A stretch of DNA of 64,000 bases. Origin: Minisyncoccota bacterium. Its GTDB lineage: Bacteria > Patescibacteriota > Minisyncoccia > Phycocordibacterales > UBA9973. The translations under genes were made by a program, and so were the position numbers. The notes beneath the pieces were generated by a model that did not search any database, was not told where the DNA came from, and was given only the letters and a program-made list of their open reading frames with translations. The stretch is from positions 267,184-331,183 of the forward strand of contig JBBABB010000001.1 of the NCBI GenBank assembly GCA_041657885.1, written 5' to 3'. Positions 1 to 64,000 of this stretch are shown one piece after another; the stretch's first letter is position 1, and the number at the start of each line of letters is the position of its first letter.

Positions 1-719
1 GCCATCCTCCCACCAACCGATAACCGACTGAAACCTTTTTGTATTACTTGTTCTAAATTTGACAATTCACTGTTCGTTGCAATCCGGAGCGCTTGGAAAG
101 TTTTGGTTGAAGGATTAATCCTTTTCCCTTTGTAAAACCTGCTAACGGCTTTTTCAATAATTTCATTTAGATCGAATGTCGTTTTAATCTTTTTCTCCAT
201 CCTTGCTTCTACGATTCCCTTTGCGATTTTTCTTGAAAATTTCTCTTCACCGAAACCATAAATAATATCTGCTAATGTTTCTTCACTCCAAGTGTTTACT
301 ATCTCATAAGCCGTCAGGTCATCACCACTCGGATCTCTTTTCATTGTCATCAATAGTGATTCGTTTTTAGAAAATGAGAATCCCCTATCTCCCTCTTCAA
401 GCTGGAATGAACTGAGACCTAGGTCAAGCAGAATTCGATCAACTTTTGGAATCTTTAAATCATCAAGAACTTTGTCTATGTTCTGAAATCCAGTTGTTTC
501 GAAAGTTACATTAGAATAAGTCTCATCAATTATTTTTTTTGATCTGGATATCGCATCTTTATCCAAATCAAAACAAATAATTTTTACATTCTTACCAAAA
601 CGCTTGATTATCTCAAGGGTATGACCTCCACCACCGAGTGTCCCATCTACAATCGTATCTCCAGACTTTATTTGAAGTCCATCGATTGATTCACCTAGTA
701 ATACAGAAATATGTTTCAT
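1..719 (-). CDS. rsmH: 16S rRNA (cytosine1402-N4)-methyltransferase RsmH (MraW), partial; the C-terminus runs off the window
   Basis: Translating the minus strand from the ATG at 717-719 gives MKHISVLLGESIDGLQIKSGDTIVDGTLGGGGHT..., a SAM-binding motif, followed by RsmH-like sequence. It sits immediately downstream of mraZ, the conserved mraZ-rsmH arrangement. Confidence 0.8.
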   Translation of the reverse strand, partial: MKHISVLLGESIDGLQIKSGDTIVDGTLGGGGHTLEIIKRFGKNVKIICFDLDKDAISRSKKIIDETYSNVTFETTGFQNIDKVLDDLKIPKVDRILLDLGLSSFQLEEGDRGFSFSKNESLLMTMKRDPSGDDLTAYEIVNTWSEETLADIIYGFGEEKFSRKIAKGIVEARMEKKIKTTFDLNEIIEKAVSRFYKGKRINPSTKTFQALRIATNSELSNLEQVIQKGFSRLSVGGRM

Positions 720-720
720 T

Positions 721-1155
721 TTAAAGAACACCTATCTGCCCCAATTTATCTGCGAGGGCGTCTGCCTGCGTCTCTACAACTTTTTTGTAGTCATTCCATG
801 CTTTTTCATTCCAGATTTCTGCGCGATTCTGTACACCAATAACAACAACTTTGGAAGTCAGGCCTGAACGATTTTTTAAATTTTCCGGGATTAGTATTCG
901 GCCATTCGTATCTACATCTACAATCACAGCTTGACCAAACATAAATCTCGAGAAACTTCTGTTATCACTCGCGAGCATTGAGGAGTCAGATAATTTCCCT
1001 GAAATCTTTTGCCACTCGTGGGTGGTAAAGATTGAAAGACAATTATCTAATCCTGGAGCAACAACAACACTCTTCCCCATTTCCTTTCGGAATTTAACGG
1101 GTAATGACATTCTATTCTTGTCATCCAATGTGTGAGTGTATTCTCCTATGAGCAT
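721..1155 (-). CDS. mraZ: Transcriptional regulator MraZ
   Basis: The 144 aa protein has two MraZ/SpoVT-AbrB-like halves, each with a DXXXR-type motif (LDDKNRMSLP and VDTNGRILIP). It lies directly upstream of rsmH. Confidence 0.85.
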   Translation of the reverse strand: MLIGEYTHTLDDKNRMSLPVKFRKEMGKSVVVAPGLDNCLSIFTTHEWQKISGKLSDSSMLASDNRSFSRFMFGQAVIVDVDTNGRILIPENLKNRSGLTSKVVVIGVQNRAEIWNEKAWNDYKKVVETQADALADKLGQIGVL

Positions 1156-1261
1156 AAAATTTCGTGGAATGAGTTTAATTTATAAAAAATTCTTTAACCC
1201 TAAAAATTTTCTTTATGAAAATTTCGGGCGAACAATTTTTAACAAAATTGTTTTAGCCCAC

Positions 1262-1310
1262 TTCATCCCACTTGCCTAATATTATACACCACTTCATCCC
1301 ACAAAACAAA
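1262..1310 (-). promoter_or_regulatory. Putative mraZ promoter/operator: direct repeats of GTGGGATGAAGTGG (MraZ-box-like TGGGA/GTGG repeats) flanking a TATAAT -10 hexamer
   Basis: On the gene strand the sequence reads GTGGGATGAAGTGGtgTATAATattaggcaaGTGGGATGAAGTGGG. MraZ is known to bind direct GTGGG/TGGGA repeats in its own promoter. Confidence 0.45.
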
Positions 1311-1340
1311 CAACCCCTCCCACCCTAAAACTGTGGATAA

Positions 1341-1387
1341 CTAATCAAGAAAAAACCTGTCCAAAAGACAGGTTTTTTCTTGATTAG
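1341..1387 (-). terminator. Rho-independent terminator downstream of lysS (bidirectional hairpin)
   Basis: aaaaacctgtc-caaaa-gacaggttttttt is a perfect stem flanked by A and T tracts. The outer repeat ctaatcaag...cttgattag extends the stem. Confidence 0.7.
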
Positions 1388-1390
1388 TTT

Positions 1391-2878
1391 CTATTCCTTC
1401 GGTTTCATTATCGGGAAAAAGATTACATCGCGGAGATTTTTCTGTTCTGTGAATATTGCCACGAGGCGGTCTATTCCCATTCCAAAGCCTGTCATTGGTG
1501 GCATACCGTGCTCCATGGCCGTCAGGAATCGCTCATCTATTTGCATCGCTTCTTCGTCACCCTCTTCTTTGGCTTTTGATTGTGCTGATAGAAGTTCTCT
1601 TTGTATCATTGGATTTACCAATTCAGCGTATTGATTTGTAATCTCTGCTCCAGCAATGATAAGCTGGCAAACTTTCGCTGTCCCATTTTCATTTTGTTGA
1701 GCCAAAGGTTTTAAGTCCCCCGGAAAATCTATCACAAAAGTTGGATTTATTATTTTTGAACGAGATGATTTTTTATAAATTTTATCCAGCAAGTTTCCAC
1801 GTCCAAATTTTTTTACTTCTTCTTCTTTTACTCCCCATTTTATAGCTTCCTTGCGAGCTTCATCAAGAGTGATAGTTTCTATATCAATACCGGCATCTTT
1901 TTGGAGCAATGAGCCAAAAGTAATACGAGGCCACTCCCCGCCCAAATCTACATCAGTACCATTGCCATCATTATCGTAAACTTTGTATGTTGTCTTTCCG
2001 ACTAAATTTGTCGCAATATTCTTAATAAGTTCTTCGGTCCATTCCATATTCGTCTCAAGTGTTTGATAAGCCGCATACCATTCAATCATTGTAAATTCTT
2101 GCAAGTGAGTAGGGTCGGTTCCTTCATTTCTAAAATTCTTTCCTATTTCATATACTCTTTCATACCCTCCAACCATAAGAATCTTATGGTCAAGTTCAAG
2201 AGCGATACGAAGAACCATCGGCATCGCATAATCATTGTGATAAGTCTCAAATACTTTCGCCATCGCGCCCCCTGCTTGAGTTTGCAATATTGGTGTTTCA
2301 ACTTCAAGGAAATTTTTATTATCAAAAAACTCTCGTGTAAATTTAATTATTTTTGAGCGAAGGATAAAGCGATTATATACATCTTTATCCATCAAAATAT
2401 CGAGATAGCGCTTGCGATATATCTCTTCTTGGTCTTGAAGGCCGTGCCATTTATCAGGAATAGGAAGAAGGGCTTTTGTCGCCATCTTCCAGTCTTTTAT
2501 TAAAATACTTTGTTCCCCTCTTTGAGTGACAAAAAGGGACCCAGTTACAGATATAAAATCGCCATTATCAATTGTGTCTACAAATAAATTAAATACCTCA
2601 TCGCTCAAAGAATCTTTTTTAAGAACTGCTTGTAATCTCTTGTCTCCATCTTGCAATACTATAAACAATATTGACCCTTGTCCTCGCACAACGATAACTC
2701 TACCAACAACTGAAATATTTTTCTTTTCGGAAGTGGATGCAAGTTTATCAAAAGAATTTTTTACTTCCTTTATTGAATAATCGCGCGCGACAAAAGGAGG
2801 ATACGGATCCATCCCTGCTACCCTTAATAATTCTATTTTCTTGATTCGCGCGTCGCGCAATTCTTCTATTGATGCCAT
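1391..2878 (-). CDS. lysS: Lysyl-tRNA synthetase, class II
   Basis: The 495 aa protein has an N-terminal OB anticodon-binding domain and class II motifs (FRNEG, GGAGMGIDRLVAIF-like GFGMGIDRLV). Confidence 0.9.
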   Translation of the reverse strand: MASIEELRDARIKKIELLRVAGMDPYPPFVARDYSIKEVKNSFDKLASTSEKKNISVVGRVIVVRGQGSILFIVLQDGDKRLQAVLKKDSLSDEVFNLFVDTIDNGDFISVTGSLFVTQRGEQSILIKDWKMATKALLPIPDKWHGLQDQEEIYRKRYLDILMDKDVYNRFILRSKIIKFTREFFDNKNFLEVETPILQTQAGGAMAKVFETYHNDYAMPMVLRIALELDHKILMVGGYERVYEIGKNFRNEGTDPTHLQEFTMIEWYAAYQTLETNMEWTEELIKNIATNLVGKTTYKVYDNDGNGTDVDLGGEWPRITFGSLLQKDAGIDIETITLDEARKEAIKWGVKEEEVKKFGRGNLLDKIYKKSSRSKIINPTFVIDFPGDLKPLAQQNENGTAKVCQLIIAGAEITNQYAELVNPMIQRELLSAQSKAKEEGDEEAMQIDERFLTAMEHGMPPMTGFGMGIDRLVAIFTEQKNLRDVIFFPIMKPKE

Positions 2879-2883
2879 ACCCT

Positions 2884-3348
2884 CTATTGTATATCAATTA
2901 GAGTGTATTTGACTAGTCCCTTGGGGGTTTTGATAGATATAACATCTCCCTTTCTCTTGCCGAATAGTGCTTCACCTAGCGGAGATTTATTTGATATTTT
3001 GTTATTTGTCATATCTGCTTCCTCTGCCCCTACAATACTGTAGGTTATCTCATCTTTGGAATTTTCTTTTATAACTTTAACAGTAGTTCCAATTTCAACA
3101 CTTGCACTAAAATGCTTTTTTACCACTACGGCAGATTTGAGCATATGATCTATTTGGAGTATGCGGTCTTCTGTTTTTCCTTGATCCTCGCGTGCTTGGT
3201 GATATTCGGCATTCTCCGAAAGATCCCCGAGAGCCCTAGCAGCTTCTAAAGATTCAAGTATTTCCTTGCGTTTTGTCGTCTTTAAATAATTGAGCTCATT
3301 TTCTAAGGCTTGTTTTTTCTCTTCTGTTATATAATTTATTTCATCCAT
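2884..3348 (-). CDS. greA: Transcription elongation factor GreA
   Basis: The 154 aa protein has an N-terminal coiled coil with acidic tip residues and a C-terminal FKBP-like domain, in a GreA-like arrangement. Confidence 0.8.
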   Translation of the reverse strand: MDEINYITEEKKQALENELNYLKTTKRKEILESLEAARALGDLSENAEYHQAREDQGKTEDRILQIDHMLKSAVVVKKHFSASVEIGTTVKVIKENSKDEITYSIVGAEEADMTNNKISNKSPLGEALFGKRKGDVISIKTPKGLVKYTLIDIQ

Positions 3349-3369
3349 AATTTGTCCATATTAGCTTAT

Positions 3370-5076
3370 TTAGTGATATAAGTCAAAGTATTCTGGAGTA
3401 TAAACACTTATATAATCTATGACTTCGCTCATTACTCGAGTTGCATTACCTGATGCTGCTTTGGGACCACGCTCCATAACGAGGGCAAAGGCATATTTAG
3501 GATTATCATACGGGAAAAAACCTATTATCCAAGAGTTTGTATTTGTATTACCAAGTCCGACTTGTGCCGTACCAGACTTGGCAGCAACTTTTACATTTAC
3601 TAGATTAAGCGCTGTCGCAGTCCCCTCTGTTACTGCCATTCTCATACCCTCGTGTATAACATTTATATTATTGGCATCAACGGGAATAGTTATTTTTTGT
3701 GATTCAAAACTGCTATCTGCAAGAGTAATATGCGGAGTATAAATTGTTCCCATATTTGCAATTCCTGCTATTGCTTTTACCATTTGAATAGGAGTCACTT
3801 GAAAACCATACTGACCAATGGCAGTATTATAAGTATCACCAACTCGCCATATTTCCCCTTTAAATGTTTTTGTTTTCCATTCTGGAGTCGGGATTGTGCC
3901 GTCCTTTTCACCATTAAGATTAATCCCTGTCTTTTCTCCTATTCCAAATAATCTTGAATATTTATCAATATTTACTATACCTAAACCTTTTTGACTTTCA
4001 TATCCACCACCTATTTCATAAAAATATACGTCAGAAGAAATTGCAATCGCTTTTCTCATATCCACATAACCGAAAGTCCCGTGGTCCTTAAATACCGATT
4101 TTTTATCTGGAAAATAAGGATTAGGAATAGAAATTGACCCATTTGAGAAAATTACCTTTAATGGACTAATAATATTCTCAACTAACGCTCCATATCCCAA
4201 AAATGGTTTTATTATAGAACCTGGACTATACAATCCAGAAATAGTACGATTCAAAAATACTTTTCTTTTATCTGAAAAATATCCATTTATTGTTTTACTA
4301 TCACTGCCAAGAGATAAAACATTTCCATCGTATTCTGGAAAGCTGGTGATAGCGAGTAATTCACCAGTTTTTATATCCATAATTACTCCAGCTCCACCTT
4401 GGAAATTCACGTTTTGTGCCATCGACGATATTGAATCATACATTTTTTTTTGAATTCTGGAATCGATAGAAAGATTTATATTTTCCCCCGCTTTAGGTGG
4501 TGATATTATATTTTCTGATTGAATAACTCCATTAACATCTGTTTCTGTAATACGAACCCCATTGACTCCCGTGAGAATGTCATTATAAAAATTCTCTACC
4601 CCATCTTTACCTATAAAATTATCTTGCCAATAACGTCCAGATGAGTCTTTAGCTGGAGAGCTCACATAACCAAGAAGCAACCCAAATCCTGGGGATGAAT
4701 AATAAGATCTCTCGGGCGAAGATAATTTATTTATATCTTCCTTGTCCCATGTGTTCCAAGAAAGCAAAACTCCCTTACGATCATATATTAATCCCCTGTC
4801 AGAAAAAATAGGTTGCTTCTGGAGTGTATTATTTTCACTTTTTTTGAAATATGACCCACCTTTAATTATTTGGAGATTAAAAACTTGCCCAATGAATATA
4901 AATGATATCCCAAGAAAGAACAACCCGACCCAAAAGATAGAACGCTTTGATATTGCCTTCTCTAACCTGCCTTCAAACTGTTGTATATTAAAATTAGGTA
5001 AGTTTTTAGAATCAAGAAAAATTTCATCCGGATCAATATCTTTTTTTATTCGATTGTGATTAATGTGAAACCTCAT
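3370..5076 (-). CDS. Class B penicillin-binding protein (FtsI/PBP2-type transpeptidase)
   Basis: The 568 aa protein has an N-terminal TM anchor, a dimerisation domain and a transpeptidase domain with SXXK (SIIK), SXN (SSD) and KSGT (KSGTA) motifs. Confidence 0.85.
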   Translation of the reverse strand: MRFHINHNRIKKDIDPDEIFLDSKNLPNFNIQQFEGRLEKAISKRSIFWVGLFFLGISFIFIGQVFNLQIIKGGSYFKKSENNTLQKQPIFSDRGLIYDRKGVLLSWNTWDKEDINKLSSPERSYYSSPGFGLLLGYVSSPAKDSSGRYWQDNFIGKDGVENFYNDILTGVNGVRITETDVNGVIQSENIISPPKAGENINLSIDSRIQKKMYDSISSMAQNVNFQGGAGVIMDIKTGELLAITSFPEYDGNVLSLGSDSKTINGYFSDKRKVFLNRTISGLYSPGSIIKPFLGYGALVENIISPLKVIFSNGSISIPNPYFPDKKSVFKDHGTFGYVDMRKAIAISSDVYFYEIGGGYESQKGLGIVNIDKYSRLFGIGEKTGINLNGEKDGTIPTPEWKTKTFKGEIWRVGDTYNTAIGQYGFQVTPIQMVKAIAGIANMGTIYTPHITLADSSFESQKITIPVDANNINVIHEGMRMAVTEGTATALNLVNVKVAAKSGTAQVGLGNTNTNSWIIGFFPYDNPKYAFALVMERGPKAASGNATRVMSEVIDYISVYTPEYFDLYH

Positions 5077-5083
5077 TTTAATT

Positions 5084-5347
5084 TTATTTTTTATATAAAA
5101 TAATATTATTTTTTATATACTCAATTGCAATATATAAAGTTATAAGAACTGAAGAGAAAAATATTGGGGAAGAAATTATTCTATCTCCAGGAATAGTATA
5201 TAAAGAATAGATGATTACGCTAGCTACTATAAATTCATAAAAATTATTAAAAATAAATATACCAATAAATAACAAAAAAATACTAACCCACCAAGGAAAA
5301 ATAAAAACCGAAAGAAATAATACTATATCAAAAATAACTCTTTTCAT
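5084..5347 (-). CDS. Hypothetical small integral membrane protein
   Basis: The 87 aa protein is very hydrophobic with 2-3 predicted TM helices. It sits just upstream of the PBP gene on the same strand. Confidence 0.4.
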   Translation of the reverse strand: MKRVIFDIVLFLSVFIFPWWVSIFLLFIGIFIFNNFYEFIVASVIIYSLYTIPGDRIISSPIFFSSVLITLYIAIEYIKNNIILYKK

Positions 5348-5392
5348 TATATATATATTATACTAGAGTATAACTCTATTTGACAAATATTA

Positions 5393-6223
5393 TTATCTGT
5401 TTCGTATTTTACGATATATAAAACGTAGAATAAAAAATACAACTATGACTAAAATTCCATAGAAAACAATTTTGTTACCAAAAATAAAAGAAAGGAATGT
5501 AAATAAAAAGAGCTTAATATAAGCGATTGGTTTCTTTACTGCATCTTCAATATTACTTTTTTCATCTAAGGTTTTGGCTACTGTTTTTTCTTCACTTTTA
5601 ATTAAATTTATTTCTTTTTGTGTTTCATCCTTAACCGCAGTTACTTGTGTAAAAGTTTTATCGCGAAAATTATCTAATACAGTAAAACCATCTGAAATAG
5701 AAGTACTAACTTTTTCTGGAATAATGCCATTTATTTCAGCACTTGTTTTATTTATTTGATTCTTTAGTAAATCCGTCTCGGACACAGATTCACCTAAATT
5801 ATTCTTAACTACTACAGAGACAAATTGCTTGTCGTTAGAAGTTGCGATACGAGTAAGTATAACTTTTTCTTTTTTACTAGAAACAGTTACTGCTGATGAG
5901 ATAATTTTTGCAGATAGGACATGATCCCCAGATGTAACTTTCCACGGGATATACACATCTTTTAATTCTAAAGCATTCAACACAACATCTCTATCACCTA
6001 GAACTACATTCTTATCATAAAATTCAACTTTTACGGACAATGAATTACTCTCTCCATTCCAAACTGCTGTGTGAATGTTAACAGTATCACCTTCTATAAG
6101 CTTATCTTTGGAATACCAAATCTGCCCAGGAATAAAGCCAGAAACAGCAGATACTTCAGCGTAAACTGGTAGTGAAAAGAAAATGGAAAATATAATTAAT
6201 AAAGAGAGAAAATATTTTTTCAT
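5393..6223 (-). CDS. Hypothetical secreted/membrane-anchored protein
   Basis: The 276 aa protein has an N-terminal signal peptide and a C-terminal hydrophobic anchor followed by a basic tail. I recognise no family. Confidence 0.4.
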   Translation of the reverse strand: MKKYFLSLLIIFSIFFSLPVYAEVSAVSGFIPGQIWYSKDKLIEGDTVNIHTAVWNGESNSLSVKVEFYDKNVVLGDRDVVLNALELKDVYIPWKVTSGDHVLSAKIISSAVTVSSKKEKVILTRIATSNDKQFVSVVVKNNLGESVSETDLLKNQINKTSAEINGIIPEKVSTSISDGFTVLDNFRDKTFTQVTAVKDETQKEINLIKSEEKTVAKTLDEKSNIEDAVKKPIAYIKLFLFTFLSFIFGNKIVFYGILVIVVFFILRFIYRKIRNR

Positions 6224-6241
6224 TATTTTATTATACCATAT

Positions 6242-7618
6242 TTAAATTTTTAATAAGTAATCCCCAACTTTTGAGGCTTCTCCTGCTCCCATTGTAATAA
6301 TAATGTCTTTATCATTCATATTTGGAAGTCCGACCTGCCTTGCCGTCAGGCAGGCTTCCAAATATTTTTCTACTTCCCTAAAGCCAAGAAAAGATTTTGC
6401 GTTATGTGTATTATTGTTTATTTCCTCTGCTAAAATTTCTGAACTTATCGTACCATCATCAATTTCACGAGCATAATAAATCGGTAATAATAAAACTTCG
6501 TCAGCATCGAAAAAACTTTTAGCGAAGTCCGGCAAAAGTAATTTTGTACGAGAAAATAAATGTGGTTGAAATACTACTGTTATTTTCCATCTGTCCCTCT
6601 TCGGATATAATTCGCGGAATCCTTCAAGCGTCGCTATTATTTCTGTTGGGTGGTGAGCATAATCATCGTAAAGAAGTGAACCTTGTGAGAGTTTTCCCCT
6701 AAACTCAAATCTTTTCCATGTTCCAGGAAATTCTCTCAAATATTTCTCGGAATCGGATTGAGAGACTCCGAGAACTGCGGCGGCGGCTACAGCCGCCACC
6801 GCATCCTTTTTGTTGTGTACTCCAGGAATTTTTAATTTCAAATCTGTATTAAAATAATCTTGCCAATCTACAACACGCGCATTTATGTCTTTGATTACAT
6901 CCGCAATATTTACATCGTTTGGATTACAAACTACATATCCATCACTTGGCACTTTCATCGCCATCTCATGGAATGCACTTTTTATATCTTCAATATCTTT
7001 ATAATAATCCAAATGGTCGCTATCAATATTCGTAATTACCAAAATCTTTGGATTTATATTTAAAAATGACCTTCTATACTCACAGGCCTCAACAACCAAA
7101 TACTTACTCTTTCCCGCAATAAAATTACTTTTGGTACCTATAAGTAAACTTCCCACAATAACAGTTGGATCATTACCATTATCACAAAGAATCTGTGCAA
7201 TCATTGCCGTAGTGGTTGTTTTACCGTGTGTTCCTGAAATCGCAATCGTATATTTATCACGACTTATAATATCAAGCATTTGCGGATATGAACGAACTTG
7301 GATTTCGGTTTCTTGCCCGTTTGCATTTTTATGCAAAATAGGGTGTTCTTTTATTTTTTTTGCAAGTTCTGGGTCATAAGTATCTATAGCAATTGTATAA
7401 ACTATTAAATCAGTATCTTTTGGAATATTCTCATATGATTGGCCAATTTTAATCGAAATCCCCAGCTTTTTAAGTTCCATCACAATTTCCCCTTCCTGCA
7501 TATCTTGCCCTGTCACATTCTTCCCTTCATGGAGCATCATTCTGGCCACCGCCGAAATCCCGATACCACCGATACCGATAAAGTGAACATTTTTAATTTT
7601 TGATAAATCTAGGTCCAT
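6242..7618 (-). CDS. murC: UDP-N-acetylmuramate--L-alanine ligase
   Basis: The 458 aa protein has a Mur ligase N-terminal Rossmann fold (GIGGIGISAVA) and the P-loop GTHGKTTTTAMIA. Confidence 0.85.
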   Translation of the reverse strand: MDLDLSKIKNVHFIGIGGIGISAVARMMLHEGKNVTGQDMQEGEIVMELKKLGISIKIGQSYENIPKDTDLIVYTIAIDTYDPELAKKIKEHPILHKNANGQETEIQVRSYPQMLDIISRDKYTIAISGTHGKTTTTAMIAQILCDNGNDPTVIVGSLLIGTKSNFIAGKSKYLVVEACEYRRSFLNINPKILVITNIDSDHLDYYKDIEDIKSAFHEMAMKVPSDGYVVCNPNDVNIADVIKDINARVVDWQDYFNTDLKLKIPGVHNKKDAVAAVAAAAVLGVSQSDSEKYLREFPGTWKRFEFRGKLSQGSLLYDDYAHHPTEIIATLEGFRELYPKRDRWKITVVFQPHLFSRTKLLLPDFAKSFFDADEVLLLPIYYAREIDDGTISSEILAEEINNNTHNAKSFLGFREVEKYLEACLTARQVGLPNMNDKDIIITMGAGEASKVGDYLLKI

Positions 7619-7619
7619 A

Positions 7620-8129
7620 TTATTTAAATAATTCTTCCAAATTTAATTTTCTAGGTTCTTTAATAACTAAAAACTTTTTATCTTTTATAGATTCTAATAT
7701 AGAAAATATTTTTGGTTTGCTATGATTATTCCAATTATACACCCATGAAAAAAATTTGATATCAAACTTGTTCTTAGATTCTATTGGTCGTCCATACCTT
7801 TTATCTAATCCTAGTTTAACTCTAATTAATCGTTTAATAATACGATACAACTGTAATCTTCTTGGAATATCAATAAAAATAATTAGATTTGCCCAATCCA
7901 CTCTTTGGGGTAAAGTGCTTGTATAATTTCCTTCTATAACACCAACATTTTCAGATAATAATTTTTTATTTATTTCTATTAATTCATTAATATCTTTCTT
8001 TTTCCAATTAAAATCTAAAAATAAATTATCTAAATGATATACTGGGTAACCTGTATATAAAGAAATTCTATTCGCTAAGGTAGATTTACCAGAGCCACTT
8101 CCTCCTAAAATTATGATTCTCTTATACAT
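7620..8129 (-). CDS. P-loop NTPase, adenylate-kinase-like (topology modulation/FlaR-like family)
   Basis: The 169 aa protein has the Walker A motif ILGGSGSGKSTLA at its N-terminus. Confidence 0.5.
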   Translation of the reverse strand: MYKRIIILGGSGSGKSTLANRISLYTGYPVYHLDNLFLDFNWKKKDINELIEINKKLLSENVGVIEGNYTSTLPQRVDWANLIIFIDIPRRLQLYRIIKRLIRVKLGLDKRYGRPIESKNKFDIKFFSWVYNWNNHSKPKIFSILESIKDKKFLVIKEPRKLNLEELFK

Positions 8130-8130
8130 T

Positions 8131-8739
8131 TTATTTGGCTTTATTTATAATATTTAGTATCTCAGGAAAAGCGGGTTGTTTAAAATGCCCTTTATTTTTA
8201 AATATATGGAAATTTGCATTAGAAATAATACTTTTAATAAATTCTGAATTTTTAAAGATACAAATATCATCGTCTTTTGAGTGCCAAAGATGTAATTCCT
8301 TACATTTCCTTCTAATTTTTTTAATATTTTTTACATTCAATTTAAAAGTTGAAAGCTTTTCTGGTCCCAGTCCATCATCAAAAATAGCTGGTGCAACTAA
8401 ATGAAGTTGATATATTTTTTTGGGAAAATTATTTTCAGATAGATATTTTAATAAGAAAATAGCCCCTAGTGAATGCCCAATTAAAATTGGATTTTTATCT
8501 TTAATAAAATCAAAATATTTTTTAAACCAAATTTTCCACTCTTCATACTTGGCATTTTTTTCACAAGGCATTTGTGGAATTAACACTTGATATTTATTTT
8601 TTAGACGCAAAGATAACCAATTTATCCAATATTTTTTCTTTTTATTTGGAACTAATTTATAATTTTTCAAAAAGTTCAAATAGTCCTTTTTTGAGCCAAA
8701 AGTATAACCTCCATGTATAAATAATATTTGTTTTTTCAT
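8131..8739 (-). CDS. Alpha/beta serine hydrolase (RBBP9/YdeN-like)
   Basis: The 202 aa protein has a GHSLG nucleophile elbow and downstream Asp and His residues (SKDD, KGHF) consistent with a catalytic triad. Confidence 0.5.
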   Translation of the reverse strand: MKKQILFIHGGYTFGSKKDYLNFLKNYKLVPNKKKKYWINWLSLRLKNKYQVLIPQMPCEKNAKYEEWKIWFKKYFDFIKDKNPILIGHSLGAIFLLKYLSENNFPKKIYQLHLVAPAIFDDGLGPEKLSTFKLNVKNIKKIRRKCKELHLWHSKDDDICIFKNSEFIKSIISNANFHIFKNKGHFKQPAFPEILNIINKAK

Positions 8740-9233
8740 ATATTTAATGATATTTCATCTACTTCTATTAATTCTTTACTAATAATTTTTGATGAATATT
8801 CTTTATTAGAGGGACAGTCAAAAAGAAAAGTTCCTTTGAATTTTTTTCCATCTAATAATAGTGGTAACCAAAATATATCATCTGGCCACATACTATCATA
8901 TGGTATCTCATCAACAGAAAACCAGCGTGGATTCATCTCTTCTGTTTCTTCGGGTGTTCCATCAAACTTATCAATAGAGTAAATATGAACTTCAAGCGAC
9001 GAAGAATGATCTTCAAATTCGAAATTTAATATTCCTCTTTTAGTCATTTCCTGTGCTTCCAGACAAGCCTCTTCTTTTAGTTCTCGTATAACAGCTTCTT
9101 CTATTGTCTCCTCTTGTCCTAATTTACCACCAAAACCGTTCCATCTACCAACACCAAATCCGCGCTTTTTCATTCCAAGCAATACTTTGAAATTCTGATG
9201 TATTATGCAAAGTGTTAATATTTTTTTCTGCAT
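8736..9233 (-). CDS. NUDIX hydrolase (MutT-like)
   Basis: The 165 aa protein has a NUDIX box, GGKLGQEETIEEAVIRELKEEACL, matching GX5EX7REUXEEXGU. Confidence 0.8.
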   Translation of the reverse strand: MQKKILTLCIIHQNFKVLLGMKKRGFGVGRWNGFGGKLGQEETIEEAVIRELKEEACLEAQEMTKRGILNFEFEDHSSSLEVHIYSIDKFDGTPEETEEMNPRWFSVDEIPYDSMWPDDIFWLPLLLDGKKFKGTFLFDCPSNKEYSSKIISKELIEVDEISLNI

Positions 9234-9234
9234 T

Positions 9235-10716
9235 TTATTTTACTTTCTTAACAATTTTCATGAATAAATCGTTGCGTTCATATTCGTTGTTAAACATTCC
9301 AAATGATGCAAAAGCAGGAGAGAAAAGAATTGTGTCACCTTTCTTTGCTAGTTTAATTGCTTTTTGAATTACGTCTTTCAAATCCTTCCCTATTTCATTC
9401 GTAATTGGTAATTTGTAATTCTTAATTAATTTTTCTGTTCCACTTCCTTCCAGAAAAATTACCGCTTTACAATATTTATTTATAACTTTTACAAAATCAC
9501 CAAGCGGAAGATTTTTGTCTGAACCCCCACAAATTAAAACAATTTTCTTTCCCCCTAGGCCTTGCCTAGGGGACACCAATGCTTCTATCCCCGCTATTGT
9601 CGCATCGGGGGTTGTAGCATTGTTATCATTGTAAATTTTTATTCCCTTATATATTTTTAGTAGTTGGAGACGTCCCTCTAATCCTTTAAATTTTTCTATA
9701 CTCTTTTTAATAGCTTCCATTGGCACGCCAAGCACTTGTGCGACGGCTACTGCACAAGCCATATTTTCTCGATGGTGGATTCCAGGGACATTGAATTTCC
9801 AACTTTCAACATCTTTTTTATCTATAACAATCAACTTTCCTTTTATTTCATTTTTATTTATTAACTTTTTCATTCCAGGACGGATAATAAGAATATCTCC
9901 CTTTTTTTGAAATTTAAAAATATTTGCCTTATCACTAAAATATCTCTCCATTGCTTTACTTGTAGTGAACTTAGTTGAACTATAATAATTCATATGGTCA
10001 GGCATAAATGTTGTAAAAACGGAAATATGAGGAGAAAGTTTCGCTTCGCCGAACCCTTGTAATTGCCAAGAATCTAATTCACAAACTAAAATATCACCAT
10101 CTTTTACTTTTTTAAGCAACGGTAATGTTGCAACACCACGAAGATTGCCACCTAAATATACATTTCTTTTTCCTCGTCCCGCCGTAGCCTTGGCGGAGGA
10201 GGATAAAATCTCATAAATCAAAGTTGTCGTCATCGATTTCCCTCTTGTCCCTGTTACTCCGATTATCATTACACCAGGTGCACATTTAGCAAAAAGAGAG
10301 ACGTCCATCTCAACGGGAATATTATTCTTTTTTGCCTCAGCAATATAGATGGAATCAAGAGGAACCCCTGCAGATTTTATAATCATATCTCTATCTTTAA
10401 AATTCTCAAGCCTATGTTCTCCTAAGACAAATTTTACTTTAGCTCCGTGATCGCGAAGCGATTTTACGGGGTTTTTTGAATTCTTATCCTTAATTCTTAA
10501 CCCGCCTGCTCCCGAACTATCGTGAGGGCGGGCAGGTTCGTAATTCTTAATTGCTTCTACTGAAGCTTTGAGTTGTTCTTTTGTCTTCAAGTCTGTGACT
10601 ATCAAATCTGCCCCGCATTCTGCCAAGAATTTGGTATATCCCAACCCACGTCCCAAAATCCCCAGTCCCATAACTGTAATTTTCTTCCCCTTAAAAAATT
10701 GTTTGTAATTTTTCAT
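9235..10716 (-). CDS. murD: UDP-N-acetylmuramoylalanine--D-glutamate ligase, carrying at least three in-frame GC-rich palindromic insertions
   Basis: The 493 aa protein has an N-terminal Rossmann fold (MGLGILGRGLG) and the Mur ligase P-loop GVTGTRGKSMTT. The segment ARPHDSSGAGGLRIKDKNSKNPVKSLRDHGAKV is atypical, and GC-rich repeats lie at 9551-9573, 10175-10202 and 10501-10535. Confidence 0.85.
   Translation of the reverse strand: MKNYKQFFKGKKITVMGLGILGRGLGYTKFLAECGADLIVTDLKTKEQLKASVEAIKNYEPARPHDSSGAGGLRIKDKNSKNPVKSLRDHGAKVKFVLGEHRLENFKDRDMIIKSAGVPLDSIYIAEAKKNNIPVEMDVSLFAKCAPGVMIIGVTGTRGKSMTTTLIYEILSSSAKATAGRGKRNVYLGGNLRGVATLPLLKKVKDGDILVCELDSWQLQGFGEAKLSPHISVFTTFMPDHMNYYSSTKFTTSKAMERYFSDKANIFKFQKKGDILIIRPGMKKLINKNEIKGKLIVIDKKDVESWKFNVPGIHHRENMACAVAVAQVLGVPMEAIKKSIEKFKGLEGRLQLLKIYKGIKIYNDNNATTPDATIAGIEALVSPRQGLGGKKIVLICGGSDKNLPLGDFVKVINKYCKAVIFLEGSGTEKLIKNYKLPITNEIGKDLKDVIQKAIKLAKKGDTILFSPAFASFGMFNNEYERNDLFMKIVKKVK
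9551..9573. repeat. Family B palindrome ccccctaggccttgcctagggga (in frame in murD; second copy 37527-37547 in miaA)
   Basis: It is the inverted repeat CCTAGGC/GCCTAGG flanked by C and G runs, and is identical apart from the central base in the two genes. Confidence 0.75.
10175..10202. repeat. Family C GC-rich repeat (CGCCGTAGCC-TTGG-CGGAGGCGG-like), in-frame copy in murD
   Basis: It reads cgtcccgccgtagccttggcggaggagg. Related copies are 20232-20259 (intergenic), 27369-27397 (leuS), and weaker variants at 37751-37776 and 14641-14665. Confidence 0.6.
10501..10535. repeat. Family A GC-rich palindrome (cccgcctgctcc-N-gggcgggcagg), in-frame copy in murD
   Basis: It reads cccgcctgctcccgaactatcgtgagggcgggcagg, a hairpin CCCGCC/GGCGGG. 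Other copies are at 40039-40069 (alr) and 42111-42140 (murB), and split arms lie at 19844-19854 and 19944-19953. Confidence 0.8.
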
Positions 10717-10761
10717 TATTTTACATTCTCACATTCTTGAGAATGTCGGAATGTTATTTTT

Positions 10762-12429
10762 TTAATTTATTTCTCTTTTGTAACAATCCTCACAGTATAT
10801 TTTATATTGGTTATGTTTTTCTTTGGGATATGTTGTTTGTGTTATATTACCACAAGAAGCACATTTCACTTCATTGAGAATTCTAGGATTTCGAGCATCC
10901 ATACGAGCTTGATGACGACAGTTGAAACATTTTGGTGGAATTGGTAATTTCATTCTTTTATAAAATGCAATTTCTCTTGAAATAAATTTATAATTATTAC
11001 CACAAGATTCACATTTCAAAATTTTATCAAGAAGCCCATCATCATTATACATCTCTGGATTTTTAGGTAAATCTTCATAATTACAATTTTCTTGCCCTTT
11101 TGTATGCGGAATATCATCTCGCCATCTAAATCCTTGCTCAATTGCCTCTTCTTTTGTAAGTGGCATATATTCATTAGCAATTGATTCATTATAACCAAAA
11201 GGACTCATCCAAATTGGAAAGAAGTTTCCCCAATCACCACTTTCTTTCATATTTTTAATAATTTGTGGCACAAGTTTTTCATATTCATCTTTGGGGTAAG
11301 GTTTATTTAAAATATGATATTCCTTATTTCGCAAACCAAAACAACCAAAACAATTCTTAGAATTATAGCAAGTATTCGAATAATACATGTAATTCGATTC
11401 TACAACGAGCTGTATCCCAATAACATTATTACTATTACCACCAGTTAAAACCTGATAACCGTACTCGACATCAACAGTAAAAGAAACATCTCGTGATTCA
11501 ATTGGGTTATTAACCGTATAACAATAACTACTATTTTCGCCTCCATTTTTTATATCAAAAGATTGTTGGACATTATGAGCATCATAAATATGATCCCCTG
11601 ACACATTATTATTATGAGACCCAAAGACAGTTCGCGTTGGCATTTTCTTTCTTAATTCTTCTCTTTTACCTAAAAAATATAAGATGCTTGCCTCACTATT
11701 TAGCGGATATTTTTCTAAAAATTTTTGATATTCTTCTTTTGTAAATTGTTCATTAAAAATACAATTATTTTTATGACGCAAGCCGACACAGCCAATACAA
11801 TTTACACAATCTCTGCAATCATAAAGTCCGATAGAATCTGCACAAGATTCACACTCTTGTGAATAAAATAATTTATTGCAGTTTACACAATCTATACACT
11901 CATAACAAAGCTCACATTTATTTATATAAAGATTATCTACACAATCAGTAGAATACCAAACAATATGTCCATAGTCACAATTTTCATCCTCAACACAACC
12001 AAAAATTAAATAACAATTTTTTGACCTAAGGGCAAAATTTGAATATTCACAATTTACACTATTTACATTAGTAATAGCAAAATGAGGCACTTTGTTTTCA
12101 AGTTCACCTAATTGTTCAATAAACGACTTGGTTAAATCTAAAGGAACAGCATATTCTCCTGCTTCCCAATCATCAGCCCACCATTCAGCGATATCCCAAA
12201 CAGGAAATGGAACATCAGGATTATACATAGAAATAATCATTTTGTTAGATTTGCTTGATGGTCGTTTATATAATGTTTTGAAATTTCTAAAAAGCATTTG
12301 CTGTTGTTGACGACATGTAGGGCAAAATTCTGGTACAGGTACTTTCATTCGATCGTAAAAAATATGATCATTCTGATCTACAATAAATCGATTTTTACAT
12401 TTTTGACAATTTTTTGTTTCTGTTTGCAT
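10762..12429 (-). CDS. Large cysteine-rich protein with N- and C-terminal CxxC zinc-ribbon modules (paralog 1 of 3 in the window; uncharacterised family)
   Basis: The 555 aa protein has more than 50 Cys. Terminal motifs of the form CxxC-x(n)-FY-x-K/R-x-K/D-V/L-P-x-P-x2-C-P/F-x-C-R are shared with the ORFs at 48864-50573 and 51444-53090. There is an internal duplicated block C.GC.GLR.K.Y.I.N.QY.KEEY. Confidence 0.6.
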   Translation of the reverse strand: MQTETKNCQKCKNRFIVDQNDHIFYDRMKVPVPEFCPTCRQQQQMLFRNFKTLYKRPSSKSNKMIISMYNPDVPFPVWDIAEWWADDWEAGEYAVPLDLTKSFIEQLGELENKVPHFAITNVNSVNCEYSNFALRSKNCYLIFGCVEDENCDYGHIVWYSTDCVDNLYINKCELCYECIDCVNCNKLFYSQECESCADSIGLYDCRDCVNCIGCVGLRHKNNCIFNEQFTKEEYQKFLEKYPLNSEASILYFLGKREELRKKMPTRTVFGSHNNNVSGDHIYDAHNVQQSFDIKNGGENSSYCYTVNNPIESRDVSFTVDVEYGYQVLTGGNSNNVIGIQLVVESNYMYYSNTCYNSKNCFGCFGLRNKEYHILNKPYPKDEYEKLVPQIIKNMKESGDWGNFFPIWMSPFGYNESIANEYMPLTKEEAIEQGFRWRDDIPHTKGQENCNYEDLPKNPEMYNDDGLLDKILKCESCGNNYKFISREIAFYKRMKLPIPPKCFNCRHQARMDARNPRILNEVKCASCGNITQTTYPKEKHNQYKIYCEDCYKREIN

Positions 12430-12462
12430 TTTAATTCTTAATTCGTAATTATTAATTCTTAA

Positions 12463-13959
12463 TTACTCAAAGCATTTCTGCAATTCTTCCATATCATCAA
12501 AATGGGTTTTCAAACCATTCACTTCTTGATAATCCTCATGACCTTTGCCAGCAATAAGGACGAAGTCGCCTGCGAGTGCTAACGAGCAGGCTTTCTCTAT
12601 GGCCATGTGTCTATCTTCTATTATATGAACTTTATCTTTAAGAGAGAGACCTTTCAATCCTTTTTTCATTTCTTTTAAAATATCTACTGGTTTTTCAGTT
12701 CGAGGATTATCAGACGTGAGAATAAGAATATCACTCATATCATAACCAATTTTTGCCATGATAGGCCGTTTGCTTTTATCTCGGTCTCCACCACAACCAA
12801 TAACTGCAATAACTCGTCCATTTTCCTTCATTCCATTTGCAGTTTTTAAAACATTTTCTAATGCGTCTGGAGTGTGAGCATAATCAACTATTCCAGTTAC
12901 TCCACTTTTACTTTTTATGTATTGAAATCGCCCTGGAACTGCTTCTAGTATTTTAATAATTTCTTTTATTTTTTCCCCGCCTTGTATTGCTTCAGGCGAG
13001 GCAAGTTTATCTCCATATAGAAGTAAAATTGCAACAGCATAAATTCCAAGCAAATTATAAGCATTAAATTCTCCAATTAATTTTGATTCAAATCTTTCGT
13101 TAAAATATTCGCACAGGTCTGACCTGTGCAAAATCTGCATAGGTCTGACCTGTGCATTTTTTAACCCAAAAGCATACTTTTTGGCTTTCGTCGTACTTAA
13201 CATATATTCTCCCTTTTCATCATCAATATTGGCTATTGCAAAACCTGTGGCGGGCAACATATCAAAGAAGCCCTTTTTTGCATCACAATAATTATCGATA
13301 GTTTTATGATAATCTAAGTGATCAAGTGTAAGATTTGTAAATATACCACCAACAAAAGAAAGTGCTGTTATTCTCTTTTCGCTAAACGAATGTGAGCTAA
13401 CTTCCATAAAACAATATTCGCAACTATTATCTACCATTCGAGCTAATAATTCATTTAAGGTTATGGAATCAGGAGTTGTTCTAGTTGCTTCAAAAAATTC
13501 ATCATTTATTTTGTTTACCACGGTCCCAATCATTCCAGCCTTATATCCTAAATTACGGAAAAGTTGGTGTAGAAGAGTCACGGTAGTAGTTTTTCCATTT
13601 GTTCCTGTCACCCCTATCAATTTTAATTTACGAGATGGATTACCATAAAAATTACCTGCAATTACGCCAACAACACTGTGGGTATCTGCTACTTTTATAT
13701 AAGTAACACCATTTTTAAATTCTTTAGGATTATTTTCATAAACTATTGTTGTTGCTCCTTTTTCAATAACTTCATCTATGAAAGAGTGTCCATCTAGAAC
13801 ATTCCCCCTTAACGCGACGAAAATAGCATGAGGTTCTATAACTTTAGAATTGAGCGACACGGAAGACACATGGGCTTCAAGATTACCATGACTTTCTAAA
13901 ACTGGGATATTTTCTAATAGTTCGCTTAGTATTTTCATCGATTTTATTTGTTTAACCAA
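12463..13959 (-). CDS. murE: UDP-N-acetylmuramoyl-L-alanyl-D-glutamate--2,6-diaminopimelate ligase
   Basis: The 498 aa protein has the Mur ligase P-loop GVTGTNGKTTT and a MurE-like C-terminal domain. It contains a tandem in-frame palindrome (13111-13155). Confidence 0.85.
   Translation of the reverse strand: MVKQIKSMKILSELLENIPVLESHGNLEAHVSSVSLNSKVIEPHAIFVALRGNVLDGHSFIDEVIEKGATTIVYENNPKEFKNGVTYIKVADTHSVVGVIAGNFYGNPSRKLKLIGVTGTNGKTTTVTLLHQLFRNLGYKAGMIGTVVNKINDEFFEATRTTPDSITLNELLARMVDNSCEYCFMEVSSHSFSEKRITALSFVGGIFTNLTLDHLDYHKTIDNYCDAKKGFFDMLPATGFAIANIDDEKGEYMLSTTKAKKYAFGLKNAQVRPMQILHRSDLCEYFNERFESKLIGEFNAYNLLGIYAVAILLLYGDKLASPEAIQGGEKIKEIIKILEAVPGRFQYIKSKSGVTGIVDYAHTPDALENVLKTANGMKENGRVIAVIGCGGDRDKSKRPIMAKIGYDMSDILILTSDNPRTEKPVDILKEMKKGLKGLSLKDKVHIIEDRHMAIEKACSLALAGDFVLIAGKGHEDYQEVNGLKTHFDDMEELQKCFE
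13111..13155. repeat. Family D palindrome (gcacaggtctgacctgtgc) in tandem, in frame in murE; a third copy in inverse orientation lies at 43968-43984
   Basis: It reads gcacaggtctgacctgtgcaaaatctgcataggtctgacctgtgc. The intergenic copy reads cacaggtcagacctgtg. Confidence 0.75.
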
Positions 13960-14519
13960 TTTTTATATTCTTCAATAATTTTTTGAGAAACTTCTTCAAG
14001 GGGTATTTGCGATGTATCAATTACCAAATCAAAATTATCATGAGCAGTAAAGTTCTCTATATCATATAATTTTTTATATCTTTTTCTTTCGCTTAAAAGA
14101 CGAGTGTTTATACTTTCCATAATACTTTCTCTTGTATCAAAACCAGAGGATTCAGTATGTCTGTTAGGATTTGATTTTTTATCTTCTAGAATTCTTTCCG
14201 AGGCAATACTTGGGTCAAGTTCTAAAAATACTTTAAATGATTCAGGTATAAAATAAAAACCGAGACGTGAATCTAAAACAACATCTTCTTTTTTACCTAT
14301 TTCTAAATTTCTATCATCTAACTCTTTATCTATAGAATTATCAGTTTCTGCATCTAAACCTAATTCAGCCAATGAAATTCCTTTATCATTCGCAATGGAA
14401 CGCATAAAGTCCCCAGTAGAATAATGTTTATAACCTAGAATTTCTGCCATTCTTTTTGCTGTTGATGACTTACCGCTTCCAAGCTTGCCAGCTATAGTGA
14501 TAATATGCTTTTTGTTCAT
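13944..14519 (-). CDS. cmk: Cytidylate kinase
   Basis: The 191 aa protein has the P-loop IAGKLGSGKSST and an NMP-kinase fold. Confidence 0.7.
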   Translation of the reverse strand: MNKKHIITIAGKLGSGKSSTAKRMAEILGYKHYSTGDFMRSIANDKGISLAELGLDAETDNSIDKELDDRNLEIGKKEDVVLDSRLGFYFIPESFKVFLELDPSIASERILEDKKSNPNRHTESSGFDTRESIMESINTRLLSERKRYKKLYDIENFTAHDNFDLVIDTSQIPLEEVSQKIIEEYKNWLNK

Positions 14520-14576
14520 AAACTTATTCTATCATAAATGATAGTCAAATAAAAACCCTTATGGTATAGTATTCTT

Positions 14577-15770
14577 ATGAAAATTCTGGCGATTGAAACA
14601 TCGTGTGACGAAACAGGAATAAGTATATTGGAGGTGAAAAAACCTGCCTCGCGCCAAGGCGGGTCTGGTAAAAAAGATATTTTTAAAATTTTAGCCAATA
14701 ATATACATTCCCAAGTTGAAATTCACGCCCAATATGGCGGTGTTTTCCCTGCTCTGGCTAAAAGAGAACATATAAAGAATCTACCTATTCTTTTTGAAAA
14801 AACAATTAAACAAGCAAAAATAAAAATAGAACAAATTGATGCAATCGCTGTAACATATGGACCTGGTCTTGAACCAGCCCTTTGGACTGGAATAGTTTTT
14901 GCTAAGGAACTTTCAAAGAAATACAATATTCCAATCGTGAAAGTTAATCATATGGAGGGTCATATATTTTCTATATTTCCCAAAAAAAGAAAAACATTCA
15001 CAATTGATTCTGATAAAAAAATATTCCCAATGCTTTCACTTCTTGTTTCAGGTGGACACACTGAACTTATTTTAGTAAAAAATTGGCACAAATATAAAAA
15101 AATAGGGCAAACGCGAGATGATGCAGTTGGGGAAGCTTTTGATAAAGTAGCACGTATGCTTGGACTTCCCTATCCGGGAGGACCAGAGGTCTCAAAGCTG
15201 GCAGAAATAGAACGAGAAAAAATTCCCCTCTCGAGGGGTGGCTTGAAAAGTCGGGGTGGATGCATTCCACCTCCCCCTTCGGGTACTCCTCAAGAGGAGA
15301 ATCTGCAACTCCCACGTCCTATGATTTATTCAAAAGATTATGATTTCTCTTTTTCGGGATTAAAAACCGCAGTATTGTATCTAATAAGAGATTTAAAAAA
15401 AGAACATTCCGACATTCTTGAGAATGTCGGAATAAAACAAAAAATCGCAAAAGAATTTGAAGATGCGGTAGTTGAAACATTAGTATACAAAACAATAAAA
15501 GCAATTAAAGAATATAAAATAAAAACTCTTATTGTTGGTGGTGGGGTCTCGGCAAATAAATATTTACAGGAGATAATGAACAAAGAAGTAAAAAATCTAA
15601 ATTTTAGTAGTCGGACTACTAAAATTTTAACAAAAGTTCACTTCCCTTCTAAAAGTTTAACTGGAGATAATGCTCTTATGATTGCTATCGCTGGATATTT
15701 TCAATATAAAAATAAAAAAGGAGTAAAAAATTTAAATTCTATAAAAGCCAAAGGAAATTTATCTTTATGA
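14577..15770 (+). CDS. tsaD: tRNA N6-adenosine threonylcarbamoyltransferase TsaD (Kae1/Gcp family) with a roughly 30 aa in-frame GC-rich insertion
   Basis: MKILAIETSCDETGISIL... and the HMEGH metal site match TsaD. The segment IPLSRGGLKSRGGCIPPPPSGTPQEENLQLPRP, encoded by the GC-rich palindromic DNA at 15225-15318, is not part of canonical TsaD. Confidence 0.85.
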   Translation: MKILAIETSCDETGISILEVKKPASRQGGSGKKDIFKILANNIHSQVEIHAQYGGVFPALAKREHIKNLPILFEKTIKQAKIKIEQIDAIAVTYGPGLEPALWTGIVFAKELSKKYNIPIVKVNHMEGHIFSIFPKKRKTFTIDSDKKIFPMLSLLVSGGHTELILVKNWHKYKKIGQTRDDAVGEAFDKVARMLGLPYPGGPEVSKLAEIEREKIPLSRGGLKSRGGCIPPPPSGTPQEENLQLPRPMIYSKDYDFSFSGLKTAVLYLIRDLKKEHSDILENVGIKQKIAKEFEDAVVETLVYKTIKAIKEYKIKTLIVGGGVSANKYLQEIMNKEVKNLNFSSRTTKILTKVHFPSKSLTGDNALMIAIAGYFQYKNKKGVKNLNSIKAKGNLSL

Positions 15771-15792
15771 TAAAATATGTTATATTTTATAT

Positions 15793-17994
15793 ATGAATAA
15801 TGACCAGCCCAACATTGACCCAAAATTCTTAAAACCATACAATCCACAAGAAACGGAAGATAGAATATATAAACTCTGGGAAGAGAGTGGTTTTTTTAAC
15901 CCAGATGTTTGTATTGAAAAAGGAATAATAGAGGAAAATGCTGAACCTTTTACTATAATAATGCCTCCGACTAATGCCAATGGGTCACTTCACGCCGGGC
16001 ACGGACTTGTGATGACAATTGAAGACCTAATGGTCCGATATAAAAGAATGCGCGGTTTTAAAACTCTTTGGCTTCCAGGACTTGACCATGCAGGATTTGA
16101 AACCCAAGTAGTTTATGAAAAAAAATTAGAAAAAGAAGGACGGACTCGATTTGGCATGGAAAGAAATGAACTATACAAAGAAATTTTAGATTTTACATTG
16201 CTTAACTCCTCAAATATCAAAGGTCAAGTTAGAAAAATGGGGGCCTCTTGCGATTGGTCACGAGAAAAGTTCACTCTTGATGACAATGTTATAAAAATTG
16301 TTTATAAAACATTTAAAAAACTTTATGATGATGAGTTGCTTTATAGAGGAAAAAGAATTATAAGCTGGTGTTCTAAACATCAAACTTCTTTTGCAGATAT
16401 AGAAATAAAAGACGAAGAAAAAATAGAACCTTATTATTATCTCAAATATGGTCCATTTATTATTTCTACTTCACGACCAGAAACAAAATTTGGTGATAAA
16501 TATGTCGTCATGCATCCAGACGATGAAAGATATGCTGAATACAAAGATGGACAAAAGATAGATCTCGAATGGATTAATGAACCAATAACAGCTACCATTA
16601 TTAAAGATAATGTTGTAGATATGGAATTCGGCACAGGAGTTATGACTATCACACCTTGGCATGATGTAATTGATTTTGAAATCGCTCAAAGACATAATTT
16701 AGAAAAAGAACAGATAATAGATGAAAACGGAAAACTTTTACCGATAGCCGGAGAATTTGCTGGAATGCATATAAAAAAGGCTCGTCCTTTAATCATTGAA
16801 AAATTACGAGGCAAAGGATTGGTTGAAAAAATAGAAGAAGACTACAAACACGTTATTCATACATGTTATAAATGTGGTACTACTATAGAACCTCAAATAC
16901 AAAATCAATGGTTTGTAAAAACAAAACCACTTGCTGAAAAAGCTCTTAAAAAAATACTAGAGGGAGAAATACAATATATCCCAGAACATTATAAAAAAAT
17001 TACAACTCATTGGTTAGAAAATATAATAGATTGGAATATTTCTCGTCAAATCGTATGGGGTATACCAATTCCTGCAAAAATCTGCGATAAATGTGAAAGT
17101 GGTTTTGTAGATTTAGAAGACAAAATTACAAAATGTGAAAAGTGCGGGAGTGAAGTTCGAAAAGATAATGATACCTTTGATACTTGGTTCTCATCAGCAC
17201 AGTGGCCATTTGCAGTATTTGACTATCCAGATGGAAAAGATTTTAAAATTTTTTACCCAACAAACGTTTTAGAAACTGCTGGGGATATTTTTCATTGGGT
17301 GGCAAGAATGATAATGCTAGGACTTTATATCACAGGGAAATCTCCATTTAACACAGTTTATATGCATGGTATGGTCCTTGACGCCAAAGGACAAAAAATG
17401 AGTAAAAGTAAGGGCAATGTTATTGATCCACTCACTTTAACCGATAAATATGGAATAGATGCCTTTAGAATAGGAATGGTAGTCGGGAATACTCCTGGTA
17501 CTTCTCTTTCTTTGTCCGAAGATAAAATTAGAGCTTATAAAAATTATGCGAATAAACTTTGGAATATAACTCGATTTGTATTGAGTAATACAAAATTTGT
17601 TAAATATAATGAAAAGTTTGAAGAATATACAGAAAGAGAAAATAATTTAATTGAAGAAATAGATGGATTGATAAAAGAAATCACCAAAGAAATGGATGGA
17701 TATAAATTCTATCTTGTTGGAGAAAAGATATACCAATACACTTGGTCTCGTTTTGCTGATGTAATAATAGAAGAAAGTAAGAATATTCTTATGGGAGATG
17801 ATGAAAAAGCACCTGCTTCCGCACAAGGCTCCAGCGAGACACAGAAAATTTCAAGAGCACAATTTTTGCTTGGAACATTAATAAAAATTCTTAAGATACT
17901 TCACCCATTCATGCCATTTGTGACAGAAGAAATATGGGGCATGATGCCAGTTCCCAATAAGAGATTATTAATGGTAGAAAAGTGGCCAAGTTAA
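15793..17994 (+). CDS. valS: Valyl-tRNA synthetase (short form lacking the long C-terminal coiled coil)
   Basis: It is a class I aaRS with HAGHGL (HIGH) and KMSKSKGN (KMSKS) motifs. The ValRS-type editing-domain signature TSRPETKFGDKYVVMHPDDERY is present. At 733 aa it is shorter than typical ValRS. Confidence 0.7.
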   Translation: MNNDQPNIDPKFLKPYNPQETEDRIYKLWEESGFFNPDVCIEKGIIEENAEPFTIIMPPTNANGSLHAGHGLVMTIEDLMVRYKRMRGFKTLWLPGLDHAGFETQVVYEKKLEKEGRTRFGMERNELYKEILDFTLLNSSNIKGQVRKMGASCDWSREKFTLDDNVIKIVYKTFKKLYDDELLYRGKRIISWCSKHQTSFADIEIKDEEKIEPYYYLKYGPFIISTSRPETKFGDKYVVMHPDDERYAEYKDGQKIDLEWINEPITATIIKDNVVDMEFGTGVMTITPWHDVIDFEIAQRHNLEKEQIIDENGKLLPIAGEFAGMHIKKARPLIIEKLRGKGLVEKIEEDYKHVIHTCYKCGTTIEPQIQNQWFVKTKPLAEKALKKILEGEIQYIPEHYKKITTHWLENIIDWNISRQIVWGIPIPAKICDKCESGFVDLEDKITKCEKCGSEVRKDNDTFDTWFSSAQWPFAVFDYPDGKDFKIFYPTNVLETAGDIFHWVARMIMLGLYITGKSPFNTVYMHGMVLDAKGQKMSKSKGNVIDPLTLTDKYGIDAFRIGMVVGNTPGTSLSLSEDKIRAYKNYANKLWNITRFVLSNTKFVKYNEKFEEYTERENNLIEEIDGLIKEITKEMDGYKFYLVGEKIYQYTWSRFADVIIEESKNILMGDDEKAPASAQGSSETQKISRAQFLLGTLIKILKILHPFMPFVTEEIWGMMPVPNKRLLMVEKWPS

Positions 17995-18102
17995 AACCTG
18001 TCCCGTACTAAATTTTTGATTAGGAAAAAATAAGAACATAAATAATTTATATAATATGAAGTCGAACAAAATGATGATTAATATTAAAATTTTAGTACTG
18101 GG

Positions 18103-18816
18103 ATGATTGAATTATTACAAAATCCTAAAATACTCTTGTTCGCCATTATAAGTGGTATAGTTCCAGCTATATTTTGGCTTTGGTTTTGGCTAAAAGAAGA
18201 AGATGAAGACGATCGTGAACCAATAGGACTTATCATTATATCTTTCATACTTGGTGGATTAATGGTTTTTGTTGCTGTTTGGCTTGAAAAATACTCCCTA
18301 AACTTTATTAAAGATAGTACTGTAAAAATTGTAACGTGGGCAACCATTGAAGAATTGCTTAAGTTTTTTGGCGTGGCAATTATTATATTCGGAAATCGTA
18401 ATATCAATGAGCCAATAGATTATCCTATATATTTTATAGCAACAGCACTAGGATTTGCTGCACTGGAAAATTTCCTTTATTTATTAAATCCATTTAATGT
18501 AAGCGGAACAATGGTCGGTATGCTTACTGGGAATTTGAGGTTCCTTGGTTCTACTTTACTACATGCCATATCAAGTGCTATGATAGGTAGTGCTCTGGGA
18601 TTATCTTTTTACCTAAAAAAATATCGAGCAATATATCTTTTCGCTGGTATATTATGTGCTGTCGCCTTGCATAGTGTCTTTAATTTTTTTATAATGAAAG
18701 GAAGTGGTGAAAATTTCCTTTCTGTTTTTGGATTTTTGTGGGTCGTCACGATTATTAACATACTTATATTTGAAAAATTAAAACGTATGGGCAAACATGT
18801 TCCCGTACTTAATTAA
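18103..18816 (+). CDS. PrsW-family intramembrane metalloprotease-like membrane protein
   Basis: The 237 aa polytopic protein has an EExxK motif (IEELLKFFG) and downstream His-containing helices (HAIS, ALHSVFNFF), as in PrsW/M82. Confidence 0.45.
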   Translation: MIELLQNPKILLFAIISGIVPAIFWLWFWLKEEDEDDREPIGLIIISFILGGLMVFVAVWLEKYSLNFIKDSTVKIVTWATIEELLKFFGVAIIIFGNRNINEPIDYPIYFIATALGFAALENFLYLLNPFNVSGTMVGMLTGNLRFLGSTLLHAISSAMIGSALGLSFYLKKYRAIYLFAGILCAVALHSVFNFFIMKGSGENFLSVFGFLWVVTIINILIFEKLKRMGKHVPVLN

Positions 18817-18825
18817 ATAAATAAT

Positions 18826-19323
18826 ATGATGAAAAAGAAATCATTTTTAGAACGCCTTACAGGTAGTATTCGATTTGAAGATAATGAGGAAAACGAGGAA
18901 GAAGAAGTGTCTTCTAATGGGTCAAAGAGAAAGATTAATTTTGAGTTAAAAGATAAAGACTTACCAAAAGAACCAAAATGGGAAGAAGAAATAGATGCGG
19001 AGTTAACAGTAGACCTATATCAAACCCCATCAGATATTATTGTACAGACAATGGTTGCTGGAGTACAACCAGATAACCTTTCTATAACTATTACTCGTGA
19101 TATGATTACAGTCCGTGGTAAACGTGAAGAAAATCAATCAATTGATAAAGATAATTACTTTGTCCAAGAACTTTACTGGGGATCATTCTCTAGAACCATT
19201 TCCCTACCAGAAGAAGTTGACCCCGAGGGAGCCGAAGCAATTGAAAAACATGGATTGTTAATTATTAAACTTCCGAAATTAGACAAAAATAGAGAGACGA
19301 AATTAAAAGTAAAATCAATTTAA
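18826..19323 (+). CDS. Hsp20/alpha-crystallin family small heat-shock protein
   Basis: A conserved alpha-crystallin domain (DLYQTPSDIIVQTMVAGVQPDNLSITI ... GSFSRTISLPEEVDPEGAEAIEKHGLLIIKLPK) is present. Confidence 0.8.
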   Translation: MMKKKSFLERLTGSIRFEDNEENEEEEVSSNGSKRKINFELKDKDLPKEPKWEEEIDAELTVDLYQTPSDIIVQTMVAGVQPDNLSITITRDMITVRGKREENQSIDKDNYFVQELYWGSFSRTISLPEEVDPEGAEAIEKHGLLIIKLPKLDKNRETKLKVKSI

Positions 19324-19325
19324 TT

Positions 19326-19356
19326 AAAAATCCTCCGACAATGTTGGAGGATTTTT
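19326..19356 (+). terminator. Rho-independent terminator after the hsp20 gene
   Basis: aaaaatcctccgacaatgttggaggattttt is an 8-bp GC-containing stem followed by a T-tract. Confidence 0.7.
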
Positions 19357-19365
19357 AATTTATTG

Positions 19366-19438
19366 TGCTTGGAGGCAGATTTGCACTGCCGACCCTTCCC
19401 TCTTCAGGGGAATGCTCTACTAACTGAGCTATCCAAGC
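19366..19438 (-). tRNA. tRNA-Phe (anticodon GAA)
   Basis: The minus-strand read GCTTGGATAGCTCAGTTAGTAGAGCATTCCCCTGAAGAGGGAAGGGTCGGCAGTGCAAATCTGCCTCCAAGCA folds as a cloverleaf with a 7-bp acceptor stem and anticodon loop CTGAAGA. No CCA is encoded. Confidence 0.75.
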
Positions 19439-19443
19439 GTATT

Positions 19444-19743
19444 TTATTCATTCAATGATTTTAATAAATTTTGTATGTCTGCTCCTCCGTTTTTAAGATT
19501 TTTTGTAATATCACTAACATTGTTTATTCCAGATACTCCTCCTGTATATACATTCAACAAATTTCCTAAATAAGGTTTAATAAAGTAAAAAGCTCCAACC
19601 GAAACTCCTATAATGAGAAACCAGTAAAAAATACGTGTAATCTGGGCCCAACGTTGAATTTTATAGAGTTTAAGAAGTATTTTATTATTCTCTTTAGATA
19701 ATCTTAAATTTTCCTCTAAAAGTTTTTTTGTTTCTTCTTCCAT
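19444..19743 (-). CDS. Hypothetical membrane protein with N-terminal coiled-coil
   Basis: The 99 aa protein has an N-terminal coiled-coil segment and one central TM helix. I recognise no family. Confidence 0.35.
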   Translation of the reverse strand: MEEETKKLLEENLRLSKENNKILLKLYKIQRWAQITRIFYWFLIIGVSVGAFYFIKPYLGNLLNVYTGGVSGINNVSDITKNLKNGGADIQNLLKSLNE

Positions 19744-19792
19744 TAATTATACTTTATCATATTTAAATGGAAAATAAAAGGTGCTAAAAAAG

Positions 19793-19973
19793 TGCCCTCG
19801 GCCAGAGTCGGACTGACATTAGACCCTTAGGACGGGCCGGTTCCCCGCCTGCCTAAGCCTGTGCCCCCGACACGAATCGAACGTACATCTATCCCTTAGG
19901 ACGGGACTGTTCTATCCATTGAACTACGGGGGCATAGGCACTGGCGGGCAGGTATCCGTTGAACTACGAGGGC
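19793..19973 (-). tRNA. Second tRNA-Arg(CCT)-like gene, interrupted in its D-loop by a 109-nt insertion that contains the complete tRNA-Arg above. The 5' piece is 19953-19973 and the 3' piece is 19793-19843.
   Basis: The 5' piece GCCCTCGTAGTTCAACGGATA joined to the 3' piece GAACCGGCCCGTCCTAAGGGTCTAATGTCAGTCCGACTCTGGCCGAGGGCA forms a full 72-nt cloverleaf (acceptor GCCCTCG/CGAGGGC). The insert is bounded by CCCCGCCTGCC...GGCGGGCAGG palindrome arms of repeat family A. Confidence 0.4.
19862..19933 (-). tRNA. tRNA-Arg (anticodon CCT), complete and embedded within a larger interrupted tRNA-like gene
   Basis: The minus-strand read GCCCCCGTAGTTCAATGGATAGAACAGTCCCGTCCTAAGGGATAGATGTACGTTCGATTCGTGTCGGGGGCA has a perfect 7-bp acceptor stem, a D-arm GTTC/GAAC, anticodon loop GTCCTAA and T-loop TTCGATT. 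Confidence 0.6.
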
Positions 19974-19980
19974 AATTTTG

Positions 19981-20220
19981 CTACTCTTTAATATCCAAAA
20001 GCTCCATAATTTTAGGCTTATTAAAACCAACGACTAATTTATCATCAATCGCAATAACGGGAACTCCCATTTGTCCACTTTTATCTATCATTTCTTTTCT
20101 TTTTTCTAAATTAGAAGAAACATCAAAATCTTCATAAACAATTCCTTTAGATGTAAAGAAATCTTTTGCCATGCGACAAAAATGACATGTTGGTGTACTG
20201 TAAACTGTTACTTTGCTCAT
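19981..20220 (-). CDS. Glutaredoxin-like protein (NrdH/Grx family thiol-disulfide oxidoreductase)
   Basis: The 79 aa protein has a CHFC active site after an N-terminal beta strand (VTVYSTPTCHFCRMAK) and a thioredoxin-fold C-terminal (GVPVIAIDDKLVVGF). Confidence 0.75.
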   Translation of the reverse strand: MSKVTVYSTPTCHFCRMAKDFFTSKGIVYEDFDVSSNLEKRKEMIDKSGQMGVPVIAIDDKLVVGFNKPKIMELLDIKE

Positions 20221-20392
20221 AATTTTTCTTTGGCTCGCCGTAGCGGAAGCGGAGGCGGCTATTATTAATTAATAAAGGATTTTCATTGTAACATAAAAAT
20301 AAAAATAAAAACAATTGTGCGAGTAGCGAGAATCGGACTCGCGTTTTTTGCTTGGGAAGCAAACATATTACCACTATATGATACTCGCATTT

Positions 20393-20773
20393 TTATTTAT
20401 TAAATATCTTTTTAACCCAATTCCAAAAACCATGACTCGTTTTATTGTCTATTACTGAAGAATTATTTTTATTTTCTTCATCAACTATTATTACCATTTT
20501 TTCTCCTTCTTTGGCAACTTGATATTTTTCTCTAATTATTTCTTCCTTACCTTCTTCTGTATCTAATTTTGATATGTCGAGAGATAAAGAAGATTCTCTT
20601 TGTTTTAAACTGTCTATTTGGTCTAAAATAAGTTCTTTTTTGTGAGAAGTTTCTCTTTCTTTTTGAATCAAGCCTACAATATTATATCCAAACAATACCA
20701 AAATACAAAAAAGAAATACCAGAGCAACCGGCGAATGCCAAAACTTATAATTACTTTTCTTCCATTTCTTCAT
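20393..20773 (-). CDS. FtsB/DivIC-like septum formation initiator (bitopic membrane coiled-coil protein)
   Basis: The 126 aa protein has one N-terminal TM helix, a coiled coil and an IIREKYQVAKEGEKMVII segment resembling the FtsB/DivIC C-terminal motif. Confidence 0.45.
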   Translation of the reverse strand: MKKWKKSNYKFWHSPVALVFLFCILVLFGYNIVGLIQKERETSHKKELILDQIDSLKQRESSLSLDISKLDTEEGKEEIIREKYQVAKEGEKMVIIVDEENKNNSSVIDNKTSHGFWNWVKKIFNK

Positions 20774-20918
20774 AATTAATGGTAGTATTATATCATGTTT
20801 TTCAACACAAAAAATAAGAAGAAAATAGAGAAAGCTTTTGCTATAGTTTCAATACTTGTAATCATAAGTATGATATTACTCTATATGCCTGGACTTTTTA
20901 GATAAGGGTAATAAAAAG

Positions 20919-22808
20919 CTAATTGTTACTACCACGTATCATTTTTAAAAACACATCATGGGATATGTTTATTTTTGCGTTTGATTGCATTCTTTTCTTA
21001 CCCCTTTTTTGTTTCTCAAGCAACTTTTTCTTTCTACTCACATCCCCTCCACCCACAACTTTACTTCTGTGCATAAGAACATCCTTTCTGAAAGCAGACA
21101 CTGATTCTGATGATATAATTCGCCCTAATGCCTTCCCTTGAATTTTAAAAGCAAATTGCTGTCTTGGAATAATATCTTTTAATTTTTCAACTTGGGCTTT
21201 CGCTTCATCTGTCACTTTTCTTCGTGATACCACTCGACAAAATGCCACCATTGGTTCATCAGCGACAACGATATCAAGCCTAACAACATCAGCTTCTCTG
21301 TACTCACCTATTTCATACGAAATAGAAGAATACCCCGAAGTGATGCTTTTCATATCATCAAAAAAATTACGCATGAGTTCTCGTAATGGCATTTCTAAAT
21401 CAATCGAGGACCTGTTGTCTCCAAAATTATCAGTTCCTTTAACTATGGCTTCGTGGTCATAGAAGAATGGCATAAGAGAACTTATATAGGTTGATGGGGT
21501 GATAATTTTTACATTGACCCACGGCTCAAAAACTTTGACGATATTTCCATCATCAGGGAAAAGATGAGGTGAGTAAATAATTTCTTCTTTTCCATTACGA
21601 AGTAATACTTTGTAAGTAATAGAAGGCATTGTTACTATTAATTGTAAATTAAATTCACGACTCAACCTTTCTGTAATTATTTCTAAATGAAGCATCCCCA
21701 AAAAACCACAGCGATATCCTCTCCCAAGTGAACCTGAATTTTCTTCTTCATATGAAAAAGATGAATCTGATAGTCGTAGTCGCCCCAGTGCTTGTCTGAG
21801 ATTGGGAAAATCATCCTGACTTTCTGGGTACACAGAGGCCCAAACTACTGGTTTAGGATTTTTATACCCCGGTAAAGCAAGCATCGGCTTTTTAAGAAAA
21901 GTAATAGTATCTCCAACTGATGCAATTCCTGGTTTTTTAATACCTGTCACAATATAACCAATTTCTCCACTACTTAAAAATTCACGTGGTTGTTCTTCGG
22001 GAGAAAATGTCCCAACTTCAAGTGAAATAAATTTTTCGGCAGAAACTGCAAACAAAAGTGATTCTCCTTTTTTAAATCCTCCATTAACCACACGTACATA
22101 AACTATAACTCCTCTATGATTATCATATTTGAAATCAAAAACTAAAGCTCGCCCTGTGTTTGATGATAATGCTAAATTTTCTCCAATATGAGGACAAGGA
22201 ATCTTTTTTATTATTTCTTCAAGTAACATTGCCACACCCTCACCCGTTTTTCCCGAAACAAGTAAAATAGTGTCTGGGTCGATGTCTAAAAGTAGCGCCA
22301 CTTCCATTTTTATTTCTTCAACTCGAGCCAGTGATGAATCAATCTTGGAAAGTACTGGTATAATCACAAGCCCAGAATCACGCGCCATTTGTAAGGTAGT
22401 GAGTGTTTGAGCTTGCACGCCCTGAGTCGCGTCCACGAGCAAAATAGAGCCTTCTACGGCCTTAAGAGCGCGAGAAACTTCATAAGAGAAGTCAATATGC
22501 CCAGGCGTATCTATCAAATTCAAAATATAATTCTCACCCCCTCCATGCCTCCCCCAAGAGGAGAGGTTTTGAATTTCCCCTTCCCCTTTGGGGAGGGGTT
22601 GGGGTGAGGTGTACTCCATTCTAACGGGCTGCATTTTTATAGTAATACCACGTTCTCTTTCCAATTCCATTGAATCTAAAACTTGATCTTTCATTTTACG
22701 TTTTTCTATCGTGCCAGTTATTTCTATCATTCGGTCAGCCAAAGTACTCTTGCCATGGTCAATGTGGGCAATAATTGAAAAATTTCTGATATTCTTAATA
22801 TCTGTCAT
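20919..22808 (-). CDS. lepA: Elongation factor 4 (LepA) with an in-frame MITE-like insertion of about 26 aa in the GTPase domain
   Basis: FSIIAHIDHGKSTLADR, NLIDTPGH and the LepA C-terminal domain match EF4. The insertion SPQPLPKGEGEIQNLSSWGRHGGGEN is encoded by the GC-rich element at 22534-22612. Confidence 0.9.
   Translation of the reverse strand: MTDIKNIRNFSIIAHIDHGKSTLADRMIEITGTIEKRKMKDQVLDSMELERERGITIKMQPVRMEYTSPQPLPKGEGEIQNLSSWGRHGGGENYILNLIDTPGHIDFSYEVSRALKAVEGSILLVDATQGVQAQTLTTLQMARDSGLVIIPVLSKIDSSLARVEEIKMEVALLLDIDPDTILLVSGKTGEGVAMLLEEIIKKIPCPHIGENLALSSNTGRALVFDFKYDNHRGVIVYVRVVNGGFKKGESLLFAVSAEKFISLEVGTFSPEEQPREFLSSGEIGYIVTGIKKPGIASVGDTITFLKKPMLALPGYKNPKPVVWASVYPESQDDFPNLRQALGRLRLSDSSFSYEEENSGSLGRGYRCGFLGMLHLEIITERLSREFNLQLIVTMPSITYKVLLRNGKEEIIYSPHLFPDDGNIVKVFEPWVNVKIITPSTYISSLMPFFYDHEAIVKGTDNFGDNRSSIDLEMPLRELMRNFFDDMKSITSGYSSISYEIGEYREADVVRLDIVVADEPMVAFCRVVSRRKVTDEAKAQVEKLKDIIPRQQFAFKIQGKALGRIISSESVSAFRKDVLMHRSKVVGGGDVSRKKKLLEKQKRGKKRMQSNAKINISHDVFLKMIRGSNN
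22534..22612 (-). mobile_element. Solo MITE-like GC-rich element (family F) inserted in frame in lepA
   Basis: It reads ctcacccccctccatgcctcccccaagaggagaggttttgaatttccccttcccctttggggaggggttggggtgag, with terminal inverted repeats CTCACCCC/GGGGTGAG. It is related to the leuS copies. Confidence 0.55.
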
Positions 22809-22850
22809 TCTTCTATCCTAACAAAAAAGACCCTGAAATCAAAGGTCATA

Positions 22851-22879
22851 CCTAGATAGAGGCTTCGCCTCTATCTAGG
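22851..22879 (-). terminator. Hairpin terminator between murJ and lepA
   Basis: cctagatagaggc-ttcg-gcctctatctagg is a 13-bp perfect stem with a TTCG tetraloop. Confidence 0.5.
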
Positions 22880-22885
22880 ATATGA

Positions 22886-24574
22886 TTACAGTTCGCCTTG
22901 TTCGGGGGCGATGACGCGGTTACGCCAGAATTTATTTTTAAAGGCATGGATGATATCAAATAATTCTTTATTCTTTAACATAATCAAAACTAACACTCCA
23001 GTGGTTATGCCTAAAATTCCAGACAAAAATCCCTGTAAGAAAATTCCTTTTCCTGTATTTATATTAAATATATTATCAAAAAAACCTAAAGAAATATAAG
23101 TAACTAATCCCATAACAACTGCACTTATAGTACTTTGAATAAAAGTTAAAGAGAGGTTAATTTTTTTATTGTCAAGAAAATCTCTTTTGAATAAAATCCA
23201 GATTAAAAAGAAATTGAGGAGTGAGCCCATAGCATAAGCAAGTGGCAATGCCAACATTATAGTCCCTGGAACATCTTTAACCCGTAAAATTATTTCTAAC
23301 CTTGAAAGTAATTCTGGATAATTACGGAAAATATAAATTAATATTTGGGCAAAAACAATAACCATAACAGAGGAAAAAACGTTTATTAATAAGGGTTTTT
23401 TTGTGTTTCCTGCGGCATAATATCCTCTAACAAATAAGAGTACAAGTCCCTGAGAAGCAAGTGATATTACAAAAAGTGCAACTGAAGCGGCAGTTAAACG
23501 AGTATCAAACCACGAGAAATTATTTGAACCGAGTATTACACGGACAATCTGAGCACGAAGAACAATTAAAAGAGTAATTGCGGGTAGTGACCAAAATATA
23601 ATTTGCCTAGCAGCAAAAATTATCTGCCCAATAAAATTATCCATATCTTTCATAGAAAATGATTTAACTAAAATTGGAAAAGCTGCCACGGAATAAGAAA
23701 TGCCAATAATACCGACTGGAACAGATTGAAGATTGTAAGCAAAAGTAAATAAAGATATAGACCCTTCCTTAAGAGTTGAAGCCATAGCTATAAGAAAAAT
23801 AAAAGCCAAACTATTACATGAAAGAGCTAATGTTCTCGGAGCAGATAATTTTACCACATGGATGACTTCTCGCCATTTTATTTTAAAACTAAATTTAGGG
23901 AAAAAGTTATGCTTCAACACCACGGGAACTTGTATAAGGAAATGCATAGTAGCCCCCACAATAACTCCAATACTTAAGCCATAAACTCCAAATTGGGGAT
24001 AAAGAAATATTACACCTAAAAGAATTCCAAAATTATAAAAGATAGGAGATAATGAGAAAACAAGAAAATTTCTAAATAATTGAGTCACTGTGCCAATCAA
24101 ATTAGATAATCCAATAAAAATTGGGGAGATCAACATTATGCGACTAGTTGTAATTAGTAAATGAATCTGAGAATCATTAAAACCAGGAGCTATATAAGAA
24201 ACTATATACGGAATAAAAATAGCAATTAAAATACTGGCCAATGCCATAAAGAGCATGAAGGCACTAAAAATATTATTCATAAATGCCCGAGCTTTGAGAG
24301 TTGTATCATTATCATTATTTATTTTATCCATCAAAAACGGCATAAGCACCGTAACGGAAGCAAGAGAAGCTATAGATATATATAAAAAATCCGGTATTCT
24401 AAAAGCTGCATAATAGACATCTAGTGTTGGGCCTGCTCCAACTATATGAGCAAGCGTTCTGTCTCTAATTAGCCCTAATAACTGAGACAGAAAAGCAAAG
24501 CCGCCAAGTAATAGGGCGGCTTCGTTTACTCCACGGAATTCTTTATTTAGGAATGTAAGAATACGATTAACCAT
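22886..24574 (-). CDS. murJ: Lipid II flippase MurJ (MviN)
   Basis: The 562 aa polytopic protein has a MurJ-like N-terminus (LLGGFAFLSQLLGLIRDRTLAHIVGAGPTLDVYYAAFRIPDFLY). Confidence 0.8.
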   Translation of the reverse strand: MVNRILTFLNKEFRGVNEAALLLGGFAFLSQLLGLIRDRTLAHIVGAGPTLDVYYAAFRIPDFLYISIASLASVTVLMPFLMDKINNDNDTTLKARAFMNNIFSAFMLFMALASILIAIFIPYIVSYIAPGFNDSQIHLLITTSRIMLISPIFIGLSNLIGTVTQLFRNFLVFSLSPIFYNFGILLGVIFLYPQFGVYGLSIGVIVGATMHFLIQVPVVLKHNFFPKFSFKIKWREVIHVVKLSAPRTLALSCNSLAFIFLIAMASTLKEGSISLFTFAYNLQSVPVGIIGISYSVAAFPILVKSFSMKDMDNFIGQIIFAARQIIFWSLPAITLLIVLRAQIVRVILGSNNFSWFDTRLTAASVALFVISLASQGLVLLFVRGYYAAGNTKKPLLINVFSSVMVIVFAQILIYIFRNYPELLSRLEIILRVKDVPGTIMLALPLAYAMGSLLNFFLIWILFKRDFLDNKKINLSLTFIQSTISAVVMGLVTYISLGFFDNIFNINTGKGIFLQGFLSGILGITTGVLVLIMLKNKELFDIIHAFKNKFWRNRVIAPEQGEL

Positions 24575-24592
24575 TGCTAATTTAAAGAATAA

Positions 24593-26962
24593 TTATTGTT
24601 TTTCTTGTAATGGTGGTTTTGTCGTACTATCTACTGTTTTAGTAGTATCGCTTTGTTGTGTAGGTGCATTAATTCCACTTATAGCATCTTTTATATCTTG
24701 ATTATCTGGAGCAATCTTGCTCAAGATATTAAATTGTATTAAAGCGTCACTTGTTCGTCCAACTTTCTTATATGACATACCTAAAAAGTAACGAGCGTTC
24801 AAGTAGCTATTATCTAAAATAACAGCTTTTTCAAAAGCGGAAACTGCCCCAGTATAATCACTTTTATTATAACGTAGTAACCCAAGTCTAAAGAAAACAG
24901 TAGGATCGTTTGGGGCTAATTCCCCTGCATATTCGGCTTGTTTTATAGCCTCAGAGAGATTACCTTCATTTGTTTCTATTTGAACTAGAAAGAAAATAGC
25001 ATCTATATAATTAGCCTTCAAATCGAGAGCTTGTTTTATATACTTTCTTGCTTCACTATTATTTTTATTTGTAAATTCAAGCGATGCTTTCGCTAAAATT
25101 ATAGATGGATTATTTGGAGCAAGTTGTGATGCTTTATTATAAGCAGCGATAGCACTTTCGTAGCTATTAGTGACAGATAAGGAAACTAGCGCACTATAAA
25201 CATTACCAAGGTTCATGTAATTTAAATATTGTTTTGGATTTTGATTTACCGCTAACCCTGCAGATTCTTGAGCAAGATTTATAAGTTGCTGAAGGTTTGA
25301 TTTAAGTGTATCTTGGGAAATTCCTTTATCATTAACAAGTATACCGATTTTACTTATGTATATTTGTGATAAGTTACGATAATAAACGTCATTTTTATCC
25401 AGATTTATCGCTTTTAATAACATTTCTTCTGAGGTAGATAGGGATTCCATTGTATTTTCACTATTTAATGCTTTAGAGAAATAAATAACCGAAGTAAATT
25501 TTTCAACATAAATATAGGTTAAAGAAATAGCAGAAACCATTAAAACAAGCAAAATCAGAATGGAAAAAAAACTATTGCGTGGATCAGATAAGAAGGAGAA
25601 ATCCTTGACTGGAATTGCTTGCTTATGAACCAATATACTAATCAATATACCGCTTGAAGAAAATGCCAACATTAACATCAAAATATTAGGATTATAAAAG
25701 ATAATAGTAACCCATGAATATATTGAAACCATTAAGGTCGTCATTATAAAATAGTTAGAGAGCGGATTCTGTAATGCTATACGGATAGATTGAATACCCC
25801 TTGCAACATATATAACTAAGAATAATAACAATGAAATAAGACCGAGTAATCCAGTGGTTACAACAAAGGTAGTAAACAAACTAAAACCATTTGTAAAATC
25901 AACATTCCAGAATATTGTCTGCGCTATTTCTTTTGGTTGCCAAAGAGCCCAGTCAATGACAAAGGTGTTTGGACCAGTTCCAAAGAGTGGGTTGTGTTTT
26001 ATAGATTTCCATGCAATTTGAGTTGTAGTTACTATTGATGGACGAATATCAGGATTATTAAGGTTTACATATTTAGAAATAAAACCATTTACCAAATTAC
26101 CACCAACTAAGAACATCAAAGAAACAAAGATAATAATTAAAGAAGTAAAAGGAAATTTCTTTTTATTGTTTTCACCTTGAATAATTTTAACTCCGGAATG
26201 TTGTAAAGATGTACTATAAACAAAAATAATTACAGAAAAAACACCAACAAGAATCCATGCTAAAGGAATATTTATTATAACAAGGAATAACAATCCTAGA
26301 ACCAATAACAAATATTGAGCTATTTTAAATACTCCCTTTGTTTTTAATAATTCTAGAGTAAATATTGATAGCAAAACCAAAAGACCAAACAATAGGGCAA
26401 AGTTATTCCAACTACCAACTAAATTGCCCGATGATACTCCTTGTAAAAACCCTGGTAAAATACGGTCAAAACCAATAAATATATTAAACAACTCAAATAA
26501 TGCCAAAAACAATCCCCCTATAAATAAAGCGCCTATAAAATACCATGAACGCTTCTCTGATTGAAAATAAATAGAGGATAAGAAAAAAATAATGAAAAGA
26601 ACCAGCATTGACCCGAATGTTCCAATCTCAAAACCACTACCAAAAAGTGATACATATAGAGACGATGAAAAAAATGAAGAAACCAAAAATACCAAAGGAA
26701 TAGCCATTGCAAATAAAATCAATTTATCTTTAGGAACCACAAATTTACCATCACCTAATCTAGAGATTAACCAGAAAAACAGAGAAAGCGTTACTCCGAC
26801 AGATAATAGAAATCCTTTACTTGCTTCAAGTGTGACAGAAGTATAAGGAATAAAGAAGAAAAGACACGCAAACAAAGTAAAAAGAAGAGTCACAAACGAC
26901 AATTTATTAAAAAATGCTACTTTTTTTGATTCCATTTGATTTTGCAAAATCATGTCGCGCAA
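24593..26962 (-). CDS. Polytopic membrane protein with O-antigen ligase/polymerase-like (Wzy_C-type) domain and C-terminal TPR repeats
   Basis: The 789 aa protein has about 12 TM helices followed by roughly 5 TPR-like repeats (AIAAYNKASQLAPNN..., AIKQAEYAGELAPND..., AVSAFEKAVILDNSY...). Confidence 0.45.
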   Translation of the reverse strand: MRDMILQNQMESKKVAFFNKLSFVTLLFTLFACLFFFIPYTSVTLEASKGFLLSVGVTLSLFFWLISRLGDGKFVVPKDKLILFAMAIPLVFLVSSFFSSSLYVSLFGSGFEIGTFGSMLVLFIIFFLSSIYFQSEKRSWYFIGALFIGGLFLALFELFNIFIGFDRILPGFLQGVSSGNLVGSWNNFALLFGLLVLLSIFTLELLKTKGVFKIAQYLLLVLGLLFLVIINIPLAWILVGVFSVIIFVYSTSLQHSGVKIIQGENNKKKFPFTSLIIIFVSLMFLVGGNLVNGFISKYVNLNNPDIRPSIVTTTQIAWKSIKHNPLFGTGPNTFVIDWALWQPKEIAQTIFWNVDFTNGFSLFTTFVVTTGLLGLISLLLFLVIYVARGIQSIRIALQNPLSNYFIMTTLMVSIYSWVTIIFYNPNILMLMLAFSSSGILISILVHKQAIPVKDFSFLSDPRNSFFSILILLVLMVSAISLTYIYVEKFTSVIYFSKALNSENTMESLSTSEEMLLKAINLDKNDVYYRNLSQIYISKIGILVNDKGISQDTLKSNLQQLINLAQESAGLAVNQNPKQYLNYMNLGNVYSALVSLSVTNSYESAIAAYNKASQLAPNNPSIILAKASLEFTNKNNSEARKYIKQALDLKANYIDAIFFLVQIETNEGNLSEAIKQAEYAGELAPNDPTVFFRLGLLRYNKSDYTGAVSAFEKAVILDNSYLNARYFLGMSYKKVGRTSDALIQFNILSKIAPDNQDIKDAISGINAPTQQSDTTKTVDSTTKPPLQEKQ

Positions 26963-27038
26963 TTGTCTTTTAAGCGCAACGTTGATAAATTAAATAATAA
27001 TATAACCGTTTAATTATACACAATAAGTGTAAATAAAA

Positions 27039-29849
27039 CTAGACGACTATGTTGATAACTTTACCTGTAACATAAATAACTCTTTTAATCTCTTTATTCT
27101 CTGTCCAAGCGATTATACTCTTGTTTTTGAGGGCTATATTTTTAATTTCTTCTTCAGTTATATCCTTTGATATCATGATTTCAGCCCTAACTTTACCATT
27201 TACCTGTATTGCTATTTTTATTTCTTCTTCTATAATTTTCTTTTTGTCCCATTTTGGCCATTTACTTTTATTTATGGACTTTTTTTCTCCCAATAAATAC
27301 CATAACTCTTCTGTTATATGAGGGGCAAATGGCGAGAGAATTTGAAGAAACATTTTAAAATCTTTCTTCGTCACGCCGTAGCCTTTGGCGAAGGCGGATT
27401 CCATCTCATTTATCAATACCATCATAGATGAAACCGCTGTGTTGAAATTCATGGACTCTATATCTTCCGAAACTTTTTTGATTGTTTTATGAAGAAGCGT
27501 TTGAAACGAAGCAACCCCTCCTAAATCCTCCCCAGAAGGAAGGACTTTAAATTCCACTCCCTTCCCTTTGGGAAGGGTTGGGGATGGGTTGTAATGAATC
27601 CTCTCTCCTATTCGCCAAACTTTTTCAAGAAAACGACGCGACCCGATTATACTTTTTGTGTTCCAAACAACTGTCTGGTCGAATGGGCCCATAAACATTT
27701 CATAAAGTCGCAAAGTGTCTGCGCCATAAGTTTTCACGATATCGTCTGGATTAACAATATTGCCAAAGCGTTTAGACATTTTTCTCCCATCTTCACCGAT
27801 AATTAAACCAACTGATTGTAATTTCTTAAATGGTTCAAGAGTTGAAACAACTCCAATATCATAAAGGAATTTGTGCCAAAAACGAGCATAAATTAAATGC
27901 CTTGTGGCATGTTCAGCTCCGCCGACATAAAAATCAACTTGATTCCAATATTTTTCCTTTTTCTTATCAACTAGAGCTTTGTTGTTCTTTGGATCCATAT
28001 AACGCAAGTAATACCACGAACTCCCAGCCCATTGGGGCATTGTATTTGTTTCGCGTTTCATCATTTTTGCATTTTTACCTTTACCAACTTTAACATTTAC
28101 CCAATTAGAAATATTTGCCAGTGGTGATTCCCCTGTACCAGTTGGTTCATAAAATTTTACTCTTGGTAAAACAACTGGTAAATCTTTTTCCTTAATAGGA
28201 ACAATTTTGTCGCCATCGTGCAAAACAGGAATTGGTTCCCCCCAATAACGTTGTCTTGAAAATACCCAATCACGAAGTTTGTATTTTGTAACAATTTTTC
28301 CGCCAACTTCTTTGGTAATTTCATTAGCATCAACAAGCTGTCTATTAATAATTGGCAAGTTGTATTTTTCAGCAAATTCTTTATCACGACTGTCGTGTTG
28401 TGGTACTGCCATTATTGCTCCCGTGCCGTAACTAGCCAAAACATAATCCGCAATCCAGATTGGGATTTCTTCACCGTTTGCTGGATTTATCGCTTTTATT
28501 CCTTTTAATTCAACTCCTGTTTTTAGTTTATCTTCTCTAGTTCTTTCTATGTCTGTTTTGTTTTTAATTTGTTTTATATAATCTTCTACTTCTTTTTTAT
28601 TTGAAATATTATCAGAAAGTTTCTTCACTAATTCGTGTTCAGGTGCAAGTACAAGATAAGTAGCACCGAAAATAGTATCTGCCCGAGTAGTAAATACTTT
28701 AATACTTCCTAACTCAACCCCTCCTAAATCCTCCCCAAAGGGAAGGACTTTTAATGCTTTATTAATTTTATTTATAACAGAATCTATATTTTTTAAAACT
28801 TCTTCATTTTTAAATCTGATAACTTTAAAACCAAGTATTTTTAAAATTTCAGTTCTTTCTTCATCTTTTTCTTTTTGTAAGTCATGAATATCTCCATCAA
28901 CTTCTATTACTAAATTTTTTGAGAGACACACAAAATCAACAATGAATTTATTTATGATATGTTGTCTTCTAAAATGATATTCTTTATTCTTTTTTAAGAT
29001 TTGCCATAATTTTTTCTCAGCTTCTGTAGAGTTTTCACGCATCTCAAGAACCTTACCTTGAAGCAATTTCCATGTTTGTGAATCTGTCGTATAGTACCCC
29101 GGCATTTCTCCCTTCCCTTTGGGAAGGGCTGGGGATGGGTTCTTAATTTTAAATTCTATTTCACTTCCTTCTGACTTTCCTATCCAGTTTTTTTGACTTT
29201 CTTTAATTGATTCAGGCCAATTCAGTGAATCTAAATCTTTAAGTAATCTTTCAGCATAATCTGTAATGCGAAGCACCCATTGACGCATAGGTTTTTGTTC
29301 AACAAAAAAACCACAACGTTCACATTTACCATCTTCTACATCTTCATTAGCTAAACCAGTTTTGCAAGAAGGACACCAATTAATTGGTTCATACGATTCA
29401 TAAGCTAAACCTTTTTCTAAAAGTTTCAAAAATATCCATTGGGTCCATTTATAAAATTTCGGGTCAGTTGTATTTACTTCTCTAGACCAATCATAATCAA
29501 ATCCGAGTATTTCTAATTGTTTCTTAAAACGAATAACATTTTTAGGTACCGAAACAGCAGGATTAGTTTTAGTTTTTATGGCATAATTTTCAGCCGGAAG
29601 ACCAAAAGCATCAAAACCCATGGGATGCATAACGTTTGCTCCTTGCATTCTCTTCATTCTAGATATGACGTCAGTGGCAATATAACCCTTAGGATGACCA
29701 ACATGAAGACCTTCACCAGAAAGATATGGGAACATATCAAGCACATAATATTTAGGCTTTTTAGAAAAATCTAAAGTTTTATAAATTTTCTTCTTTTCCC
29801 AATCTTTTTGCCATTTTGATTCTATTTTTTTATGGTCGTATGTTTTCAT
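27039..29849 (-). CDS. leuS: Leucyl-tRNA synthetase carrying two in-frame MITE-like insertions, one with an embedded DUF559 (Vsr-like PD-(D/E)xK) endonuclease domain
   Basis: It is a class I aaRS with HVGHPKGY (HIGH), KMSKRFGN (KMSKS) and the LeuS editing domain, 936 aa in total. Between EIEFKIK and SIKVFTTRADT there is an insert of about 145 aa containing ...LWQILKKNKEYHFRRQHIINKFIVDFVCLSKNLVIEVDGDIHDLQKEKDEERTEILKILGFKVIRFKNEEV..., which matches DUF559. Confidence 0.9.
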   Translation of the reverse strand: MKTYDHKKIESKWQKDWEKKKIYKTLDFSKKPKYYVLDMFPYLSGEGLHVGHPKGYIATDVISRMKRMQGANVMHPMGFDAFGLPAENYAIKTKTNPAVSVPKNVIRFKKQLEILGFDYDWSREVNTTDPKFYKWTQWIFLKLLEKGLAYESYEPINWCPSCKTGLANEDVEDGKCERCGFFVEQKPMRQWVLRITDYAERLLKDLDSLNWPESIKESQKNWIGKSEGSEIEFKIKNPSPALPKGKGEMPGYYTTDSQTWKLLQGKVLEMRENSTEAEKKLWQILKKNKEYHFRRQHIINKFIVDFVCLSKNLVIEVDGDIHDLQKEKDEERTEILKILGFKVIRFKNEEVLKNIDSVINKINKALKVLPFGEDLGGVELGSIKVFTTRADTIFGATYLVLAPEHELVKKLSDNISNKKEVEDYIKQIKNKTDIERTREDKLKTGVELKGIKAINPANGEEIPIWIADYVLASYGTGAIMAVPQHDSRDKEFAEKYNLPIINRQLVDANEITKEVGGKIVTKYKLRDWVFSRQRYWGEPIPVLHDGDKIVPIKEKDLPVVLPRVKFYEPTGTGESPLANISNWVNVKVGKGKNAKMMKRETNTMPQWAGSSWYYLRYMDPKNNKALVDKKKEKYWNQVDFYVGGAEHATRHLIYARFWHKFLYDIGVVSTLEPFKKLQSVGLIIGEDGRKMSKRFGNIVNPDDIVKTYGADTLRLYEMFMGPFDQTVVWNTKSIIGSRRFLEKVWRIGERIHYNPSPTLPKGKGVEFKVLPSGEDLGGVASFQTLLHKTIKKVSEDIESMNFNTAVSSMMVLINEMESAFAKGYGVTKKDFKMFLQILSPFAPHITEELWYLLGEKKSINKSKWPKWDKKKIIEEEIKIAIQVNGKVRAEIMISKDITEEEIKNIALKNKSIIAWTENKEIKRVIYVTGKVINIVV
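27513..27591 (-). mobile_element. Solo family F MITE-like element (both terminal repeats adjacent, no cargo) inserted in frame in leuS
   Basis: It reads caacccctcctaaatcctccccagaaggaaggactttaaattccactcccttccctttgggaagggttggggatgggttg. In the leuS frame this gives NPSPTLPKGKGVEFKVLPSGEDLGGVA. Confidence 0.6.
28715..29141 (-). mobile_element. Family F element with cargo: about 427 bp, with terminal inverted repeats, encoding in frame with leuS a DUF559 endonuclease-like domain
   Basis: The ends caacccctcctaaatcctccccaaagggaaggactttt (28715-28752) and ctcccttccctttgggaagggctggggatgggtt (29108-29141) are inverted repeats. Translated in the leuS frame they give LPFGEDLGGVEL and NPSPALPKGKGE. Confidence 0.6.
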
Positions 29850-30000
29850 GAATTAATGTATTATACCAGAAAAATATGATTATAGGGAAACAATATAAAA
29901 AGCTCCTCTCTGAATAGCTCTTCTTGAAGGGTACGCAAATTTTTTACTAGAAATTTGTTCAGTTCTCGCGCCGTCGCGCTCCAAAGCCCCTTCAATAAGA

Positions 30001-30600
30001 CTATTCAGAGATACGCTTTAATTTCTTCTCCCCTTGGCGTAAAATGACAAAACTATTATTTTCTAGTTTAATGAGAGTTGAAGGTTTTAATTTTCTTTTC
30101 CCGCCGTTGATATATAGATTCGGTCCTAAGCAATGCTTAGGACTGAAATATGCTTTGGCTTGTTTTATTGTTTCCGCAGGTGGTAATCCTTCAGGGTTTG
30201 CGCTTGGCGCCACAAGTGGCCCAACTTTTTTTATTAGATTGTAAAGATTTTTATTTCGAGGTCCAATCATCCGAAAAGCAATTCCATTTGTTCCTCGATG
30301 AATATATTTAAATTTTGAAAGTTTGCAAGGCAAAATGACACTGACTTTCCCCGGCCAAATTTTTTTCAAAAATTTGGCCTGTTCTTTTCCTATCTTTACC
30401 TCAAACAATCTCAAATCATTATACGAAGCAATAAGAACAATAAAAGGTTTATTTTCGTTTCTTCCTTTTATTTCGTAAATTTTTTCAACTACCCTTTTCG
30501 ACATCGCCTTTCCGATTATCCCATACAAAGTATCCGTAGATAATACAACTATCCCATCATTCTTAAGTATTTTTATCGCTTTTTTCCAATCATTTTTCAT
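30001..30600 (-). CDS. tsaC: L-threonylcarbamoyladenylate synthase (TsaC/YrdC/Sua5 family)
   Basis: The 199 aa protein has the YrdC-domain motifs VVLSTDTLYGIIG and IKGRNENKPFIVL. Confidence 0.7.
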   Translation of the reverse strand: MKNDWKKAIKILKNDGIVVLSTDTLYGIIGKAMSKRVVEKIYEIKGRNENKPFIVLIASYNDLRLFEVKIGKEQAKFLKKIWPGKVSVILPCKLSKFKYIHRGTNGIAFRMIGPRNKNLYNLIKKVGPLVAPSANPEGLPPAETIKQAKAYFSPKHCLGPNLYINGGKRKLKPSTLIKLENNSFVILRQGEKKLKRISE

Positions 30601-30602
30601 TA

Positions 30603-31592
30603 TTATATTCTAAACTCTATTACATCCCCATTTTTAACTATATAATCCTTGCCTTCTGTCCTCACTTTCCCATGGGCGCGAGCGTCAGTGTAACTTCCAG
30701 CATTGAGCAAATCCTGCCAATACACAACTTCGGCACGAATAAATTTATCTCGAAAATCCGTGTGAATTGCCATCCCAGCCACAGGTGCGGTGCTTCCCTT
30801 TTTTATTGTCCAAGCTCGTGTCTCATCAAGTCCCGTTGTAAAATAAGTTTGAAGCCCAAGCAATTCATAACTTTTTGTAATCAATTCATCAAAACCACTT
30901 TCAAAAACAGGATCAACTTTTACTGAACAAATGTTTGGAAGTTCGACTTCCAAATTTGGGCACGCCTGCGAAGTATTTAGCACATAAAGCATTGGTTTCA
31001 GTGTAAGTAAATTCAAAGATTTAATTTTAAATTTTTCATCATCATTCAAGTTTGCTTCTGTGGCCATTTCCCCTTTTTCAAAAACAACCATCAGCTTTTT
31101 CAAAATTAATTCTTCAGCAATTGCCTCTTTATCTTGTTTTTTTAATTCCTTTCCTATGCTTGCAATTCTCTTTGAAACTATTTCAAAATCAGAAAGAACA
31201 AGCTCGAGATTTATAACCCCAATATCATCCATTGGATTTATTTTATTTTCTACATGGATTACTGAATTGTCTTCAAATGTACGCACCACGTGTGCAATCG
31301 CATTCACTTCACGAATATTCGTTAAAAATTTATTTCCAAGACCTTCCCCTTTTGATGCTCCAGCTACAAGCCCGGCGATATCCACGAATTCTATAACCGC
31401 TGGAATTGTCTTGGCTGACTTGGAAAACTCCGAAAGCTTCCATAAACGCTCGTCAGGAACAGGCACAATCCCCACAGATGGGTCTATTGTGCAAAATGGG
31501 TAATTCTCACAAGGTACACTCTTTTTCGTAAGAGCGTTAAACAGCGTGGATTTCCCGACATTTGGCAAACCAACAATTCCGATACTAAGCAT
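30603..31592 (-). CDS. ychF: Ribosome-binding ATPase YchF (Obg-family GTPase/ATPase)
   Basis: The 329 aa protein has the G1 motif GIVGLPNVGKSTLFNALT and a C-terminal TGS domain (HTDFRDKFIRAEVV). Confidence 0.8.
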   Translation of the reverse strand: MLSIGIVGLPNVGKSTLFNALTKKSVPCENYPFCTIDPSVGIVPVPDERLWKLSEFSKSAKTIPAVIEFVDIAGLVAGASKGEGLGNKFLTNIREVNAIAHVVRTFEDNSVIHVENKINPMDDIGVINLELVLSDFEIVSKRIASIGKELKKQDKEAIAEELILKKLMVVFEKGEMATEANLNDDEKFKIKSLNLLTLKPMLYVLNTSQACPNLEVELPNICSVKVDPVFESGFDELITKSYELLGLQTYFTTGLDETRAWTIKKGSTAPVAGMAIHTDFRDKFIRAEVVYWQDLLNAGSYTDARAHGKVRTEGKDYIVKNGDVIEFRI

Positions 31593-31957
31593 AGAATGAG
31601 TTTAACAAAAAAAAATTATATTTCCAAATACAAAATTAAATGATAATATTAAATTATGGAAAAAATACCAGAAATAAGATTTGTTCCCTTCGAGAGATTT
31701 GCTGTAAAGGCTGAGCAAAAAGAGAATCCTAGGCTAATGCCATATTTGTCATATTCTATAGCAATACCAGATGAAGAGAGTAAAAATGTAGTTAATAATT
31801 TAATAAAAGAAGATTTGGAAAGACTTTTCGAAGAATAGATAAGGTCAGTTTTGTCTTAATATTTCCATTCAAACATCATCCCAAGTTCGGAGCCAGTTAG
31901 TATAGAGATATTCAAAGCTATTTACTATTTAAGTATAAAGGTGTTATAATATATAAT

Positions 31958-33403
31958 ATGAAAACAAATATTATAAAAAGGGGTGTTATAACTTTATTTT
32001 TATTAATAATTTTTTTAATCTCTCCTTCGGTTTTAGCTCAAGAACAAGTTCAAGTTTATTCAGGATTTAATAGATTTACTGATAATGTCAGATTACTTTT
32101 TTCTAATGGAGATAGTAAAGTTAGGTTAGCTTTAGAAATAAGAAAAAAAGAAGTAAATTCTGCTTTAGAAAATACAAAAAATGGTAAAACTGAAAATGCT
32201 ACCAATAATCTTAAGAGGGCTCAAAAAAAACTTAAAGTTATTCAAGAAAGTGTATCCCTAAAAACTTCTGAAGAGGTTAAGATAAGTGTTGAAGAAATTC
32301 AAAAAATAATAGATGAAGATAATCTCCCGGAAAAGTTTAGAGAGTACAAATTAGAAGAAGAAAAAACACAATTAGCTACAGAGCTTACTCTAAAAACTTT
32401 TGAATATTGTAAAGAACTTGCAAAAGGAGGATACGAGGAAATGCTAAAAGAAGAAGTATGTAATCCAGATACTGCGCAAGAAGGACTAGAGGATGAATTA
32501 AAAGAACTAAAAAATCTTCAAGAAAAATTATTCACTGATTTAATGTGGAATATTAGAAGTTGTATAGATGACCCTGGAACTTGTAGTTGTGATGAAGTTC
32601 TTGATATTGGACAAAAAACAAAATGCCAAAAAATGATTGCTTTTGCAATTAAATGTGAATATAAAGAGGATGAAATCTCTTGTGGTGAATTAAAAGCCAT
32701 GGAACCTAAACAAGGAGATAATTTTGCAGAAAGTTTTATCCCTAGTTTTTTAATGAATTTATTTAAAGAAAAACAATCAATGATAGATTATAATATTCAA
32801 AAGTCAGATGGTGTTCCTCCTGAATGCTGGAATTATAATAATAAACCAGAATGTAGACAATATGATTATCTAAAAGAATGGCATTATAGGGGGGAGAATG
32901 ATGAAGAAAGGCCGGGGAAACCGAAAGAAAAAGAACCAACAATGCAAGAATCAATTCCAGTATGTTTCAATAAAGATGGAACTTTTCTAGAAGAAAAATG
33001 TGGAGAAATTATAATAGTTAAAAATGAGAAAGGGTTAATAAATTATATTACTAAAAATCAGATTGATGAAATTATTAATAATTTTGAAAATGTTTCAGAA
33101 GAACATAAGATAGATATAAATGGAGAAAAAGGAGGAATCATGATAAATGAAATGAAGGAAGAAATTAATAATATTAAAGAAGAGATAGGAGAAAGAACTT
33201 TTGCTCCGGGAACTCAGGAAACTGGAAAAGTAGAAAATGATGTAAAAAATAATGTAATAGAAGAAAATAATGGTGCAAAAGATGGTGATGATGGTTTAAA
33301 ACCAGAAATTAAGATAGATGTTGATTCTGATTCTAATAATGGAGATGATGGTTTTACTAATGAAATTAAAACAGATATTTCTGGAAGTAGCCAAAATAAC
33401 TAA
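31958..33403 (+). CDS. Hypothetical secreted protein (signal peptide, Cys-containing central region, acidic Gly/Asp-rich C-terminus)
   Basis: The 481 aa protein has an N-terminal signal peptide (FLLIIFLISPSVLAQEQ) and a K/E-rich coiled-coil region. I recognise no family. Confidence 0.45.
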   Translation: MKTNIIKRGVITLFLLIIFLISPSVLAQEQVQVYSGFNRFTDNVRLLFSNGDSKVRLALEIRKKEVNSALENTKNGKTENATNNLKRAQKKLKVIQESVSLKTSEEVKISVEEIQKIIDEDNLPEKFREYKLEEEKTQLATELTLKTFEYCKELAKGGYEEMLKEEVCNPDTAQEGLEDELKELKNLQEKLFTDLMWNIRSCIDDPGTCSCDEVLDIGQKTKCQKMIAFAIKCEYKEDEISCGELKAMEPKQGDNFAESFIPSFLMNLFKEKQSMIDYNIQKSDGVPPECWNYNNKPECRQYDYLKEWHYRGENDEERPGKPKEKEPTMQESIPVCFNKDGTFLEEKCGEIIIVKNEKGLINYITKNQIDEIINNFENVSEEHKIDINGEKGGIMINEMKEEINNIKEEIGERTFAPGTQETGKVENDVKNNVIEENNGAKDGDDGLKPEIKIDVDSDSNNGDDGFTNEIKTDISGSSQNN

Positions 33404-33433
33404 AAAGGTCGAGATTAAAAAAAAATTAATTAT

Positions 33434-33781
33434 ATGAAAATAAAAATATTTTCTAATGTTGCAAAAGTTTGTGTAGTTTTATTAGTAGTTTCTACCCTTA
33501 TTTACAGAATTACTGAAATAATGCTTTTTAAAGGTACGGTGGGATACTCATTCTCTAGTGCTATTACTGGGATGATAACCTTAATTCTTCTTTTAGCAGT
33601 TTCCTTTTTTTGTTTACACAAAAAACAAAAATGGGGATTTTGGTATTGTCTTTTCTTGTTTATCTTCTTGCTCCTGGCTTATCTATTTAAAGCTCCTTTT
33701 GTTTGGCCATATGCTGTTTTTGTAATTCTGTCTATAATTCCGATTATTTCACTATTTATTTTAAAAAAGGAATTTAAATAA
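33434..33781 (+). CDS. Hypothetical integral membrane protein
   Basis: The 115 aa protein has 3-4 predicted TM helices. Confidence 0.4.
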   Translation: MKIKIFSNVAKVCVVLLVVSTLIYRITEIMLFKGTVGYSFSSAITGMITLILLLAVSFFCLHKKQKWGFWYCLFLFIFLLLAYLFKAPFVWPYAVFVILSIIPIISLFILKKEFK

Positions 33782-33829
33782 GGTCGATGTATTAAATATT
33801 AATAATTAAGATAAAAATAATTTTATTTT

Positions 33830-34468
33830 ATGAATGAAATAATAGAGAAAAAATCTATGCCAAAATGGATCAAGATCGGTATTTTGATAGCCGGTGCAAT
33901 TCTTATTGTAGTTGGTCTCTTTAAAATTTTTGGTAATGATACTAATGTCCTTGTTAATAAATTTAACGAAGTACAGGCTCCGAATGCGGTTATTAAGAAT
34001 GATCTCATAAGCGTAAGCAATATTTTACTTGGAATTGGCGCAAAGGAAACAAACAAAGATTACACTGGTATAGTTTCCGATCTTCAAACTATCTTTGTTA
34101 AACTTGATGATGCCGAAGTCCAGATTGCATCAACGTCAGCCCCCTTAACTGAACTTCAAGGTATAATTGACAGTTCTTCCGATCAGAGCGTGAAAATAAC
34201 TGGTACGCACTTTATTGACGTTTTTAAATTAAAGAATGTTGCTCAGCTGAAAATGATTAGTGACACCAGAGATTTCGTAAATCAAGCCATTACTTTCTAT
34301 AATGAAATGGCTCAGAATAAGAAAATAACTATTGATGTGAAAAAGTTTAATGCTACAGTGAGTACCCTTGGTGTGAATGCGCAGAGTATGACGGATATTG
34401 GTGTGCAGTATGAAGTAGCTGCAAATGACTTTGCCAAAGCAGCTGGGTTTATAATTGAGAGTAAATAG
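33830..34468 (+). CDS. Hypothetical membrane-anchored protein
   Basis: The 212 aa protein has a single N-terminal TM helix and a soluble helical domain. Confidence 0.4.
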   Translation: MNEIIEKKSMPKWIKIGILIAGAILIVVGLFKIFGNDTNVLVNKFNEVQAPNAVIKNDLISVSNILLGIGAKETNKDYTGIVSDLQTIFVKLDDAEVQIASTSAPLTELQGIIDSSSDQSVKITGTHFIDVFKLKNVAQLKMISDTRDFVNQAITFYNEMAQNKKITIDVKKFNATVSTLGVNAQSMTDIGVQYEVAANDFAKAAGFIIESK

Positions 34469-34550
34469 AAAAATAAACAATTCCTTAAAAAATAACCTAA
34501 TTTGATATAGCAAGTATATAGCAAGAACGATTCTTGCTACTTTTAACCTT

Positions 34551-35585
34551 TTACATTCCCATTCCAGAGCTACTTCTAGTGTCTAGATAAGTTTCTGGTA
34601 TTGGGTTTTCAAATTGCCCTTGTTCTTGTGCTTTTTTCATCCACTCTAATTGTTCAGGAGTCAGTTTATTATATTCTTCTTCCATTTTTTGTTGTAAATT
34701 ATTTAAATCTTCCATATTAAGAGAACTCCCATTAGATGGAATTGTATCTCCTTGTGGAATTAGACTATCATCTAACCCTTGCAGTTGTTTAAAAGTTTCT
34801 AAATCTTTCGGAGACAAACTATTTCCATAAAATTCTTGCATCTTTTTTAAAGCTTCTTTATTAATTCTATTATTAGCTCCAGATGGAATTTTGGTTCCAC
34901 TTGGCAGACAATTTTGCATAATTATTGACATAAAATCATTTTGACTAACTTCACCATTTTTTGTTTTATCACCAATATTATTTATTATTGATTTAAAACA
35001 ACTTTGCATTTCTGGTGGTGCCTGTTTAAGCCCTTCTCCTACTTGTTTTGATATATCTTCAGAAATTAAATTAAATTTTTTGCTGAATTCTAAACATTTA
35101 GAAAAGTTTATTTCTTTTGAGCAATATTCAATGCATGTTTTTTGGTCTTTACATTCACCTGGAAGTTTGTCAATATCTTTCAATACCTTAGAAATAGCTT
35201 TAGCTCGCTTTAATTGCTCAAGTGAAATAAGTTCATGTTTTTCTGCAAATGTTAAACATTCATTAATATGCAAAGATTCTTCACAATATTGTTCGCAAGT
35301 TCTTTGATTTGCGCATTTCCCAGGTCCACCTTGTTTTAATACTTCTGAAAATTTTCGTGTTTTTGTAGCATCCTCTGTAGAAATTATACCTGCTTTTTCA
35401 CCAAAATCCACGCATTTTAAAATATTTTCTTGTTTTTCGCAATATACATGGCAATCTTTTATGTCTTTACAATTTCCTAATTTTATTACTGGATATTTAA
35501 TGTTTTCTAAAGATGTTGTCGCTAAAACTACATTAAAAAAAATTATGCTTGTAATAAATGTTAAAATTATAAATAATGTTTTCAT
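34551..35585 (-). CDS. Secreted cysteine-repeat protein (about five tandem roughly 40-aa modules, 4 Cys each)
   Basis: It has a signal peptide and repeated modules such as NCKDIKDCHVYCEKQENILKCVDFGEKAGII, KCANQRTCEQYCEESLHINECLTFAEKHELI and ECKDQKTCIEYCSKEINFSKCLEFSKKFNLI. Confidence 0.5.
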   Translation of the reverse strand: MKTLFIILTFITSIIFFNVVLATTSLENIKYPVIKLGNCKDIKDCHVYCEKQENILKCVDFGEKAGIISTEDATKTRKFSEVLKQGGPGKCANQRTCEQYCEESLHINECLTFAEKHELISLEQLKRAKAISKVLKDIDKLPGECKDQKTCIEYCSKEINFSKCLEFSKKFNLISEDISKQVGEGLKQAPPEMQSCFKSIINNIGDKTKNGEVSQNDFMSIIMQNCLPSGTKIPSGANNRINKEALKKMQEFYGNSLSPKDLETFKQLQGLDDSLIPQGDTIPSNGSSLNMEDLNNLQQKMEEEYNKLTPEQLEWMKKAQEQGQFENPIPETYLDTRSSSGMGM

Positions 35586-35596
35586 ATTATTATTTA

Positions 35597-35797
35597 TTAA
35601 TTGCTAAATGGATTCTTGTAACTATTAGAAAAAGGGTTTGTTTCCGTTTTAAACGGATTTGTTTCTGGTAATTTTATAGGCTCTTCAATTTTTTGAGAAA
35701 AAAATTTATTTAAAAAAACAGGCTTTTTTATAAAAACTACCCATGCAATAGCTATTACGACGATTATAATAATAACTGCAATAATTATTTTTTTCAT
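35597..35797 (-). CDS. Small hypothetical membrane protein
   Basis: The 66 aa protein has one TM helix (IIAVIIIIVVIAIAWVVFI). Confidence 0.3.
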   Translation of the reverse strand: MKKIIIAVIIIIVVIAIAWVVFIKKPVFLNKFFSQKIEEPIKLPETNPFKTETNPFSNSYKNPFSN

Positions 35798-36035
35798 AAA
35801 ATACTTTAAATTAGCTTCTAGTATCTAAATTATACAACAAAAATCATAAAATAACCACAATCCAACCCTCTTTTAAGTGGCGACGGAAGTTCTATCGTAA
35901 ATTCAAATGGAATCTGTTTTTGAGCTATATTATTATCAAAAAATCGTGTTGTGTTCGTGTCGTGCCGATACTTAGTGACATATAGAGAACTCTACCAAAT
36001 TAGAGAGTAAAAAATAAAGAAATTATTAATTTTAA

Positions 36036-36635
36036 TTAGTCCACTTTTCTTGTAATATATCCAGTAATTAATCTATTCAAAAAATATATCAAAATTATCA
36101 AAGCGATAATTACCAAGAAGACATATTCACTTCTTTTTATAACTTTGCTAAGAGTTAAATATGCTTGGCCTGATAAAAAACCAACAACGGAATAAAAAAT
36201 AGTTTTGGGTATCGCAACGCTAACCGCTGTCTCAAAAAACTTTTTAAACGGTGTATGAGTCGCCCCGATAATGATTATCCCCGGAGTTCCAATAAATGGA
36301 GAGACCTTGATTAAAATAACTGCTTTGCGAGTATGTTTATGTAAAAGTTGCTCTATCCTTTTTACACGACTTTCGGTTAATCCAAGAGATTGGAAAAATG
36401 GAGTATTTATAATCTTACGACTTTTGTATCCAACAGTATAAAAAAACAAGTCTCCTCCTATATCACCCAAAATAGCAAGAATCACAATAAAAAAAAGATT
36501 AAAGACTCCCAGTGCTGCTCCAACTCCTGCAGCTATTGTAACCATCGGTCCTTCAATTAAAGATGCAATTAGAAAAAGAAAATATCCATGTGATATAACC
36601 CAAGGAACAAGAGTGGAAAGATTTGATGCGTCCAT
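36036..36635 (-). CDS. DedA-family (VTT/SNARE-associated domain) membrane protein
   Basis: The 199 aa protein has a DedA-like core (GYFLFLIASLIEGPMVTIAAGVGAALG ... G.PG.) and 4-5 TM helices. Confidence 0.6.
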   Translation of the reverse strand: MDASNLSTLVPWVISHGYFLFLIASLIEGPMVTIAAGVGAALGVFNLFFIVILAILGDIGGDLFFYTVGYKSRKIINTPFFQSLGLTESRVKRIEQLLHKHTRKAVILIKVSPFIGTPGIIIIGATHTPFKKFFETAVSVAIPKTIFYSVVGFLSGQAYLTLSKVIKRSEYVFLVIIALIILIYFLNRLITGYITRKVD

Positions 36636-36661
36636 AATTATTTTTTAATTTAAAATTTCTA

Positions 36662-36964
36662 TTATTTCTGCATTAATCCCATAAGTGGTTCTAACGCTTC
36701 GCGATGCTTCATTATTTCTGCTTTGTATTTACCCATGACTAAAACCGCAGCATATTGCTCCCCTAATCCAGTTTTTTTCTTAGCTTCAATTTCTTTGGTA
36801 ATTTTTTCAAAAAGCTCTTTAACTTCTTTGTTTGACTCAAGCTCTTTCAAACTTTTTGCAATTTCTGGATTTTCATCAAGTTGCTTTGCAATTTCTTCTG
36901 CCTTATCAGAAGATACCCCTTTCAAACGAAGAGCTTGTTTTGTAATAAATTTTTTGAATCCCAT
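36662..36964 (-). CDS. Hypothetical protein
   Basis: The 100 aa protein is a helical K/E-rich ORF with good coding periodicity. I recognise no family. Confidence 0.35.
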   Translation of the reverse strand: MGFKKFITKQALRLKGVSSDKAEEIAKQLDENPEIAKSLKELESNKEVKELFEKITKEIEAKKKTGLGEQYAAVLVMGKYKAEIMKHREALEPLMGLMQK

Positions 36965-37005
36965 AGTATATAAATTCTAACACAAAATATGCTAGAATTC
37001 AAAAT

Positions 37006-37935
37006 ATGAATAAAATCATTGTTATACTCGGCCAAACCTCTACTGGAAAGAGTGATTTTGCAGTAGAAGTAGCAAAAAATATAAATGGCGAAATAATTTC
37101 AGCAGATTCAAGACAAGTTTATAAAGGTATGAATTTAGGAACTGGTAAAATTACAAAAAAAGAAATGTGGGGTATACCGCATTATTTACTTGATATCACT
37201 TCCCCCTCACGAGTTTTTTCCGTTAGTGATTTCCAAAAATTGGCAAACAAAAAAATAAAAGAAATTTTAGAAAAAGGTAAAACTCCCATAATTTGTGGTG
37301 GTACAGGATTTTATATTGATTCCATCATAAATAGAACAATTTTCCCTGAAGTTCCACCAAATAAAAAACTCCGAGAAATTCTCGAGAGAAAAACCACAGA
37401 AAAACTTTTGGAAATATTAAAAAAAATAGATAAAAATCGCGCCCAAAATATTGACCAAAAAAATAGAATTCGCCTGATTCGTGCAATTGAAATAGTAAAA
37501 ACTCTCGGCAAGGTCCCAAGTCTTTCCCCTAGGCCGTGCCTAGGGGAAGATAAATATTTAAAAATTGGACTCACTATGCCACCTGAAGTTTTGAAAGAAA
37601 GAATCAAGACTCGTTTACTCATACGCATTAAAAAAGGTATGATAAAAGAAGTTGAAAATTTACACAATCAAGGCGTGTCTTGGAAACGAATGAATGCTCT
37701 TGGGCTTGAATATCGATACGTTAGTAATTATTTAAAAGATAGCAAAACCATGCCTCCGCTAAAGCTTCGGCAGGCGAAGAAAGAAATGATTGAAAAATTA
37801 AATACCGAGATTTGGCATTACGCTAAACGTCAAAAGACATGGTTTAAAAGAGATTTTAACACAATTTGGATAGACCCAAGAAAAAAGAGTGAGAAAAATA
37901 AAGCTCTAAAAGAGATAAAGAGATTTTTAAAATAG
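37006..37935 (+). CDS. miaA: tRNA dimethylallyltransferase MiaA (contains two in-frame GC-rich palindromes)
   Basis: The P-loop ILGQTSTGKSDFAVEVAK and the IPT-family motif SADSRQVYKGMNLGTGKI match MiaA. In-frame repeats lie at 37527-37547 (SPRPCLGE) and about 37751-37776. Confidence 0.8.
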   Translation: MNKIIVILGQTSTGKSDFAVEVAKNINGEIISADSRQVYKGMNLGTGKITKKEMWGIPHYLLDITSPSRVFSVSDFQKLANKKIKEILEKGKTPIICGGTGFYIDSIINRTIFPEVPPNKKLREILERKTTEKLLEILKKIDKNRAQNIDQKNRIRLIRAIEIVKTLGKVPSLSPRPCLGEDKYLKIGLTMPPEVLKERIKTRLLIRIKKGMIKEVENLHNQGVSWKRMNALGLEYRYVSNYLKDSKTMPPLKLRQAKKEMIEKLNTEIWHYAKRQKTWFKRDFNTIWIDPRKKSEKNKALKEIKRFLK

Positions 37936-37938
37936 AGA

Positions 37939-38277
37939 CTAATAATACAAAATGAATAAATAAACAGCAAATGGAATAATCCAAGACAACCAATCAAGTA
38001 TTCCATTTAGTAATTTCTGATTATATTTTTTAGGATGTAAATAAAATTCTTGATAAGTTATCCAAATGACTAAGAGGATAAAAACAATAATTGGTACATT
38101 TATATATACATAAAAATATAAAATGTGTGAAAGAATTATCAACAGTAATGATCCAATAATATGAAAAATCTCCCTAAAAAACTTACAAGGGAAAAATAAA
38201 AAACCATCTACTATTTTTGGTTTAAGTTGAGGAAATACTTTATCTGGTATTCTATCTAAATAATCTAAAAATAACAT
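37939..38277 (-). CDS. Hypothetical integral membrane protein
   Basis: The 112 aa protein has 3 predicted TM helices. Confidence 0.35.
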   Translation of the reverse strand: MLFLDYLDRIPDKVFPQLKPKIVDGFLFFPCKFFREIFHIIGSLLLIILSHILYFYVYINVPIIVFILLVIWITYQEFYLHPKKYNQKLLNGILDWLSWIIPFAVYLFILYY

Positions 38278-38361
38278 TATAATTATTCTAAACTACTGCG
38301 GGCAGTGTGGTTGGCTGTTGGAACTAGTTTGTTGAGAAATAAGAACATAATAGATTTTTAA

Positions 38362-38862
38362 TTACTTATTAGGTTTTGAGTTAAAAGGATAAAGGTTAAA
38401 AAAATCATTCATGAGTTTAATAAAAGCAATATGGTCATCTTCTAAGTCCCATTTAAGGTCTCCCGACACTATATGATTATTCATTAATGAAGTTGTAATT
38501 TTAATATTAGTTCCTGGTGGTGCAGAAATTGTTCCTGATGGTAGGCTAGCTATATCTATTGATTGCATATTTTCTAAATCTACTCCGTGCTCAAAGTCGT
38601 CTCGTATTTTAATTTTCTTTATTAAAGAGGTGTTTTTACCTTTAAGATTTGCTATGCGAGAATCGTAAGTAGCTACATCTTCTAATTGTCTAAATAATCT
38701 ACGTAGAAGTATTACATAAAAATCTACATCGTGAATTGGTGAAACTTTTTTCTTCCTAAATTCTTCGTGAGAAGTATTTAAAATACGTTCGCGTTGAAAT
38801 TCTAAACTATTTAGTTTTGATTTTATGTCATGTTGAAACAACATTTTATCTCTGTCATACAT
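38362..38862 (-). CDS. Hypothetical protein
   Basis: The 166 aa soluble ORF shows coding-like periodicity. I recognise no family. Confidence 0.35.
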   Translation of the reverse strand: MYDRDKMLFQHDIKSKLNSLEFQRERILNTSHEEFRKKKVSPIHDVDFYVILLRRLFRQLEDVATYDSRIANLKGKNTSLIKKIKIRDDFEHGVDLENMQSIDIASLPSGTISAPPGTNIKITTSLMNNHIVSGDLKWDLEDDHIAFIKLMNDFFNLYPFNSKPNK

Positions 38863-38873
38863 ATATTTTTTTG

Positions 38874-38944
38874 CGGGCGATGGAGGAATTGAACCCCCGC
38901 CAATTCTTTTGGAGAGAATTGTACTACCACTATACTAATCGCCC
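38874..38944 (-). tRNA. tRNA-Trp (anticodon CCA)
   Basis: The minus-strand read GGGCGATTAGTATAGTGGTAGTACAATTCTCTCCAAAAGAATTGGCGGGGGTTCAATTCCTCCATCGCCCG folds as a cloverleaf with anticodon loop CTCCAAA. Confidence 0.75.
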
Positions 38945-38967
38945 TAGAACGCTTGGATTATAACACA

Positions 38968-38995
38968 AAATTAACAAAAATAAAAATCCCATTTG
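38968..38995 (-). terminator. Hairpin terminator between rpmG and tRNA-Trp
   Basis: aaaaatcccatttgggattttt is a palindromic stem flanked by A and T tracts on both strands. Confidence 0.55.
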
Positions 38996-39001
38996 GGATT
39001 T

Positions 39002-39160
39002 TTATTTTTTGGACTCTTTATGTTTAGTGTTCTTTTTACACCATTTGCAATACTTCTTAAGCTCAATCTTTTTAGTGACGAGTTTCTTGTTCTTGCTTGA
39101 CCAATAATTTGTGCGCTTACAGGTAGTGCAAGCCAATCTAAATAATCTATCTTGTGACAT
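39002..39160 (-). CDS. rpmG: 50S ribosomal protein L33 (below the 60-aa cutoff of the ORF track)
   Basis: The minus strand translates to MSQDRLFRLACTTCKRTNYWSSKNKKLVTKKIELKKYCKWCKKNTKHKESKK. This has the L33 zinc-ribbon pattern C-x2-C ... LELKKYC-x2-C-x3-T-x-HKE and lies in the conserved rpmG/tRNA-Trp neighbourhood. Confidence 0.8.
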   Translation of the reverse strand: MSQDRLFRLACTTCKRTNYWSSKNKKLVTKKIELKKYCKWCKKNTKHKESKK

Positions 39161-39289
39161 AGTGGTTATACAATACTATAAAAGACCCCAAAATGCAAGA
39201 GAAAAACAGCAGGAATTTATTTTCAAATTATTGACTTAACTAATTTTATGTGTTAAATTTACGAAAACTGTTAAAAGAAAGGATCACAA

Positions 39290-39907
39290 ATGAAAGAAAT
39301 CTGTGTTTGGGCTGTGGGCTTCGTAATGTTATTGTTTTCCTTGAGATATATCTATCTCATCAAGAAACAAAAGATTAGCCCCGCCCTCTCAACTTGGGTT
39401 GTCTTTCTTTTGGGGACGATCTTGAGTTTGGTAACTTATGCCATCGCCGAAGATCATGATTTTCGGTCAGGTATTTTAAACACCGTAGATGTTGCTTCTG
39501 TCTCTATTATCATAATCGCTATTATAATTTATAGGGATAAAAATAGAAAAATTAAACCCTTTGATAGATGGTATATGATAGGTATAGGATTAATTGTTCT
39601 GTATGGTTTTCTTTCTAAGGATGCGTGGAATTCAAATATTTTCACCCAGATATTGATTGGAGTTGGATACATACCAACTTTCCAAAAATTAATATCAGAA
39701 AAGAAAAATACGGAATCCTTTTCAACTTGGAGCTTGAGCATTTTGTCAGGTGTGATTGCTTTTTACCCCGCGATAGTAGATGGTAATTCTTTGGCGATAA
39801 TTTACGCCACCCGTGCCATTATTATTGTCTCTCTTTTGATGTTAACTATGCTCTACTTTGAAATTTATTCAAAAAGGAAATTGGTTAATTCAAAAAAAAT
39901 AAACTGA
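39290..39907 (+). CDS. Hypothetical integral membrane protein
   Basis: The 205 aa protein has about 6 TM helices. Confidence 0.4.
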   Translation: MKEICVWAVGFVMLLFSLRYIYLIKKQKISPALSTWVVFLLGTILSLVTYAIAEDHDFRSGILNTVDVASVSIIIIAIIIYRDKNRKIKPFDRWYMIGIGLIVLYGFLSKDAWNSNIFTQILIGVGYIPTFQKLISEKKNTESFSTWSLSILSGVIAFYPAIVDGNSLAIIYATRAIIIVSLLMLTMLYFEIYSKRKLVNSKKIN

Positions 39908-39935
39908 GCCATTAAAATTTTAGTGGCTTTTGTTT

Positions 39936-41099
39936 TTATTTAATAACTCTTGGCAAAAGAGCACTTATCCTTGTTGTTGCTTCATAATTTATCGTTCCTG
40001 ACTCCTTAGCAATTTGTTCAGCAGTAATTTCATTTTTACCCCGCCTGCTCCCTCGTGAGGGCGGGCAGGCCTGTTTTCCTAAAATTACGACTTCATCCTC
40101 TGGCAACACATCTTTAATATGAGAAATATCAACTACAATCATATTCATAGCAACTCTCCCCAAAATTTTTGCTCTCTTACCTTTTACTAAAACTTCCCCA
40201 GTATTTGAAAGCAGACGTGGAATACCATCAGCATAACCCTGTGGAATTACTGCTATCTTGGTCGTTTTCTTTGTTATATATGTAAGCCCATAACCGATTG
40301 GATGATTCGCGGGGAGAACTTTAATCTGAGCTACGTGTGTCACCCATTTCAAAACTGGTTTCAAAATTATTTTCTTTTTATTTAAATATTCTAAATGTTC
40401 ACTTGGCCACATTCCATAAAGCCCGATACCAAGTCGAACAATATTGTGTAAGCTATTTCCTTTTTCATAAACTAGAATTCCAGAAGTTGCTGAAATGTGG
40501 GTTTTAATATTTTCAAAACTATTTTTTCTAAAAATTTCTACACATTTATGATACATATCTATTTGTTTCTGTGCGTAGGTGAAATTCATGGTGTCTTCAA
40601 TATTTGCAAAATGAGAATAAATTCCATCGAGTTCTATATTCTTCAACTTTTTGAGTTCAACAATAAAATTATCAATCTGGCTTGGCATTATTCCTTCTCT
40701 ACCAAGACAAGAATCAATAGCAACATGTACTTTGACTTTCATTTTTAAACTCCCAGCAATAAAATTTATTTTCAATAAATGAATCAAATCAAAAGCAGAT
40801 ATTATCGCTTTTGATTTTATGGCTCTTTTTATACCATCTCCATTCAAATAACCAAATACCAAAACGGGTTTATTTGTAACCTTTCCAACTCTTTCAAATT
40901 CTTCAATACTATTTACTTGGAAATAATCTGTATAAGGAGCAATAATTTTCGTCACCTCAACATCCCCATGCCCGTAAGCATTTGCTTTTATAACAGAAGC
41001 AATCTTTGTACCGTTTTTCAGTAATCCTCGAAACTGCTTGATATTATGTATCAAGTTTTCTTTTGAAATCTCTATATATGAAAGTGGTAAATTTTGCAT
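39936..41099 (-). CDS. alr: Alanine racemase with an in-frame family A palindrome insertion. Its start is revised to the internal Met because the longer ORF overlaps tRNA-Leu.
   Basis: ASVIKANAYGHGDVEV contains the PLP-lysine motif and the fold is Alr-like. QACPPSRGSRRGKNEI is encoded by ccccgcctgctccctcgtgagggcgggcagg at 40039-40069. The track ORF 39936-41177 would overlap the tRNA at 41102-41183. Confidence 0.75.
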   Translation of the reverse strand: MQNLPLSYIEISKENLIHNIKQFRGLLKNGTKIASVIKANAYGHGDVEVTKIIAPYTDYFQVNSIEEFERVGKVTNKPVLVFGYLNGDGIKRAIKSKAIISAFDLIHLLKINFIAGSLKMKVKVHVAIDSCLGREGIMPSQIDNFIVELKKLKNIELDGIYSHFANIEDTMNFTYAQKQIDMYHKCVEIFRKNSFENIKTHISATSGILVYEKGNSLHNIVRLGIGLYGMWPSEHLEYLNKKKIILKPVLKWVTHVAQIKVLPANHPIGYGLTYITKKTTKIAVIPQGYADGIPRLLSNTGEVLVKGKRAKILGRVAMNMIVVDISHIKDVLPEDEVVILGKQACPPSRGSRRGKNEITAEQIAKESGTINYEATTRISALLPRVIK

Positions 41100-41101
41100 T
41101 G

Positions 41102-41183
41102 TGCCGGAGGAGAGAATCGAACTCTCACCCCTTACGAGACACGATTTTGAGTCGTGCGCGTCTACCAATTCCGCCACTCCGGC
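41102..41183 (-). tRNA. tRNA-Leu (anticodon CAA), type II with a long variable arm
   Basis: The minus-strand read GCCGGAGTGGCGGAATTGGTAGACGCGCACGACTCAAAATCGTGTCTCGTAAGGGGTGAGAGTTCGATTCTCTCCTCCGGCA has anticodon loop CTCAAAA and T-loop TTCGATT. Confidence 0.8.
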
Positions 41184-41220
41184 AATAGAAGTAGTATACT
41201 AAAAATCTATTTAAAATCAA

Positions 41221-42384
41221 TTATATTATCTCCGGTTCTTGCTCTAGTGTTATCCCAAATTTTTGCTCAACTATTTTTATTATTTCATTTCTAGCATTTA
41301 TAAGATCTTCTTTTGTAGCATTTCCGTTGTTTACCAAGACAAGGGCATTCTTGTCATAGACAGAAACATTACCAAATGACTTCCCTTTTAATCCTGCATT
41401 TTCAATGAGCCAACCAGCGGGAATTTTTACTAGGTCTTGCCTAGTCGTTTCCAGTGGAAAAAATTTAGCATTTGGGAAATCTGCTTTAATTTTATCGGCT
41501 ACACTATTTGAAACAATAGGATTCTTGAAAAATGAACCGACATTTGGAATTTCTTTTGGGTTTGGTAATTTTTCTTTACGAATTTCAATAATTGCTTCGC
41601 GAATTTGTTTTAAATTAGGATTCTCTATTTTGTGTTCTTCGAAATATTTTGAGACGCCAGGATATCCTAATGCTGGAGAAAGGTTTTTTTCTCCTCCTTG
41701 TTGAGGAGGAGTGCCCTTTGGGGCGAGGTGGTGACTAATTAATTCTAAATCACCACCCCCTACCCCCTCCTCCAAAAGGAGGGGAGGAACTTTATTAAGT
41801 CTATATGTTACAGCGGTTATTATGTATTTCCCTTTATCTTCATTTTTGAAAATACTATCACGGTACCCAAATTTACAATCTTTATTTGAAATAGTTTTAA
41901 TTTTATTTTCTTTGATATCAAAAACCTCCACTTCCAAAATGGTATCTTTAACTTCTACTCCATAAGCCCCGACATTTTGGACTGGCGTTGCTCCAACTGT
42001 TCCAGGAATTGCCGAAAGTGCCTCTAATCCTTGCAGATTCATTTCAACAGTTTTCTCTACAATTTTGTCCCAAATCTCGCCAGCTCCAACTTTTATATCT
42101 GCATATTTTTCCGTTTCGTTCCCGCCTGCTCCCTTGTGAGGGCGGGCAGGTATTATTTCAAAACCTTTAATTTCTATTTTTATAGCAAACACATCAATAA
42201 TTCCATCCGAAAATACAATATTTGAACCCCCGCCTAATATAAAAATTGGGGTATTTTTTTCTCTTGCCATTAAATAAACATTTCCTAGCTCATCTTTTTT
42301 ATCAATTTTTACAAAATAGCGAAATTGCCCTCCTATATGTAGTGATGAATAATCCCGGATATCTACGTATTCTTGTATTTTCAT
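41221..42384 (-). CDS. murB: UDP-N-acetylenolpyruvoylglucosamine reductase MurB with two in-frame GC-rich palindromic insertions
   Basis: It has an FAD-binding domain (ILGGGSNIVF) and a MurB C-terminal domain. Inserts occur at ARPHKGAGGNETEK (family A, 42111-42140) and VPPLLLEEGVGGGDLELISHHLAPKGTPPQQGGEK (41690-41790). Confidence 0.8.
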   Translation of the reverse strand: MKIQEYVDIRDYSSLHIGGQFRYFVKIDKKDELGNVYLMAREKNTPIFILGGGSNIVFSDGIIDVFAIKIEIKGFEIIPARPHKGAGGNETEKYADIKVGAGEIWDKIVEKTVEMNLQGLEALSAIPGTVGATPVQNVGAYGVEVKDTILEVEVFDIKENKIKTISNKDCKFGYRDSIFKNEDKGKYIITAVTYRLNKVPPLLLEEGVGGGDLELISHHLAPKGTPPQQGGEKNLSPALGYPGVSKYFEEHKIENPNLKQIREAIIEIRKEKLPNPKEIPNVGSFFKNPIVSNSVADKIKADFPNAKFFPLETTRQDLVKIPAGWLIENAGLKGKSFGNVSVYDKNALVLVNNGNATKEDLINARNEIIKIVEQKFGITLEQEPEII

Positions 42385-42425
42385 ATTACTTGCAATTATA
42401 TCATATATGAGATAAAATAGTAAGT

Positions 42426-43940
42426 ATGAAAAAAGAACAAACCGAGCAACAAAAAATTGGGTATTTTATTAAGGAATTGAGAGAAAGCCGTGGTATGACT
42501 CAAGAAGCATTTGCGAAAGCACTGGAGACATCGCAAAGCTCTATTCCCCGCATGGAAAAGGGTGAGCAAAATTTCACAACTGAATTATTATTAAAAATAA
42601 GTAAAGTCCTAGACCATCAGGTTGTCTGCATAAATGATTCAATAGATTTTCAAGTACACGGCGGGAAAAAGTTAAGCGGAAGTATCAAAACAAATTTTTC
42701 TAAGAATGGTTCTGTTGGGCTTCTTTGTGCTTCACTACTCAACAAAGGGATAACAACCCTTCACGGCATCGCGCGCATCGAAGAAGTTAATCGTGTAATT
42801 GAAATCCTTGAAAGTATTGGAGTTCAAACAAAATGGGTTGGTCCAAATTCTCTTCAGCTTAATCCACCTAAACAACTAGCTTTAGAAAAAATAAATGTTG
42901 AATCTGCAGTTAAAACTCGTTCTATTGTAATGCTCATGGGTCCGCTCATACATTTATTCCCCACTTTTAAACTTCCTCACGCTCAAGGATGCAACCTTGG
43001 TAAACGCACTATCGCTGCTCACACTTATGCCCTTGAAGATTTAGGCGTAAAGATAAAGACAACTGCAACAAATTATGAAATAGAGTCCAAGAAATTAAAG
43101 CCTGGAAATATTGTCATGTATGAATCCGGAGATACTGCTTGCGAAAATGTCCTCACCGCTGCGTCAAAAATTGATGGAATCACAACTATTAGTTTCGCCA
43201 GTGCCAACTATATGGTTCAGGAAGTTTGTTTTTTCCTTGAAACACTTGGAGTAAAGATTGACGGCATTGGTACCTCTACTCTCGTTGTCCACGGAATAAA
43301 AGAAATTAATAAAAATATTGAATACTGGAATAGTGAAGACCCTATTGAATCAATGATGTTCATATCTGCAGCGGTTATCACTGACTCAGAACTCGTAATC
43401 ACCCGTTGCCCTATTGATTTCCTTTCGCTTGAATTAGAAAAAATGAAAAGAATGGGATTAAAATATAAAATATTGAAAAGATATCTCTCGTACAATGGAC
43501 GAACAAAATTAGCTGACATTAAAATACTACCTGGTAAATTAGTTGCTCTTGCTGACAAAATTTCTACAAATCCATACCCTGGAATAAATATTGATAATTT
43601 GCCATTTTTCGTACCTATTGCAATAAAAGCAAAAGGTCAGACCATGATTCACGACTGGGTCTACGAGAACCGCGCTATTTACTTCACAGAACTTAATCGT
43701 CTTGGAGCCAATGTCACTCTCGCTGATCCGCATCGGGTTTATATTCAAGGTGGTACACCATTAAAACCTGCTCAAGTCGTTTGTCCTCCTGCGCTTCGTC
43801 CATCTATGGTAATACTCGTCTCAATGCTTGCCGCTCCTGGTACTTCAATCTTGCGTAATGTCTATATGATTAATCGTGGTTATGAAGAAATAGCCGAACG
43901 TCTAAACTCTATTGGCGCTGATATTAAAATTTTGAAATAA
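42426..43940 (+). CDS. murA: UDP-N-acetylglucosamine 1-carboxyvinyltransferase (MurA/EPT family) fused to an N-terminal XRE-type helix-turn-helix domain
   Basis: Residues 10-65, IGYFIKELRESRGMTQEAFAKALETSQSSIPRMEKGEQNFTTELLLKISKVL, form a Cro/C1-type HTH. The remaining roughly 430 aa match MurA (KLSGSIKTNFSKNGSVGLLCASLL, active-site loop KLPHAQGCNLGKRTIAAH). Confidence 0.7.
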   Translation: MKKEQTEQQKIGYFIKELRESRGMTQEAFAKALETSQSSIPRMEKGEQNFTTELLLKISKVLDHQVVCINDSIDFQVHGGKKLSGSIKTNFSKNGSVGLLCASLLNKGITTLHGIARIEEVNRVIEILESIGVQTKWVGPNSLQLNPPKQLALEKINVESAVKTRSIVMLMGPLIHLFPTFKLPHAQGCNLGKRTIAAHTYALEDLGVKIKTTATNYEIESKKLKPGNIVMYESGDTACENVLTAASKIDGITTISFASANYMVQEVCFFLETLGVKIDGIGTSTLVVHGIKEINKNIEYWNSEDPIESMMFISAAVITDSELVITRCPIDFLSLELEKMKRMGLKYKILKRYLSYNGRTKLADIKILPGKLVALADKISTNPYPGINIDNLPFFVPIAIKAKGQTMIHDWVYENRAIYFTELNRLGANVTLADPHRVYIQGGTPLKPAQVVCPPALRPSMVILVSMLAAPGTSILRNVYMINRGYEEIAERLNSIGADIKILK

Positions 43941-44023
43941 AAAACCACAACACATTTTATTCATTTTCACAGGTCAGACCTGTGACTGTGAGAACTCAAG
44001 AAAAATGCTAAAATGTATATGTA

Positions 44024-44596
44024 ATGACGAAACGAGAACAATTGGATAAATTAAATATTTACTGGCAGGAGAACTGCAAGTGCGAACTGCGAAAAACAGC
44101 AACTCAAGCGGTTTTTGGTGATGGAAATGCGGAAAGTGATATCGTATTTATCGGAGAAGCTCCGGGGAAAAATGAAGATATTAAGGGAAGACCATTTGTT
44201 GGAGCTGCAGGAAAATTCTTAGAAGAAATGCTTGAAGGTATTGGAAAAAATCGTAGTGATATTTATATTACAAATATTGTAAAATATCGCCCGCCAAATA
44301 ATCGCGACCCAGAACCAGAAGAAAAAGAAGCTTGCAACGAATGGCTTATAAATGAACTCAAAATAATTTCTCCAAAATTAATTGTCTTTCTCGGAAGACA
44401 TTCAATGACACGGTTTTTCCCTACGGAAAAAATCTCTGAAATTCACGGGAAGCTTTTAATAAAAACTATCCCCGAACTTGGCAGACAAGCATTTCTTCCA
44501 CTTTATCATCCTGCCGCCGCTTTATATAACGGAGACATGAGGGAAAAATTAATCAAAGACTTCAAAAAAATTCCAAAAGCCCTAGAGAAAATTTGA
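44024..44596 (+). CDS. Uracil-DNA glycosylase, family 4 (Fe-S type)
   Basis: The 190 aa protein has GEAPG and a Cys cluster (CKCEL...C) at the N-terminus, followed by FVGAAGKFL and HP.A motifs typical of UDG family 4. Confidence 0.8.
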   Translation: MTKREQLDKLNIYWQENCKCELRKTATQAVFGDGNAESDIVFIGEAPGKNEDIKGRPFVGAAGKFLEEMLEGIGKNRSDIYITNIVKYRPPNNRDPEPEEKEACNEWLINELKIISPKLIVFLGRHSMTRFFPTEKISEIHGKLLIKTIPELGRQAFLPLYHPAAALYNGDMREKLIKDFKKIPKALEKI

Positions 44597-45985
44597 TTAT
44601 TCAATTATTGTCATATCTTCGACCCTGATTCCTTTTTCTATATAATCTTCCACACTATTTTTCTTTTTTATGAGTAAAAAGGAAGCTACTCCTATGCCAA
44701 TAACCACCAAAAGGCCGATAATTGGGTAAATTGATTTTGGGATATTAGAACCAGATTCTCCGGCACTTGCGCCAAGGTCATTTAAATTTATTACCTGTGA
44801 GTCTTGTGATAAATCATCATCTAGCGAACTACTGTCCGCTTGAATTGGATTGATATATGATACTACTTTGCTTACTGACGAAACTCTCGATGTTAACTTT
44901 TTTGTTTCTGTTGGATAAGTAGCAGTTATCTCTTTGTTCGGGTCTGTGATAACAACCGAGGCGATATCCCCACCCACAAAACCAGTTATCTTCGGCGATA
45001 ATTTTATTTTTTTATTTGGTAAAAGAGTTGTTTCCTCTGGAATTATAAAATAATGCGTTCCGGCCGTGACAATCCAATTTGAAAGAATTATTTCAGAACT
45101 TGATTTATTCTCAATTTCTATATATGGGTCTGATGCGCTTCCAACTGAGCTTATGAAAATTTCGGACGGAATAACTTTTATTGTAATCCTATTTGTAGCA
45201 TCAGCTATTTGACTAAAAGTGCTATCAAAATACGAAAGTGTTAAGGCGTATTCTCCAGGATACTCATATATGTATTCAAAGGAGCTAGAATCTCCAACCT
45301 TTCTCACCATCCCATCGCCGAAATTCCAAACAAAGTTACCAACAGTGTAGGTCTCTCCTCTGTTGGTAGTAGTCAGTGAACTAAGTAAAAAAGGAATTCC
45401 AGCTGTAATAATCTTTGGCGATATAATTTTGGTTGTTATTTTTAGAATTTCAGGATTGTTTTTAACAAGAGGAGTAGGGTCAATGTTTTCGTCTGTTGTA
45501 TCACTAGTATTTTCATCTAGTGAATTATTTGATGAATCAGAATTAGGTAAATTTTTTGTTGGATCTTGATTTGTTATCCATTTGCCAGATATTAAAACCC
45601 CAGACTTATCTTTTGCAGGAGCCTTAATAATTCCATCTGTACCATAGATTACCGAATCAATTGTATTAGATGAGTTATCTTTTAGAATAATTGTATCCCC
45701 ATCATTATTGAGCCAACTTTTAGAATTTTCAAAAACAATAAATCCATTTGCAGATATTGTTCCATTTAAAATTAGGTCATCTGTCACTTTGTCGTTACCA
45801 TCAACCAATTTCCATCCATTAAGAACGATTGGACTTCCTGTTGTATTTAATAATTCAATCCATTCAATTCCGTCGGTTGGGCTAGATACAAATTCATTAA
45901 TAATTACATTTGCATGCGCTAAATTTATCCAAGAGAAAAATACTACTAGCAAAATTATATAATGTTTAATTATTTTTGGTGTCAT
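44597..45985 (-). CDS. Secreted lamin-tail-domain (LTD) protein with C-terminal membrane anchor
   Basis: It has a signal peptide, an N-terminal LTD signature (ANVIINEFVSSPTDGIEWIELLN), a Ser/Asp-rich linker and a C-terminal TM helix followed by KKKN. Confidence 0.5.
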   Translation of the reverse strand: MTPKIIKHYIILLVVFFSWINLAHANVIINEFVSSPTDGIEWIELLNTTGSPIVLNGWKLVDGNDKVTDDLILNGTISANGFIVFENSKSWLNNDGDTIILKDNSSNTIDSVIYGTDGIIKAPAKDKSGVLISGKWITNQDPTKNLPNSDSSNNSLDENTSDTTDENIDPTPLVKNNPEILKITTKIISPKIITAGIPFLLSSLTTTNRGETYTVGNFVWNFGDGMVRKVGDSSSFEYIYEYPGEYALTLSYFDSTFSQIADATNRITIKVIPSEIFISSVGSASDPYIEIENKSSSEIILSNWIVTAGTHYFIIPEETTLLPNKKIKLSPKITGFVGGDIASVVITDPNKEITATYPTETKKLTSRVSSVSKVVSYINPIQADSSSLDDDLSQDSQVINLNDLGASAGESGSNIPKSIYPIIGLLVVIGIGVASFLLIKKKNSVEDYIEKGIRVEDMTIIE

Positions 45986-45995
45986 AACAATAAAT

Positions 45996-48173
45996 TTATT
46001 CTAATACTTTACGTAGCACATCTTCCGGCACTTCCCTTTTTGCCTTGCGTTTCTGCCAAGAATTTGTATTAGGTTTTATTTCGGGTTCTGGTTGCGAAAC
46101 AGGAATGTCTTTTTGAGATGGTCTGGCTCCTCGTCCTCCCTCATCCGAGGACCTCTCAAAAAGATTTTCCTGTGAAGCAACCTCTATCTTCTCTTCTTTT
46201 TTTACTTCTACTGATTGAATCACTTTTTCTTTCTCTTTAATCCTTGATAACACATCTTTAAGCGTTGCTTTCTTTTCTTCTGACGCCTCTTTTGTGGGTA
46301 AAGTATTTGCTACTCTTACATTAGAATTATTATTTTCTTTTAATGCAGAAAGAGACATAGGTTCTTGTTTAGAAATAGGCGCAACAGTTTCCTCTATTTT
46401 AAATCCTTTTTCTTCTGCCCCCTCCTTACCTCCTTTAGCAATTTTCTCCAACAATCCTCGCAAAAGTGGAGAAGGCCCAGAGTGTTTCTTTTTTTCTACA
46501 AAAGAAGTCCTTCTGTCATTGGTATTAACATTGTTTGTTGCTTGAGATGAACCCTGTGGTTTATATGAAGAATCTTTCGGCTTACTAAACCCAGAAAAAT
46601 TATTGTGAGGTGCCCCAGCTTTTTGTTCCATGGGTTTAAATTCTATCCCCAACATCGCTAACGGCTCAGTCGAAACTTTTTCTTCTTGATGAGCTGAACG
46701 AGATGCCACAAATCCGCTTTCTGGTTTAAGCTCACCACTTTTAATTTTGTACATACACTCTTTACAATAAACAGGCCTACCTTCTTTGGGCTCAAAAGGG
46801 ACCATCGTGGACTTACCACAATTTGAACAATCAGCTTTGTATTTCGCATCACCATCTCCGACTTGAAGCATTCCACTCCACTTTGAAATTTCATCTTCAA
46901 CTTCTGCTCGTGGACGAGTATATAGTTTACGTGATGACTCTATAATTTTATCTTTAACACCTTTTGATAAATCTATTTTTATTGGAGGAAGAGTTGTCGC
47001 CGAGAATGGACGACTAGTTACACCATCAATCATTAACTTAACATAAATATGAAAGTTGGGTAAATTTACCAAATCTAGTGCTGTAAATTCAGGCTCAAAT
47101 TCTTTTTCTAAAAATTCGGCATCATCTCCACCAACACGGAAAACAATCATAGTCCCAACGTTACCGAAAACAGCATCACGAACTTTTGTGCTATCTTTAC
47201 TCTCAAGTTGAGCTGTATATTGGTGAGCCACAGTAAGATTGAGTCGATATTTACGAGCTTCAGAGAGAATATTTGCAAATGCATCCGTCGCAAAGTTTTG
47301 GAATTCATCAACATACAAATAAAAATCTTTTCTATCTTCTTCGGGAATTCTGACACGCTCCATCGCGGCAAGCTGAATTTTTGTAATAATCATACCTCCT
47401 AAAAGTGCTGAATTGTCTTCACCGATACGCCCTTTTGAAACGTTGACGAGAAAAATTTTCCCCTCATTCATTATTTTGAAAATATCAATAGTTGATTTTG
47501 GCTGACCAACAACATTACGAATAATAGAAGTTGAAAGGAATTGACCGACCTTATTTTGAATCGGAGCTATTGCTTCATTACGAAATTGGTCACGCCATTG
47601 TTCATATTCATGAACCCAAAAAGCTTTAACAACAGGGTCTTTCAAATTACCAATTATCATTTGTCGATAATCTTTATCCACCAAGAGTCTTGGGATACCT
47701 AGAAGCGTTGTCCCTGGAGTATCAAGAAGCGCAAGAATTGCATTATTCAAAATGTATTCCATACGAGAACTCCAAGCATTAGCCCAAATCTTCGTAAAAA
47801 TACCCATCAGCCCTGATGCTACTAAGTGTTTATATTTTGGATCGTCAAGTTGTATAACATTAAAACCGATATGAAATTCTGTATCAGCTGGATTAAAATA
47901 TATTACATCTTTTACTCTGTGGTCTGGAATAAGATGGAGGATTTCTTCTACGGTCTCTCCGTGCGGGTCCACCACACAAACGCCTTCACCATTCTGAATA
48001 TTCTGGGCAATAAGATTGGAAAGAAGAACAGATTTACCAGTACCTGACTTTCCCAAGATATACATATGCTGGCGACGATCTTTACGTTTTATGCCAAAAA
48101 TAGCATTAGTACTACGGAAGTTTGTTCTACCAAAATAAGTAATGTCTCGATTGTGTGGAATTTCATTTTCCAT
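45996..48173 (-). CDS. FtsK/HerA/T4CP-superfamily P-loop ATPase (DUF87 or TraG/VirD4-like, soluble) with an internal CxxC zinc ribbon and a long low-complexity C-terminal tail (paralog B)
   Basis: Walker A ILGKSGTGKSVLLSNL is followed by VCVVDPHGE, Walker B FYLYVDEFQNF and VAHQY. The zinc ribbon CSNCGKSTMVPFEPKEGRPVYCKEC sits at about aa 440-470, followed by a roughly 250 aa K/E/S/P-rich tail. There is no N-terminal TM segment. Confidence 0.6.
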   Translation of the reverse strand: MENEIPHNRDITYFGRTNFRSTNAIFGIKRKDRRQHMYILGKSGTGKSVLLSNLIAQNIQNGEGVCVVDPHGETVEEILHLIPDHRVKDVIYFNPADTEFHIGFNVIQLDDPKYKHLVASGLMGIFTKIWANAWSSRMEYILNNAILALLDTPGTTLLGIPRLLVDKDYRQMIIGNLKDPVVKAFWVHEYEQWRDQFRNEAIAPIQNKVGQFLSTSIIRNVVGQPKSTIDIFKIMNEGKIFLVNVSKGRIGEDNSALLGGMIITKIQLAAMERVRIPEEDRKDFYLYVDEFQNFATDAFANILSEARKYRLNLTVAHQYTAQLESKDSTKVRDAVFGNVGTMIVFRVGGDDAEFLEKEFEPEFTALDLVNLPNFHIYVKLMIDGVTSRPFSATTLPPIKIDLSKGVKDKIIESSRKLYTRPRAEVEDEISKWSGMLQVGDGDAKYKADCSNCGKSTMVPFEPKEGRPVYCKECMYKIKSGELKPESGFVASRSAHQEEKVSTEPLAMLGIEFKPMEQKAGAPHNNFSGFSKPKDSSYKPQGSSQATNNVNTNDRRTSFVEKKKHSGPSPLLRGLLEKIAKGGKEGAEEKGFKIEETVAPISKQEPMSLSALKENNNSNVRVANTLPTKEASEEKKATLKDVLSRIKEKEKVIQSVEVKKEEKIEVASQENLFERSSDEGGRGARPSQKDIPVSQPEPEIKPNTNSWQKRKAKREVPEDVLRKVLE

Positions 48174-48255
48174 AGATTGGATTCATTATACAATGATTCT
48201 TCCAAATAAAAAAGGGGTTATAATATTCAAAACATAAATGCTATAATCTAAAAAT

Positions 48256-48849
48256 ATGATTCCAGAATATTTCGCCTATCTTTCAATTCCTTTCATTGCT
48301 ATCGGTTCTTTCTTTTATATAAGAGATACCATCAGGGGGAAAACAAAACCCAATAGAGTTTCTTGGATATTTTGGATGATTGCTCCTTTTGTTGGTGTAT
48401 ATATAGGTTATAAATCTGGAGTTAGTCTTCCCCTACTTGCATCTACATTTGCCGCAGGATTTTGTCCTTTTCTTGTTTTAATTGCATCTATCTTTAATAA
48501 AAATTCGTATTGGAAAACTACAAAGTTTGATATTTTGTGTGGAATATTATCTCTAATAGCAATTATAATATGGGTTACAACAAAAAATGGAGCTATCTCA
48601 ATCACCTTTGCTGTTCTAGCTGATTTGTTCGCAAGTATTCCAACAATTATTAAAAGTTGGAAACATAGCGAGACAGAAAACATTGGCCCATATTCTTTTG
48701 GCACGATAAATCAAATAATTACTATTTTGGCTATAAGTAAATTTTCTTTTTTAAACCTAATTTTCCCTATTTATTTTATTTTAGATAATATAATTATTAT
48801 TTTAGGAGTAAAAAGAAAAAGTATTTTCAAACTAATCACTAGAAACTAG
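48256..48849 (+). CDS. Hypothetical integral membrane protein (about 6 TM) located between the ATPase and Cys-rich genes
   Basis: The 197 aa ORF is hydrophobic. It is the only plus-strand gene inside the 45996-54700 module. Confidence 0.4.
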   Translation: MIPEYFAYLSIPFIAIGSFFYIRDTIRGKTKPNRVSWIFWMIAPFVGVYIGYKSGVSLPLLASTFAAGFCPFLVLIASIFNKNSYWKTTKFDILCGILSLIAIIIWVTTKNGAISITFAVLADLFASIPTIIKSWKHSETENIGPYSFGTINQIITILAISKFSFLNLIFPIYFILDNIIIILGVKRKSIFKLITRN

Positions 48850-48863
48850 CTACTGGAAACTAA

Positions 48864-50573
48864 TTAATAAACTTCCGCTTGATAGCATTTTTCACAATAG
48901 ATTATTTCTGGACGGTCGGGGGCATAAGGGGTTTTAATTTCTATACCACATTTATTACAATTTCTATCATATAATCCGGGCTTATTTGTCCTATTAAATC
49001 TACGAGCGTGTCGACATTTTGGGCAAGAATGTGGAATTGGTTGATTAAATTTTTCTAATAATTCAAATTCAACATCGCTTATATTAAATCCTTTGTCACA
49101 GGTGCTACACCTGATAACTTCCTTTTTTATTCCTTTTGTCGTCTCATTAAATGTCTGTGGTAAAGAATCCGCCGAGTAGGTAAAGTTGTAAGTTTGTTTT
49201 GGAATATCGCACCAATTATAACCCTGAGTTTCAGCTTGTTTTTTTGATAATGGATTATATTCATAAGCCATGGTTTCATTATATCCAAAGGGAGATAGTT
49301 CTGGCGGTAAAAATTCTCCATATGTATAAGTATGCCCTGTTTTGTTTTTCCAAGGATTCTTTTTCATATCAGCAATAATTTTTTCTTTTAGTTCAAAATA
49401 TTCTTCTTTTGTGTATTGTTTATTCAAAATACAATATTGTTTTCTTTTCAAATTTACACAACCAAAACAATCTTTTCCTTGAATACAATAAAAAGAATAT
49501 TCTACATTTTGTGCATTTGGCCAACACTCTGCGCAAAATTTATTATTGTAAGCTCCTTCTCCTACAATGTAACATTCATAAAGTAGAGACGATTCAGCCC
49601 CCCATCCAGTATAATCATAACAATCTTTTGCCCCCTTAAGAGATAAATATTGAACGAAGCGACAATCTTCAGCTCCCGAAACAAGAAAAGCATTTTTTGT
49701 ATTCTTCGATTCATAAACATATTCTCCTGTAACATTTATATTTAAACTATTACCATGATAGGATCGTTTAGGCGCACTACTCCAAAAATTTTCAGATTGA
49801 TTTTTTAATTTTTGTTGACTTCCATAAGTATCTAATTTTAATTCTTTTAACTTTTCAAAATATTCATTTTTTAAATATTTCTTATTAAAAATAAAGTAAC
49901 TTTTATTTCGTAGATTTACGCATCCAATACAATCATTACACCCATAACACGACTGGCAAAAATAACAATTTATACAACTATCTAATTCTTCGCTCCATTT
50001 GCAGTTATAACATTTATAAATTCCAACACATTCATAACACAATTCTGATTCTTTGGCACGATAACAGTCAAGAAGATCTTTATTGTGAGCAGTCATCATT
50101 GTATAAGCACAGTGTTCATCGTAGTCAGCATAGATTGTCATAAAACAATTTTTCTGATACGAGGCGTTGTTTGCATATTTTGTATTAACAAGTGATGGGT
50201 AAAGGGATTCAAGCGCAACAAAGATAGATTTCTTTCGAAGCTCAATTAATTGCTCAAAAAAAGGTCTATTTTCATCGTATTCCATCCCATATTCTGTCCC
50301 ATCCCAATTGTCTTTCCACCAACAAGGATTACAGTACATTTTTGTTTCCCCCTCTGGGGGATACAAACAAATAACAAGCTCCCCACATGAATCGCATTTT
50401 TTCTTATAAAATGACGACAAATTACCAAAAACCATTCTTCGCATCATCCTACACTCTGGACAAAAAGTTGGTGCTGGAACTTTTATTTTCTCGTAAAATG
50501 AAAAATCGTCAGGCTCGATAACGAAGTCGTGTTTGCAATTCTGACATATTCGGTTTTCGCTTTTATATTCCAT
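48864..50573 (-). CDS. Large cysteine-rich multi-zinc-ribbon protein (paralog 2)
   Basis: The 569 aa protein has the N-terminal ribbon CQNCKHDFVIEPDDFSFYEKIKVPAPTFCPECR and the C-terminal ribbons CPKCRHARR...CNKCGIEIKTPYAPDRPEIIYCEKCY. Its internal repeat blocks are shared with the ORFs at 10762-12429 and 51444-53090. Confidence 0.6.
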   Translation of the reverse strand: MEYKSENRICQNCKHDFVIEPDDFSFYEKIKVPAPTFCPECRMMRRMVFGNLSSFYKKKCDSCGELVICLYPPEGETKMYCNPCWWKDNWDGTEYGMEYDENRPFFEQLIELRKKSIFVALESLYPSLVNTKYANNASYQKNCFMTIYADYDEHCAYTMMTAHNKDLLDCYRAKESELCYECVGIYKCYNCKWSEELDSCINCYFCQSCYGCNDCIGCVNLRNKSYFIFNKKYLKNEYFEKLKELKLDTYGSQQKLKNQSENFWSSAPKRSYHGNSLNINVTGEYVYESKNTKNAFLVSGAEDCRFVQYLSLKGAKDCYDYTGWGAESSLLYECYIVGEGAYNNKFCAECWPNAQNVEYSFYCIQGKDCFGCVNLKRKQYCILNKQYTKEEYFELKEKIIADMKKNPWKNKTGHTYTYGEFLPPELSPFGYNETMAYEYNPLSKKQAETQGYNWCDIPKQTYNFTYSADSLPQTFNETTKGIKKEVIRCSTCDKGFNISDVEFELLEKFNQPIPHSCPKCRHARRFNRTNKPGLYDRNCNKCGIEIKTPYAPDRPEIIYCEKCYQAEVY

Positions 50574-50628
50574 GTTGAATTTTTCTTATCCATAACACTT
50601 TTTGACGACCGCATTAATCCGTTATTGT

Positions 50629-51054
50629 CTATTCTTTATCCTTTTTATTTAAAATTGAAGAATGGAAAATTTCGGGGTTGTGTGGTTTGCCACACACAAT
50701 TTCTATTTTTGGTAAATTACCATTTTTTATGGATTTATTTAAATTATTTAAAAGTGCATGTTGGTCATAGCCGAGATAAACAACATCCGGTTTAACTTCT
50801 TTTAAAATATTATATGTCCCTATTTTAAGGTCACCTAAAAGAACTAAATCTATATCTGGAACTTCTAAAAGTGTATTTATTCTTTCCACTTCATTATTTT
50901 CTGGTAATTGACCCTTCAACTCTTTTACAACACTATCACGCGCAATAATAGCCACAAGATGATTACCTTGCTTTTTTGCATCCTTTATAAAAGATGAGTG
51001 TCCATCATGTATCCCATCAAAAACACCAAAAATTACTACGGTTTTATTAATCAT
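50629..51054 (-). CDS. Cytidylyltransferase-like nucleotidyltransferase (TagD/RibL-like HxGH family)
   Basis: The 141 aa protein has VVIFGVFDGIHDGHSSFIKDAKKQG, an HxGH nucleotidyltransferase motif, and a Rossmann-like fold. Confidence 0.5.
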   Translation of the reverse strand: MINKTVVIFGVFDGIHDGHSSFIKDAKKQGNHLVAIIARDSVVKELKGQLPENNEVERINTLLEVPDIDLVLLGDLKIGTYNILKEVKPDVVYLGYDQHALLNNLNKSIKNGNLPKIEIVCGKPHNPEIFHSSILNKKDKE

Positions 51055-51057
51055 ATT

Positions 51058-51363
51058 TTATTCAATAACTTTCATCATCCATTCTTTGTATGGGTGGTTT
51101 ATTCGGCGGACATCTACCCCTGCAATAAGTGGAACACTATAAGTGTGGTGTTCTGAAATAATCTGATTCACTTCTTCTATTTTTAATTCAAATGTAGTGA
51201 CCAAAAGCATCGCTTGCGACACACATTGAAAAGAACCTTCCCAACTATAACAAGAAGATATTGACCAAAAATCAACACAAGCCGCTATCTTTTTATTTAC
51301 AATTAATGACCCAAGTTCTTGAGCTTCGTCCATATTTTTACATGTTGTATATATAAATACCAT
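51058..51363 (-). CDS. cutA: Divalent-cation tolerance protein CutA
   Basis: The 101 aa protein has IAACV, SISSCYSWEGS and HTYSVPLIA...NHPYKEWM motifs that match the CutA1 family pattern. Confidence 0.55.
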   Translation of the reverse strand: MVFIYTTCKNMDEAQELGSLIVNKKIAACVDFWSISSCYSWEGSFQCVSQAMLLVTTFELKIEEVNQIISEHHTYSVPLIAGVDVRRINHPYKEWMMKVIE

Positions 51364-51443
51364 AAAATATATAGATAAATTAGGTTACGACCCTTATTTT
51401 TTAATTATATCACTATTTAAAGAGAGGTCTATATAAAAACACT

Positions 51444-53090
51444 TTAGTTTATATTTTGCTTATAGCACTCTTCACAAGCAATTTTTTTATATCCCCACTC
51501 GGGAGGATAATAGGCATCGATATTTTTCTTGCAGTAATAACAATTATATGGATAAGCCGTCAAAACTGTCGTGTACTTCATATTATTTTTTATTCGCACA
51601 TCAAAATGATATCGTGGAAGTGGAATATTATTTTGTTTGTAAAAAATTAATTCATTTTCAGCTATATTAAACCGCCAACCTGTCTCTGGACAAATAAGTG
51701 CTTGAGTTATTATAGTATCAGGAACATCATCTATGGAATCAGGTAATTCACTTGTTGGTATTCCTTCTATATGACTTTCACTAACATCTTCCCAATAACC
51801 ACCAAGTTTTAAAATATCTTCTTTTTTGGTTTCTGGAAAATATAAGAAGCTAGTAGAAAAATTAAATGGCCCAGCACTCATAGAATATGGCAAAAACTTT
51901 CCATATTCGCCTCTTTCTTTCATATCTTCAATAATTCTTGTCCTGAGCTTGTCGAAGGATTCTTTCGTATATTGTTTATTCAAAATACAATATTTCTTTT
52001 TCTTCAAACCAACACAACCGAAACAATATTCACATTCAAGACATAAATCCAAATATTCGGAATATCTTGATTGGGTCCAAGCCGAATATTTTAAAGCAAA
52101 AATATTCATACAACCGGCACAATTACCAGATAATTCTCCATACCAGCAACCATTACAATCTATATTGGATGTCTCTTTCATCCCTCTGACGCAATTATAA
52201 CTATCTTCAGAGTCGCTGATAGTAAAACAATTATGACAATTTTTCGTGTTCATCAGATTATCTCCATCAGAATTATAAGTTTTCAAATTAAAGTTTTCCC
52301 TATGAATTGCTTCTTTTTGCGCAATTTCTTCGAAATGTTTTTTGTGTAATTGAATTGATTTATATGAGCCAAGAAAGAATAACCCTAATTTTTTATCATA
52401 TTCCTCCTTAGAATACTGAACATTCTCTATGCAGTATGATTTGCCTCGCAAATTCCAACACATAAAACAATCCTGGCAGTTGCGACAATCTTGTAAAAAA
52501 TATGAATCAATACAATCCTTGGAATTTCTGGAATAGAACAATTTAAAAGAATTGAAACAATTAACCGAATCAAAACACTTTTCCGAATCAAAACAAACTA
52601 CTACATCTATTGAATTTCTAACTCTTAGATTTCTGTATGAATAATATAAATCTTCACATACTTCCATTGAACGAGATAAGTAACAATTTTTAGAATTCCA
52701 AACATCATCACACCAATCACAATTCGTATTTTTACTTCCATTCTGATGCGGATGTGGAACTTTTTCTTGAAGTTTTTGTAATTGAGTAAAAAATGGTTTT
52801 GAAGAATCATAATCTTGTCCAAAACTCATCACATCCCAAGCATCACTATGCCATTCTGTTAAAGTATAAATCGGATATCTATTCTTTTCTGGAAAAGTTG
52901 TAATTAAACTGTCCCCTGATAAATCAGAAACCCCTTTACGAAATTTACCAAACAACCAAAAAGACAAGTGTAATTTTATTCGGCAAAAGAAACACAATGT
53001 CGGTAATTCAATATCAACCTTTTCATACATAGATAATTTATCTTTTGTTATAGAAAACTCTTTCTTACAGTGTTCGCAAACTTTTTTCAT
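51444..53090 (-). CDS. Large cysteine-rich multi-zinc-ribbon protein (paralog 3)
   Basis: The 548 aa protein has the N-terminal ribbon CEHCKKEFSITKDKLSMYEKVDIELPTLCFFCR and the C-terminal ribbon CYYCKKNIDAYYPPEWGYKKIACEECY. Its internal block CFGCVGLKKKKYCILNKQYTKESFDKL is conserved with the other two paralogs. Confidence 0.6.
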   Translation of the reverse strand: MKKVCEHCKKEFSITKDKLSMYEKVDIELPTLCFFCRIKLHLSFWLFGKFRKGVSDLSGDSLITTFPEKNRYPIYTLTEWHSDAWDVMSFGQDYDSSKPFFTQLQKLQEKVPHPHQNGSKNTNCDWCDDVWNSKNCYLSRSMEVCEDLYYSYRNLRVRNSIDVVVCFDSEKCFDSVNCFNSFKLFYSRNSKDCIDSYFLQDCRNCQDCFMCWNLRGKSYCIENVQYSKEEYDKKLGLFFLGSYKSIQLHKKHFEEIAQKEAIHRENFNLKTYNSDGDNLMNTKNCHNCFTISDSEDSYNCVRGMKETSNIDCNGCWYGELSGNCAGCMNIFALKYSAWTQSRYSEYLDLCLECEYCFGCVGLKKKKYCILNKQYTKESFDKLRTRIIEDMKERGEYGKFLPYSMSAGPFNFSTSFLYFPETKKEDILKLGGYWEDVSESHIEGIPTSELPDSIDDVPDTIITQALICPETGWRFNIAENELIFYKQNNIPLPRYHFDVRIKNNMKYTTVLTAYPYNCYYCKKNIDAYYPPEWGYKKIACEECYKQNIN

Positions 53091-53170
53091 AATATTTTTA
53101 ATTCATAGAATTTTTCTCCTCAAGGACTTGCCTTGGGCTCTCTAAAGGCAAGACCTTTTCCCGAAAAATT

Positions 53171-54700
53171 CTAAATCAACGGCTCGCCACCTTTTTCTCC
53201 TTTTTTTGGTTTCTCTCTAGGGTTTGATTCTTTATTTATACTTTCACTTTTATTTTCTTCATTACCTATTTCTTCTTCACCTTCTTCTTTTTTATCTGCC
53301 ATTATGGCAGCTTTTTCTTGAGCAGACCTTATGATAGTTGCTTCTTCTTCAGCAATTAATCTCTGCGCTTCACCTGCCAAAATAGAATATTTGCGTCGAG
53401 AGGCCTCTATAGCTTCTTGACGATAAGAAGGATGAGTGGCTGGCAATACACGCAATGTTTCAGCAGAAAATGGGTCATAACTTTCTCCATCAATTGTCAT
53501 CTTAATAAAAAATTCCCCAACTCCAAGATTAATCATATCTTTTACATCAAAAATAGGAGCAAAATCCGATTTAAGTTTTACGGCGTCATCTCCCCCAACA
53601 CGAAAGGCAATAATAGAACCTGTATTACCAAGTACTGCTTCTTCAACCTTAGGCATAAGTTGACCAACATATTGGTGGGCTACTATAAGATTTATGCCAT
53701 ATTTACGAGCTTCTGAAATAATATTTTCAAAAGTATCAGTAACAATATTATGGAACTCATCCACATATAGATAAAAATCATTACGATCTTGTGGTTCTAA
53801 TTTAGCACGAGCCATACCAGCTTGCTTAATTTTAGTAAGAAACATTGCTCCAAAGAAAGAAGAGTTCTCCTCACCTATTTTCCCTTTTGACAGATTAATC
53901 AAAAGAATCTTTCGCTCATTCATTAATTCTTCCAGATCAATTTTATTTTCTTTTTGTCCAAAAATATTACGGAGCATTGGGTCAGAAAGAAACTGGCCTA
54001 ATTTGTTAACCAGAGGAATAATAGCATCAGTATCAAATTTCTCAGACCAGTCAGCGAATTCTATTGCCCAGAATCTTTTTACCATATCATCCCCTATATA
54101 CTCCACAACCTTCTGACGATAGTTACGATCAGTAAGCATACTAATCATTCCCCGCATAGTAGCATGAGGATAATCAAGAAGAGCAAGCGTTGTAAAACGA
54201 AAAACGTGCTCAAGACGAGGAGTCCAGTTTGCTCCGAATTGTTTTCTTAAAACTTCTATCAATCCTTGAGTGAGTTGATGTTTAAAAGTTGGGTCGATGT
54301 TTGCTAGAGGATTAAATGATGAAGGATAATTTATGTCGCCTGGGTCGATTATACAAATATCTTCAATTCTCTCTTTAGGAATAAAATTTAAAATATCTTC
54401 AATAAGCTCTCCGTGTGGGTCTATAACACAAACACCTTGGCCGTAAGCTATATCTTGTCTAATCATTAATTCTAAAAGCTTAGACTTACCAGTACCTGAC
54501 TTTCCAATTATGTACATATGACGTCTACGGTCAATACGCTTGATACCAAAGACGAATTTCTTTTCTTCTAGAGATGCAACATAGTTCGTACGCCCAATAA
54601 AAACAACATCACTTGGGTCTGATTTCCCGAGAGTTGGAAGATCTGGAGGCGGCGGAGCATATTTAATTATCTGAATTTTGTTTGGCTTATTGAGTGACAT
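53171..54700 (-). CDS. FtsK/HerA/T4CP-superfamily P-loop ATPase (paralog A, shorter, lacking the zinc ribbon and tail)
   Basis: The 509 aa protein has Walker A IIGKSGTGKSKLLELM, then VCVIDPHGE, Walker B FYLYVDEFHNI and VAHQY. It is collinear with residues 1-430 of the ATPase at 45996-48173. Confidence 0.6.
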   Translation of the reverse strand: MSLNKPNKIQIIKYAPPPPDLPTLGKSDPSDVVFIGRTNYVASLEEKKFVFGIKRIDRRRHMYIIGKSGTGKSKLLELMIRQDIAYGQGVCVIDPHGELIEDILNFIPKERIEDICIIDPGDINYPSSFNPLANIDPTFKHQLTQGLIEVLRKQFGANWTPRLEHVFRFTTLALLDYPHATMRGMISMLTDRNYRQKVVEYIGDDMVKRFWAIEFADWSEKFDTDAIIPLVNKLGQFLSDPMLRNIFGQKENKIDLEELMNERKILLINLSKGKIGEENSSFFGAMFLTKIKQAGMARAKLEPQDRNDFYLYVDEFHNIVTDTFENIISEARKYGINLIVAHQYVGQLMPKVEEAVLGNTGSIIAFRVGGDDAVKLKSDFAPIFDVKDMINLGVGEFFIKMTIDGESYDPFSAETLRVLPATHPSYRQEAIEASRRKYSILAGEAQRLIAEEEATIIRSAQEKAAIMADKKEEGEEEIGNEENKSESINKESNPREKPKKGEKGGEPLI

Positions 54701-54751
54701 ATGTTTATATATTGTATCAAATTACAATAAAATAGTATAATATAGACGTAT

Positions 54752-56065
54752 ATGGAGAAGGAAGAAAAGAAAGAACCATTATCACAAGAAGGAGACCTGC
54801 CCGAAATGCACAAGCAGGCGGGAAATTATATTAAAAAGCTTGGCCCAGGAATTATTACTGGAGCAGCCGATGATGACCCCGCTGGAATTGCTACCTATTC
54901 TCAAGCTGGTGCTCAATATGGAACAGGTCTAACTTGGCTTGCTGCTTGGACATATCCCTTTGTAGCTACCGTTCAAGAAATGTGCGCTCGTATTGCTCTC
55001 GTCACCGGACGAGGTTTGGCCGCTAACATAAAACATACCTATTCAAGAGAAATACTTTACGTTTGTACAATTCTTTTATTTTTTGCTAACACATTAAATA
55101 TTGGTGCTGATTTAGGGGCCATGGCAAAAGCAGTCCAGCTACTAGCTCCCGGGGCTTCATTTATTTTTTTAGTTGTGTTTATTGGTATCGTTGGATTATT
55201 TTTAGAAATATTAATTCCCTATAGAAGATATACAAAATATCTCAAATGGTTAGTTATCGCCGTTTTTGCATATATTGCCACTGGATTAATTATCAATATG
55301 GATTGGTCTGTGTTGCTACGAGATGGACTTATTCCACAAATTACATTTTCTAAAACTCAAATTCTTCTCATCACCGGAATATTGGGAACTACCATTTCTC
55401 CATATTTATTTTTCTGGCAAACTTCACAAGAAATAGAAGAGGAAATTTCCGAAGGCAAGACGACTGTTCGCTCACGCAAAGGAACTACCCACGCCGAAAT
55501 TAAAGAAATGCGAGTTGATATTTGGGCTGGAATGTTTTTGTCTAATCTCGTCATGTTCTTTATTATTGCTGTCTGCGCTAATACTCTTTTTGTCAATGGA
55601 ATTACAAACATAAGTACCGCCGCCGATGCTGCTCGTGCACTTCGTCCTCTTGCTGGACAATGGGCATCGTTACTTTTTGCCGTAGGAATTATTGGAACTG
55701 GATTGTTGGCTATTCCAGTACTGGCGGGTTCCGCTGCTTACGCAATTTCTGAAAGTTTTGGATGGAGAGAAGGATTATACCGAAAATTTAAAACAGCTCA
55801 TGCATTTTATGGAGTCATCGCTGTTTCAATTATCATCGGTATTTTAATTAATTTTATTGGCATTGACCCGATTAAAGCGCTCATTTATTCGGCCATTGTA
55901 AACGGAGTTGTTGCTCCAGTAATTCTGATATTCATAGTTAAAATAAGTAGTAGTAAAAAAATAATGGGTGAATTTAAAAATTCCCTGATAATAAAAATAT
56001 TAGGATGGACAGCAACCATATTTATGGGCATTGCCGCAGTTGCTACAATTATTTCCTTGTTCTAA
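54752..56065 (+). CDS. mntH: NRAMP-family divalent metal (Mn2+/Fe2+) transporter
   Basis: The 437 aa protein has about 11 TM helices and an NRAMP signature near the N-terminus (GPGIITGAADDDPAGIATYSQAGAQYG). Confidence 0.7.
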   Translation: MEKEEKKEPLSQEGDLPEMHKQAGNYIKKLGPGIITGAADDDPAGIATYSQAGAQYGTGLTWLAAWTYPFVATVQEMCARIALVTGRGLAANIKHTYSREILYVCTILLFFANTLNIGADLGAMAKAVQLLAPGASFIFLVVFIGIVGLFLEILIPYRRYTKYLKWLVIAVFAYIATGLIINMDWSVLLRDGLIPQITFSKTQILLITGILGTTISPYLFFWQTSQEIEEEISEGKTTVRSRKGTTHAEIKEMRVDIWAGMFLSNLVMFFIIAVCANTLFVNGITNISTAADAARALRPLAGQWASLLFAVGIIGTGLLAIPVLAGSAAYAISESFGWREGLYRKFKTAHAFYGVIAVSIIIGILINFIGIDPIKALIYSAIVNGVVAPVILIFIVKISSSKKIMGEFKNSLIIKILGWTATIFMGIAAVATIISLF

Positions 56066-56084
56066 TAAAAATGTAATTGGGTTT

Positions 56085-56495
56085 TTATCCATGGTTTAGT
56101 TTATTTCGGAATCTCTTATTTTCAAGTTGGCGGATACCTGCTTCACTAAAACCGAAATGATGCCCGACTTCATGCCAGACAACTTCGTAAACTAGCTCCT
56201 TTATTTTTTCTGGGTCGCCTGCGCAAATATTTTCTATCGGTTTCTGAAAGATAGTAATCTTGTCGGGTAGAACATTGAAATACCCTTCCCCCCGCTTCGT
56301 CCGAGGTACACCTTCATAGAGCCCAAGAAGTGTTTGTCTGAGCATTATATTTTTCTCTCTTAATTTTCTGCTTCGAGTCTCGTCTTCCACAAAAAAAGCA
56401 ACATTGTTGATTTTCTTTTTTATGTTATCTGGAAACCTCTTTAGTGCGTCCGCCACCAACTTTTCAAAATCTTCTGTTCTCATATTGTGCCCCAC
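56085..56495 (-). CDS. Zincin-like metallopeptidase (DUF1025/Zincin_1 family)
   Basis: The 136 aa protein has an HExxH motif in VVWHEVGHHFGFSE. Confidence 0.5.
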   Translation of the reverse strand: MGHNMRTEDFEKLVADALKRFPDNIKKKINNVAFFVEDETRSRKLREKNIMLRQTLLGLYEGVPRTKRGEGYFNVLPDKITIFQKPIENICAGDPEKIKELVYEVVWHEVGHHFGFSEAGIRQLENKRFRNKLNHG

Positions 56496-56500
56496 TAATA

Positions 56501-56755
56501 TTACTCTGCCGGGAAAATTGCCAAACCTTCCCCTGCTTTTTGTGAAAGCTTTATTGCTATCTCTTGTCCCTTTTTCCCTGACTGGATTGGCTTATGATCC
56601 AGTTCCATGGAAGTGATTGTCTCCTCAAACTCTTGGCCACCGTGTTTTATTTTTATCTTGTCTCCAACTCGAAGAACTTCATTGAGTTTGACCACAGCTA
56701 CGCTAATCTTGTCGTACCAGTGGGTTATTTTCCCAATTGAATTATTTTTTACCAT
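56501..56755 (-). CDS. Hypothetical small beta-barrel protein (EF-Tu domain-2-like)
   Basis: The 84 aa protein has the G-x-I-x-G ... GD-x-I pattern (IGKITHWYDKISVAVVKLNEVLRVGDKIKIK) of translation-factor beta-barrel domains. Confidence 0.3.
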   Translation of the reverse strand: MVKNNSIGKITHWYDKISVAVVKLNEVLRVGDKIKIKHGGQEFEETITSMELDHKPIQSGKKGQEIAIKLSQKAGEGLAIFPAE

Positions 56756-56858
56756 AAAATTTATATGTTAAATTGTTTTATAAAATCGACTCCTTTTTTC
56801 TCTCTAATACTATAATTGTAATACAAACAACAAAAAAAGAAAACAAGCCAACCAAATA

Positions 56859-56890
56859 ACATTCTCACATTCTTGAGAATGTGAGAATGT
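56859..56890. repeat. Family E perfect palindrome (acattctcacattcttgagaatgtgagaatgt) immediately downstream of the ArsR-family gene
   Basis: It is a 32-bp near-perfect inverted repeat. Related copies lie at 57184-57219, 10723-10754 and 15403-15432. Confidence 0.8.
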
Positions 56891-57171
56891 TAAAATTGGC
56901 TAATAAAAAGACAGAAATTCTTTCCGTAGGGGGAAATAGTATGTTCTACTTTGCGTCCTCTATATGATTTATTTAGCAAACCGGCTTGAACTAGACGTCG
57001 AGTATGTTCAGATATAGTTTTCATATTACAATCCAGACTCTCTGCAATATCTTCTAATGTAATCCCTGAATTTTTAAACACAAGCATTAATATCGCAATA
57101 CGACGATGATTTGCTACTCCCTTAAAATGCCTTTCAAGTTGTTTGGCTGTTTTTAATTTATTTGTTTTCAT
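56890..57171 (-). CDS. ArsR/SmtB-family winged-helix transcriptional regulator
   Basis: The 93 aa protein has an HTH in ANHRRIAILMLVFKNSGITLEDIAESLDCNMKTISEHTRRLVQAGLL followed by a wing (SYRGRKVEHTI). Confidence 0.65.
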   Translation of the reverse strand: MKTNKLKTAKQLERHFKGVANHRRIAILMLVFKNSGITLEDIAESLDCNMKTISEHTRRLVQAGLLNKSYRGRKVEHTISPYGKNFCLFISQF

Positions 57172-57183
57172 ATTTTTATTCTA

Positions 57184-57219
57184 CCACATTCCGACATTCT
57201 TGAGAATGTCGGAATGTGG
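57184..57219. promoter_or_regulatory. Family E 36-bp perfect palindrome (ccacattccgacattcttgagaatgtcggaatgtgg) in the promoter region of the ArsR-family gene; candidate operator
   Basis: It lies between the sppA stop (57234) and the ArsR start (57171). It shares the core ACATTCTTGAGAATGT with three other copies. Confidence 0.5.
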
Positions 57220-57233
57220 TTTAATACTTATTT

Positions 57234-58130
57234 TTACTCCCAGCAAATCTCTAGTTTCTCCCCTATTACTCCTTCGAGATATTTCTCAACTTCATTTATT
57301 CCCCCTATCTCATCTATCAAACCTAGTTCTTTCGCTTTCTCTCCAAGTACTGTTGAACCATCGGCAAATTTTTTGACTTCCTCTATCGGTATTTTACGAT
57401 TATCTGAAACTGCTTTGACGAAATTCTCATAAATAATATTTACATCTCTCATAAACAAATCTTTTTCTTCTTTAGTTAAAGACATATCAGGACTTCCAGA
57501 ATCTTTAAATTTACCTGAACTTAACTGCTCATATGCATATCCCTCTTTTTTATTATTTTCTGCATTATTCAAATAAGACATTGTCACTCCAATACTTCCC
57601 ACATCTGAATTCTTTGATGCCCATATTCTACTTGCGCTACTTATTGACCAATATGCAGACGAAGCTCCTATATCTCTTATGAAAGCAATGACTGGCTTAT
57701 CACTATTTTTAATCGCGTCAGCAATCTCTTCTCCAGCTACAGGTGAACCACCAACTGAATCCACTTCAACTACAATAGCTTTAATATCAGGATTTGCATT
57801 GGCATTTTGTATTGACCAGAGAACGTTTTCACTCGCAACAACATCATAATCAACAGAAGGGTCACCCTCTGCATGCTCCGGTATATACGTCATTACAGTT
57901 CCATGCAAGTTAATACCTGTAACTGTGCAATCCTCATTTATATATTTATCAGAACCATCTGAAAATGAATTATTACCAGAAGGCCAACCAATCACAAAAT
58001 AAAGGATAATTCCCCCAATCCCGATACCTAAAGCAATAATCAATATCCACCTAATAGGTGACACAAGTTTTTTAAAAAATGTTTTAATTTTTTCCAATAT
58101 AATTTTCCCTTTAAATGTCGGCTCGTCCAT
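57234..58130 (-). CDS. sppA: Signal peptide peptidase SppA (S49 family, 36K type)
   Basis: The 298 aa protein has an N-terminal TM segment and an S49 catalytic region (IRDIGASSAYWSISSASRIWASKNSDVGSIGV). Confidence 0.75.
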   Translation of the reverse strand: MDEPTFKGKIILEKIKTFFKKLVSPIRWILIIALGIGIGGIILYFVIGWPSGNNSFSDGSDKYINEDCTVTGINLHGTVMTYIPEHAEGDPSVDYDVVASENVLWSIQNANANPDIKAIVVEVDSVGGSPVAGEEIADAIKNSDKPVIAFIRDIGASSAYWSISSASRIWASKNSDVGSIGVTMSYLNNAENNKKEGYAYEQLSSGKFKDSGSPDMSLTKEEKDLFMRDVNIIYENFVKAVSDNRKIPIEEVKKFADGSTVLGEKAKELGLIDEIGGINEVEKYLEGVIGEKLEICWE

Positions 58131-58226
58131 AAAGTTATACTTTCATCATAAACCTTTTTATAAAAGATGACAAATTATTCCATAATAAGAACTGCTCTTG
58201 TTATACAATGGAGGATATAATTGAAG

Positions 58227-58541
58227 TTATTTTATCATTTTAAAAACGACTTCATCACCATCAAAAAGTGGAGAATATTGTTTTGGTGGATAACCATTGA
58301 TAGTAAACCCTAATTCCCCTGGCTTACAAACTTTCATCATTTTGGGATATTCCATAAAAATACTATTAAGTAAAAACATAAAATTAGCACTAGTACTCAT
58401 CGCTACTTTGTGACCAGAAGTACCTGTTATTTTTTCTAAATTTTTATCAAATATAACATTAATAGAGATAGAACTTGAAAAATTTTTTTCATCTTGAATT
58501 TCAGGCTTATATGATTTTACTTTTTGTATTTTTGTTTTCAT
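58227..58541 (-). CDS. Hypothetical protein
   Basis: The 104 aa ORF overlaps the upstream ORF by 4 nt, which suggests translational coupling. I recognise no family. Confidence 0.35.
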   Translation of the reverse strand: MKTKIQKVKSYKPEIQDEKNFSSSISINVIFDKNLEKITGTSGHKVAMSTSANFMFLLNSIFMEYPKMMKVCKPGELGFTINGYPPKQYSPLFDGDEVVFKMIK

Positions 58542-58753
58542 AAAATTATTCTTTTCTTAATCTCATCTAGCACTTTTAAAAACTCCTCAATGTGATCATG
58601 AAATATGACGATATTATTTTTGATTCGCTCTTCATTTTCTTGCCTAGATTCTGTGATGTGGAGATATTTCTCACCTGATTTAGTCATCCTTATATCAAAA
58701 AAGTATGTCCGACCCCCGGCTTTAATGTTTTTTGAATAAATAGATTCTTGCAT
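58538..58753 (-). CDS. PUR-alpha-like (DUF3276-like) nucleic-acid-binding protein
   Basis: The 71 aa protein has KAGGRTYFFDIRMTKSGEKYLHITESR, which matches the bacterial PUR-like repeat pattern. Confidence 0.35.
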   Translation of the reverse strand: MQESIYSKNIKAGGRTYFFDIRMTKSGEKYLHITESRQENEERIKNNIVIFHDHIEEFLKVLDEIKKRIIL

Positions 58754-58774
58754 AATATTTATTATTTAGTTATT

Positions 58775-59374
58775 TTATTTTTTCCAGATAATATGTCCAT
58801 TAATACTATGCTTTTCATAAGTTTCTAGGATATCGGTACAAAACTTTTCTAATTCCCTATTATTTTCACTTTTTGCTAATTCATATAAACGAATGAACAT
58901 TCTCTTGCCAGTTTCGGTTTGTTTTAAATTTTTCTTAATAAAATTATGTTGTGAGCATAAAATTTGTCCATTTTCAATTGTTGCTTCACCTCCAAGATCT
59001 TTGGGTTTTATATGATCAACATGTAAATCAATACCGTCTTTTTTACCTCTGCCACAAATTACACATTTATATCCATCTCTTTTCAGAATTATCACTTTTT
59101 GAGCAACAGTAAAATCTTCCAATTCTCTTTTGTATGCTTTATCGGGATCATATTTATAAATCCCTTTTGCAATTTTTATTAAAAAACCACTTTGAGATAA
59201 ATGACGAATAGCTCTGTCGGGGTCACGAAAAACATTGCCTGTTCTTTTCAGATAAGTTGATACCACCCAATCAACAACTTCTGGGTGTTTTATATCTCTA
59301 TTTGGATTTTTCTTAAAAAACTCAATAATAAGGTTTTTTTGAATATTATTATTTTTCTTATTGTTTTTTTTCAT
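58775..59374 (-). CDS. HNH endonuclease (candidate restriction endonuclease partner of the adjacent methyltransferase)
   Basis: The 199 aa protein has an HNH/zinc-finger core DGYKCVICGRGKKDGIDLHVDHIKPKDLGGEATIENGQILCSQHN. The N-terminal winged-helix-like domain is K-rich. Confidence 0.65.
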   Translation of the reverse strand: MKKNNKKNNNIQKNLIIEFFKKNPNRDIKHPEVVDWVVSTYLKRTGNVFRDPDRAIRHLSQSGFLIKIAKGIYKYDPDKAYKRELEDFTVAQKVIILKRDGYKCVICGRGKKDGIDLHVDHIKPKDLGGEATIENGQILCSQHNFIKKNLKQTETGKRMFIRLYELAKSENNRELEKFCTDILETYEKHSINGHIIWKK

Positions 59375-59378
59375 AAAA

Positions 59379-60305
59379 TTATTTCAATAAATTTAATTGA
59401 TTAATTTTTGCTTCTTCTTGTAAGCGTTTTATTGCCATATTACAATAATCTTTATCTATATCAATACCAATTCCTTTTCTATTATGTAAATAAGAAGCAA
59501 TAAGAGTTGACCCACTACCTAAAAATGGATCCAATACTATATCACCAATAAAACTAAAAAGTTTTATGCATCGTTTTGGTAATTCAACTGGAAATGGTGC
59601 AGGATGTCCACCTGCCCCCTTTTTACTTTGTCCATTAAATGTCCAAATGCCATTTGTCCAATCCATAAATTCTTTTTTAGTAATATCATTTTCTCTACTA
59701 TTTCCAGTTTTTTTCCAGCTATCTTTATATAAAACTAATATTAGTTCTACTGGTGCAATAACATAAGGAGCAGAGGCAGACATAAAAGAACCCCATGCGG
59801 TACGACGAGATATATTTCCTTCGTTCCAAATAATTGTTGAGTGATATTTCCAGCCAACATCTTTTGCAATTTTTGTAATATCCGCACCAACAGACTTCTG
59901 TCCTCCTTTATTTTTATCAAGTGGAATGTTGAGTAAAAATCGTCCTTCATTTTTAGCTAAATCAAAACATTTTTTAATCCATTTTTGAGTAAATTCTAAA
60001 TAATCTTCATAGGTTAAATTATCACCATTGGAATTATAATGAATGTCAACATTATATGGTGGCGAAGTAATAATCAAATCAACTGAATTGTTTGGAATTG
60101 TGGAAATTTTTAAAATATCATCATTAAAAATTTTTATATTCTTTGTTTCAAAATAAACCCCATCCATTTTTTTTGCAATTGGAACAGAGTATGAGGCCAC
60201 TGAAGTCTCGCGAACTAAATCATTTTTCAAAGATGGTTTTTTATAATATTTCCTGATTATTTTTTGTGTTTTTTTATAAATCTTTTTTTGTTTTTTATTT
60301 TTCAT
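59379..60305 (-). CDS. DNA methyltransferase, beta-class amino-MTase (N4-cytosine or N6-adenine)
   Basis: Motif IV DLIITSPPYN precedes motif I VLDPFLGSGSTLIAS, the beta permutation found in PF01555 N4/N6 methyltransferases. Confidence 0.75.
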   Translation of the reverse strand: MKNKKQKKIYKKTQKIIRKYYKKPSLKNDLVRETSVASYSVPIAKKMDGVYFETKNIKIFNDDILKISTIPNNSVDLIITSPPYNVDIHYNSNGDNLTYEDYLEFTQKWIKKCFDLAKNEGRFLLNIPLDKNKGGQKSVGADITKIAKDVGWKYHSTIIWNEGNISRRTAWGSFMSASAPYVIAPVELILVLYKDSWKKTGNSRENDITKKEFMDWTNGIWTFNGQSKKGAGGHPAPFPVELPKRCIKLFSFIGDIVLDPFLGSGSTLIASYLHNRKGIGIDIDKDYCNMAIKRLQEEAKINQLNLLK

Positions 60306-60342
60306 TAGTCATATTATATCATATTTAAAAGCTTTTTGTATA

Positions 60343-60603
60343 TTACCAACTCTTATACGCATCTTTGCGATGGTGGATTCTAAGGATTAAAATAACGAGT
60401 TCTTTTTTTCTTATTTCATATATAATCCGAAAAGGCCAGGCTCGCATAGAATATTGATTTGGTAATTCACCACTCAATTTCTTCCCAGAAAAAGGATACT
60501 TGAGAATTGCTTCAAGAATTACACGAGCTTTTATACGGTCTGCATCTTCTAAATTAGCGAGTCCTTTTTTTGCTCTTGGTTTTAGAACGAGTATAAACGC
60601 CAT
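60343..60603 (-). CDS. RelE/ParE-family type II toxin
   Basis: The 86 aa protein has WPFRIIYEIRKKELVILILRIHHRKDAYK, which matches the RelE/ParE C-terminal pattern. Confidence 0.6.
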   Translation of the reverse strand: MAFILVLKPRAKKGLANLEDADRIKARVILEAILKYPFSGKKLSGELPNQYSMRAWPFRIIYEIRKKELVILILRIHHRKDAYKSW

Positions 60604-60925
60604 ATTTTCTTTTTGGTTTTTCTGCGACCTTTACTGCCATCCCCCATTCTCTTTTTAAATCATCAAATGTGGACCATTTTTTCCATTCACCAGTACGAAA
60701 TGCTTCATCTGCTTCTGCAATGTCTTTTTTAATATCAGGAAATTCTTCTAAAACAGAAATTGTTTCAATCAATGATTCATATTCCTCGGCAGACATAATA
60801 ACTACCTTTGGTTTGCCACCTTCGGTAATAGTATAAACTCTGTTTGGTATTTGCACTTCTTCGGCAATATCAAATATGCGCTTACGAGCCTCTGTTATTG
60901 AAATTGTTCTTTTTGTATCCATCAT
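60554..60925 (-). CDS. Phd/YefM-family antitoxin (overlaps the toxin start; basic C-terminal extension)
   Basis: The N-terminus ISITEARKRIFDIAEEVQIPNRVYTITEGGKPKVVIMSAEEYESLIETISVLE is Phd/YefM-like. It lies upstream of and overlaps the RelE-like ORF. Confidence 0.6.
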   Translation of the reverse strand: MMDTKRTISITEARKRIFDIAEEVQIPNRVYTITEGGKPKVVIMSAEEYESLIETISVLEEFPDIKKDIAEADEAFRTGEWKKWSTFDDLKREWGMAVKVAEKPKRKYGVYTRSKTKSKKRTR

Positions 60926-60964
60926 ATGTGTACATTATAACGTACATACTTTTTTAAAGCAAGC

Positions 60965-61624
60965 TTATAAAATTTTTGCTTGTTGAAAACTCAAATAGCC
61001 ACTTTTACTTAAAATGATATGATCTATAATATTAATGCCAAGAATTTTACCAGCTTCCACTAAACGCTTTGTAACTTCTTTATCTTCAGGCGAAGGTTCT
61101 AAATCTCCAGATGGATGATTATGTGCAATAATTATACTCGCTGCATGAAAAGATAATGCAGGTTCAAAAACTTCCCGTGGGTGCACAAGACTGGCATTCA
61201 ATGTTCCGATAGAAATAGTCTGACGTTCTATAAGACAATTTTGAGTATCAAGATAAAAAGCAACGAAATTTTCTCTTTGCAATGTACGAATATCCGCGCA
61301 AAAATTCCAAACATCACTCGCAGAAAGAATTTCTGGTTTATTTTCAGTATTTAATCTTTTTCCTAATTCAAGGAGAGCTGTGATTTGTGAAGCTTTTGCA
61401 GAGCCAAGACCTTTTATTTCTAATAAATCCTTGAGAGTTATTTTTTTAATTCCTATTTTTTTTATCTTTACTAAAATTTTCTTTGATAATTCAAGAACAT
61501 TTAACCCTTGAATTCCAGAACCTAAGAGAAGTGCTAAAAGTTCATAATCTTTTAATTTTTCAGAACCATATTTTGCAAGTTTTTCACGGGGTAAATCTAC
61601 TTTTTGTAAATCTTTAATTTTCAT
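60965..61624 (-). CDS. radC: RadC-like JAB/MPN-domain protein (UPF0758)
   Basis: The 219 aa protein has an N-terminal HhH-like region and the JAMM motif HNHPSGDLEPSPED. Confidence 0.75.
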   Translation of the reverse strand: MKIKDLQKVDLPREKLAKYGSEKLKDYELLALLLGSGIQGLNVLELSKKILVKIKKIGIKKITLKDLLEIKGLGSAKASQITALLELGKRLNTENKPEILSASDVWNFCADIRTLQRENFVAFYLDTQNCLIERQTISIGTLNASLVHPREVFEPALSFHAASIIIAHNHPSGDLEPSPEDKEVTKRLVEAGKILGINIIDHIILSKSGYLSFQQAKIL

Positions 61625-61693
61625 AATTAATTCGTAATTACTCTTCCATCATACTCCTTTTTTCTCATCTTCTCAAACCCCCAAAGAAAAAGG

Positions 61694-61726
61694 TCGCATC
61701 CAATCTGATTGGGCGACCTTAATTAG
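61694..61726 (-). terminator. Hairpin plus T-tract (minus strand) ending an ORF-less transcription unit
   Basis: The minus strand reads AAGGTCGCCCAATCAGATTGGATGCGACCTTTTTCTTTGG, an 8-bp outer stem plus inner palindrome followed by T-rich sequence. Confidence 0.45.
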
Positions 61727-62282
61727 CATCTTGAATTTTCATGGGGGAATTTTTTTGTAAAACTTTTAATAATTAAACAAATTTTTCTGCGTATTTTCGG
61801 CAGTGTTTATTGCCACAGCAATAAACGGAATTGTTATTTAAAGACACTTTCCATTTTGCTGATTTTTTACAATCTGGCTTTAAACAAATTTTTTTTCGAC
61901 TTAAACTCCAAGATACTTTTTGAAAAATCAGTCGTTCTTTTGTCATAGTAGTGCGTTTTTAGATTAACGAATTTTGCCTTCATTTTACAATTTATGGAGG
62001 GAGTTGTCAAATTAAACTTTTTGCACAAAATTAAAAGATGAAATTTTTTGTATGCTTCGCATGCAGAATTATTGTGTATCACGAGTTACTAAGTATAGCG
62101 GACCATGAGTACATTTCTCGCCCGCGACTAAAATTAGTGTTGTATGCTTCATATGCTAAATTATTGTGTATCACGAGTTACTAAATTTTTTGCTTCATTA
62201 AATCGCAAAAAACGTAAGTACTCGCGACCCCGGCTCGGTAATTTTTGTACTCAAAAATTATACCTGCGCCTTCCACAGACTA

Positions 62283-62310
62283 AAAATCCCCAAGCAGTTG
62301 GGGATTTTTT
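62283..62310 (-). terminator. Rho-independent terminator immediately after tRNA-Ala
   Basis: aaaaatccccaagcagttggggatttttt is a 10-bp stem with flanking A and T tracts. The outer repeat cacagac...gtctgtg extends it. Confidence 0.6.
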
Positions 62311-62317
62311 ACGTCTG

Positions 62318-62390
62318 TGGACCTTAGCGGACTCGGACCGCTTGCCTCCTCATTGCAAATGAGGCGCTCTACCAGATGAGCTAAAGGCCC
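62318..62390 (-). tRNA. tRNA-Ala (anticodon TGC)
   Basis: The minus-strand read GGGCCTTTAGCTCATCTGGTAGAGCGCCTCATTTGCAATGAGGAGGCAAGCGGTCCGAGTCCGCTAAGGTCCA has a G3:U70 identity pair, anticodon loop TTTGCAA and an unusual T-loop TCCGAGT. Confidence 0.75.
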
Positions 62391-62484
62391 AATGTAAACA
62401 TCTTACCGTATTTTTATTTTTTTGCAATAGTTAGTTTTATACTTTTCAATAAAAAACAAAAGTGATCTCCCTCTTTTTTATATA

Positions 62485-63621
62485 CTATCTCACAGGAAAA
62501 TATTCTCCTGTGAGATTCTTTGAAAGGACAAACTGATACAGCTGACTCTTTCTTGAACGGAAGGAGGCAGCGGAAGATAAAAGGTAATACTCCCACATAC
62601 GATAAAACCTTTCATCGTAATAATCGGATTTTACCTTGTCCCAATTTCTTTTGAAATTTCTATACCAAGCCATTAATGTTTTATCATAATGTCTTGGCCC
62701 AAAATTGTGAAGATCATGGATTGTAAACAACCTCTCAGATGCTTTCGCTATTTGTTTTATTGAAGGCACCATAGAATTCGGGAAGATGTACTTTCCGAGC
62801 CAAGGTTCAGAGTGTGTTACAGACTTCAATTCTCCGATAGTATGCAAGAGAAATAAACCACCATCGGCAAGAGATTTGTGAACAATTTTCATAAACTCTC
62901 TGTGGTTTTTGTAACCAACATGTTCAATCATGCCACAAACTACTATTTTGGAAAATTTCTCTTTTTCTAGGTCACGGTAATCCATTTGTATTATCGTGAC
63001 GGGTAAACCACTCGTAAAATTGCGAGCGTATTCGGCCTGTTCCGAAGAAATAGTTACGCCAGTTACCCGGCAACCATAATTCTTTGAAGCAAACTTTGCA
63101 AACCCTCCCCAGCCACAACCAATGTCTAAAACATGGTCTTCGGGGGTAAGTTTTAATTTCTGACAAATGAGATGAAGTTTTTGTTCTTGGGCTACACCAA
63201 GAGCATCAGTATTTTTAAAATATCCACATGTGTATTGATTATATGGGTCTAAAAATGATTCATATAATTCCGGGGACAAATCGTAGTGATCTCTCGCCAC
63301 TTTCGTACTCCCTGAGCGGGTTTGGGGATTGAAAAGAATAGCTCCAAGGTATGAAAACGCTATTCTCCACGGATTTATTTTTTTATCCAAATTCGCGTTT
63401 AAAATCTTCGTGAAAAACTCATCAAGTTTTTCACAATTAAACCACCCGTCCATATATGCCTCACCTAATCCAAGCGAGCCATAGCGGATGACACGGTAGT
63501 AAAGCGGAACAAGAAATTGAGGCTCAATACGGATATCCCAAGGATTTGGGCCATTGACCTCGACCCCTGAACCACTTAATAAGTGATTAATTTTATGCAA
63601 CGCTTTTTCTTCTTTCTTCAT
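62485..63621 (-). CDS. cfa: Cyclopropane-fatty-acyl-phospholipid synthase family SAM-dependent methyltransferase
   Basis: The 378 aa protein has SAM motif I VLDIGCGWGGFAKFASKNYGCRVTGVTIS and a CFA-synthase-like N-terminal and C-terminal organisation. Confidence 0.75.
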   Translation of the reverse strand: MKKEEKALHKINHLLSGSGVEVNGPNPWDIRIEPQFLVPLYYRVIRYGSLGLGEAYMDGWFNCEKLDEFFTKILNANLDKKINPWRIAFSYLGAILFNPQTRSGSTKVARDHYDLSPELYESFLDPYNQYTCGYFKNTDALGVAQEQKLHLICQKLKLTPEDHVLDIGCGWGGFAKFASKNYGCRVTGVTISSEQAEYARNFTSGLPVTIIQMDYRDLEKEKFSKIVVCGMIEHVGYKNHREFMKIVHKSLADGGLFLLHTIGELKSVTHSEPWLGKYIFPNSMVPSIKQIAKASERLFTIHDLHNFGPRHYDKTLMAWYRNFKRNWDKVKSDYYDERFYRMWEYYLLSSAASFRSRKSQLYQFVLSKNLTGEYFPVR

Positions 63622-63813
63622 ATTTTTATATTATACATTAAACCTAAAAAGAGTAAAATTATGTGCGCGTCCATTTGGGAAACCTAGTTGACAACAATTT
63701 TCACTTGTGGCACTATAGTGAAGATATTGGCTCTTTGATATTTGAGTTAAGTATTTGGTTAGTTTTCTTAGCTTCTTTAGGGAATTTAAGATAACTAACC
63801 AAAAAATAAAAAT

Positions 63814-64000
63814 ATGATACAAGCCGTTGCTTTATTAGCTGAATTGTTCTTTGGTGATTTAATGACTGAAGAACAACCCACTGTAGAAAAATACCCGAAT
63901 TTTACTAACCGAAGAGGGGAAGAGTTATCTTTGGAAGATATTATAGATGGAAGAGTAGTGACTATTGCAGAAATTACTTATCTTTTTAAAAAACCCGCAA
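63814..64000 (+). CDS. Hypothetical protein, 5' partial ORF running off the window end
   Basis: The ATG at 63814 opens a frame with no stop before the window end (MIQAVALLAELFFGDLMTEEQPTVEKYPNFTNRRGEELSLEDIIDGRVVTIAEITYLFKKP...). It is preceded by an AT-rich spacer. Confidence 0.3.
   Translation, partial: MIQAVALLAELFFGDLMTEEQPTVEKYPNFTNRRGEELSLEDIIDGRVVTIAEITYLFKKPA

What the first reader, a model, noticed from the sequence alone, without database searches (positions are those of the whole stretch)
19793..19973. tRNA-Arg(CCT) gene nested inside the D-loop of a second tRNA-Arg-like gene, bounded by family A palindrome arms
Read on the minus strand, a complete 72-nt tRNA-Arg(CCT) lies at 19862-19933. 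Its flanks, a 21-nt 5' piece and a 51-nt 3' piece, themselves assemble into another full cloverleaf with the same anticodon loop (GTCCTAA) if the 109-nt insert is removed. The insert is delimited by CCCCGCCTGCC (19844-19854) and GGCGGGCAGG (19944-19953). These are the arm sequences of the palindromic repeat that is elsewhere inserted in frame in murD, alr and murB. Either a palindromic mobile element carrying a tRNA gene has disrupted, and functionally replaced, the resident tRNA, or the outer gene is an intron-like split tRNA. The outer T-loop is non-canonical (TCCGACT), while the inner one is canonical.
Basis: seen in the sequence. Interest (0 to 1): 0.8.

Follow-up and report, generated by a model that had tools for sequence, protein, structure and literature searches.

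The report
tRNA gene nested in cognate tRNA
A working arginine tRNA gene, carried between short palindromic arms, sits inside the broken remains of the arginine tRNA gene it replaced, and the same "tRNA inside its own kind of tRNA" arrangement with the same arms occurs in at least 115 other bacterial genomes without being described in any paper I could search.

Summary
On the minus strand a complete tRNA-Arg(CCT) (19862-19933) lies in a 109-nt insert (19844-19952). The insert splits a second tRNA-Arg(CCT) exactly between A21 and G22, with no target duplication. Its 10-nt ends are the arms of the short palindromes found in frame in murD, alr and murB.

Close relatives carry one uninterrupted tRNA-Arg(CCT) at the same site, so the outer gene is the disrupted resident. 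It carries lineage-specific changes, including U55C in the T-loop. The inner gene is canonical.

The case is not unique. They lie in at least 115 species-level genomes, mostly Patescibacteria plus some Bacteroidota, including a cultured Flagellimonas. All of them lie inside a tRNA gene. In 59 of the 67 outers that could be rebuilt, the anticodon matches the inner.

Outer copies decay: 50 of 117 cannot be rebuilt, and the rest show more stem mismatches and invariant violations. Some loci are nested three deep.

Best reading: a palindrome-armed cassette that disrupts an essential tRNA gene and supplies the replacement. An intron-like reading is disfavoured. How the cassette moves, and how its cargo comes to match its target, is unresolved. 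I found no description of this in the searchable literature.

The parts
19953..19973 (-). Outer tRNA-Arg(CCT), 5' piece (positions 1-21: acceptor 5' strand, D-stem 5' strand, D-loop), GCCCTCGTAGTTCAACGGATA
   Evidence: It starts 7 nt after the grx stop codon, at the same spacing as the uninterrupted tRNA-Arg of relative L003. It is 20/21 identical to the resident 5' part in L004, L008, L009 and L011.
19943..19952 (-). 5' arm of the cassette, CCTGCCCGCC
   Evidence: The identical arm is found in more than 120 loci of other genomes.
19934..19942 (-). Leader AGTGCCTAT. Its GCCU pairs with AGGC of the trailer.
   Evidence: Fold. The motif ANNGCCYNN is shared by cassettes of many tRNA types. There is T:A / A:T covariation next to the GCC/GGC helix.
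19862..19933 (-). Inner tRNA-Arg(CCT), complete and canonical. This is the presumed functional gene.
   Evidence: ARAGORN. Rfam 58.3 bits. 97% identical to the resident tRNA-Arg of relative L003.
19854..19861 (-). Trailer CAGGCTTA
19844..19853 (-). 3' arm of the cassette, GGCAGGCGGG. It abuts G22 of the outer gene with no unpaired base.
19793..19843 (-). Outer tRNA-Arg(CCT), 3' piece (positions 22-73). All stems are intact, but the T-loop is TCCGACT (U55C, U59C) and about 9 substitutions are unique among relatives.
19786..19792 (-). CTTTTTT run directly after the outer 3' end. It may be the transcript end. The simple terminator scan did not call it.
   Evidence: Sequence. The scan found no terminator here, so this is inference only.
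10501..10536 (-). Cargo-less family A palindrome, 36 nt, in frame in murD
40040..40069 (-). Cargo-less family A palindrome, 30 nt, in frame in alr
42121..42150 (-). Cargo-less family A palindrome, 30 nt, in frame in murB
54796..54822 (+). Variant cargo-less copy (CCTGCCCG...GCAGGCGGG), 27 nt, in an NRAMP transporter gene, in mRNA-sense orientation

Best explanation
The 181-nt region is the resident tRNA-Arg(CCT) gene of this Paceibacterota genome. A 109-bp cassette has split it between A21 and G22 without any target duplication. The cassette is an imperfect inverted-repeat stem (10-nt arms plus a partly paired 9-nt leader and 8-nt trailer) capped by a complete second tRNA-Arg(CCT).

Shown:
- The inner gene is canonical.
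- The outer gene is the positional ortholog of the single uninterrupted gene in relatives, and it has begun to decay.
- The same arms enclose cognate tRNAs inside tRNA genes in at least 115 other genomes.
- Outer copies across those genomes behave as pseudogenes.
- Loci can be nested repeatedly.

Inferred:
- The locus is transcribed from upstream through the outer 5' piece.
- RNase P and 3' processing release the inner tRNA, and CCA is added afterwards because none is encoded.
- The outer pieces are discarded.
- At the DNA level, the cassette is a non-autonomous selfish element. It can sit in an essential single-copy gene because it brings the replacement. It spreads in a homing-like way to the same site of the same tRNA type, by an enzyme or recombination route that I could not identify.
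- Over time the outer halves mutate and are deleted. A new cassette can hit the new functional gene, which gives serial replacement of tRNA alleles.
For: This locus:
- Searches give the inner and outer calls and the cloverleaf fold. One search gives the nested fold (z = -4.9).
- Relatives L001/2, L003, L004, L005/6 and L008/9 have one uninterrupted tRNA-Arg(CCT) between grx and the small ORF.
- The inner is 97% identical to L003's gene. The outer is 81-85% identical to relatives' genes and carries about 9 private changes, including U55C.
- L200 is the same syntenic locus. Its insert is 91% identical to this one, sits in a different outer allele, and lies inside a third tRNA-Arg.
- L010 and L011 are broken at the same D-loop point by other inserts.

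The family:
- The metagenome scan found about 25 interrupted tRNA-Arg genes with a full tRNA-Arg just downstream, 13 of them nested.
- The genome scan found 117 of 122 arm pairs enclosing a complete tRNA, of 25 anticodon types.
- 67 outers could be rebuilt by simple excision with no trimming, so there is no target duplication. 59 of these have the same anticodon as the inner.
- 37 of the other 50 still have detectable cognate remnants in a flank.
- Outer against inner: 1.80 against 0.47 unpaired stem positions (p = 4e-5), and 19 against 4 of 59 genes with invariant violations.
- Truncated outers: L089, L012, L117, L118.
- Triple nesting: L092, L200.
- The insertion site is largely fixed per tRNA type, and leader/trailer subfamilies follow amino-acid type.
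- Cargo-less copies in ORFs are multiples of 3 nt.
- The neighbouring genes (valS, prsW, hsp20, grx, divIC, lepA, murJ) include no recombinase.
Against: - No mobilising enzyme, target motif or transposition intermediate was identified.
- Cargos are about as divergent between genomes (0.76) as host genes are (0.72), so there is no sign of one recently spreading cargo lineage. The arms are nevertheless almost invariant. That would also fit a host-level function for the arms.
- In L229 the inner and outer are identical over 71/71 nt. This fits local copying better than import.
- The window's outer gene has no stem mismatch at all, so its non-function is inferred from U55C, from private substitutions and from the behaviour of the family. 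It is not shown directly.
- There is no expression data.
Confidence: 0.72

Rival explanations
1. Self-templated origin. A cargo-less palindrome first lands in a loop of the tRNA gene. A copy of that same gene, or of its mature RNA, is then placed in the tip of the hairpin by a repair, template-switch or reverse-transcription process. The inner gene is then a local copy rather than imported cargo. The rest of the picture (dead outer, functional inner) stays the same.
For: - In L229 the inner equals the outer over 71/71 nt, and no older arms lie outside it.
- Cargo boundaries coincide closely with tRNA ends in all types.
- The cargo always matches the target.
- Cargo-less hairpins at the very same D-loop site exist in other loci, such as L043, L104 and L107.
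- An inner is slightly closer to its own outer (0.78) than to other genomes' outers (0.72), mainly in the anticodon stem.
Against: - Median inner-outer identity is only 0.76, and the differences are largely compensatory. That implies separate evolution as functional tRNAs.
- In this window the inner is 97% identical to another lineage's resident gene but only 81% identical to its own outer.
- L200 carries a 91%-identical insert in a different outer allele.
- L069's cargo is a different tRNA-Arg type with an encoded CCA.
- No known mechanism does this.
Confidence: 0.17
2. Intron-like reading. The outer gene is functional. The 109-nt insert is removed from the transcript by cleavage at the base of the arm helix followed by ligation, so one transcript yields two tRNA-Arg(CCT) molecules. 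The conserved arms are the recognition element of the excision machinery.
For: - The window's outer gene keeps all 21 stem pairs and folds as a cloverleaf once the insert is removed.
- Several other outers are fully canonical, for example L034, L080 and L148.
- The arms are far better conserved than the tRNAs and occur across phyla.
- Some outers carry two or three hairpins, as multi-intron archaeal tRNAs do.
Against: - Both junctions lie at the base of one helix, and the 3' arm abuts G22. There is no bulge-helix-bulge.
- No group I or group II intron signal appears even at E <= 10.
- 50 of 117 outers cannot be rebuilt, and others are truncated or lack the anticodon arm.
- Defects are enriched in outers, and U55C recurs.
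- Cargo-less copies in ORFs are multiples of 3 nt in two codon phases, so they are not removed from mRNA.
- Arm orientation relative to the cargo can flip.
Confidence: 0.07
3. Ordinary by-product of tRNA-targeting integrative elements or of tandem duplication. On this reading the flanking pieces are att-site-type partial tRNA repeats or remnants of duplicated genes, and the palindromic arms are incidental.
For: - Partial tRNA copies next to full ones are common at integration sites.
- L010 shows a 5' fragment followed by a full gene and a break in synteny.
- Some loci show a dead copy followed by an intact copy in tandem, for example L043 and L100.
Against: - No integrase or island lies here, and synteny is intact on both sides.
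- The two pieces are complementary halves that rebuild one exact 72-nt gene with a compensated acceptor pair, T5:A68.
- The same 10-nt arms bound the insert in more than 120 loci and 25 anticodon types.
- att duplications give direct repeats of one end, not a 5' half and a 3' half around a full gene.
Confidence: 0.03

Closest known systems
Small palindromic non-autonomous elements that insert in frame in genes and in RNA genes (Rickettsia palindromic elements; REP/REPIN elements; MITEs and 'mobile insertion cassettes' with passenger genes). Named from my own knowledge.
   Same: - Short GC-rich imperfect palindromes in many copies in an AT-rich reduced genome.
- Inserted in frame in ORFs (murD, alr, murB, NRAMP here).
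- No coding capacity of their own.
- Mobile insertion cassettes show that terminal inverted repeats can carry a passenger gene.
   Different: - The passenger is a complete tRNA at the tip of the palindrome.
- The target is always a loop of the cognate tRNA gene.
- There is no target-site duplication, unlike DDE-type MITEs and mobile insertion cassettes.
- There is no conserved flanking tetranucleotide, unlike IS200/IS605 derivatives and REPs.
- The arms are conserved across phyla.
- No sequence relationship to RPE or REP was tested.
Integrative elements (phages, islands) that insert in tRNA genes and carry a copy of the displaced tRNA segment, so that the gene stays functional. Named from my own knowledge.
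   Same: The logic is shared: a selfish DNA uses an essential, conserved tRNA gene as its landing site and avoids killing the host by supplying the missing tRNA sequence.
   Different: - Those elements are kilobases long and encode an integrase.
- They duplicate only the 3' (rarely the 5') part of the tRNA as a direct repeat, and they rebuild a hybrid gene.
- Here a 109-bp unit without any gene brings a whole tRNA and leaves both halves of the old gene behind.
tRNA introns: self-splicing group I introns in bacterial tRNA anticodon loops, including in Patescibacteria (Nakagawa et al. 2026, PMC13011429), and archaeal bulge-helix-bulge introns at non-canonical positions, split and permuted tRNAs (reviewed in PMC4090602 and PMC3978253).
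   Same: - An interrupted tRNA gene whose halves rebuild a cloverleaf.
- Insertion in loops, including the D-loop.
- Several insertions per gene in some loci.
- The same phylum, Patescibacteria, is already known for unusual tRNA interruptions.
   Different: - At 109 nt the insert is too small for a group I intron, and it has no Rfam intron signal.
- It is not in the anticodon loop.
- It has no bulge-helix-bulge.
- The insert contains a tRNA of the same anticodon.
- Interrupted copies decay.
- PMC13011429 reports only group I/II introns and does not mention nested tRNAs or palindromic inserts.
Synthetic 'cleave and rescue' gene-drive designs. This is a conceptual parallel from my own knowledge.
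   Same: An element that inactivates an essential gene while carrying a working copy of it, so that carriers are viable.
   Different: No nuclease that attacks uninterrupted alleles has been found here, so drive is hypothetical.

Membership tests
tRNA (Rfam RF00005): inner gene | Covariance-model score above the gathering threshold, with a full cloverleaf and anticodon | tested here: met
   58.3 bits against 29, model positions 1-71. ARAGORN calls tRNA-Arg(cct). The T-loop TTCGATT is canonical.
Functional tRNA gene: outer gene | Contiguous gene, or an insert with a known removal mechanism | tested here: not met
   It is interrupted by 109 nt in the D-loop. No intron family matches. ARAGORN in intron mode finds only the inner gene.
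Functional tRNA gene: outer gene | Cloverleaf with paired stems after removal of the insert | tested here: met
   ARAGORN calls tRNA-Arg(cct), 72 nt. The MFE fold is a cloverleaf.
Functional tRNA gene: outer gene | Universal T-loop T54-T55-C56 (U55 pairs with G18) | tested here: not met
   The T-loop is TCCGACT, i.e. C55. All relatives have TTCGATT or TTCAATT.
Functional tRNA gene: outer gene | Covariance-model score of the spliced sequence | not testable with these tools
At E <= 10 no partial tRNA hit to the outer pieces was reported.
Archaeal-type spliced tRNA intron / split tRNA | Bulge-helix-bulge (two 3-nt bulges separated by 4 bp) with the splice sites in the bulges | tested here: not met
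   By inspection of the fold, both junctions lie at the base of the same arm helix, and the 3' arm runs straight into G22. The 4-bp GCCU/AGGC helix is flanked by 3x3 and 2x2 internal loops, not by opposed bulges.
Archaeal-type spliced tRNA intron / split tRNA | Splicing endonuclease and ligase encoded by the organism | not tested
   Only 64 kb of the genome is available.
Group I intron in a bacterial tRNA | Group I catalytic core, length of at least about 180 nt, insertion in the anticodon loop | tested here: not met
   109 nt, in the D-loop. There is no Intron_gpI hit at the gathering score or at E <= 10. The length range of 184-894 nt is from PMC13011429.
MITE / mobile insertion cassette (DDE transposase substrate) | Terminal inverted repeats and multiple copies | tested here: met
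   The 10-nt imperfect inverted arms are present 4-5 times in the window and in more than 120 other loci.
MITE / mobile insertion cassette (DDE transposase substrate) | Target-site duplication flanking the element | tested here: not met
   Excision rebuilds an exact 72-nt tRNA. 59 other outers rebuild with no trimming.
IS200/IS605-derived or REP/RAYT-type hairpin element | No target duplication, with hairpin-forming ends | tested here: met
IS200/IS605-derived or REP/RAYT-type hairpin element | Conserved target tetra- or pentanucleotide next to one end | tested here: not met
   The flanks vary (TA|GA, GA|GC, TGA|TAA, CTG|CAA, TTC|GAA). There is only an A|G preference.
IS200/IS605-derived or REP/RAYT-type hairpin element | Cognate Y1 (HUH) transposase in the genome | not tested
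   The window's ORFs were not screened exhaustively, and the rest of the genome is not available.
Integrase-mediated insertion in a tRNA gene | Integrase gene and an element of kilobase size between partial direct repeats of the tRNA | tested here: not met
   The neighbours are valS, prsW, hsp20, tRNA-Phe, a small ORF, grx, tRNA-Gly, divIC, lepA and murJ, in synteny with relatives.

The most novel reading that the evidence does not exclude
The nested cassettes are products of a previously unknown, dedicated mechanism of tRNA-gene replacement. Something conserved across Patescibacteria and Bacteroidota reads the 10-nt arms. It places a copy of a tRNA, templated by the target gene or by its mature RNA, at the tip of a hairpin inserted in a loop of that same gene. 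That would be a self-matching 'disrupt and rescue' drive acting on essential RNA genes. It would explain why cargo and target always match in 25 anticodon types, why cargo boundaries coincide with tRNA ends, and why the arms are far better conserved than the tRNAs.
Probability: 0.2. Interest if true: 0.95.

Novelty: new variant of a known kind. Interest (0 to 1): 0.85.

Why it matters
If the reading is right, reduced genomes of the candidate phyla radiation turn over their essential single-copy tRNA genes by a specific route. A tiny palindrome-armed cassette breaks the resident gene and installs another allele, and this can happen repeatedly at the same locus.

- Evolution: it gives a concrete route for horizontal replacement of tRNA genes. 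It could also explain why acceptor stems differ so much between close relatives.
- Mobile elements: it adds a strategy that I did not find described, namely a non-coding element that tolerates landing in an essential gene by carrying the whole replacement.
- Open question: something must recognise the arms, which are conserved across phyla.
- Annotation: gene finders report only the inner gene. The outer halves and extra hairpins go unnoticed or may be miscalled as fragments.
- Experiments: the same arms and architecture occur in a cultured flavobacterium, Flagellimonas beolgyonensis KCTC 23501, so the open questions can be tested directly.

Tried and rejected
- ARAGORN intron mode on the region finds only the inner gene, because it handles anticodon-loop introns only.
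- Rfam at the gathering score and at E <= 10 finds nothing but the inner tRNA. There is no intron, ribozyme or partial tRNA hit for the outer pieces.
- Bulge-helix-bulge geometry was looked for by hand in the predicted fold and is not present.
- The promoter/terminator scan was uninformative for the tRNA.
- A viral-contig scan for arm-tRNA-arm gave 0 hits.
- My first defect count on ARAGORN brackets was meaningless, because only true pairs are bracketed. I replaced it with counts of unpaired stem positions and invariant violations.
- I tested whether cargos form a tight clade that has spread recently. They do not: inner-inner identity is 0.76 against outer-outer 0.72.
- I tested whether arm orientation relative to the cargo is fixed. 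It is not: 2 of 6 are flipped in the sample not selected for orientation.
- I searched for a conserved target motif and found only an A|G preference.
- Seven literature searches were run, including one for the arm sequences themselves. None returned a description of nested tRNAs or of these palindromes. The two most relevant papers were read and do not cover the subject.
- I did not screen all ORFs of the window for transposases or nucleases.
Full report
**1. What is in the window**

Read on the minus strand, the sequence runs as follows.
- The stop codon of a 79-aa glutaredoxin-family gene (19981-20220), then 7 nt.
- GCCCTCGTAGTTCAACGGATA (19973-19953).
- CCTGCCCGCC (19952-19943) and AGTGCCTAT (19942-19934).
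- A 72-nt tRNA (19933-19862).
- CAGGCTTA (19861-19854) and GGCAGGCGGG (19853-19844).
- GAACCGGCCCGTCCTAAGGGTCTAATGTCAGTCCGACTCTGGCCGAGGGCA (19843-19793), then CTTTTTT.

ARAGORN and Rfam both call the inner tRNA-Arg(CCT), at 58.3 bits against a gathering score of 29. Joining the 21-nt and 51-nt flanks gives a 72-nt sequence. ARAGORN calls it tRNA-Arg(CCT). Its minimum-free-energy structure is a clean cloverleaf (-29.3 kcal/mol).

The whole 196-nt region folds far better than shuffles (-86.3 kcal/mol, z = -4.9). In that fold the outer acceptor, anticodon and T arms are formed. The leader and trailer pair as a 6+3+4-bp stem stacked under the inner acceptor stem.

Excision leaves an exact tRNA, so the insert (109 nt) lies between A21 and G22 with no target-site duplication. 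The outer T-loop is TCCGACT (C55) and the inner is TTCGATT. Only the arm coordinates are off by one.

**2. The arms**

CCCGCCTGC and GCGGGCAGG (plus strand) each occur exactly four times in the 64 kb. They are at the two ends of the insert and in three short palindromes. By NCBIfam the genes holding those palindromes are murD, alr and murB.

The palindromes are 36, 30 and 30 nt and lie in two different codon phases. A variant 27-nt copy lies in an NRAMP transporter gene on the other strand. In all the sequence I fetched, 8 of 9 cargo-less copies are multiples of 3 nt. These inserts are therefore translated, not removed from the RNA.

The window is 33% G+C and holds many other GC-rich palindromes inside genes.

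**3. The orthologous site in relatives**

The glutaredoxin gene is 100% identical to a protein of a Candidatus Paceibacterota MAG and has hundreds of close homologs. I fetched the locus from relatives with 82-90% identical glutaredoxin. Synteny is conserved: lepA, divIC, tRNA-Gly, grx, tRNA-Arg, small ORF, tRNA-Phe, hsp20, prsW, valS.

- L001/2, L003, L004, L005/6 and L008/9 have one uninterrupted tRNA-Arg(CCT) there. L008/9 run only as far as their contigs extend. Where scored, these genes reach 57.5-62.7 bits.
- L004, L008, L009, L010 and L011 share the acceptor strand GCCCTCG with the window's outer gene.
- L003's gene starts 7 nt after the grx stop, as the outer gene does here, yet it is 97% identical to the window's inner gene.
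- The outer gene is 81-85% identical to relatives' genes. It carries about nine changes at positions that do not vary among them: C16, C26, G28, T42, C43, two in the variable loop, C55 and C59.
- L010 and L011 are broken at the same D-loop point (after position 19 or 21) by other inserts, each followed by a full tRNA-Arg.
- L200, a species-representative Paceibacterota genome with the same synteny, has an insert 91% identical to this one, with the same leader AGTGCCTAT. It sits in a different outer allele (GTCTCTG...CAGAGACA). That gene is itself nested in a third tRNA-Arg through other inverted repeats.

So the outer gene is the disrupted resident. Empty sites exist in relatives. This locus has been hit repeatedly.

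**4. The architecture is widespread**

- Most hits were ordinary tRNAs with a different D-arm.
- About 25 were interrupted at GGATA|, and each with enough sequence had a complete tRNA-Arg just downstream.
- Thirteen had the nested form, most with the arms CCTGCCCGCC ... GGCAGGCGGG.
- Outer and inner anticodons matched: CCT/CCT, or TCT/TCT in L034 and L066.
- Outer genes ranged from fully canonical (L034, L080) through decayed (L039; L066, again with C55) to truncated (L089, L012, L117, L118).
- L092 is nested three deep.
- L069 and L094 carry a second hairpin in the outer anticodon loop.

*Genome scan.* I then scanned species-representative genomes for the two arms around any T-loop motif.
- 117 of 122 matches enclose a complete tRNA, of 25 anticodon types covering 11 amino acids (Thr, Arg, Pro, Val, Ala, Ile, Leu, Cys, Gln, Met, Lys).
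- The five exceptions are in GC-rich genomes and look like chance.
- Record titles among the first 80 rows include many Patescibacteria lineages: Saccharibacteria, Paceibacterota, Uhr-, Kerfeld-, Morani-, Doudna-, Ames-, Berkel- and Falkowbacteria.
- Nineteen co-assembly bins are titled 'uncultured Gammaproteobacteria' or 'Pseudomonadales'. I did not verify those labels.
- Six are Bacteroidota or Ignavibacteria.
- One is the cultured Flagellimonas beolgyonensis KCTC 23501. There a tRNA-Val(GAC) between the same arms sits in the D-loop of an outer tRNA-Val, which also has a cargo-less hairpin in its T-loop.

**5. Rules that emerge**

- (a) Deleting the insert rebuilds an outer tRNA in 67 cases, nearly all with no trimming. 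In 59 of these the anticodon equals that of the inner gene. The other eight are boundary artefacts, second inserts or decay, for example L207.
- (b) Of the 50 that cannot be rebuilt, 37 still show significant cognate remnants in a flank. Others do so by eye. I saw no arm-flanked tRNA outside a tRNA gene.
- (c) Insertion points lie in or at the edge of the D-, anticodon- or T-loop and are largely fixed per tRNA type. Flanks share only an A|G preference.
- (d) Between arm and tRNA there is a conserved leader and trailer (ANNGCCYNN / NRGGCNNT) with T:A / A:T covariation. Subfamilies follow amino-acid type.
- (e) Even outers that can still be recognised have 1.80 unpaired stem positions against 0.47 for inners (Wilcoxon p = 4e-5). 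Invariant violations occur in 19 outers against 4 inners, of 59 pairs. The T-loop comparison is biased by my search pattern, but in the metagenome set, where the inner was not preselected, all 12 inner T-loops are canonical.
- (f) Inner-outer identity has a median of 0.76 (range 0.62-0.97), with mostly compensated differences.
- (g) Cargos are about as divergent between genomes (0.76) as outers are (0.72). Own pairs are extra-similar only in the anticodon stem.
- (h) In L229 the inner and outer are identical over 71/71 nt.
- (i) Arm orientation relative to the cargo can flip.
- (j) Other inverted-repeat families do the same thing: L103, L026, L074, L118 and the outermost layer of L200.

**6. 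Interpretation**

Points (a) to (e), the empty sites and the truncated outers show that the outer gene is a disrupted resident that decays. The inner gene is the one that works.

An intron-like reading is unlikely, for these reasons:
- no bulge-helix-bulge, since both junctions lie at the base of one helix;
- no intron or ribozyme signal;
- decay and loss of outers;
- translated cargo-less copies in ORFs;
- flippable arms.

It is not excluded for individual intact outers, because no RNA data exist.

For function, I infer that the locus is transcribed from upstream. RNase P and 3' processing release the inner tRNA, which has no encoded CCA. The outer pieces are discarded.

For origin, the best-supported picture is a non-coding, palindrome-armed cassette that can occupy an essential single-copy gene because it carries the replacement. 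It appears to spread in a homing-like manner, with one site per tRNA type and type-specific leader/trailer lineages. The near-identical insert in a different outer allele in L200 also fits this. Serial hits give nested 'dolls' and a turnover of tRNA alleles.

Three things are not explained. I do not know which enzyme or recombination route moves the cassette. I do not know how the same arms became linked to 25 cargo types that always match their target. I do not know why the arms are so much better conserved than the tRNAs, and across phyla. L229 and the precise cargo boundaries keep a self-templating origin alive as a rival.

**7. Comparison with what is known**

The closest known kinds are listed below. 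All but the intron literature are named from my own knowledge.
- Small palindromic elements that insert in frame in genes (RPE, REP/REPIN, MITEs, mobile insertion cassettes).
- Integrative elements that rebuild the tRNA gene they target.
- tRNA introns.

The cassette fails defining tests for a DDE-type MITE (no target duplication), for IS200/IS605-type elements (no conserved target motif; transposase untested), for group I introns and for bulge-helix-bulge introns. The recent survey of tRNA interruptions in Patescibacteria reports only group I and II introns (PMC13011429). Seven full-text searches, including the arm sequences themselves, found no description of nested tRNAs. That library does not cover subscription-only papers, so prior description cannot be excluded.

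**8. Verdict**

I file it as a new variant of a known kind: a palindromic non-autonomous element with a passenger gene that compensates for disrupting its target. There is a real chance (about 0.2) that the underlying mechanism is of a new kind.

Noticed in passing
window 22531-22623 (in lepA, 20919-22808 minus strand); also 27554-27594, 29108-29146, 41696-41794, 15162-15304, 9547-9621, 37506-37556, 10166-10211, 27366-27408, 20226-20268: Many other GC-rich palindrome families lie inside genes of this 33% G+C genome. The lepA product is 629 aa, against 607-621 aa in relatives, with an extra segment (SPQPLPKGEGEIQNLSSWGRHGGGEN). Several families recur, for example CTTCCCTTTGGGAAGGG...GGGGATGGG, CCCCTAGGCC..GCCTAGGGG and CGCCGTAGCC..GGCGGAGG.
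   Followed up: partly
window 19782-19792 (minus strand, just after the outer 3' end): Between the outer 3' end and the conserved downstream CCTTTTATTTT there is an extra CTTTTTTAGCA. Its AGCA matches the 3' end of the L001-type tRNA-Arg (..AAGAGCA|CCTTTTATTTT). It may be a last remnant of a still older replaced gene, or it may be chance.
   Followed up: no
L192 7484-7700 (Flagellimonas beolgyonensis KCTC 23501, NZ_RZMY01000018.1): A cultured flavobacterium carries a tRNA-Val(GAC) between the same 10-nt arms, in the D-loop of an outer tRNA-Val. That outer gene also has a cargo-less CCTGCCGGCAGGCAGG hairpin in its T-loop and an aberrant anticodon arm. It is a possible experimental system. L167, L198, L245, L187, L149 and L205 are further Bacteroidota or Ignavibacteria cases.
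   Followed up: partly
L092 (metagenome contig, from 2097 on the + strand) and L200 (positions given): Both loci are nested three deep. In L092 the innermost cassette sits in the D-stem of the middle gene with flipped arms, and the middle gene also holds a cargo-less palindrome at position 21/22. In L200 the outermost layer uses different arms (CCCAGTAG...CTACTGGG).
   Followed up: partly
L141, L204, L206, L226, L232, L211 (outer tRNA-Thr genes): A recurrent second insert, TCCGCC(AAAG/TACG)GCGGATAAACTCC, replaces or interrupts the anticodon region of outer tRNA-Thr genes. It is another conserved small hairpin family in dead tRNA genes.
   Followed up: no
L024/L130, L054, L083, L102; L023, L120, L090 (metagenome loci): These tRNA-Arg genes are interrupted in the anticodon loop by longer sequence. 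Some may be group I introns. In L023 and L120 a hairpin and a second tRNA-Arg(CCT) follow the break. They were not analysed.
   Followed up: no
Relatives L003, L004, L005, L010 and the window (tRNA-Arg(CCT) alleles): Genomes whose glutaredoxin is 82-90% identical have tRNA-Arg(CCT) acceptor stems that differ at up to four fully compensated base pairs (GCCCCCG, GCCCTCG, GTCTCTG, GCTTCTG, GCTCTTG). Their D and anticodon arms are nearly identical. This divergence is unusually fast and fits allele replacement.
   Followed up: partly
WIN, L066, L158, L168, L243 (outer T-loops): The same defect, U55 to C (TCCGA..), recurs in outer genes of different tRNA types and genomes. It could be a mutational hotspot, or selection to stop the outer T-arm from competing with the inner one.
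   Followed up: no
window 19322-19360: A strong 18-bp hairpin between hsp20 and tRNA-Phe was called terminator-like on the + strand.
   Followed up: no
L142, L143, L145, L151, L155, L159 and 13 others: Nineteen of the first 80 genome hits come from co-assembly bins titled 'uncultured Gammaproteobacteria' or 'Pseudomonadales'. Their local sequence looks AT-rich and CPR-like. The taxonomic labels were not checked.
   Followed up: no

What the first reader, a model, noticed from the sequence alone, without database searches (positions are those of the whole stretch)
27513..29141. MITE-like GC-rich elements inserted in frame in leuS (two copies) and lepA; one copy carries a DUF559 endonuclease domain
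A repeat family of about 80 bp has terminal inverted repeats of the form CTCACCCC/CAACCCC...GGGGTGAG/GGGGATGGGTTG. It occurs as solo copies in leuS (27513-27591) and lepA (22534-22612), and as a 427-bp version (28715-29141) whose interior encodes a DUF559 domain. DUF559 is a PD-(D/E)xK endonuclease related to Vsr; the pattern seen here is LWQILKK...FRRQHIINKFIVDFVC...LVIEVDGDIH...ILGFKVIRF. All three copies are a multiple of 3 bp long, contain no stop codon in the host frame, and add the similar peptides NPSPxLPKGKGE and LPxGEDLGGV to essential translation proteins. This resembles Rickettsia palindromic elements, which also insert in frame. Here the element also has an endonuclease cargo, which could be the mobilising or homing enzyme. 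That would make it an intein-free, intron-free in-frame mobile element with its own nuclease. The cargo copy and the solo copies differ only by the interior, as expected for autonomous and non-autonomous MITE pairs.
Basis: partly seen in the sequence, partly recalled or inferred. Interest (0 to 1): 0.85.

Follow-up and report, generated by a model that had tools for sequence, protein, structure and literature searches.

The report
In-frame palindrome-flanked nuclease mobile element
An essential gene (leucyl-tRNA synthetase) of an ultra-small bacterium carries, unspliced and in frame, a selfish nuclease gene bracketed by two GC-rich hairpin repeats, and short nuclease-less copies of the same repeats sit in leuS and lepA; related copies lie inside dozens of other protein families in at least two phyla, and I found no published description.

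Summary
leuS (27039-29849, minus strand) carries a 429-bp insert (28713-29141). It consists of two inverted copies of a ~36-nt GC-rich palindromic unit around a full-length DUF559/Vsr-like nuclease domain (Pfam E=1.6e-33). Nuclease-less 78-bp doublets of the same unit lie in leuS (27513-27590) and lepA (22533-22610).

Close relatives have empty sites. About 30 other LeuRS carry the cassette at the same codon position. Insert and host phylogenies disagree (rho=0.12). One other contig has an insert 100% identical at nucleotide level inside a mosaic leuS. Decayed remnants also exist.

The hairpin, not the peptide, is conserved: ALPxGEG and VLPxGED covary perfectly (14/15 versus 0 mixed). AlphaFold predicts disordered arm peptides and a folded nuclease domain. 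Its closest solved folds are the DUF559 protein 3hrl, then the homing endonuclease I-Bth0305I. dN/dS is 0.07-0.25.

Of the 150 best database representatives, 56 are embedded in other proteins, including SpoIIE, MetH and glycosyltransferases, in Patescibacteria and Bacteroidota.

Best reading: an unspliced, translated homing-endonuclease-type cassette with REPIN/RPE-like arm-only derivatives. How the arms move is unresolved; MITE membership is unsupported (no target duplication detected, no transposase).

The parts
27039..29849 (-). Host gene leuS (leucyl-tRNA synthetase, 936 aa). It carries the nuclease cassette and one arm-only doublet.
   Evidence: ORF found, translated. TIGR00396 leuS_bact scores 962.6 bits against a cut-off of 548. 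Pfam tRNA-synt_1, editing domain and Anticodon_1 all match. The sequence is identical to an NCBI MAG protein from Candidatus Paceibacterota.
28713..29141 (-). Cargo element, 429 bp (143 codons): left arm, DUF559 nuclease ORF, right arm. It lies between EFKIK and IKVFTTRADT at the start of the editing domain.
   Evidence: Boundaries. Empty-site orthologs have 16 aa here against 157 aa in the window. The same cassette occupies the same site in about 30 other LeuRS. It is 100% identical at nucleotide level in contig L145.
29106..29141 (-). Left arm (inverted copy of the unit). Coding strand AACCCATCCCCAGCCCTTCCCAAAGGGAAGGGAGAA, translated NPSPALPKGKGE.
   Evidence: Hairpin CCCTTCCC-AAA-GGGAAGGG. 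It is the inverted repeat of the right arm. AlphaFold pLDDT is below 50 for residues 238-251.
28752..29045 (-). DUF559 (Vsr-like PD-(D/E)xK) nuclease domain, LeuRS residues 269-366. It has no stop codon of its own. An ATG at 29103-29105 lies just after the left arm.
   Evidence: PF04480 E=1.6e-33. PDB 3hrl matches at E=4e-18 by sequence. By fold, 3hrl scores TM 0.85 and the homing endonuclease I-Bth0305I TM 0.72. Residues E, W, Q, D, E.DG..H and R are invariant in 80 DUF559-bearing proteins of 240 aa or more. dN/dS is 0.07-0.25. pLDDT is 67-90.
28713..28751 (-). Right arm (direct copy of the unit). Coding strand AAAGTCCTTCCCTTTGGGGAGGATTTAGGAGGGGTTGAG, translated KVLPFGEDLGGVE.
   Evidence: The exact pattern GTCCTTCCNNNNGGGGAGGATTTAGG is found in 69 metagenome stretches. 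The stem shows compensatory change, A..G against V..D. pLDDT is below 50 for residues 368-379.
27513..27590 (-). Arm-only doublet, 78 bp (26 codons, NPSPTLPKGKGVEFKVLPSGEDLGGV), in a variable loop of the LeuRS anticodon-binding domain.
   Evidence: The arms are about 95% identical to those of the cargo copy. The fold gives an outer stem plus two hairpins, z=-4.0. pLDDT is below 50 for residues 758-775. Relatives have different, shorter loop sequences at this position.
20919..22808 (-). Host gene lepA (elongation factor 4, 629 aa).
   Evidence: Pfam GTP_EFTU, EFG_C and LepA_C all match.
22533..22610 (-). Arm-only doublet, 78 bp (TSPQPLPKGEGEIQNLSSWGRHGGGE), in the G-domain loop just before YILNLIDTPGH. 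It is a more diverged family member, and its second arm is read in another register.
   Evidence: Five relatives (L003, L055, L060, L016, L084) have an empty site 21 codons shorter. L007 has a diverged insert at the same site.

Best explanation
The 429-bp insert in leuS is a selfish gene cassette of the homing-endonuclease kind.

**Anatomy.** A small Vsr-like (DUF559, PD-(D/E)xK) nuclease gene is bracketed by two inverted copies of a ~36-nt GC-rich palindromic unit.

**Survival in an essential gene.** It is not removed by an intron or an intein. It sits in a surface loop, keeps the reading frame and has no stop codon. It is therefore translated as part of LeuRS: the arms become short disordered Pro/Gly-rich linkers and the nuclease folds as a separate passenger domain. 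This step is shown computationally by ORF continuity, purifying selection and the structure model; it has not been shown by proteomics.

**Spread.** It moves between leuS alleles by homologous recombination. Shown: presence/absence among close relatives, insert and host trees that disagree, an identical insert in a mosaic allele, and decayed remnants. Inferred: the nuclease starts this process by cutting DNA at or near the unoccupied site, or at a palindromic arm.

**Short copies.** The 78-bp copies in leuS and lepA are nuclease-less inverted doublets of the same unit, comparable to REPINs or Rickettsia palindromic elements. They either lost the interior or spread on their own. Their tight association with DUF559 suggests that the nuclease recognises the palindrome, but this is inferred, not shown.
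For: **Anatomy**
- Arms and DUF559 confirmed.
- The arms are true inverted repeats, near perfect in L049.
- They pair over about 30 bp in a single-strand fold of the whole element.

**Insertion, not ancestry**
- About 75 of the 120 closest LeuRS have an empty site, including proteins 76-81% identical to the window LeuRS.
- LepA sites are empty in 5 relatives.

**Horizontal movement**
- Window versus L081: the insert is 83% identical at nucleotide level and 70% at third codon positions. The host gene is 66-69% and 38-49%.
- Across 20 DUF559-bearing LeuRS, host and insert pairwise identities are uncorrelated (Spearman 0.12). Hosts 73-77% identical carry inserts 46-53% identical, and the reverse also occurs.
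- L145 has an insert 100% identical in nucleotides. Host identity falls to 61-78% starting about 50 nt downstream of the insert.
- A remnant of the DUF559 C-terminus survives at the site in P0124.
- L130 (filled) and L131 (right arm only) share an identical downstream junction.

**Same cassette in other hosts and phyla**
- It occurs in TGT, DegT and Dus.
- Of the 150 best representatives, 56 are embedded with at least 60 aa of host on both sides. Hosts include SpoIIE, GT2, MetH, the type ISP C-terminal domain and RecJ.
- Arm-like peptides occur at 80% and 70% of the cassette boundaries, against 7.5% and 3% in control windows.
- Source names include Ca. Amoebophilus, Bacteroidaceae and Prevotella.
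- The free-standing Prevotella copy is wedged between argG and argC and has the same kind of arms.

**Nucleic-acid constraint on the arms**
- A..G against V..D covariation: 14 and 15 cases, 0 mixed, p=1.3e-8.
- Loop codons vary.
- The arms are read in different frames in different genes.

**Nuclease kept functional and translated**
- dN/dS is 0.07-0.25.
- Catalytic residues are invariant.
- The domain is predicted folded between linkers with pLDDT below 50.

**Homing-endonuclease precedent**
- The second-best structural match is I-Bth0305I (E=1.7e-4). It is a homodimer most specific for a 14-bp pseudopalindrome (PMC3239194).
- Vsr-like endonuclease genes are known to break host genes without inteins (PMC2677866).

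**Link between arms and nuclease**
- 7 of 31 DUF559-bearing LeuRS have extra arms elsewhere in the gene, against 0 of 89 without DUF559 (p=4e-5).
- No arms were found in 1.2 Mb from 78 related genomes whose LeuRS lacks DUF559.
Against: - No cleavage activity or target site is known for any DUF559 protein, as far as I could find.
- The nuclease has no stop codon and, in about half of the copies, no start codon. It would have to act while tethered inside LeuRS, which is unprecedented.
- Classical homing explains re-invasion of the same site. It does not explain the many different host genes, the arm-only copies at new sites, or the extra arms around some cassettes (P0297, P0173).
- The window/L145 pair is mosaic elsewhere too, so the breakpoint next to the insert may be coincidental.
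- The association and covariation counts are not corrected for shared ancestry.
- The top-150 list favours intact copies, so the invariance of catalytic residues is partly a selection effect.
- Translation of the insert is inferred, not observed.
Confidence: 0.55

Rival explanations
1. REPIN/RAYT-like or MITE-like system. DUF559 is the enzyme that recognises and cuts the palindromic arms. It mobilises both its own cassette (autonomous copy) and the arm-only doublets and singlets (non-autonomous copies) to new sites. Host repair does the joining.
For: - DUF559 is bracketed by inverted arms in Patescibacteria, Bacteroidota and Chloroflexi-type contigs.
- The units occur as singlets, inverted doublets and brackets, in genes and between genes, as REPs do around RAYT genes.
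- Extra arms cluster in DUF559-bearing genes and even inside the DUF559 gene itself.
- Other cargo, an alpha/beta hydrolase, is bracketed by the same arms.
- Arms are absent from 1.2 Mb of relatives whose LeuRS lacks DUF559.
- A dimeric restriction-like nuclease suits a palindromic site.
Against: - No target-site duplication was detected at leuS site 1 or at lepA.
- PD-(D/E)xK hydrolases alone are not known to transpose DNA.
- The cassette recurs at exactly one LeuRS position in about 40 independent sequences. That fits site-specific homing better than transposition.
- Genome-wide copy numbers could not be counted.
Confidence: 0.25
2. The arms came first. The palindromic doublets spread by an unknown route, and DUF559 is a homing endonuclease whose target is the doublet itself. 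It cuts between the two arms and is copied in, using the arms as homology.
For: - Cargo and solo copies differ only between the arms.
- A SpoIIE site holds a plain doublet in L104 and DUF559-filled versions in P0297 and P0350.
- The L131 (arm only) and L130 (filled) pair fits this reading.
- Separating two half-sites by inserting the gene would protect filled copies, as in classical homing.
- This would explain the many host genes.
Against: - At LeuRS site 1, no full doublet without DUF559 was seen among the 120 closest LeuRS homologs. There were only empty sites, filled sites, remnants and one half-unit.
- The SpoIIE filled alleles have an extra left arm (arm-DUF559-arm-arm), not the simple arrangement this model predicts.
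- L131 can equally arise by deletion between the 12-nt direct repeats AARGTCCTYCCC.
Confidence: 0.25
3. Domesticated domain. The DUF559 insert was acquired once in an ancestor of these LeuRS, is inherited vertically with frequent loss, and now serves the host, for example in nucleic-acid binding or defence.
For: - Purifying selection is strong.
- The insert is found in about 30 LeuRS at one site.
- The LeuRS of this clade tolerates other inserted domains such as NUDIX.
Against: - Host and insert phylogenies are incongruent, and some inserts are younger than the host divergence.
- The same cassette with the same arms occurs in unrelated proteins and phyla.
- Free-standing copies with the same arms exist.
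- Remnants and empty sites occur in the closest relatives.
Confidence: 0.08
4. The insert is removed before the protein is made. The two arms pair in the mRNA and the insert is cut out and re-ligated, or the ribosome bypasses it. In that case it would be a new kind of intron rather than a translated insert.
For: - The arms form a stem of about 30 bp enclosing the whole insert in the RNA fold (z=-2.9).
- Translational bypass linked to a mobile endonuclease element is known in phage T4.
Against: - Every copy inside a gene keeps the frame and lacks stop codons over 78-429 nt, and the DUF559 ORF has lost its own stop. None of this would be needed if the insert were removed.
- dN/dS of 0.07-0.25 is measured in the host frame.
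- There is no Rfam intron match and no intein/Hint domain.
Confidence: 0.03

Closest known systems
Rickettsia palindromic elements (RPE; Ogata et al. 2000, reviewed in PMC10969869)
   Same: Both are short palindromic repeats inserted in frame into unrelated housekeeping genes. Both are translated as extra peptide segments in tolerant surface positions, and both decay with time.
   Different: RPEs are about 100-150 bp, are known from Rickettsia only and have no associated enzyme. Here the unit is about 36 nt (78-bp doublets), is GC-rich in an AT-rich genome, occurs in at least two phyla, and brackets a nuclease gene. Sequence relatedness to RPEs was not tested.
Vsr-like ('EDxHD') homing endonucleases: I-Bth0305I and the endonuclease genes of 'fractured genes' (PMC3239194, PMC2677866)
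   Same: The Vsr-like PD-(D/E)xK fold is shared; 3r3p is the second-best structural match. Both invade conserved genes at fixed positions, are sporadically distributed, and have upstream hairpins. One reported case breaks a gene with no intein.
   Different: Those genes lie in group I introns, or between split-intein halves, or split the host gene into two ORFs. They have their own start and stop codons and extra DNA-binding domains. Here the ~100-aa nuclease is fused in frame inside an unbroken host protein and is bracketed by palindromic repeats. The active-site motif reads E.DG..H(D), not EDxHD.
REP/REPIN elements and their RAYT transposases (PMC3733652; otherwise own knowledge)
   Same: Short palindromic units occur as singlets and inverted doublets, and the same units flank the gene of the associated enzyme in inverted orientation.
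   Different: RAYTs are HUH/Y1 transposases acting on single-stranded hairpins; DUF559 is a hydrolytic restriction-like nuclease. REPs are extragenic and carry GTAG/CGTC heads. These units lack such heads and are often inside genes.
Inteins with homing-endonuclease domains
   Same: Both are selfish in-frame insertions in conserved essential proteins that carry a nuclease and spread by homing.
   Different: No Hint/splicing domain is present. The insert stays in the mature protein.
MITEs
   Same: The elements are short, have terminal inverted repeats and lack a transposase. A longer relative carries a gene.
   Different: No target-site duplication was detected. No transposase family is linked. 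The cargo copy recurs at one specific host site.
GC-rich double-hairpin elements and GC clusters of fungal and algal mitochondria (own knowledge: Paquin, Laforest and Lang 2000; term checked)
   Same: Both are GC-rich two-hairpin elements in AT-rich compact genomes. Both are sometimes in frame in protein genes and are found next to mobile endonuclease ORFs.
   Different: Those elements are organellar, have unrelated sequences, and are associated with LAGLIDADG or GIY-YIG ORFs. No bracketed DUF559 cassette is known there.

Membership tests
DUF559 / Vsr-like PD-(D/E)xK nucleases (Pfam PF04480) | Significant full-length match to the family profile | tested here: met
   PF04480 E=1.6e-33, 115 bits against a cut-off of 20.6, profile positions 9-108 of 109. 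NF007294 E=1.4e-20, below its equivalog cut-off.
DUF559 / Vsr-like PD-(D/E)xK nucleases (Pfam PF04480) | Restriction-endonuclease-like fold with conserved acidic/His active-site residues | tested here: met
   The AlphaFold core has pLDDT of about 84-97, with one loop block at 65. Foldseek finds 3hrl (TM 0.85), I-Bth0305I (TM 0.72) and Vsr. D (VDF), E.DG..H and R are invariant in 80 DUF559-bearing proteins of 240 aa or more.
Homing endonuclease genes | Presence/absence polymorphism at one precise site of a conserved host gene | tested here: met
   Empty in about 75 and filled in about 30 of the 120 closest LeuRS, at the same position. Further filled sites appear in metagenome loci.
Homing endonuclease genes | Insert phylogeny incongruent with host phylogeny, or insert younger than the host divergence | tested here: met
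   Spearman 0.12 over 190 pairs. Third-position identity is 70% in the insert against 38-49% in the host. An insert 100% identical in nucleotides lies in a mosaic allele.
Homing endonuclease genes | Housed in a self-splicing intron or intein, or free-standing with its own start and stop codons | tested here: not met
   No Hint/intein domain and no intron family in Rfam. The ORF is fused in frame with no stop codon. Free-standing relatives do exist elsewhere.
Homing endonuclease genes | Site-specific cleavage of the unoccupied allele | not testable with these tools
   This needs a biochemical assay.
MITE (non-autonomous transposon with autonomous partner) | Terminal inverted repeats | tested here: met
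MITE (non-autonomous transposon with autonomous partner) | Target-site duplication flanking the insertion | tested here: not met
   Filled and empty DNA were compared at leuS site 1 and at lepA. About 15 bp of loop is replaced and no flanking direct repeat was seen. Caveat: these loops are variable, so old duplications could have eroded.
MITE (non-autonomous transposon with autonomous partner) | Partner element encodes a transposase | tested here: not met
   The only cargo is DUF559, or an alpha/beta hydrolase in some relatives. There are no transposase Pfam hits.
REP/REPIN-RAYT system | Palindromic units as singlets and inverted doublets, also flanking the enzyme gene | tested here: met
REP/REPIN-RAYT system | Associated enzyme is a Y1 HUH (IS200/IS605-like) transposase | tested here: not met
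   The enzyme is a PD-(D/E)xK DUF559 domain.
Rickettsia palindromic elements | Palindromic repeat inserted in frame in unrelated protein genes and compatible with the protein fold | tested here: met
   It is found in LeuS (twice) and LepA in the window, and in ValRS, SpoIIE and others elsewhere. The peptides are predicted to be disordered surface linkers.
Rickettsia palindromic elements | Sequence membership in RPE families 1-10 | not tested
Rfam gave no hit.
Inteins | Hint splicing domain with conserved N- and C-terminal splice residues | tested here: not met
   There is no Hint/intein Pfam match in LeuRS or in the insert. The flanks are Pro/Gly-rich repeat peptides.

The most novel reading that the evidence does not exclude
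A widespread, undescribed class of mobile element, made of a Vsr-like nuclease gene bracketed by REP-like palindromes. The palindromes would serve two purposes: as the nuclease's recognition sites, and, when translated, as disordered linkers. This would let the nuclease live as an unspliced passenger domain inside essential proteins across bacterial phyla. The nuclease would also seed arm-only doublets and singlets in nearby genes. On this reading the element is a third way, besides introns and inteins, for a homing nuclease to occupy a conserved gene. It would also supply an enzyme for RPE-like in-frame palindromes, whose mobilising enzyme has, as far as I know, not been identified.
Probability: 0.35. 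Interest if true: 0.9.

Novelty: new variant of a known kind. Interest (0 to 1): 0.78.

Why it matters
Homing nucleases are thought to need an intron or an intein to occupy essential genes. Here a nuclease gene appears to stay in the mature protein, on linkers encoded by its own flanking palindromes. It does so in LeuRS and in dozens of other protein families in at least two phyla.

If the nuclease acts on the palindromes, three things follow:
- In-frame palindromic elements such as the Rickettsia RPEs would gain a testable mobilisation mechanism.
- A function would be proposed for DUF559, a very large family (21,937 cluster representatives) with no assigned function in Pfam.
- It would show how selfish DNA creates domain insertions and new linkers in essential proteins of compact genomes.

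There are also practical consequences for annotation. NCBI names this LeuRS only 'class I tRNA ligase family protein'; the insert may be the reason. Other embedded copies are named 'very-short-patch-repair endonuclease', and contigs break at the repeats.

Tried and rejected
- **Target-site duplications.** Searched at leuS site 1 and at lepA by comparing filled with empty orthologous DNA; none seen.
- **Rfam.** All families searched on the whole window; only 6 tRNAs were found and nothing on the elements.
- **Intein or intron housing.** No Hint domain and no intron model.
- **Phage origin.** The arm pattern is absent from 2.9 million viral contigs, and only 9 weak DUF559 relatives occur there.
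- **Defence-system reading.** PADLOC gives only a marginal DpdF hit (E=6e-4); rejected.
- **Literature.** Searches on DUF559, in-frame palindromes, Patescibacteria insertions and Vsr-like homing endonucleases gave no description of this arrangement. The library does not hold most subscription-journal papers.
- **Genome-contig scan seeded with LeuS.** It returned mostly empty-site relatives. These were useful as controls but gave little DNA of filled sites.
- **Assembly artefact.** Rejected because the cassette appears in independent NCBI, JGI, ENA and Logan assemblies.
- **Failed steps.** My first regex for the nuclease motif missed many embedded proteins; I replaced it with a phmmer domain table. 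One alignment was run on the wrong strand and was redone.
- **NUDIX insertion.** The NUDIX insertion in related LeuRS was checked for palindromic arms; none were seen.

Full report
**Observation**

The window is AT-rich (33% G+C) and comes from a Candidatus Paceibacterota MAG (Patescibacteria/CPR). Its LeuRS is identical to an NCBI protein on a 362-kb contig.

leuS is the minus-strand ORF 27039-29849 and lepA is 20919-22808. The hairpin core occurs 6 times against 0.02 expected.

Delimited by their arms, the elements are 28713-29141 (429 bp), 27513-27590 (78 bp) and 22533-22610 (78 bp). All are multiples of three. The DUF559 match is full-length and strong (PF04480, E=1.6e-33).

**Anatomy**

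The basic unit is a ~36-nt GC-rich imperfect palindrome. On the coding strand it reads AAAGTCCTTCCC-NNN-GGGGAGGATTTAGGAGGGG.

- The long element is an inverted copy of the unit, then a 119-codon segment containing the DUF559 domain, with no stop codon, then a direct copy of the unit.
- The 78-bp elements are the same two arms separated by only about 6-10 nt.
- As single strands, the 78-bp leuS copy folds into an outer stem formed by its termini plus two hairpins (z=-4.0; the lepA copy also pairs its termini, z=-2.6).
- In the 429-nt element the two arms pair over about 30 bp (z=-2.9).
- In contig L049 the right arm is an almost perfect inverted repeat of the left arm.

**Insertion, not ancestral sequence**

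Among the 120 best LeuRS homologs, about 75 have 16 residues between WIGKSxG and FTTRxDT. These include proteins 76-81% identical to the window LeuRS (for example P0126, SEIEFKIKNHSEKIKVFTTRADT). About 30 have the DUF559 cassette at exactly this position.

Five LepA relatives have an empty site 21 codons shorter, and one (L007) has a diverged insert at the same place.

Comparing filled with empty DNA shows that about 15 bp of loop sequence is replaced. No flanking direct repeat was detected.

**Evidence for movement**

- **Window versus L081.** The insert is 80% identical in amino acids, 83% in nucleotides and 70% at third codon positions. The surrounding gene is 67%, 66-69% and 38-49%.
- **Twenty DUF559-bearing LeuRS.** Host and insert pairwise identities are essentially uncorrelated (Spearman 0.12). 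Hosts 73-77% identical carry inserts only 46-53% identical, and hosts 53-60% identical carry inserts 71-72% identical.
- **Contig L145.** The insert is 100% identical in nucleotides, as are about 1.1 kb upstream and 58 nt downstream, through FTTRADTIFG. Identity then drops to 61-78% for about 230 nt. This looks like a recombination tract ending beside the element. These two genomes are mosaic elsewhere too, so the position may be coincidental.
- **Decay and loss.** P0124, 80% identical to the window LeuRS, keeps only a remnant of the DUF559 C-terminus at the site. L131 keeps only the right arm, with the same downstream junction as the filled L130. In L130 a 12-nt direct repeat lies at both ends of the cargo.

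**Distribution**

The same cassette with the same arm peptides lies inside TGT, DegT and a Dus-like protein.

An exhaustive HMMER search finds 21,937 DUF559 cluster representatives. Of the best 150, 56 have at least 60 host residues on both sides. A Pfam census of the 80 proteins of 240 aa or more gives:

| Host family | Count |
|---|---|
| LeuRS | 7 |
| SpoIIE phosphatases | 7 |
| GT2 glycosyltransferases | 6 |
| Type ISP C-terminal domain | 5 |
| TPR proteins | 5 |
| MetH activation domain | 4 |
| UDP-GlcNAc 2-epimerase | 2 |
| RecJ | 2 |
| DEAD helicases | 2 |

Eighty Pfam families matched in all; that count includes DUF559 itself and overlapping related families, so the number of distinct host types is smaller.

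Arm-like peptides flank 80% (upstream) and 70% (downstream) of embedded copies, against 7.5% and 3% of control windows. Source names place embedded copies in Bacteroidota: Ca. Amoebophilus asiaticus, a Bacteroidaceae bacterium and a Bacteroidota bacterium.

Free-standing copies carry similar hairpins. In Prevotella a copy is wedged between argG and argC with arm-like hairpins on both sides. In Anaerolineales-type contigs a similar GC-rich hairpin precedes each DUF559 gene.

An exact-pattern scan for the right arm found 69 metagenome stretches, which fall into three groups:
- 11 with DUF559 at LeuRS site 1, some in long LeuRS ORFs of 1,060-1,160 aa (taxon not determined);
- about 20 in other long ORFs without DUF559 directly upstream, including ValRS just before its ATTRPET motif, LeuRS near KMSKS, and SpoIIE at the very site that is DUF559-filled in P0297 and P0350;
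- about 35 in intergenic DNA, as singlets or inverted doublets.

The arm pattern is absent from viral contigs.

**The nucleic acid, not the peptide, is what is conserved in the arms**

The right-arm peptide comes in two forms, ALPxGEG and VLPxGED: 14 and 15 distinct instances, with no mixed forms (Fisher p=1.3e-8). The second codon positions of Ala/Gly and of Val/Asp are C:G and T:A partners in the hairpin stem, so this is a compensatory base-pair change.

The loop codon (x) varies freely. The lepA copy reads its second arm in another register. Of 41 copies lying in ORFs of 200 aa or more, 34 use one frame, although four of the six frames are stop-free by my reading of the unit sequence. Much of that bias reflects repeated sampling of the same host sites.

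**Translation and function**

Every copy inside a gene keeps the frame and lacks stop codons. The embedded DUF559 has lost its own stop, and about half of the copies have also lost the Met that follows the left arm.

Between embedded copies, dN/dS is 0.07-0.25. The residues E, W, Q, D, E.DG..H and R are invariant in all 80 aligned DUF559-bearing proteins of 240 aa or more. That set is biased towards intact copies.

AlphaFold models LeuRS well (mean pLDDT 80.6). Exactly three segments have pLDDT below 50: the two arm peptides (238-251, 368-379) and the 78-bp doublet (758-775). Residues 252-367 form a separate alpha/beta domain.

Modelled alone, the domain matches the DUF559 structure 3hrl (TM 0.85), then the catalytic domain of the homing endonuclease I-Bth0305I (E=1.7e-4, TM 0.72, 25% identity), and more weakly Vsr. 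I-Bth0305I is a homodimer that is most specific for a 14-bp pseudopalindrome at its cleavage site (PMC3239194). Vsr-like endonuclease genes are known to split host genes even without inteins (PMC2677866).

**Mechanism**

- **Shown.** The cassette is an insertion. It recurs at one precise LeuRS position. It has moved between diverged alleles and has been lost or eroded. It is under purifying selection in the host frame. Its arms are constrained as nucleic-acid hairpins.
- **Inferred.** The DUF559 nuclease makes the break that starts copying, as in homing. The arm peptides act as linkers that make the insertion harmless.
- **Unresolved.** What the nuclease cuts: the empty host site, a single palindromic arm, or the centre of an arm doublet. 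Also how arm-only copies reach new sites.

Arm-only copies are linked to the nuclease statistically: 7 of 31 DUF559-bearing LeuRS have further arms in the same gene, against 0 of 89 without (p=4e-5). No arms were found in 1.2 Mb from 78 related genomes whose LeuRS lacks DUF559. These counts are not corrected for shared ancestry.

Extra arms around some cassettes (arm-DUF559-arm-arm in SpoIIE; arm-DUF559-arm-arm' in P0173 and L099), arms nested inside the DUF559 gene, and an alpha/beta-hydrolase cargo bracketed by the same arms all show that the arms are modular and proliferate close to the nuclease gene. This fits a REPIN/RAYT-like relationship as well as it fits homing. I therefore give the homing-type cassette 0.55 and keep the other two readings as live rivals.

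**Comparison with known systems**

- The element behaves like Rickettsia palindromic elements (in-frame palindromes), but it has an enzyme.
- It resembles REP/REPIN-RAYT (singlets, inverted doublets, enzyme gene flanked by units), but the enzyme is a restriction-like hydrolase and the units are often inside genes.
- It resembles Vsr-like homing endonuclease genes and inteins (selfish nuclease in a conserved gene), but there is no splicing and no gene fracture.
- It fails the MITE tests for target-site duplication and transposase.

Seven literature searches found no description of DUF559 cassettes inserted in frame or of these arms. The library does not hold most subscription-journal papers, so earlier mention cannot be excluded.

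**Verdict**

The components are of known kinds. The combination appears to be a new variant and raises a directly testable mechanism: an unspliced, translated nuclease passenger whose flanking palindromes also serve as linkers, with arm-only derivatives. The main caveats are the absence of any biochemical data on DUF559, the inferred translation, and statistics not corrected for phylogeny.

Noticed in passing
window 42111-42154 (MurB), 10499-10540 (MurD), 40033-40080 (Alr): A second, unrelated family of GC-rich palindromes (CCTGCCCGCCCTCAC..GGGAGCAGGCGGG) is inserted in frame in three cell-wall genes. It is read in two different frames (PARPHKGAGG/PARPHDSSGAGG against ACPPSRGSRRG). No nuclease is associated with it in the window.
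   Followed up: partly
window 41690-41800 (MurB), 15215-15300 and 14629-14669 (TsaD): A 111-nt four-hairpin GC-rich insert lies in frame in MurB (DNA fold -30.9 kcal/mol, z=-6.4). An insert of similar architecture lies in TsaD, with a smaller hairpin insert near the TsaD N-terminus. This genome therefore carries at least three families of in-frame hairpin elements.
   Followed up: partly
P0122-P0124, P0132, P0138 and others (LeuRS of 945-990 aa); P0125, P0134, P0153, P0162: Many Paceibacteria LeuRS carry a NUDIX domain (PF00293) inserted after KYNLPI in the editing domain, with no palindromic arms seen. Four LeuRS also carry an alpha/beta-hydrolase (PF06821) cargo at site 1, in tandem with DUF559; in at least three of them (P0125, P0134, P0153) it is bracketed by the same arm peptides.
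   Followed up: partly
P0004, P0157, P0158, P0175, P0190, P0222; L128, L149, L084: Arm units are nested inside the DUF559 gene itself, at one fixed position just before the FHFRRQH strand (for example LLRRNNPSLTLPEGEGKNSKSFHFRRQH). The element is thus invaded by its own repeats.
   Followed up: partly
L082 35-1162 (TGT) and L083 2951-4579 (DegT): Both DUF559-bearing host genes contain a single in-frame stop codon downstream of the insert, and gene callers split them. This could reflect pseudogenes, sequencing errors or stop-codon recoding. The codon identity was not checked.
   Followed up: no
window 27400-33500 versus L145: Two related genomes alternate between blocks 100% identical and blocks about 75% identical (window about 29860-30860 and 28430-28662). 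This indicates frequent homologous recombination in this population. L145 ends inside the 78-bp doublet, and L001 and L049 are short contigs, so assemblies appear to break at these repeats.
   Followed up: partly
L109, L135, L155 (ValRS); L123, L132, L134, L154, L163 (LeuRS near KMSKS): An arm doublet sits in ValRS eight codons before ATTRPET, the site equivalent to LeuRS site 1. Arm singlets or doublets sit about ten codons before the KMSKS loop in a long-type LeuRS; at least four of these five loci (L123, L134, L154, L163) also carry DUF559 elsewhere in the same locus.
   Followed up: partly
window 41101-41183 and ORF 39936..41177: The N-terminal 26 codons of the mechanically listed Alr ORF (VAELVDAHDSKSC...) overlap tRNA-Leu(CAA). 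The real start must lie further downstream.
   Followed up: no
L007 about 18212-18547 (LepA of a Nomurabacteria MAG): A diverged insert (TSPQLSPQNIGGSGGSFSNQRKAGGE) occupies the same LepA site as the window doublet. The closest relative, L011, has an AT-rich 14-residue extra segment there, possibly a decayed copy.
   Followed up: partly
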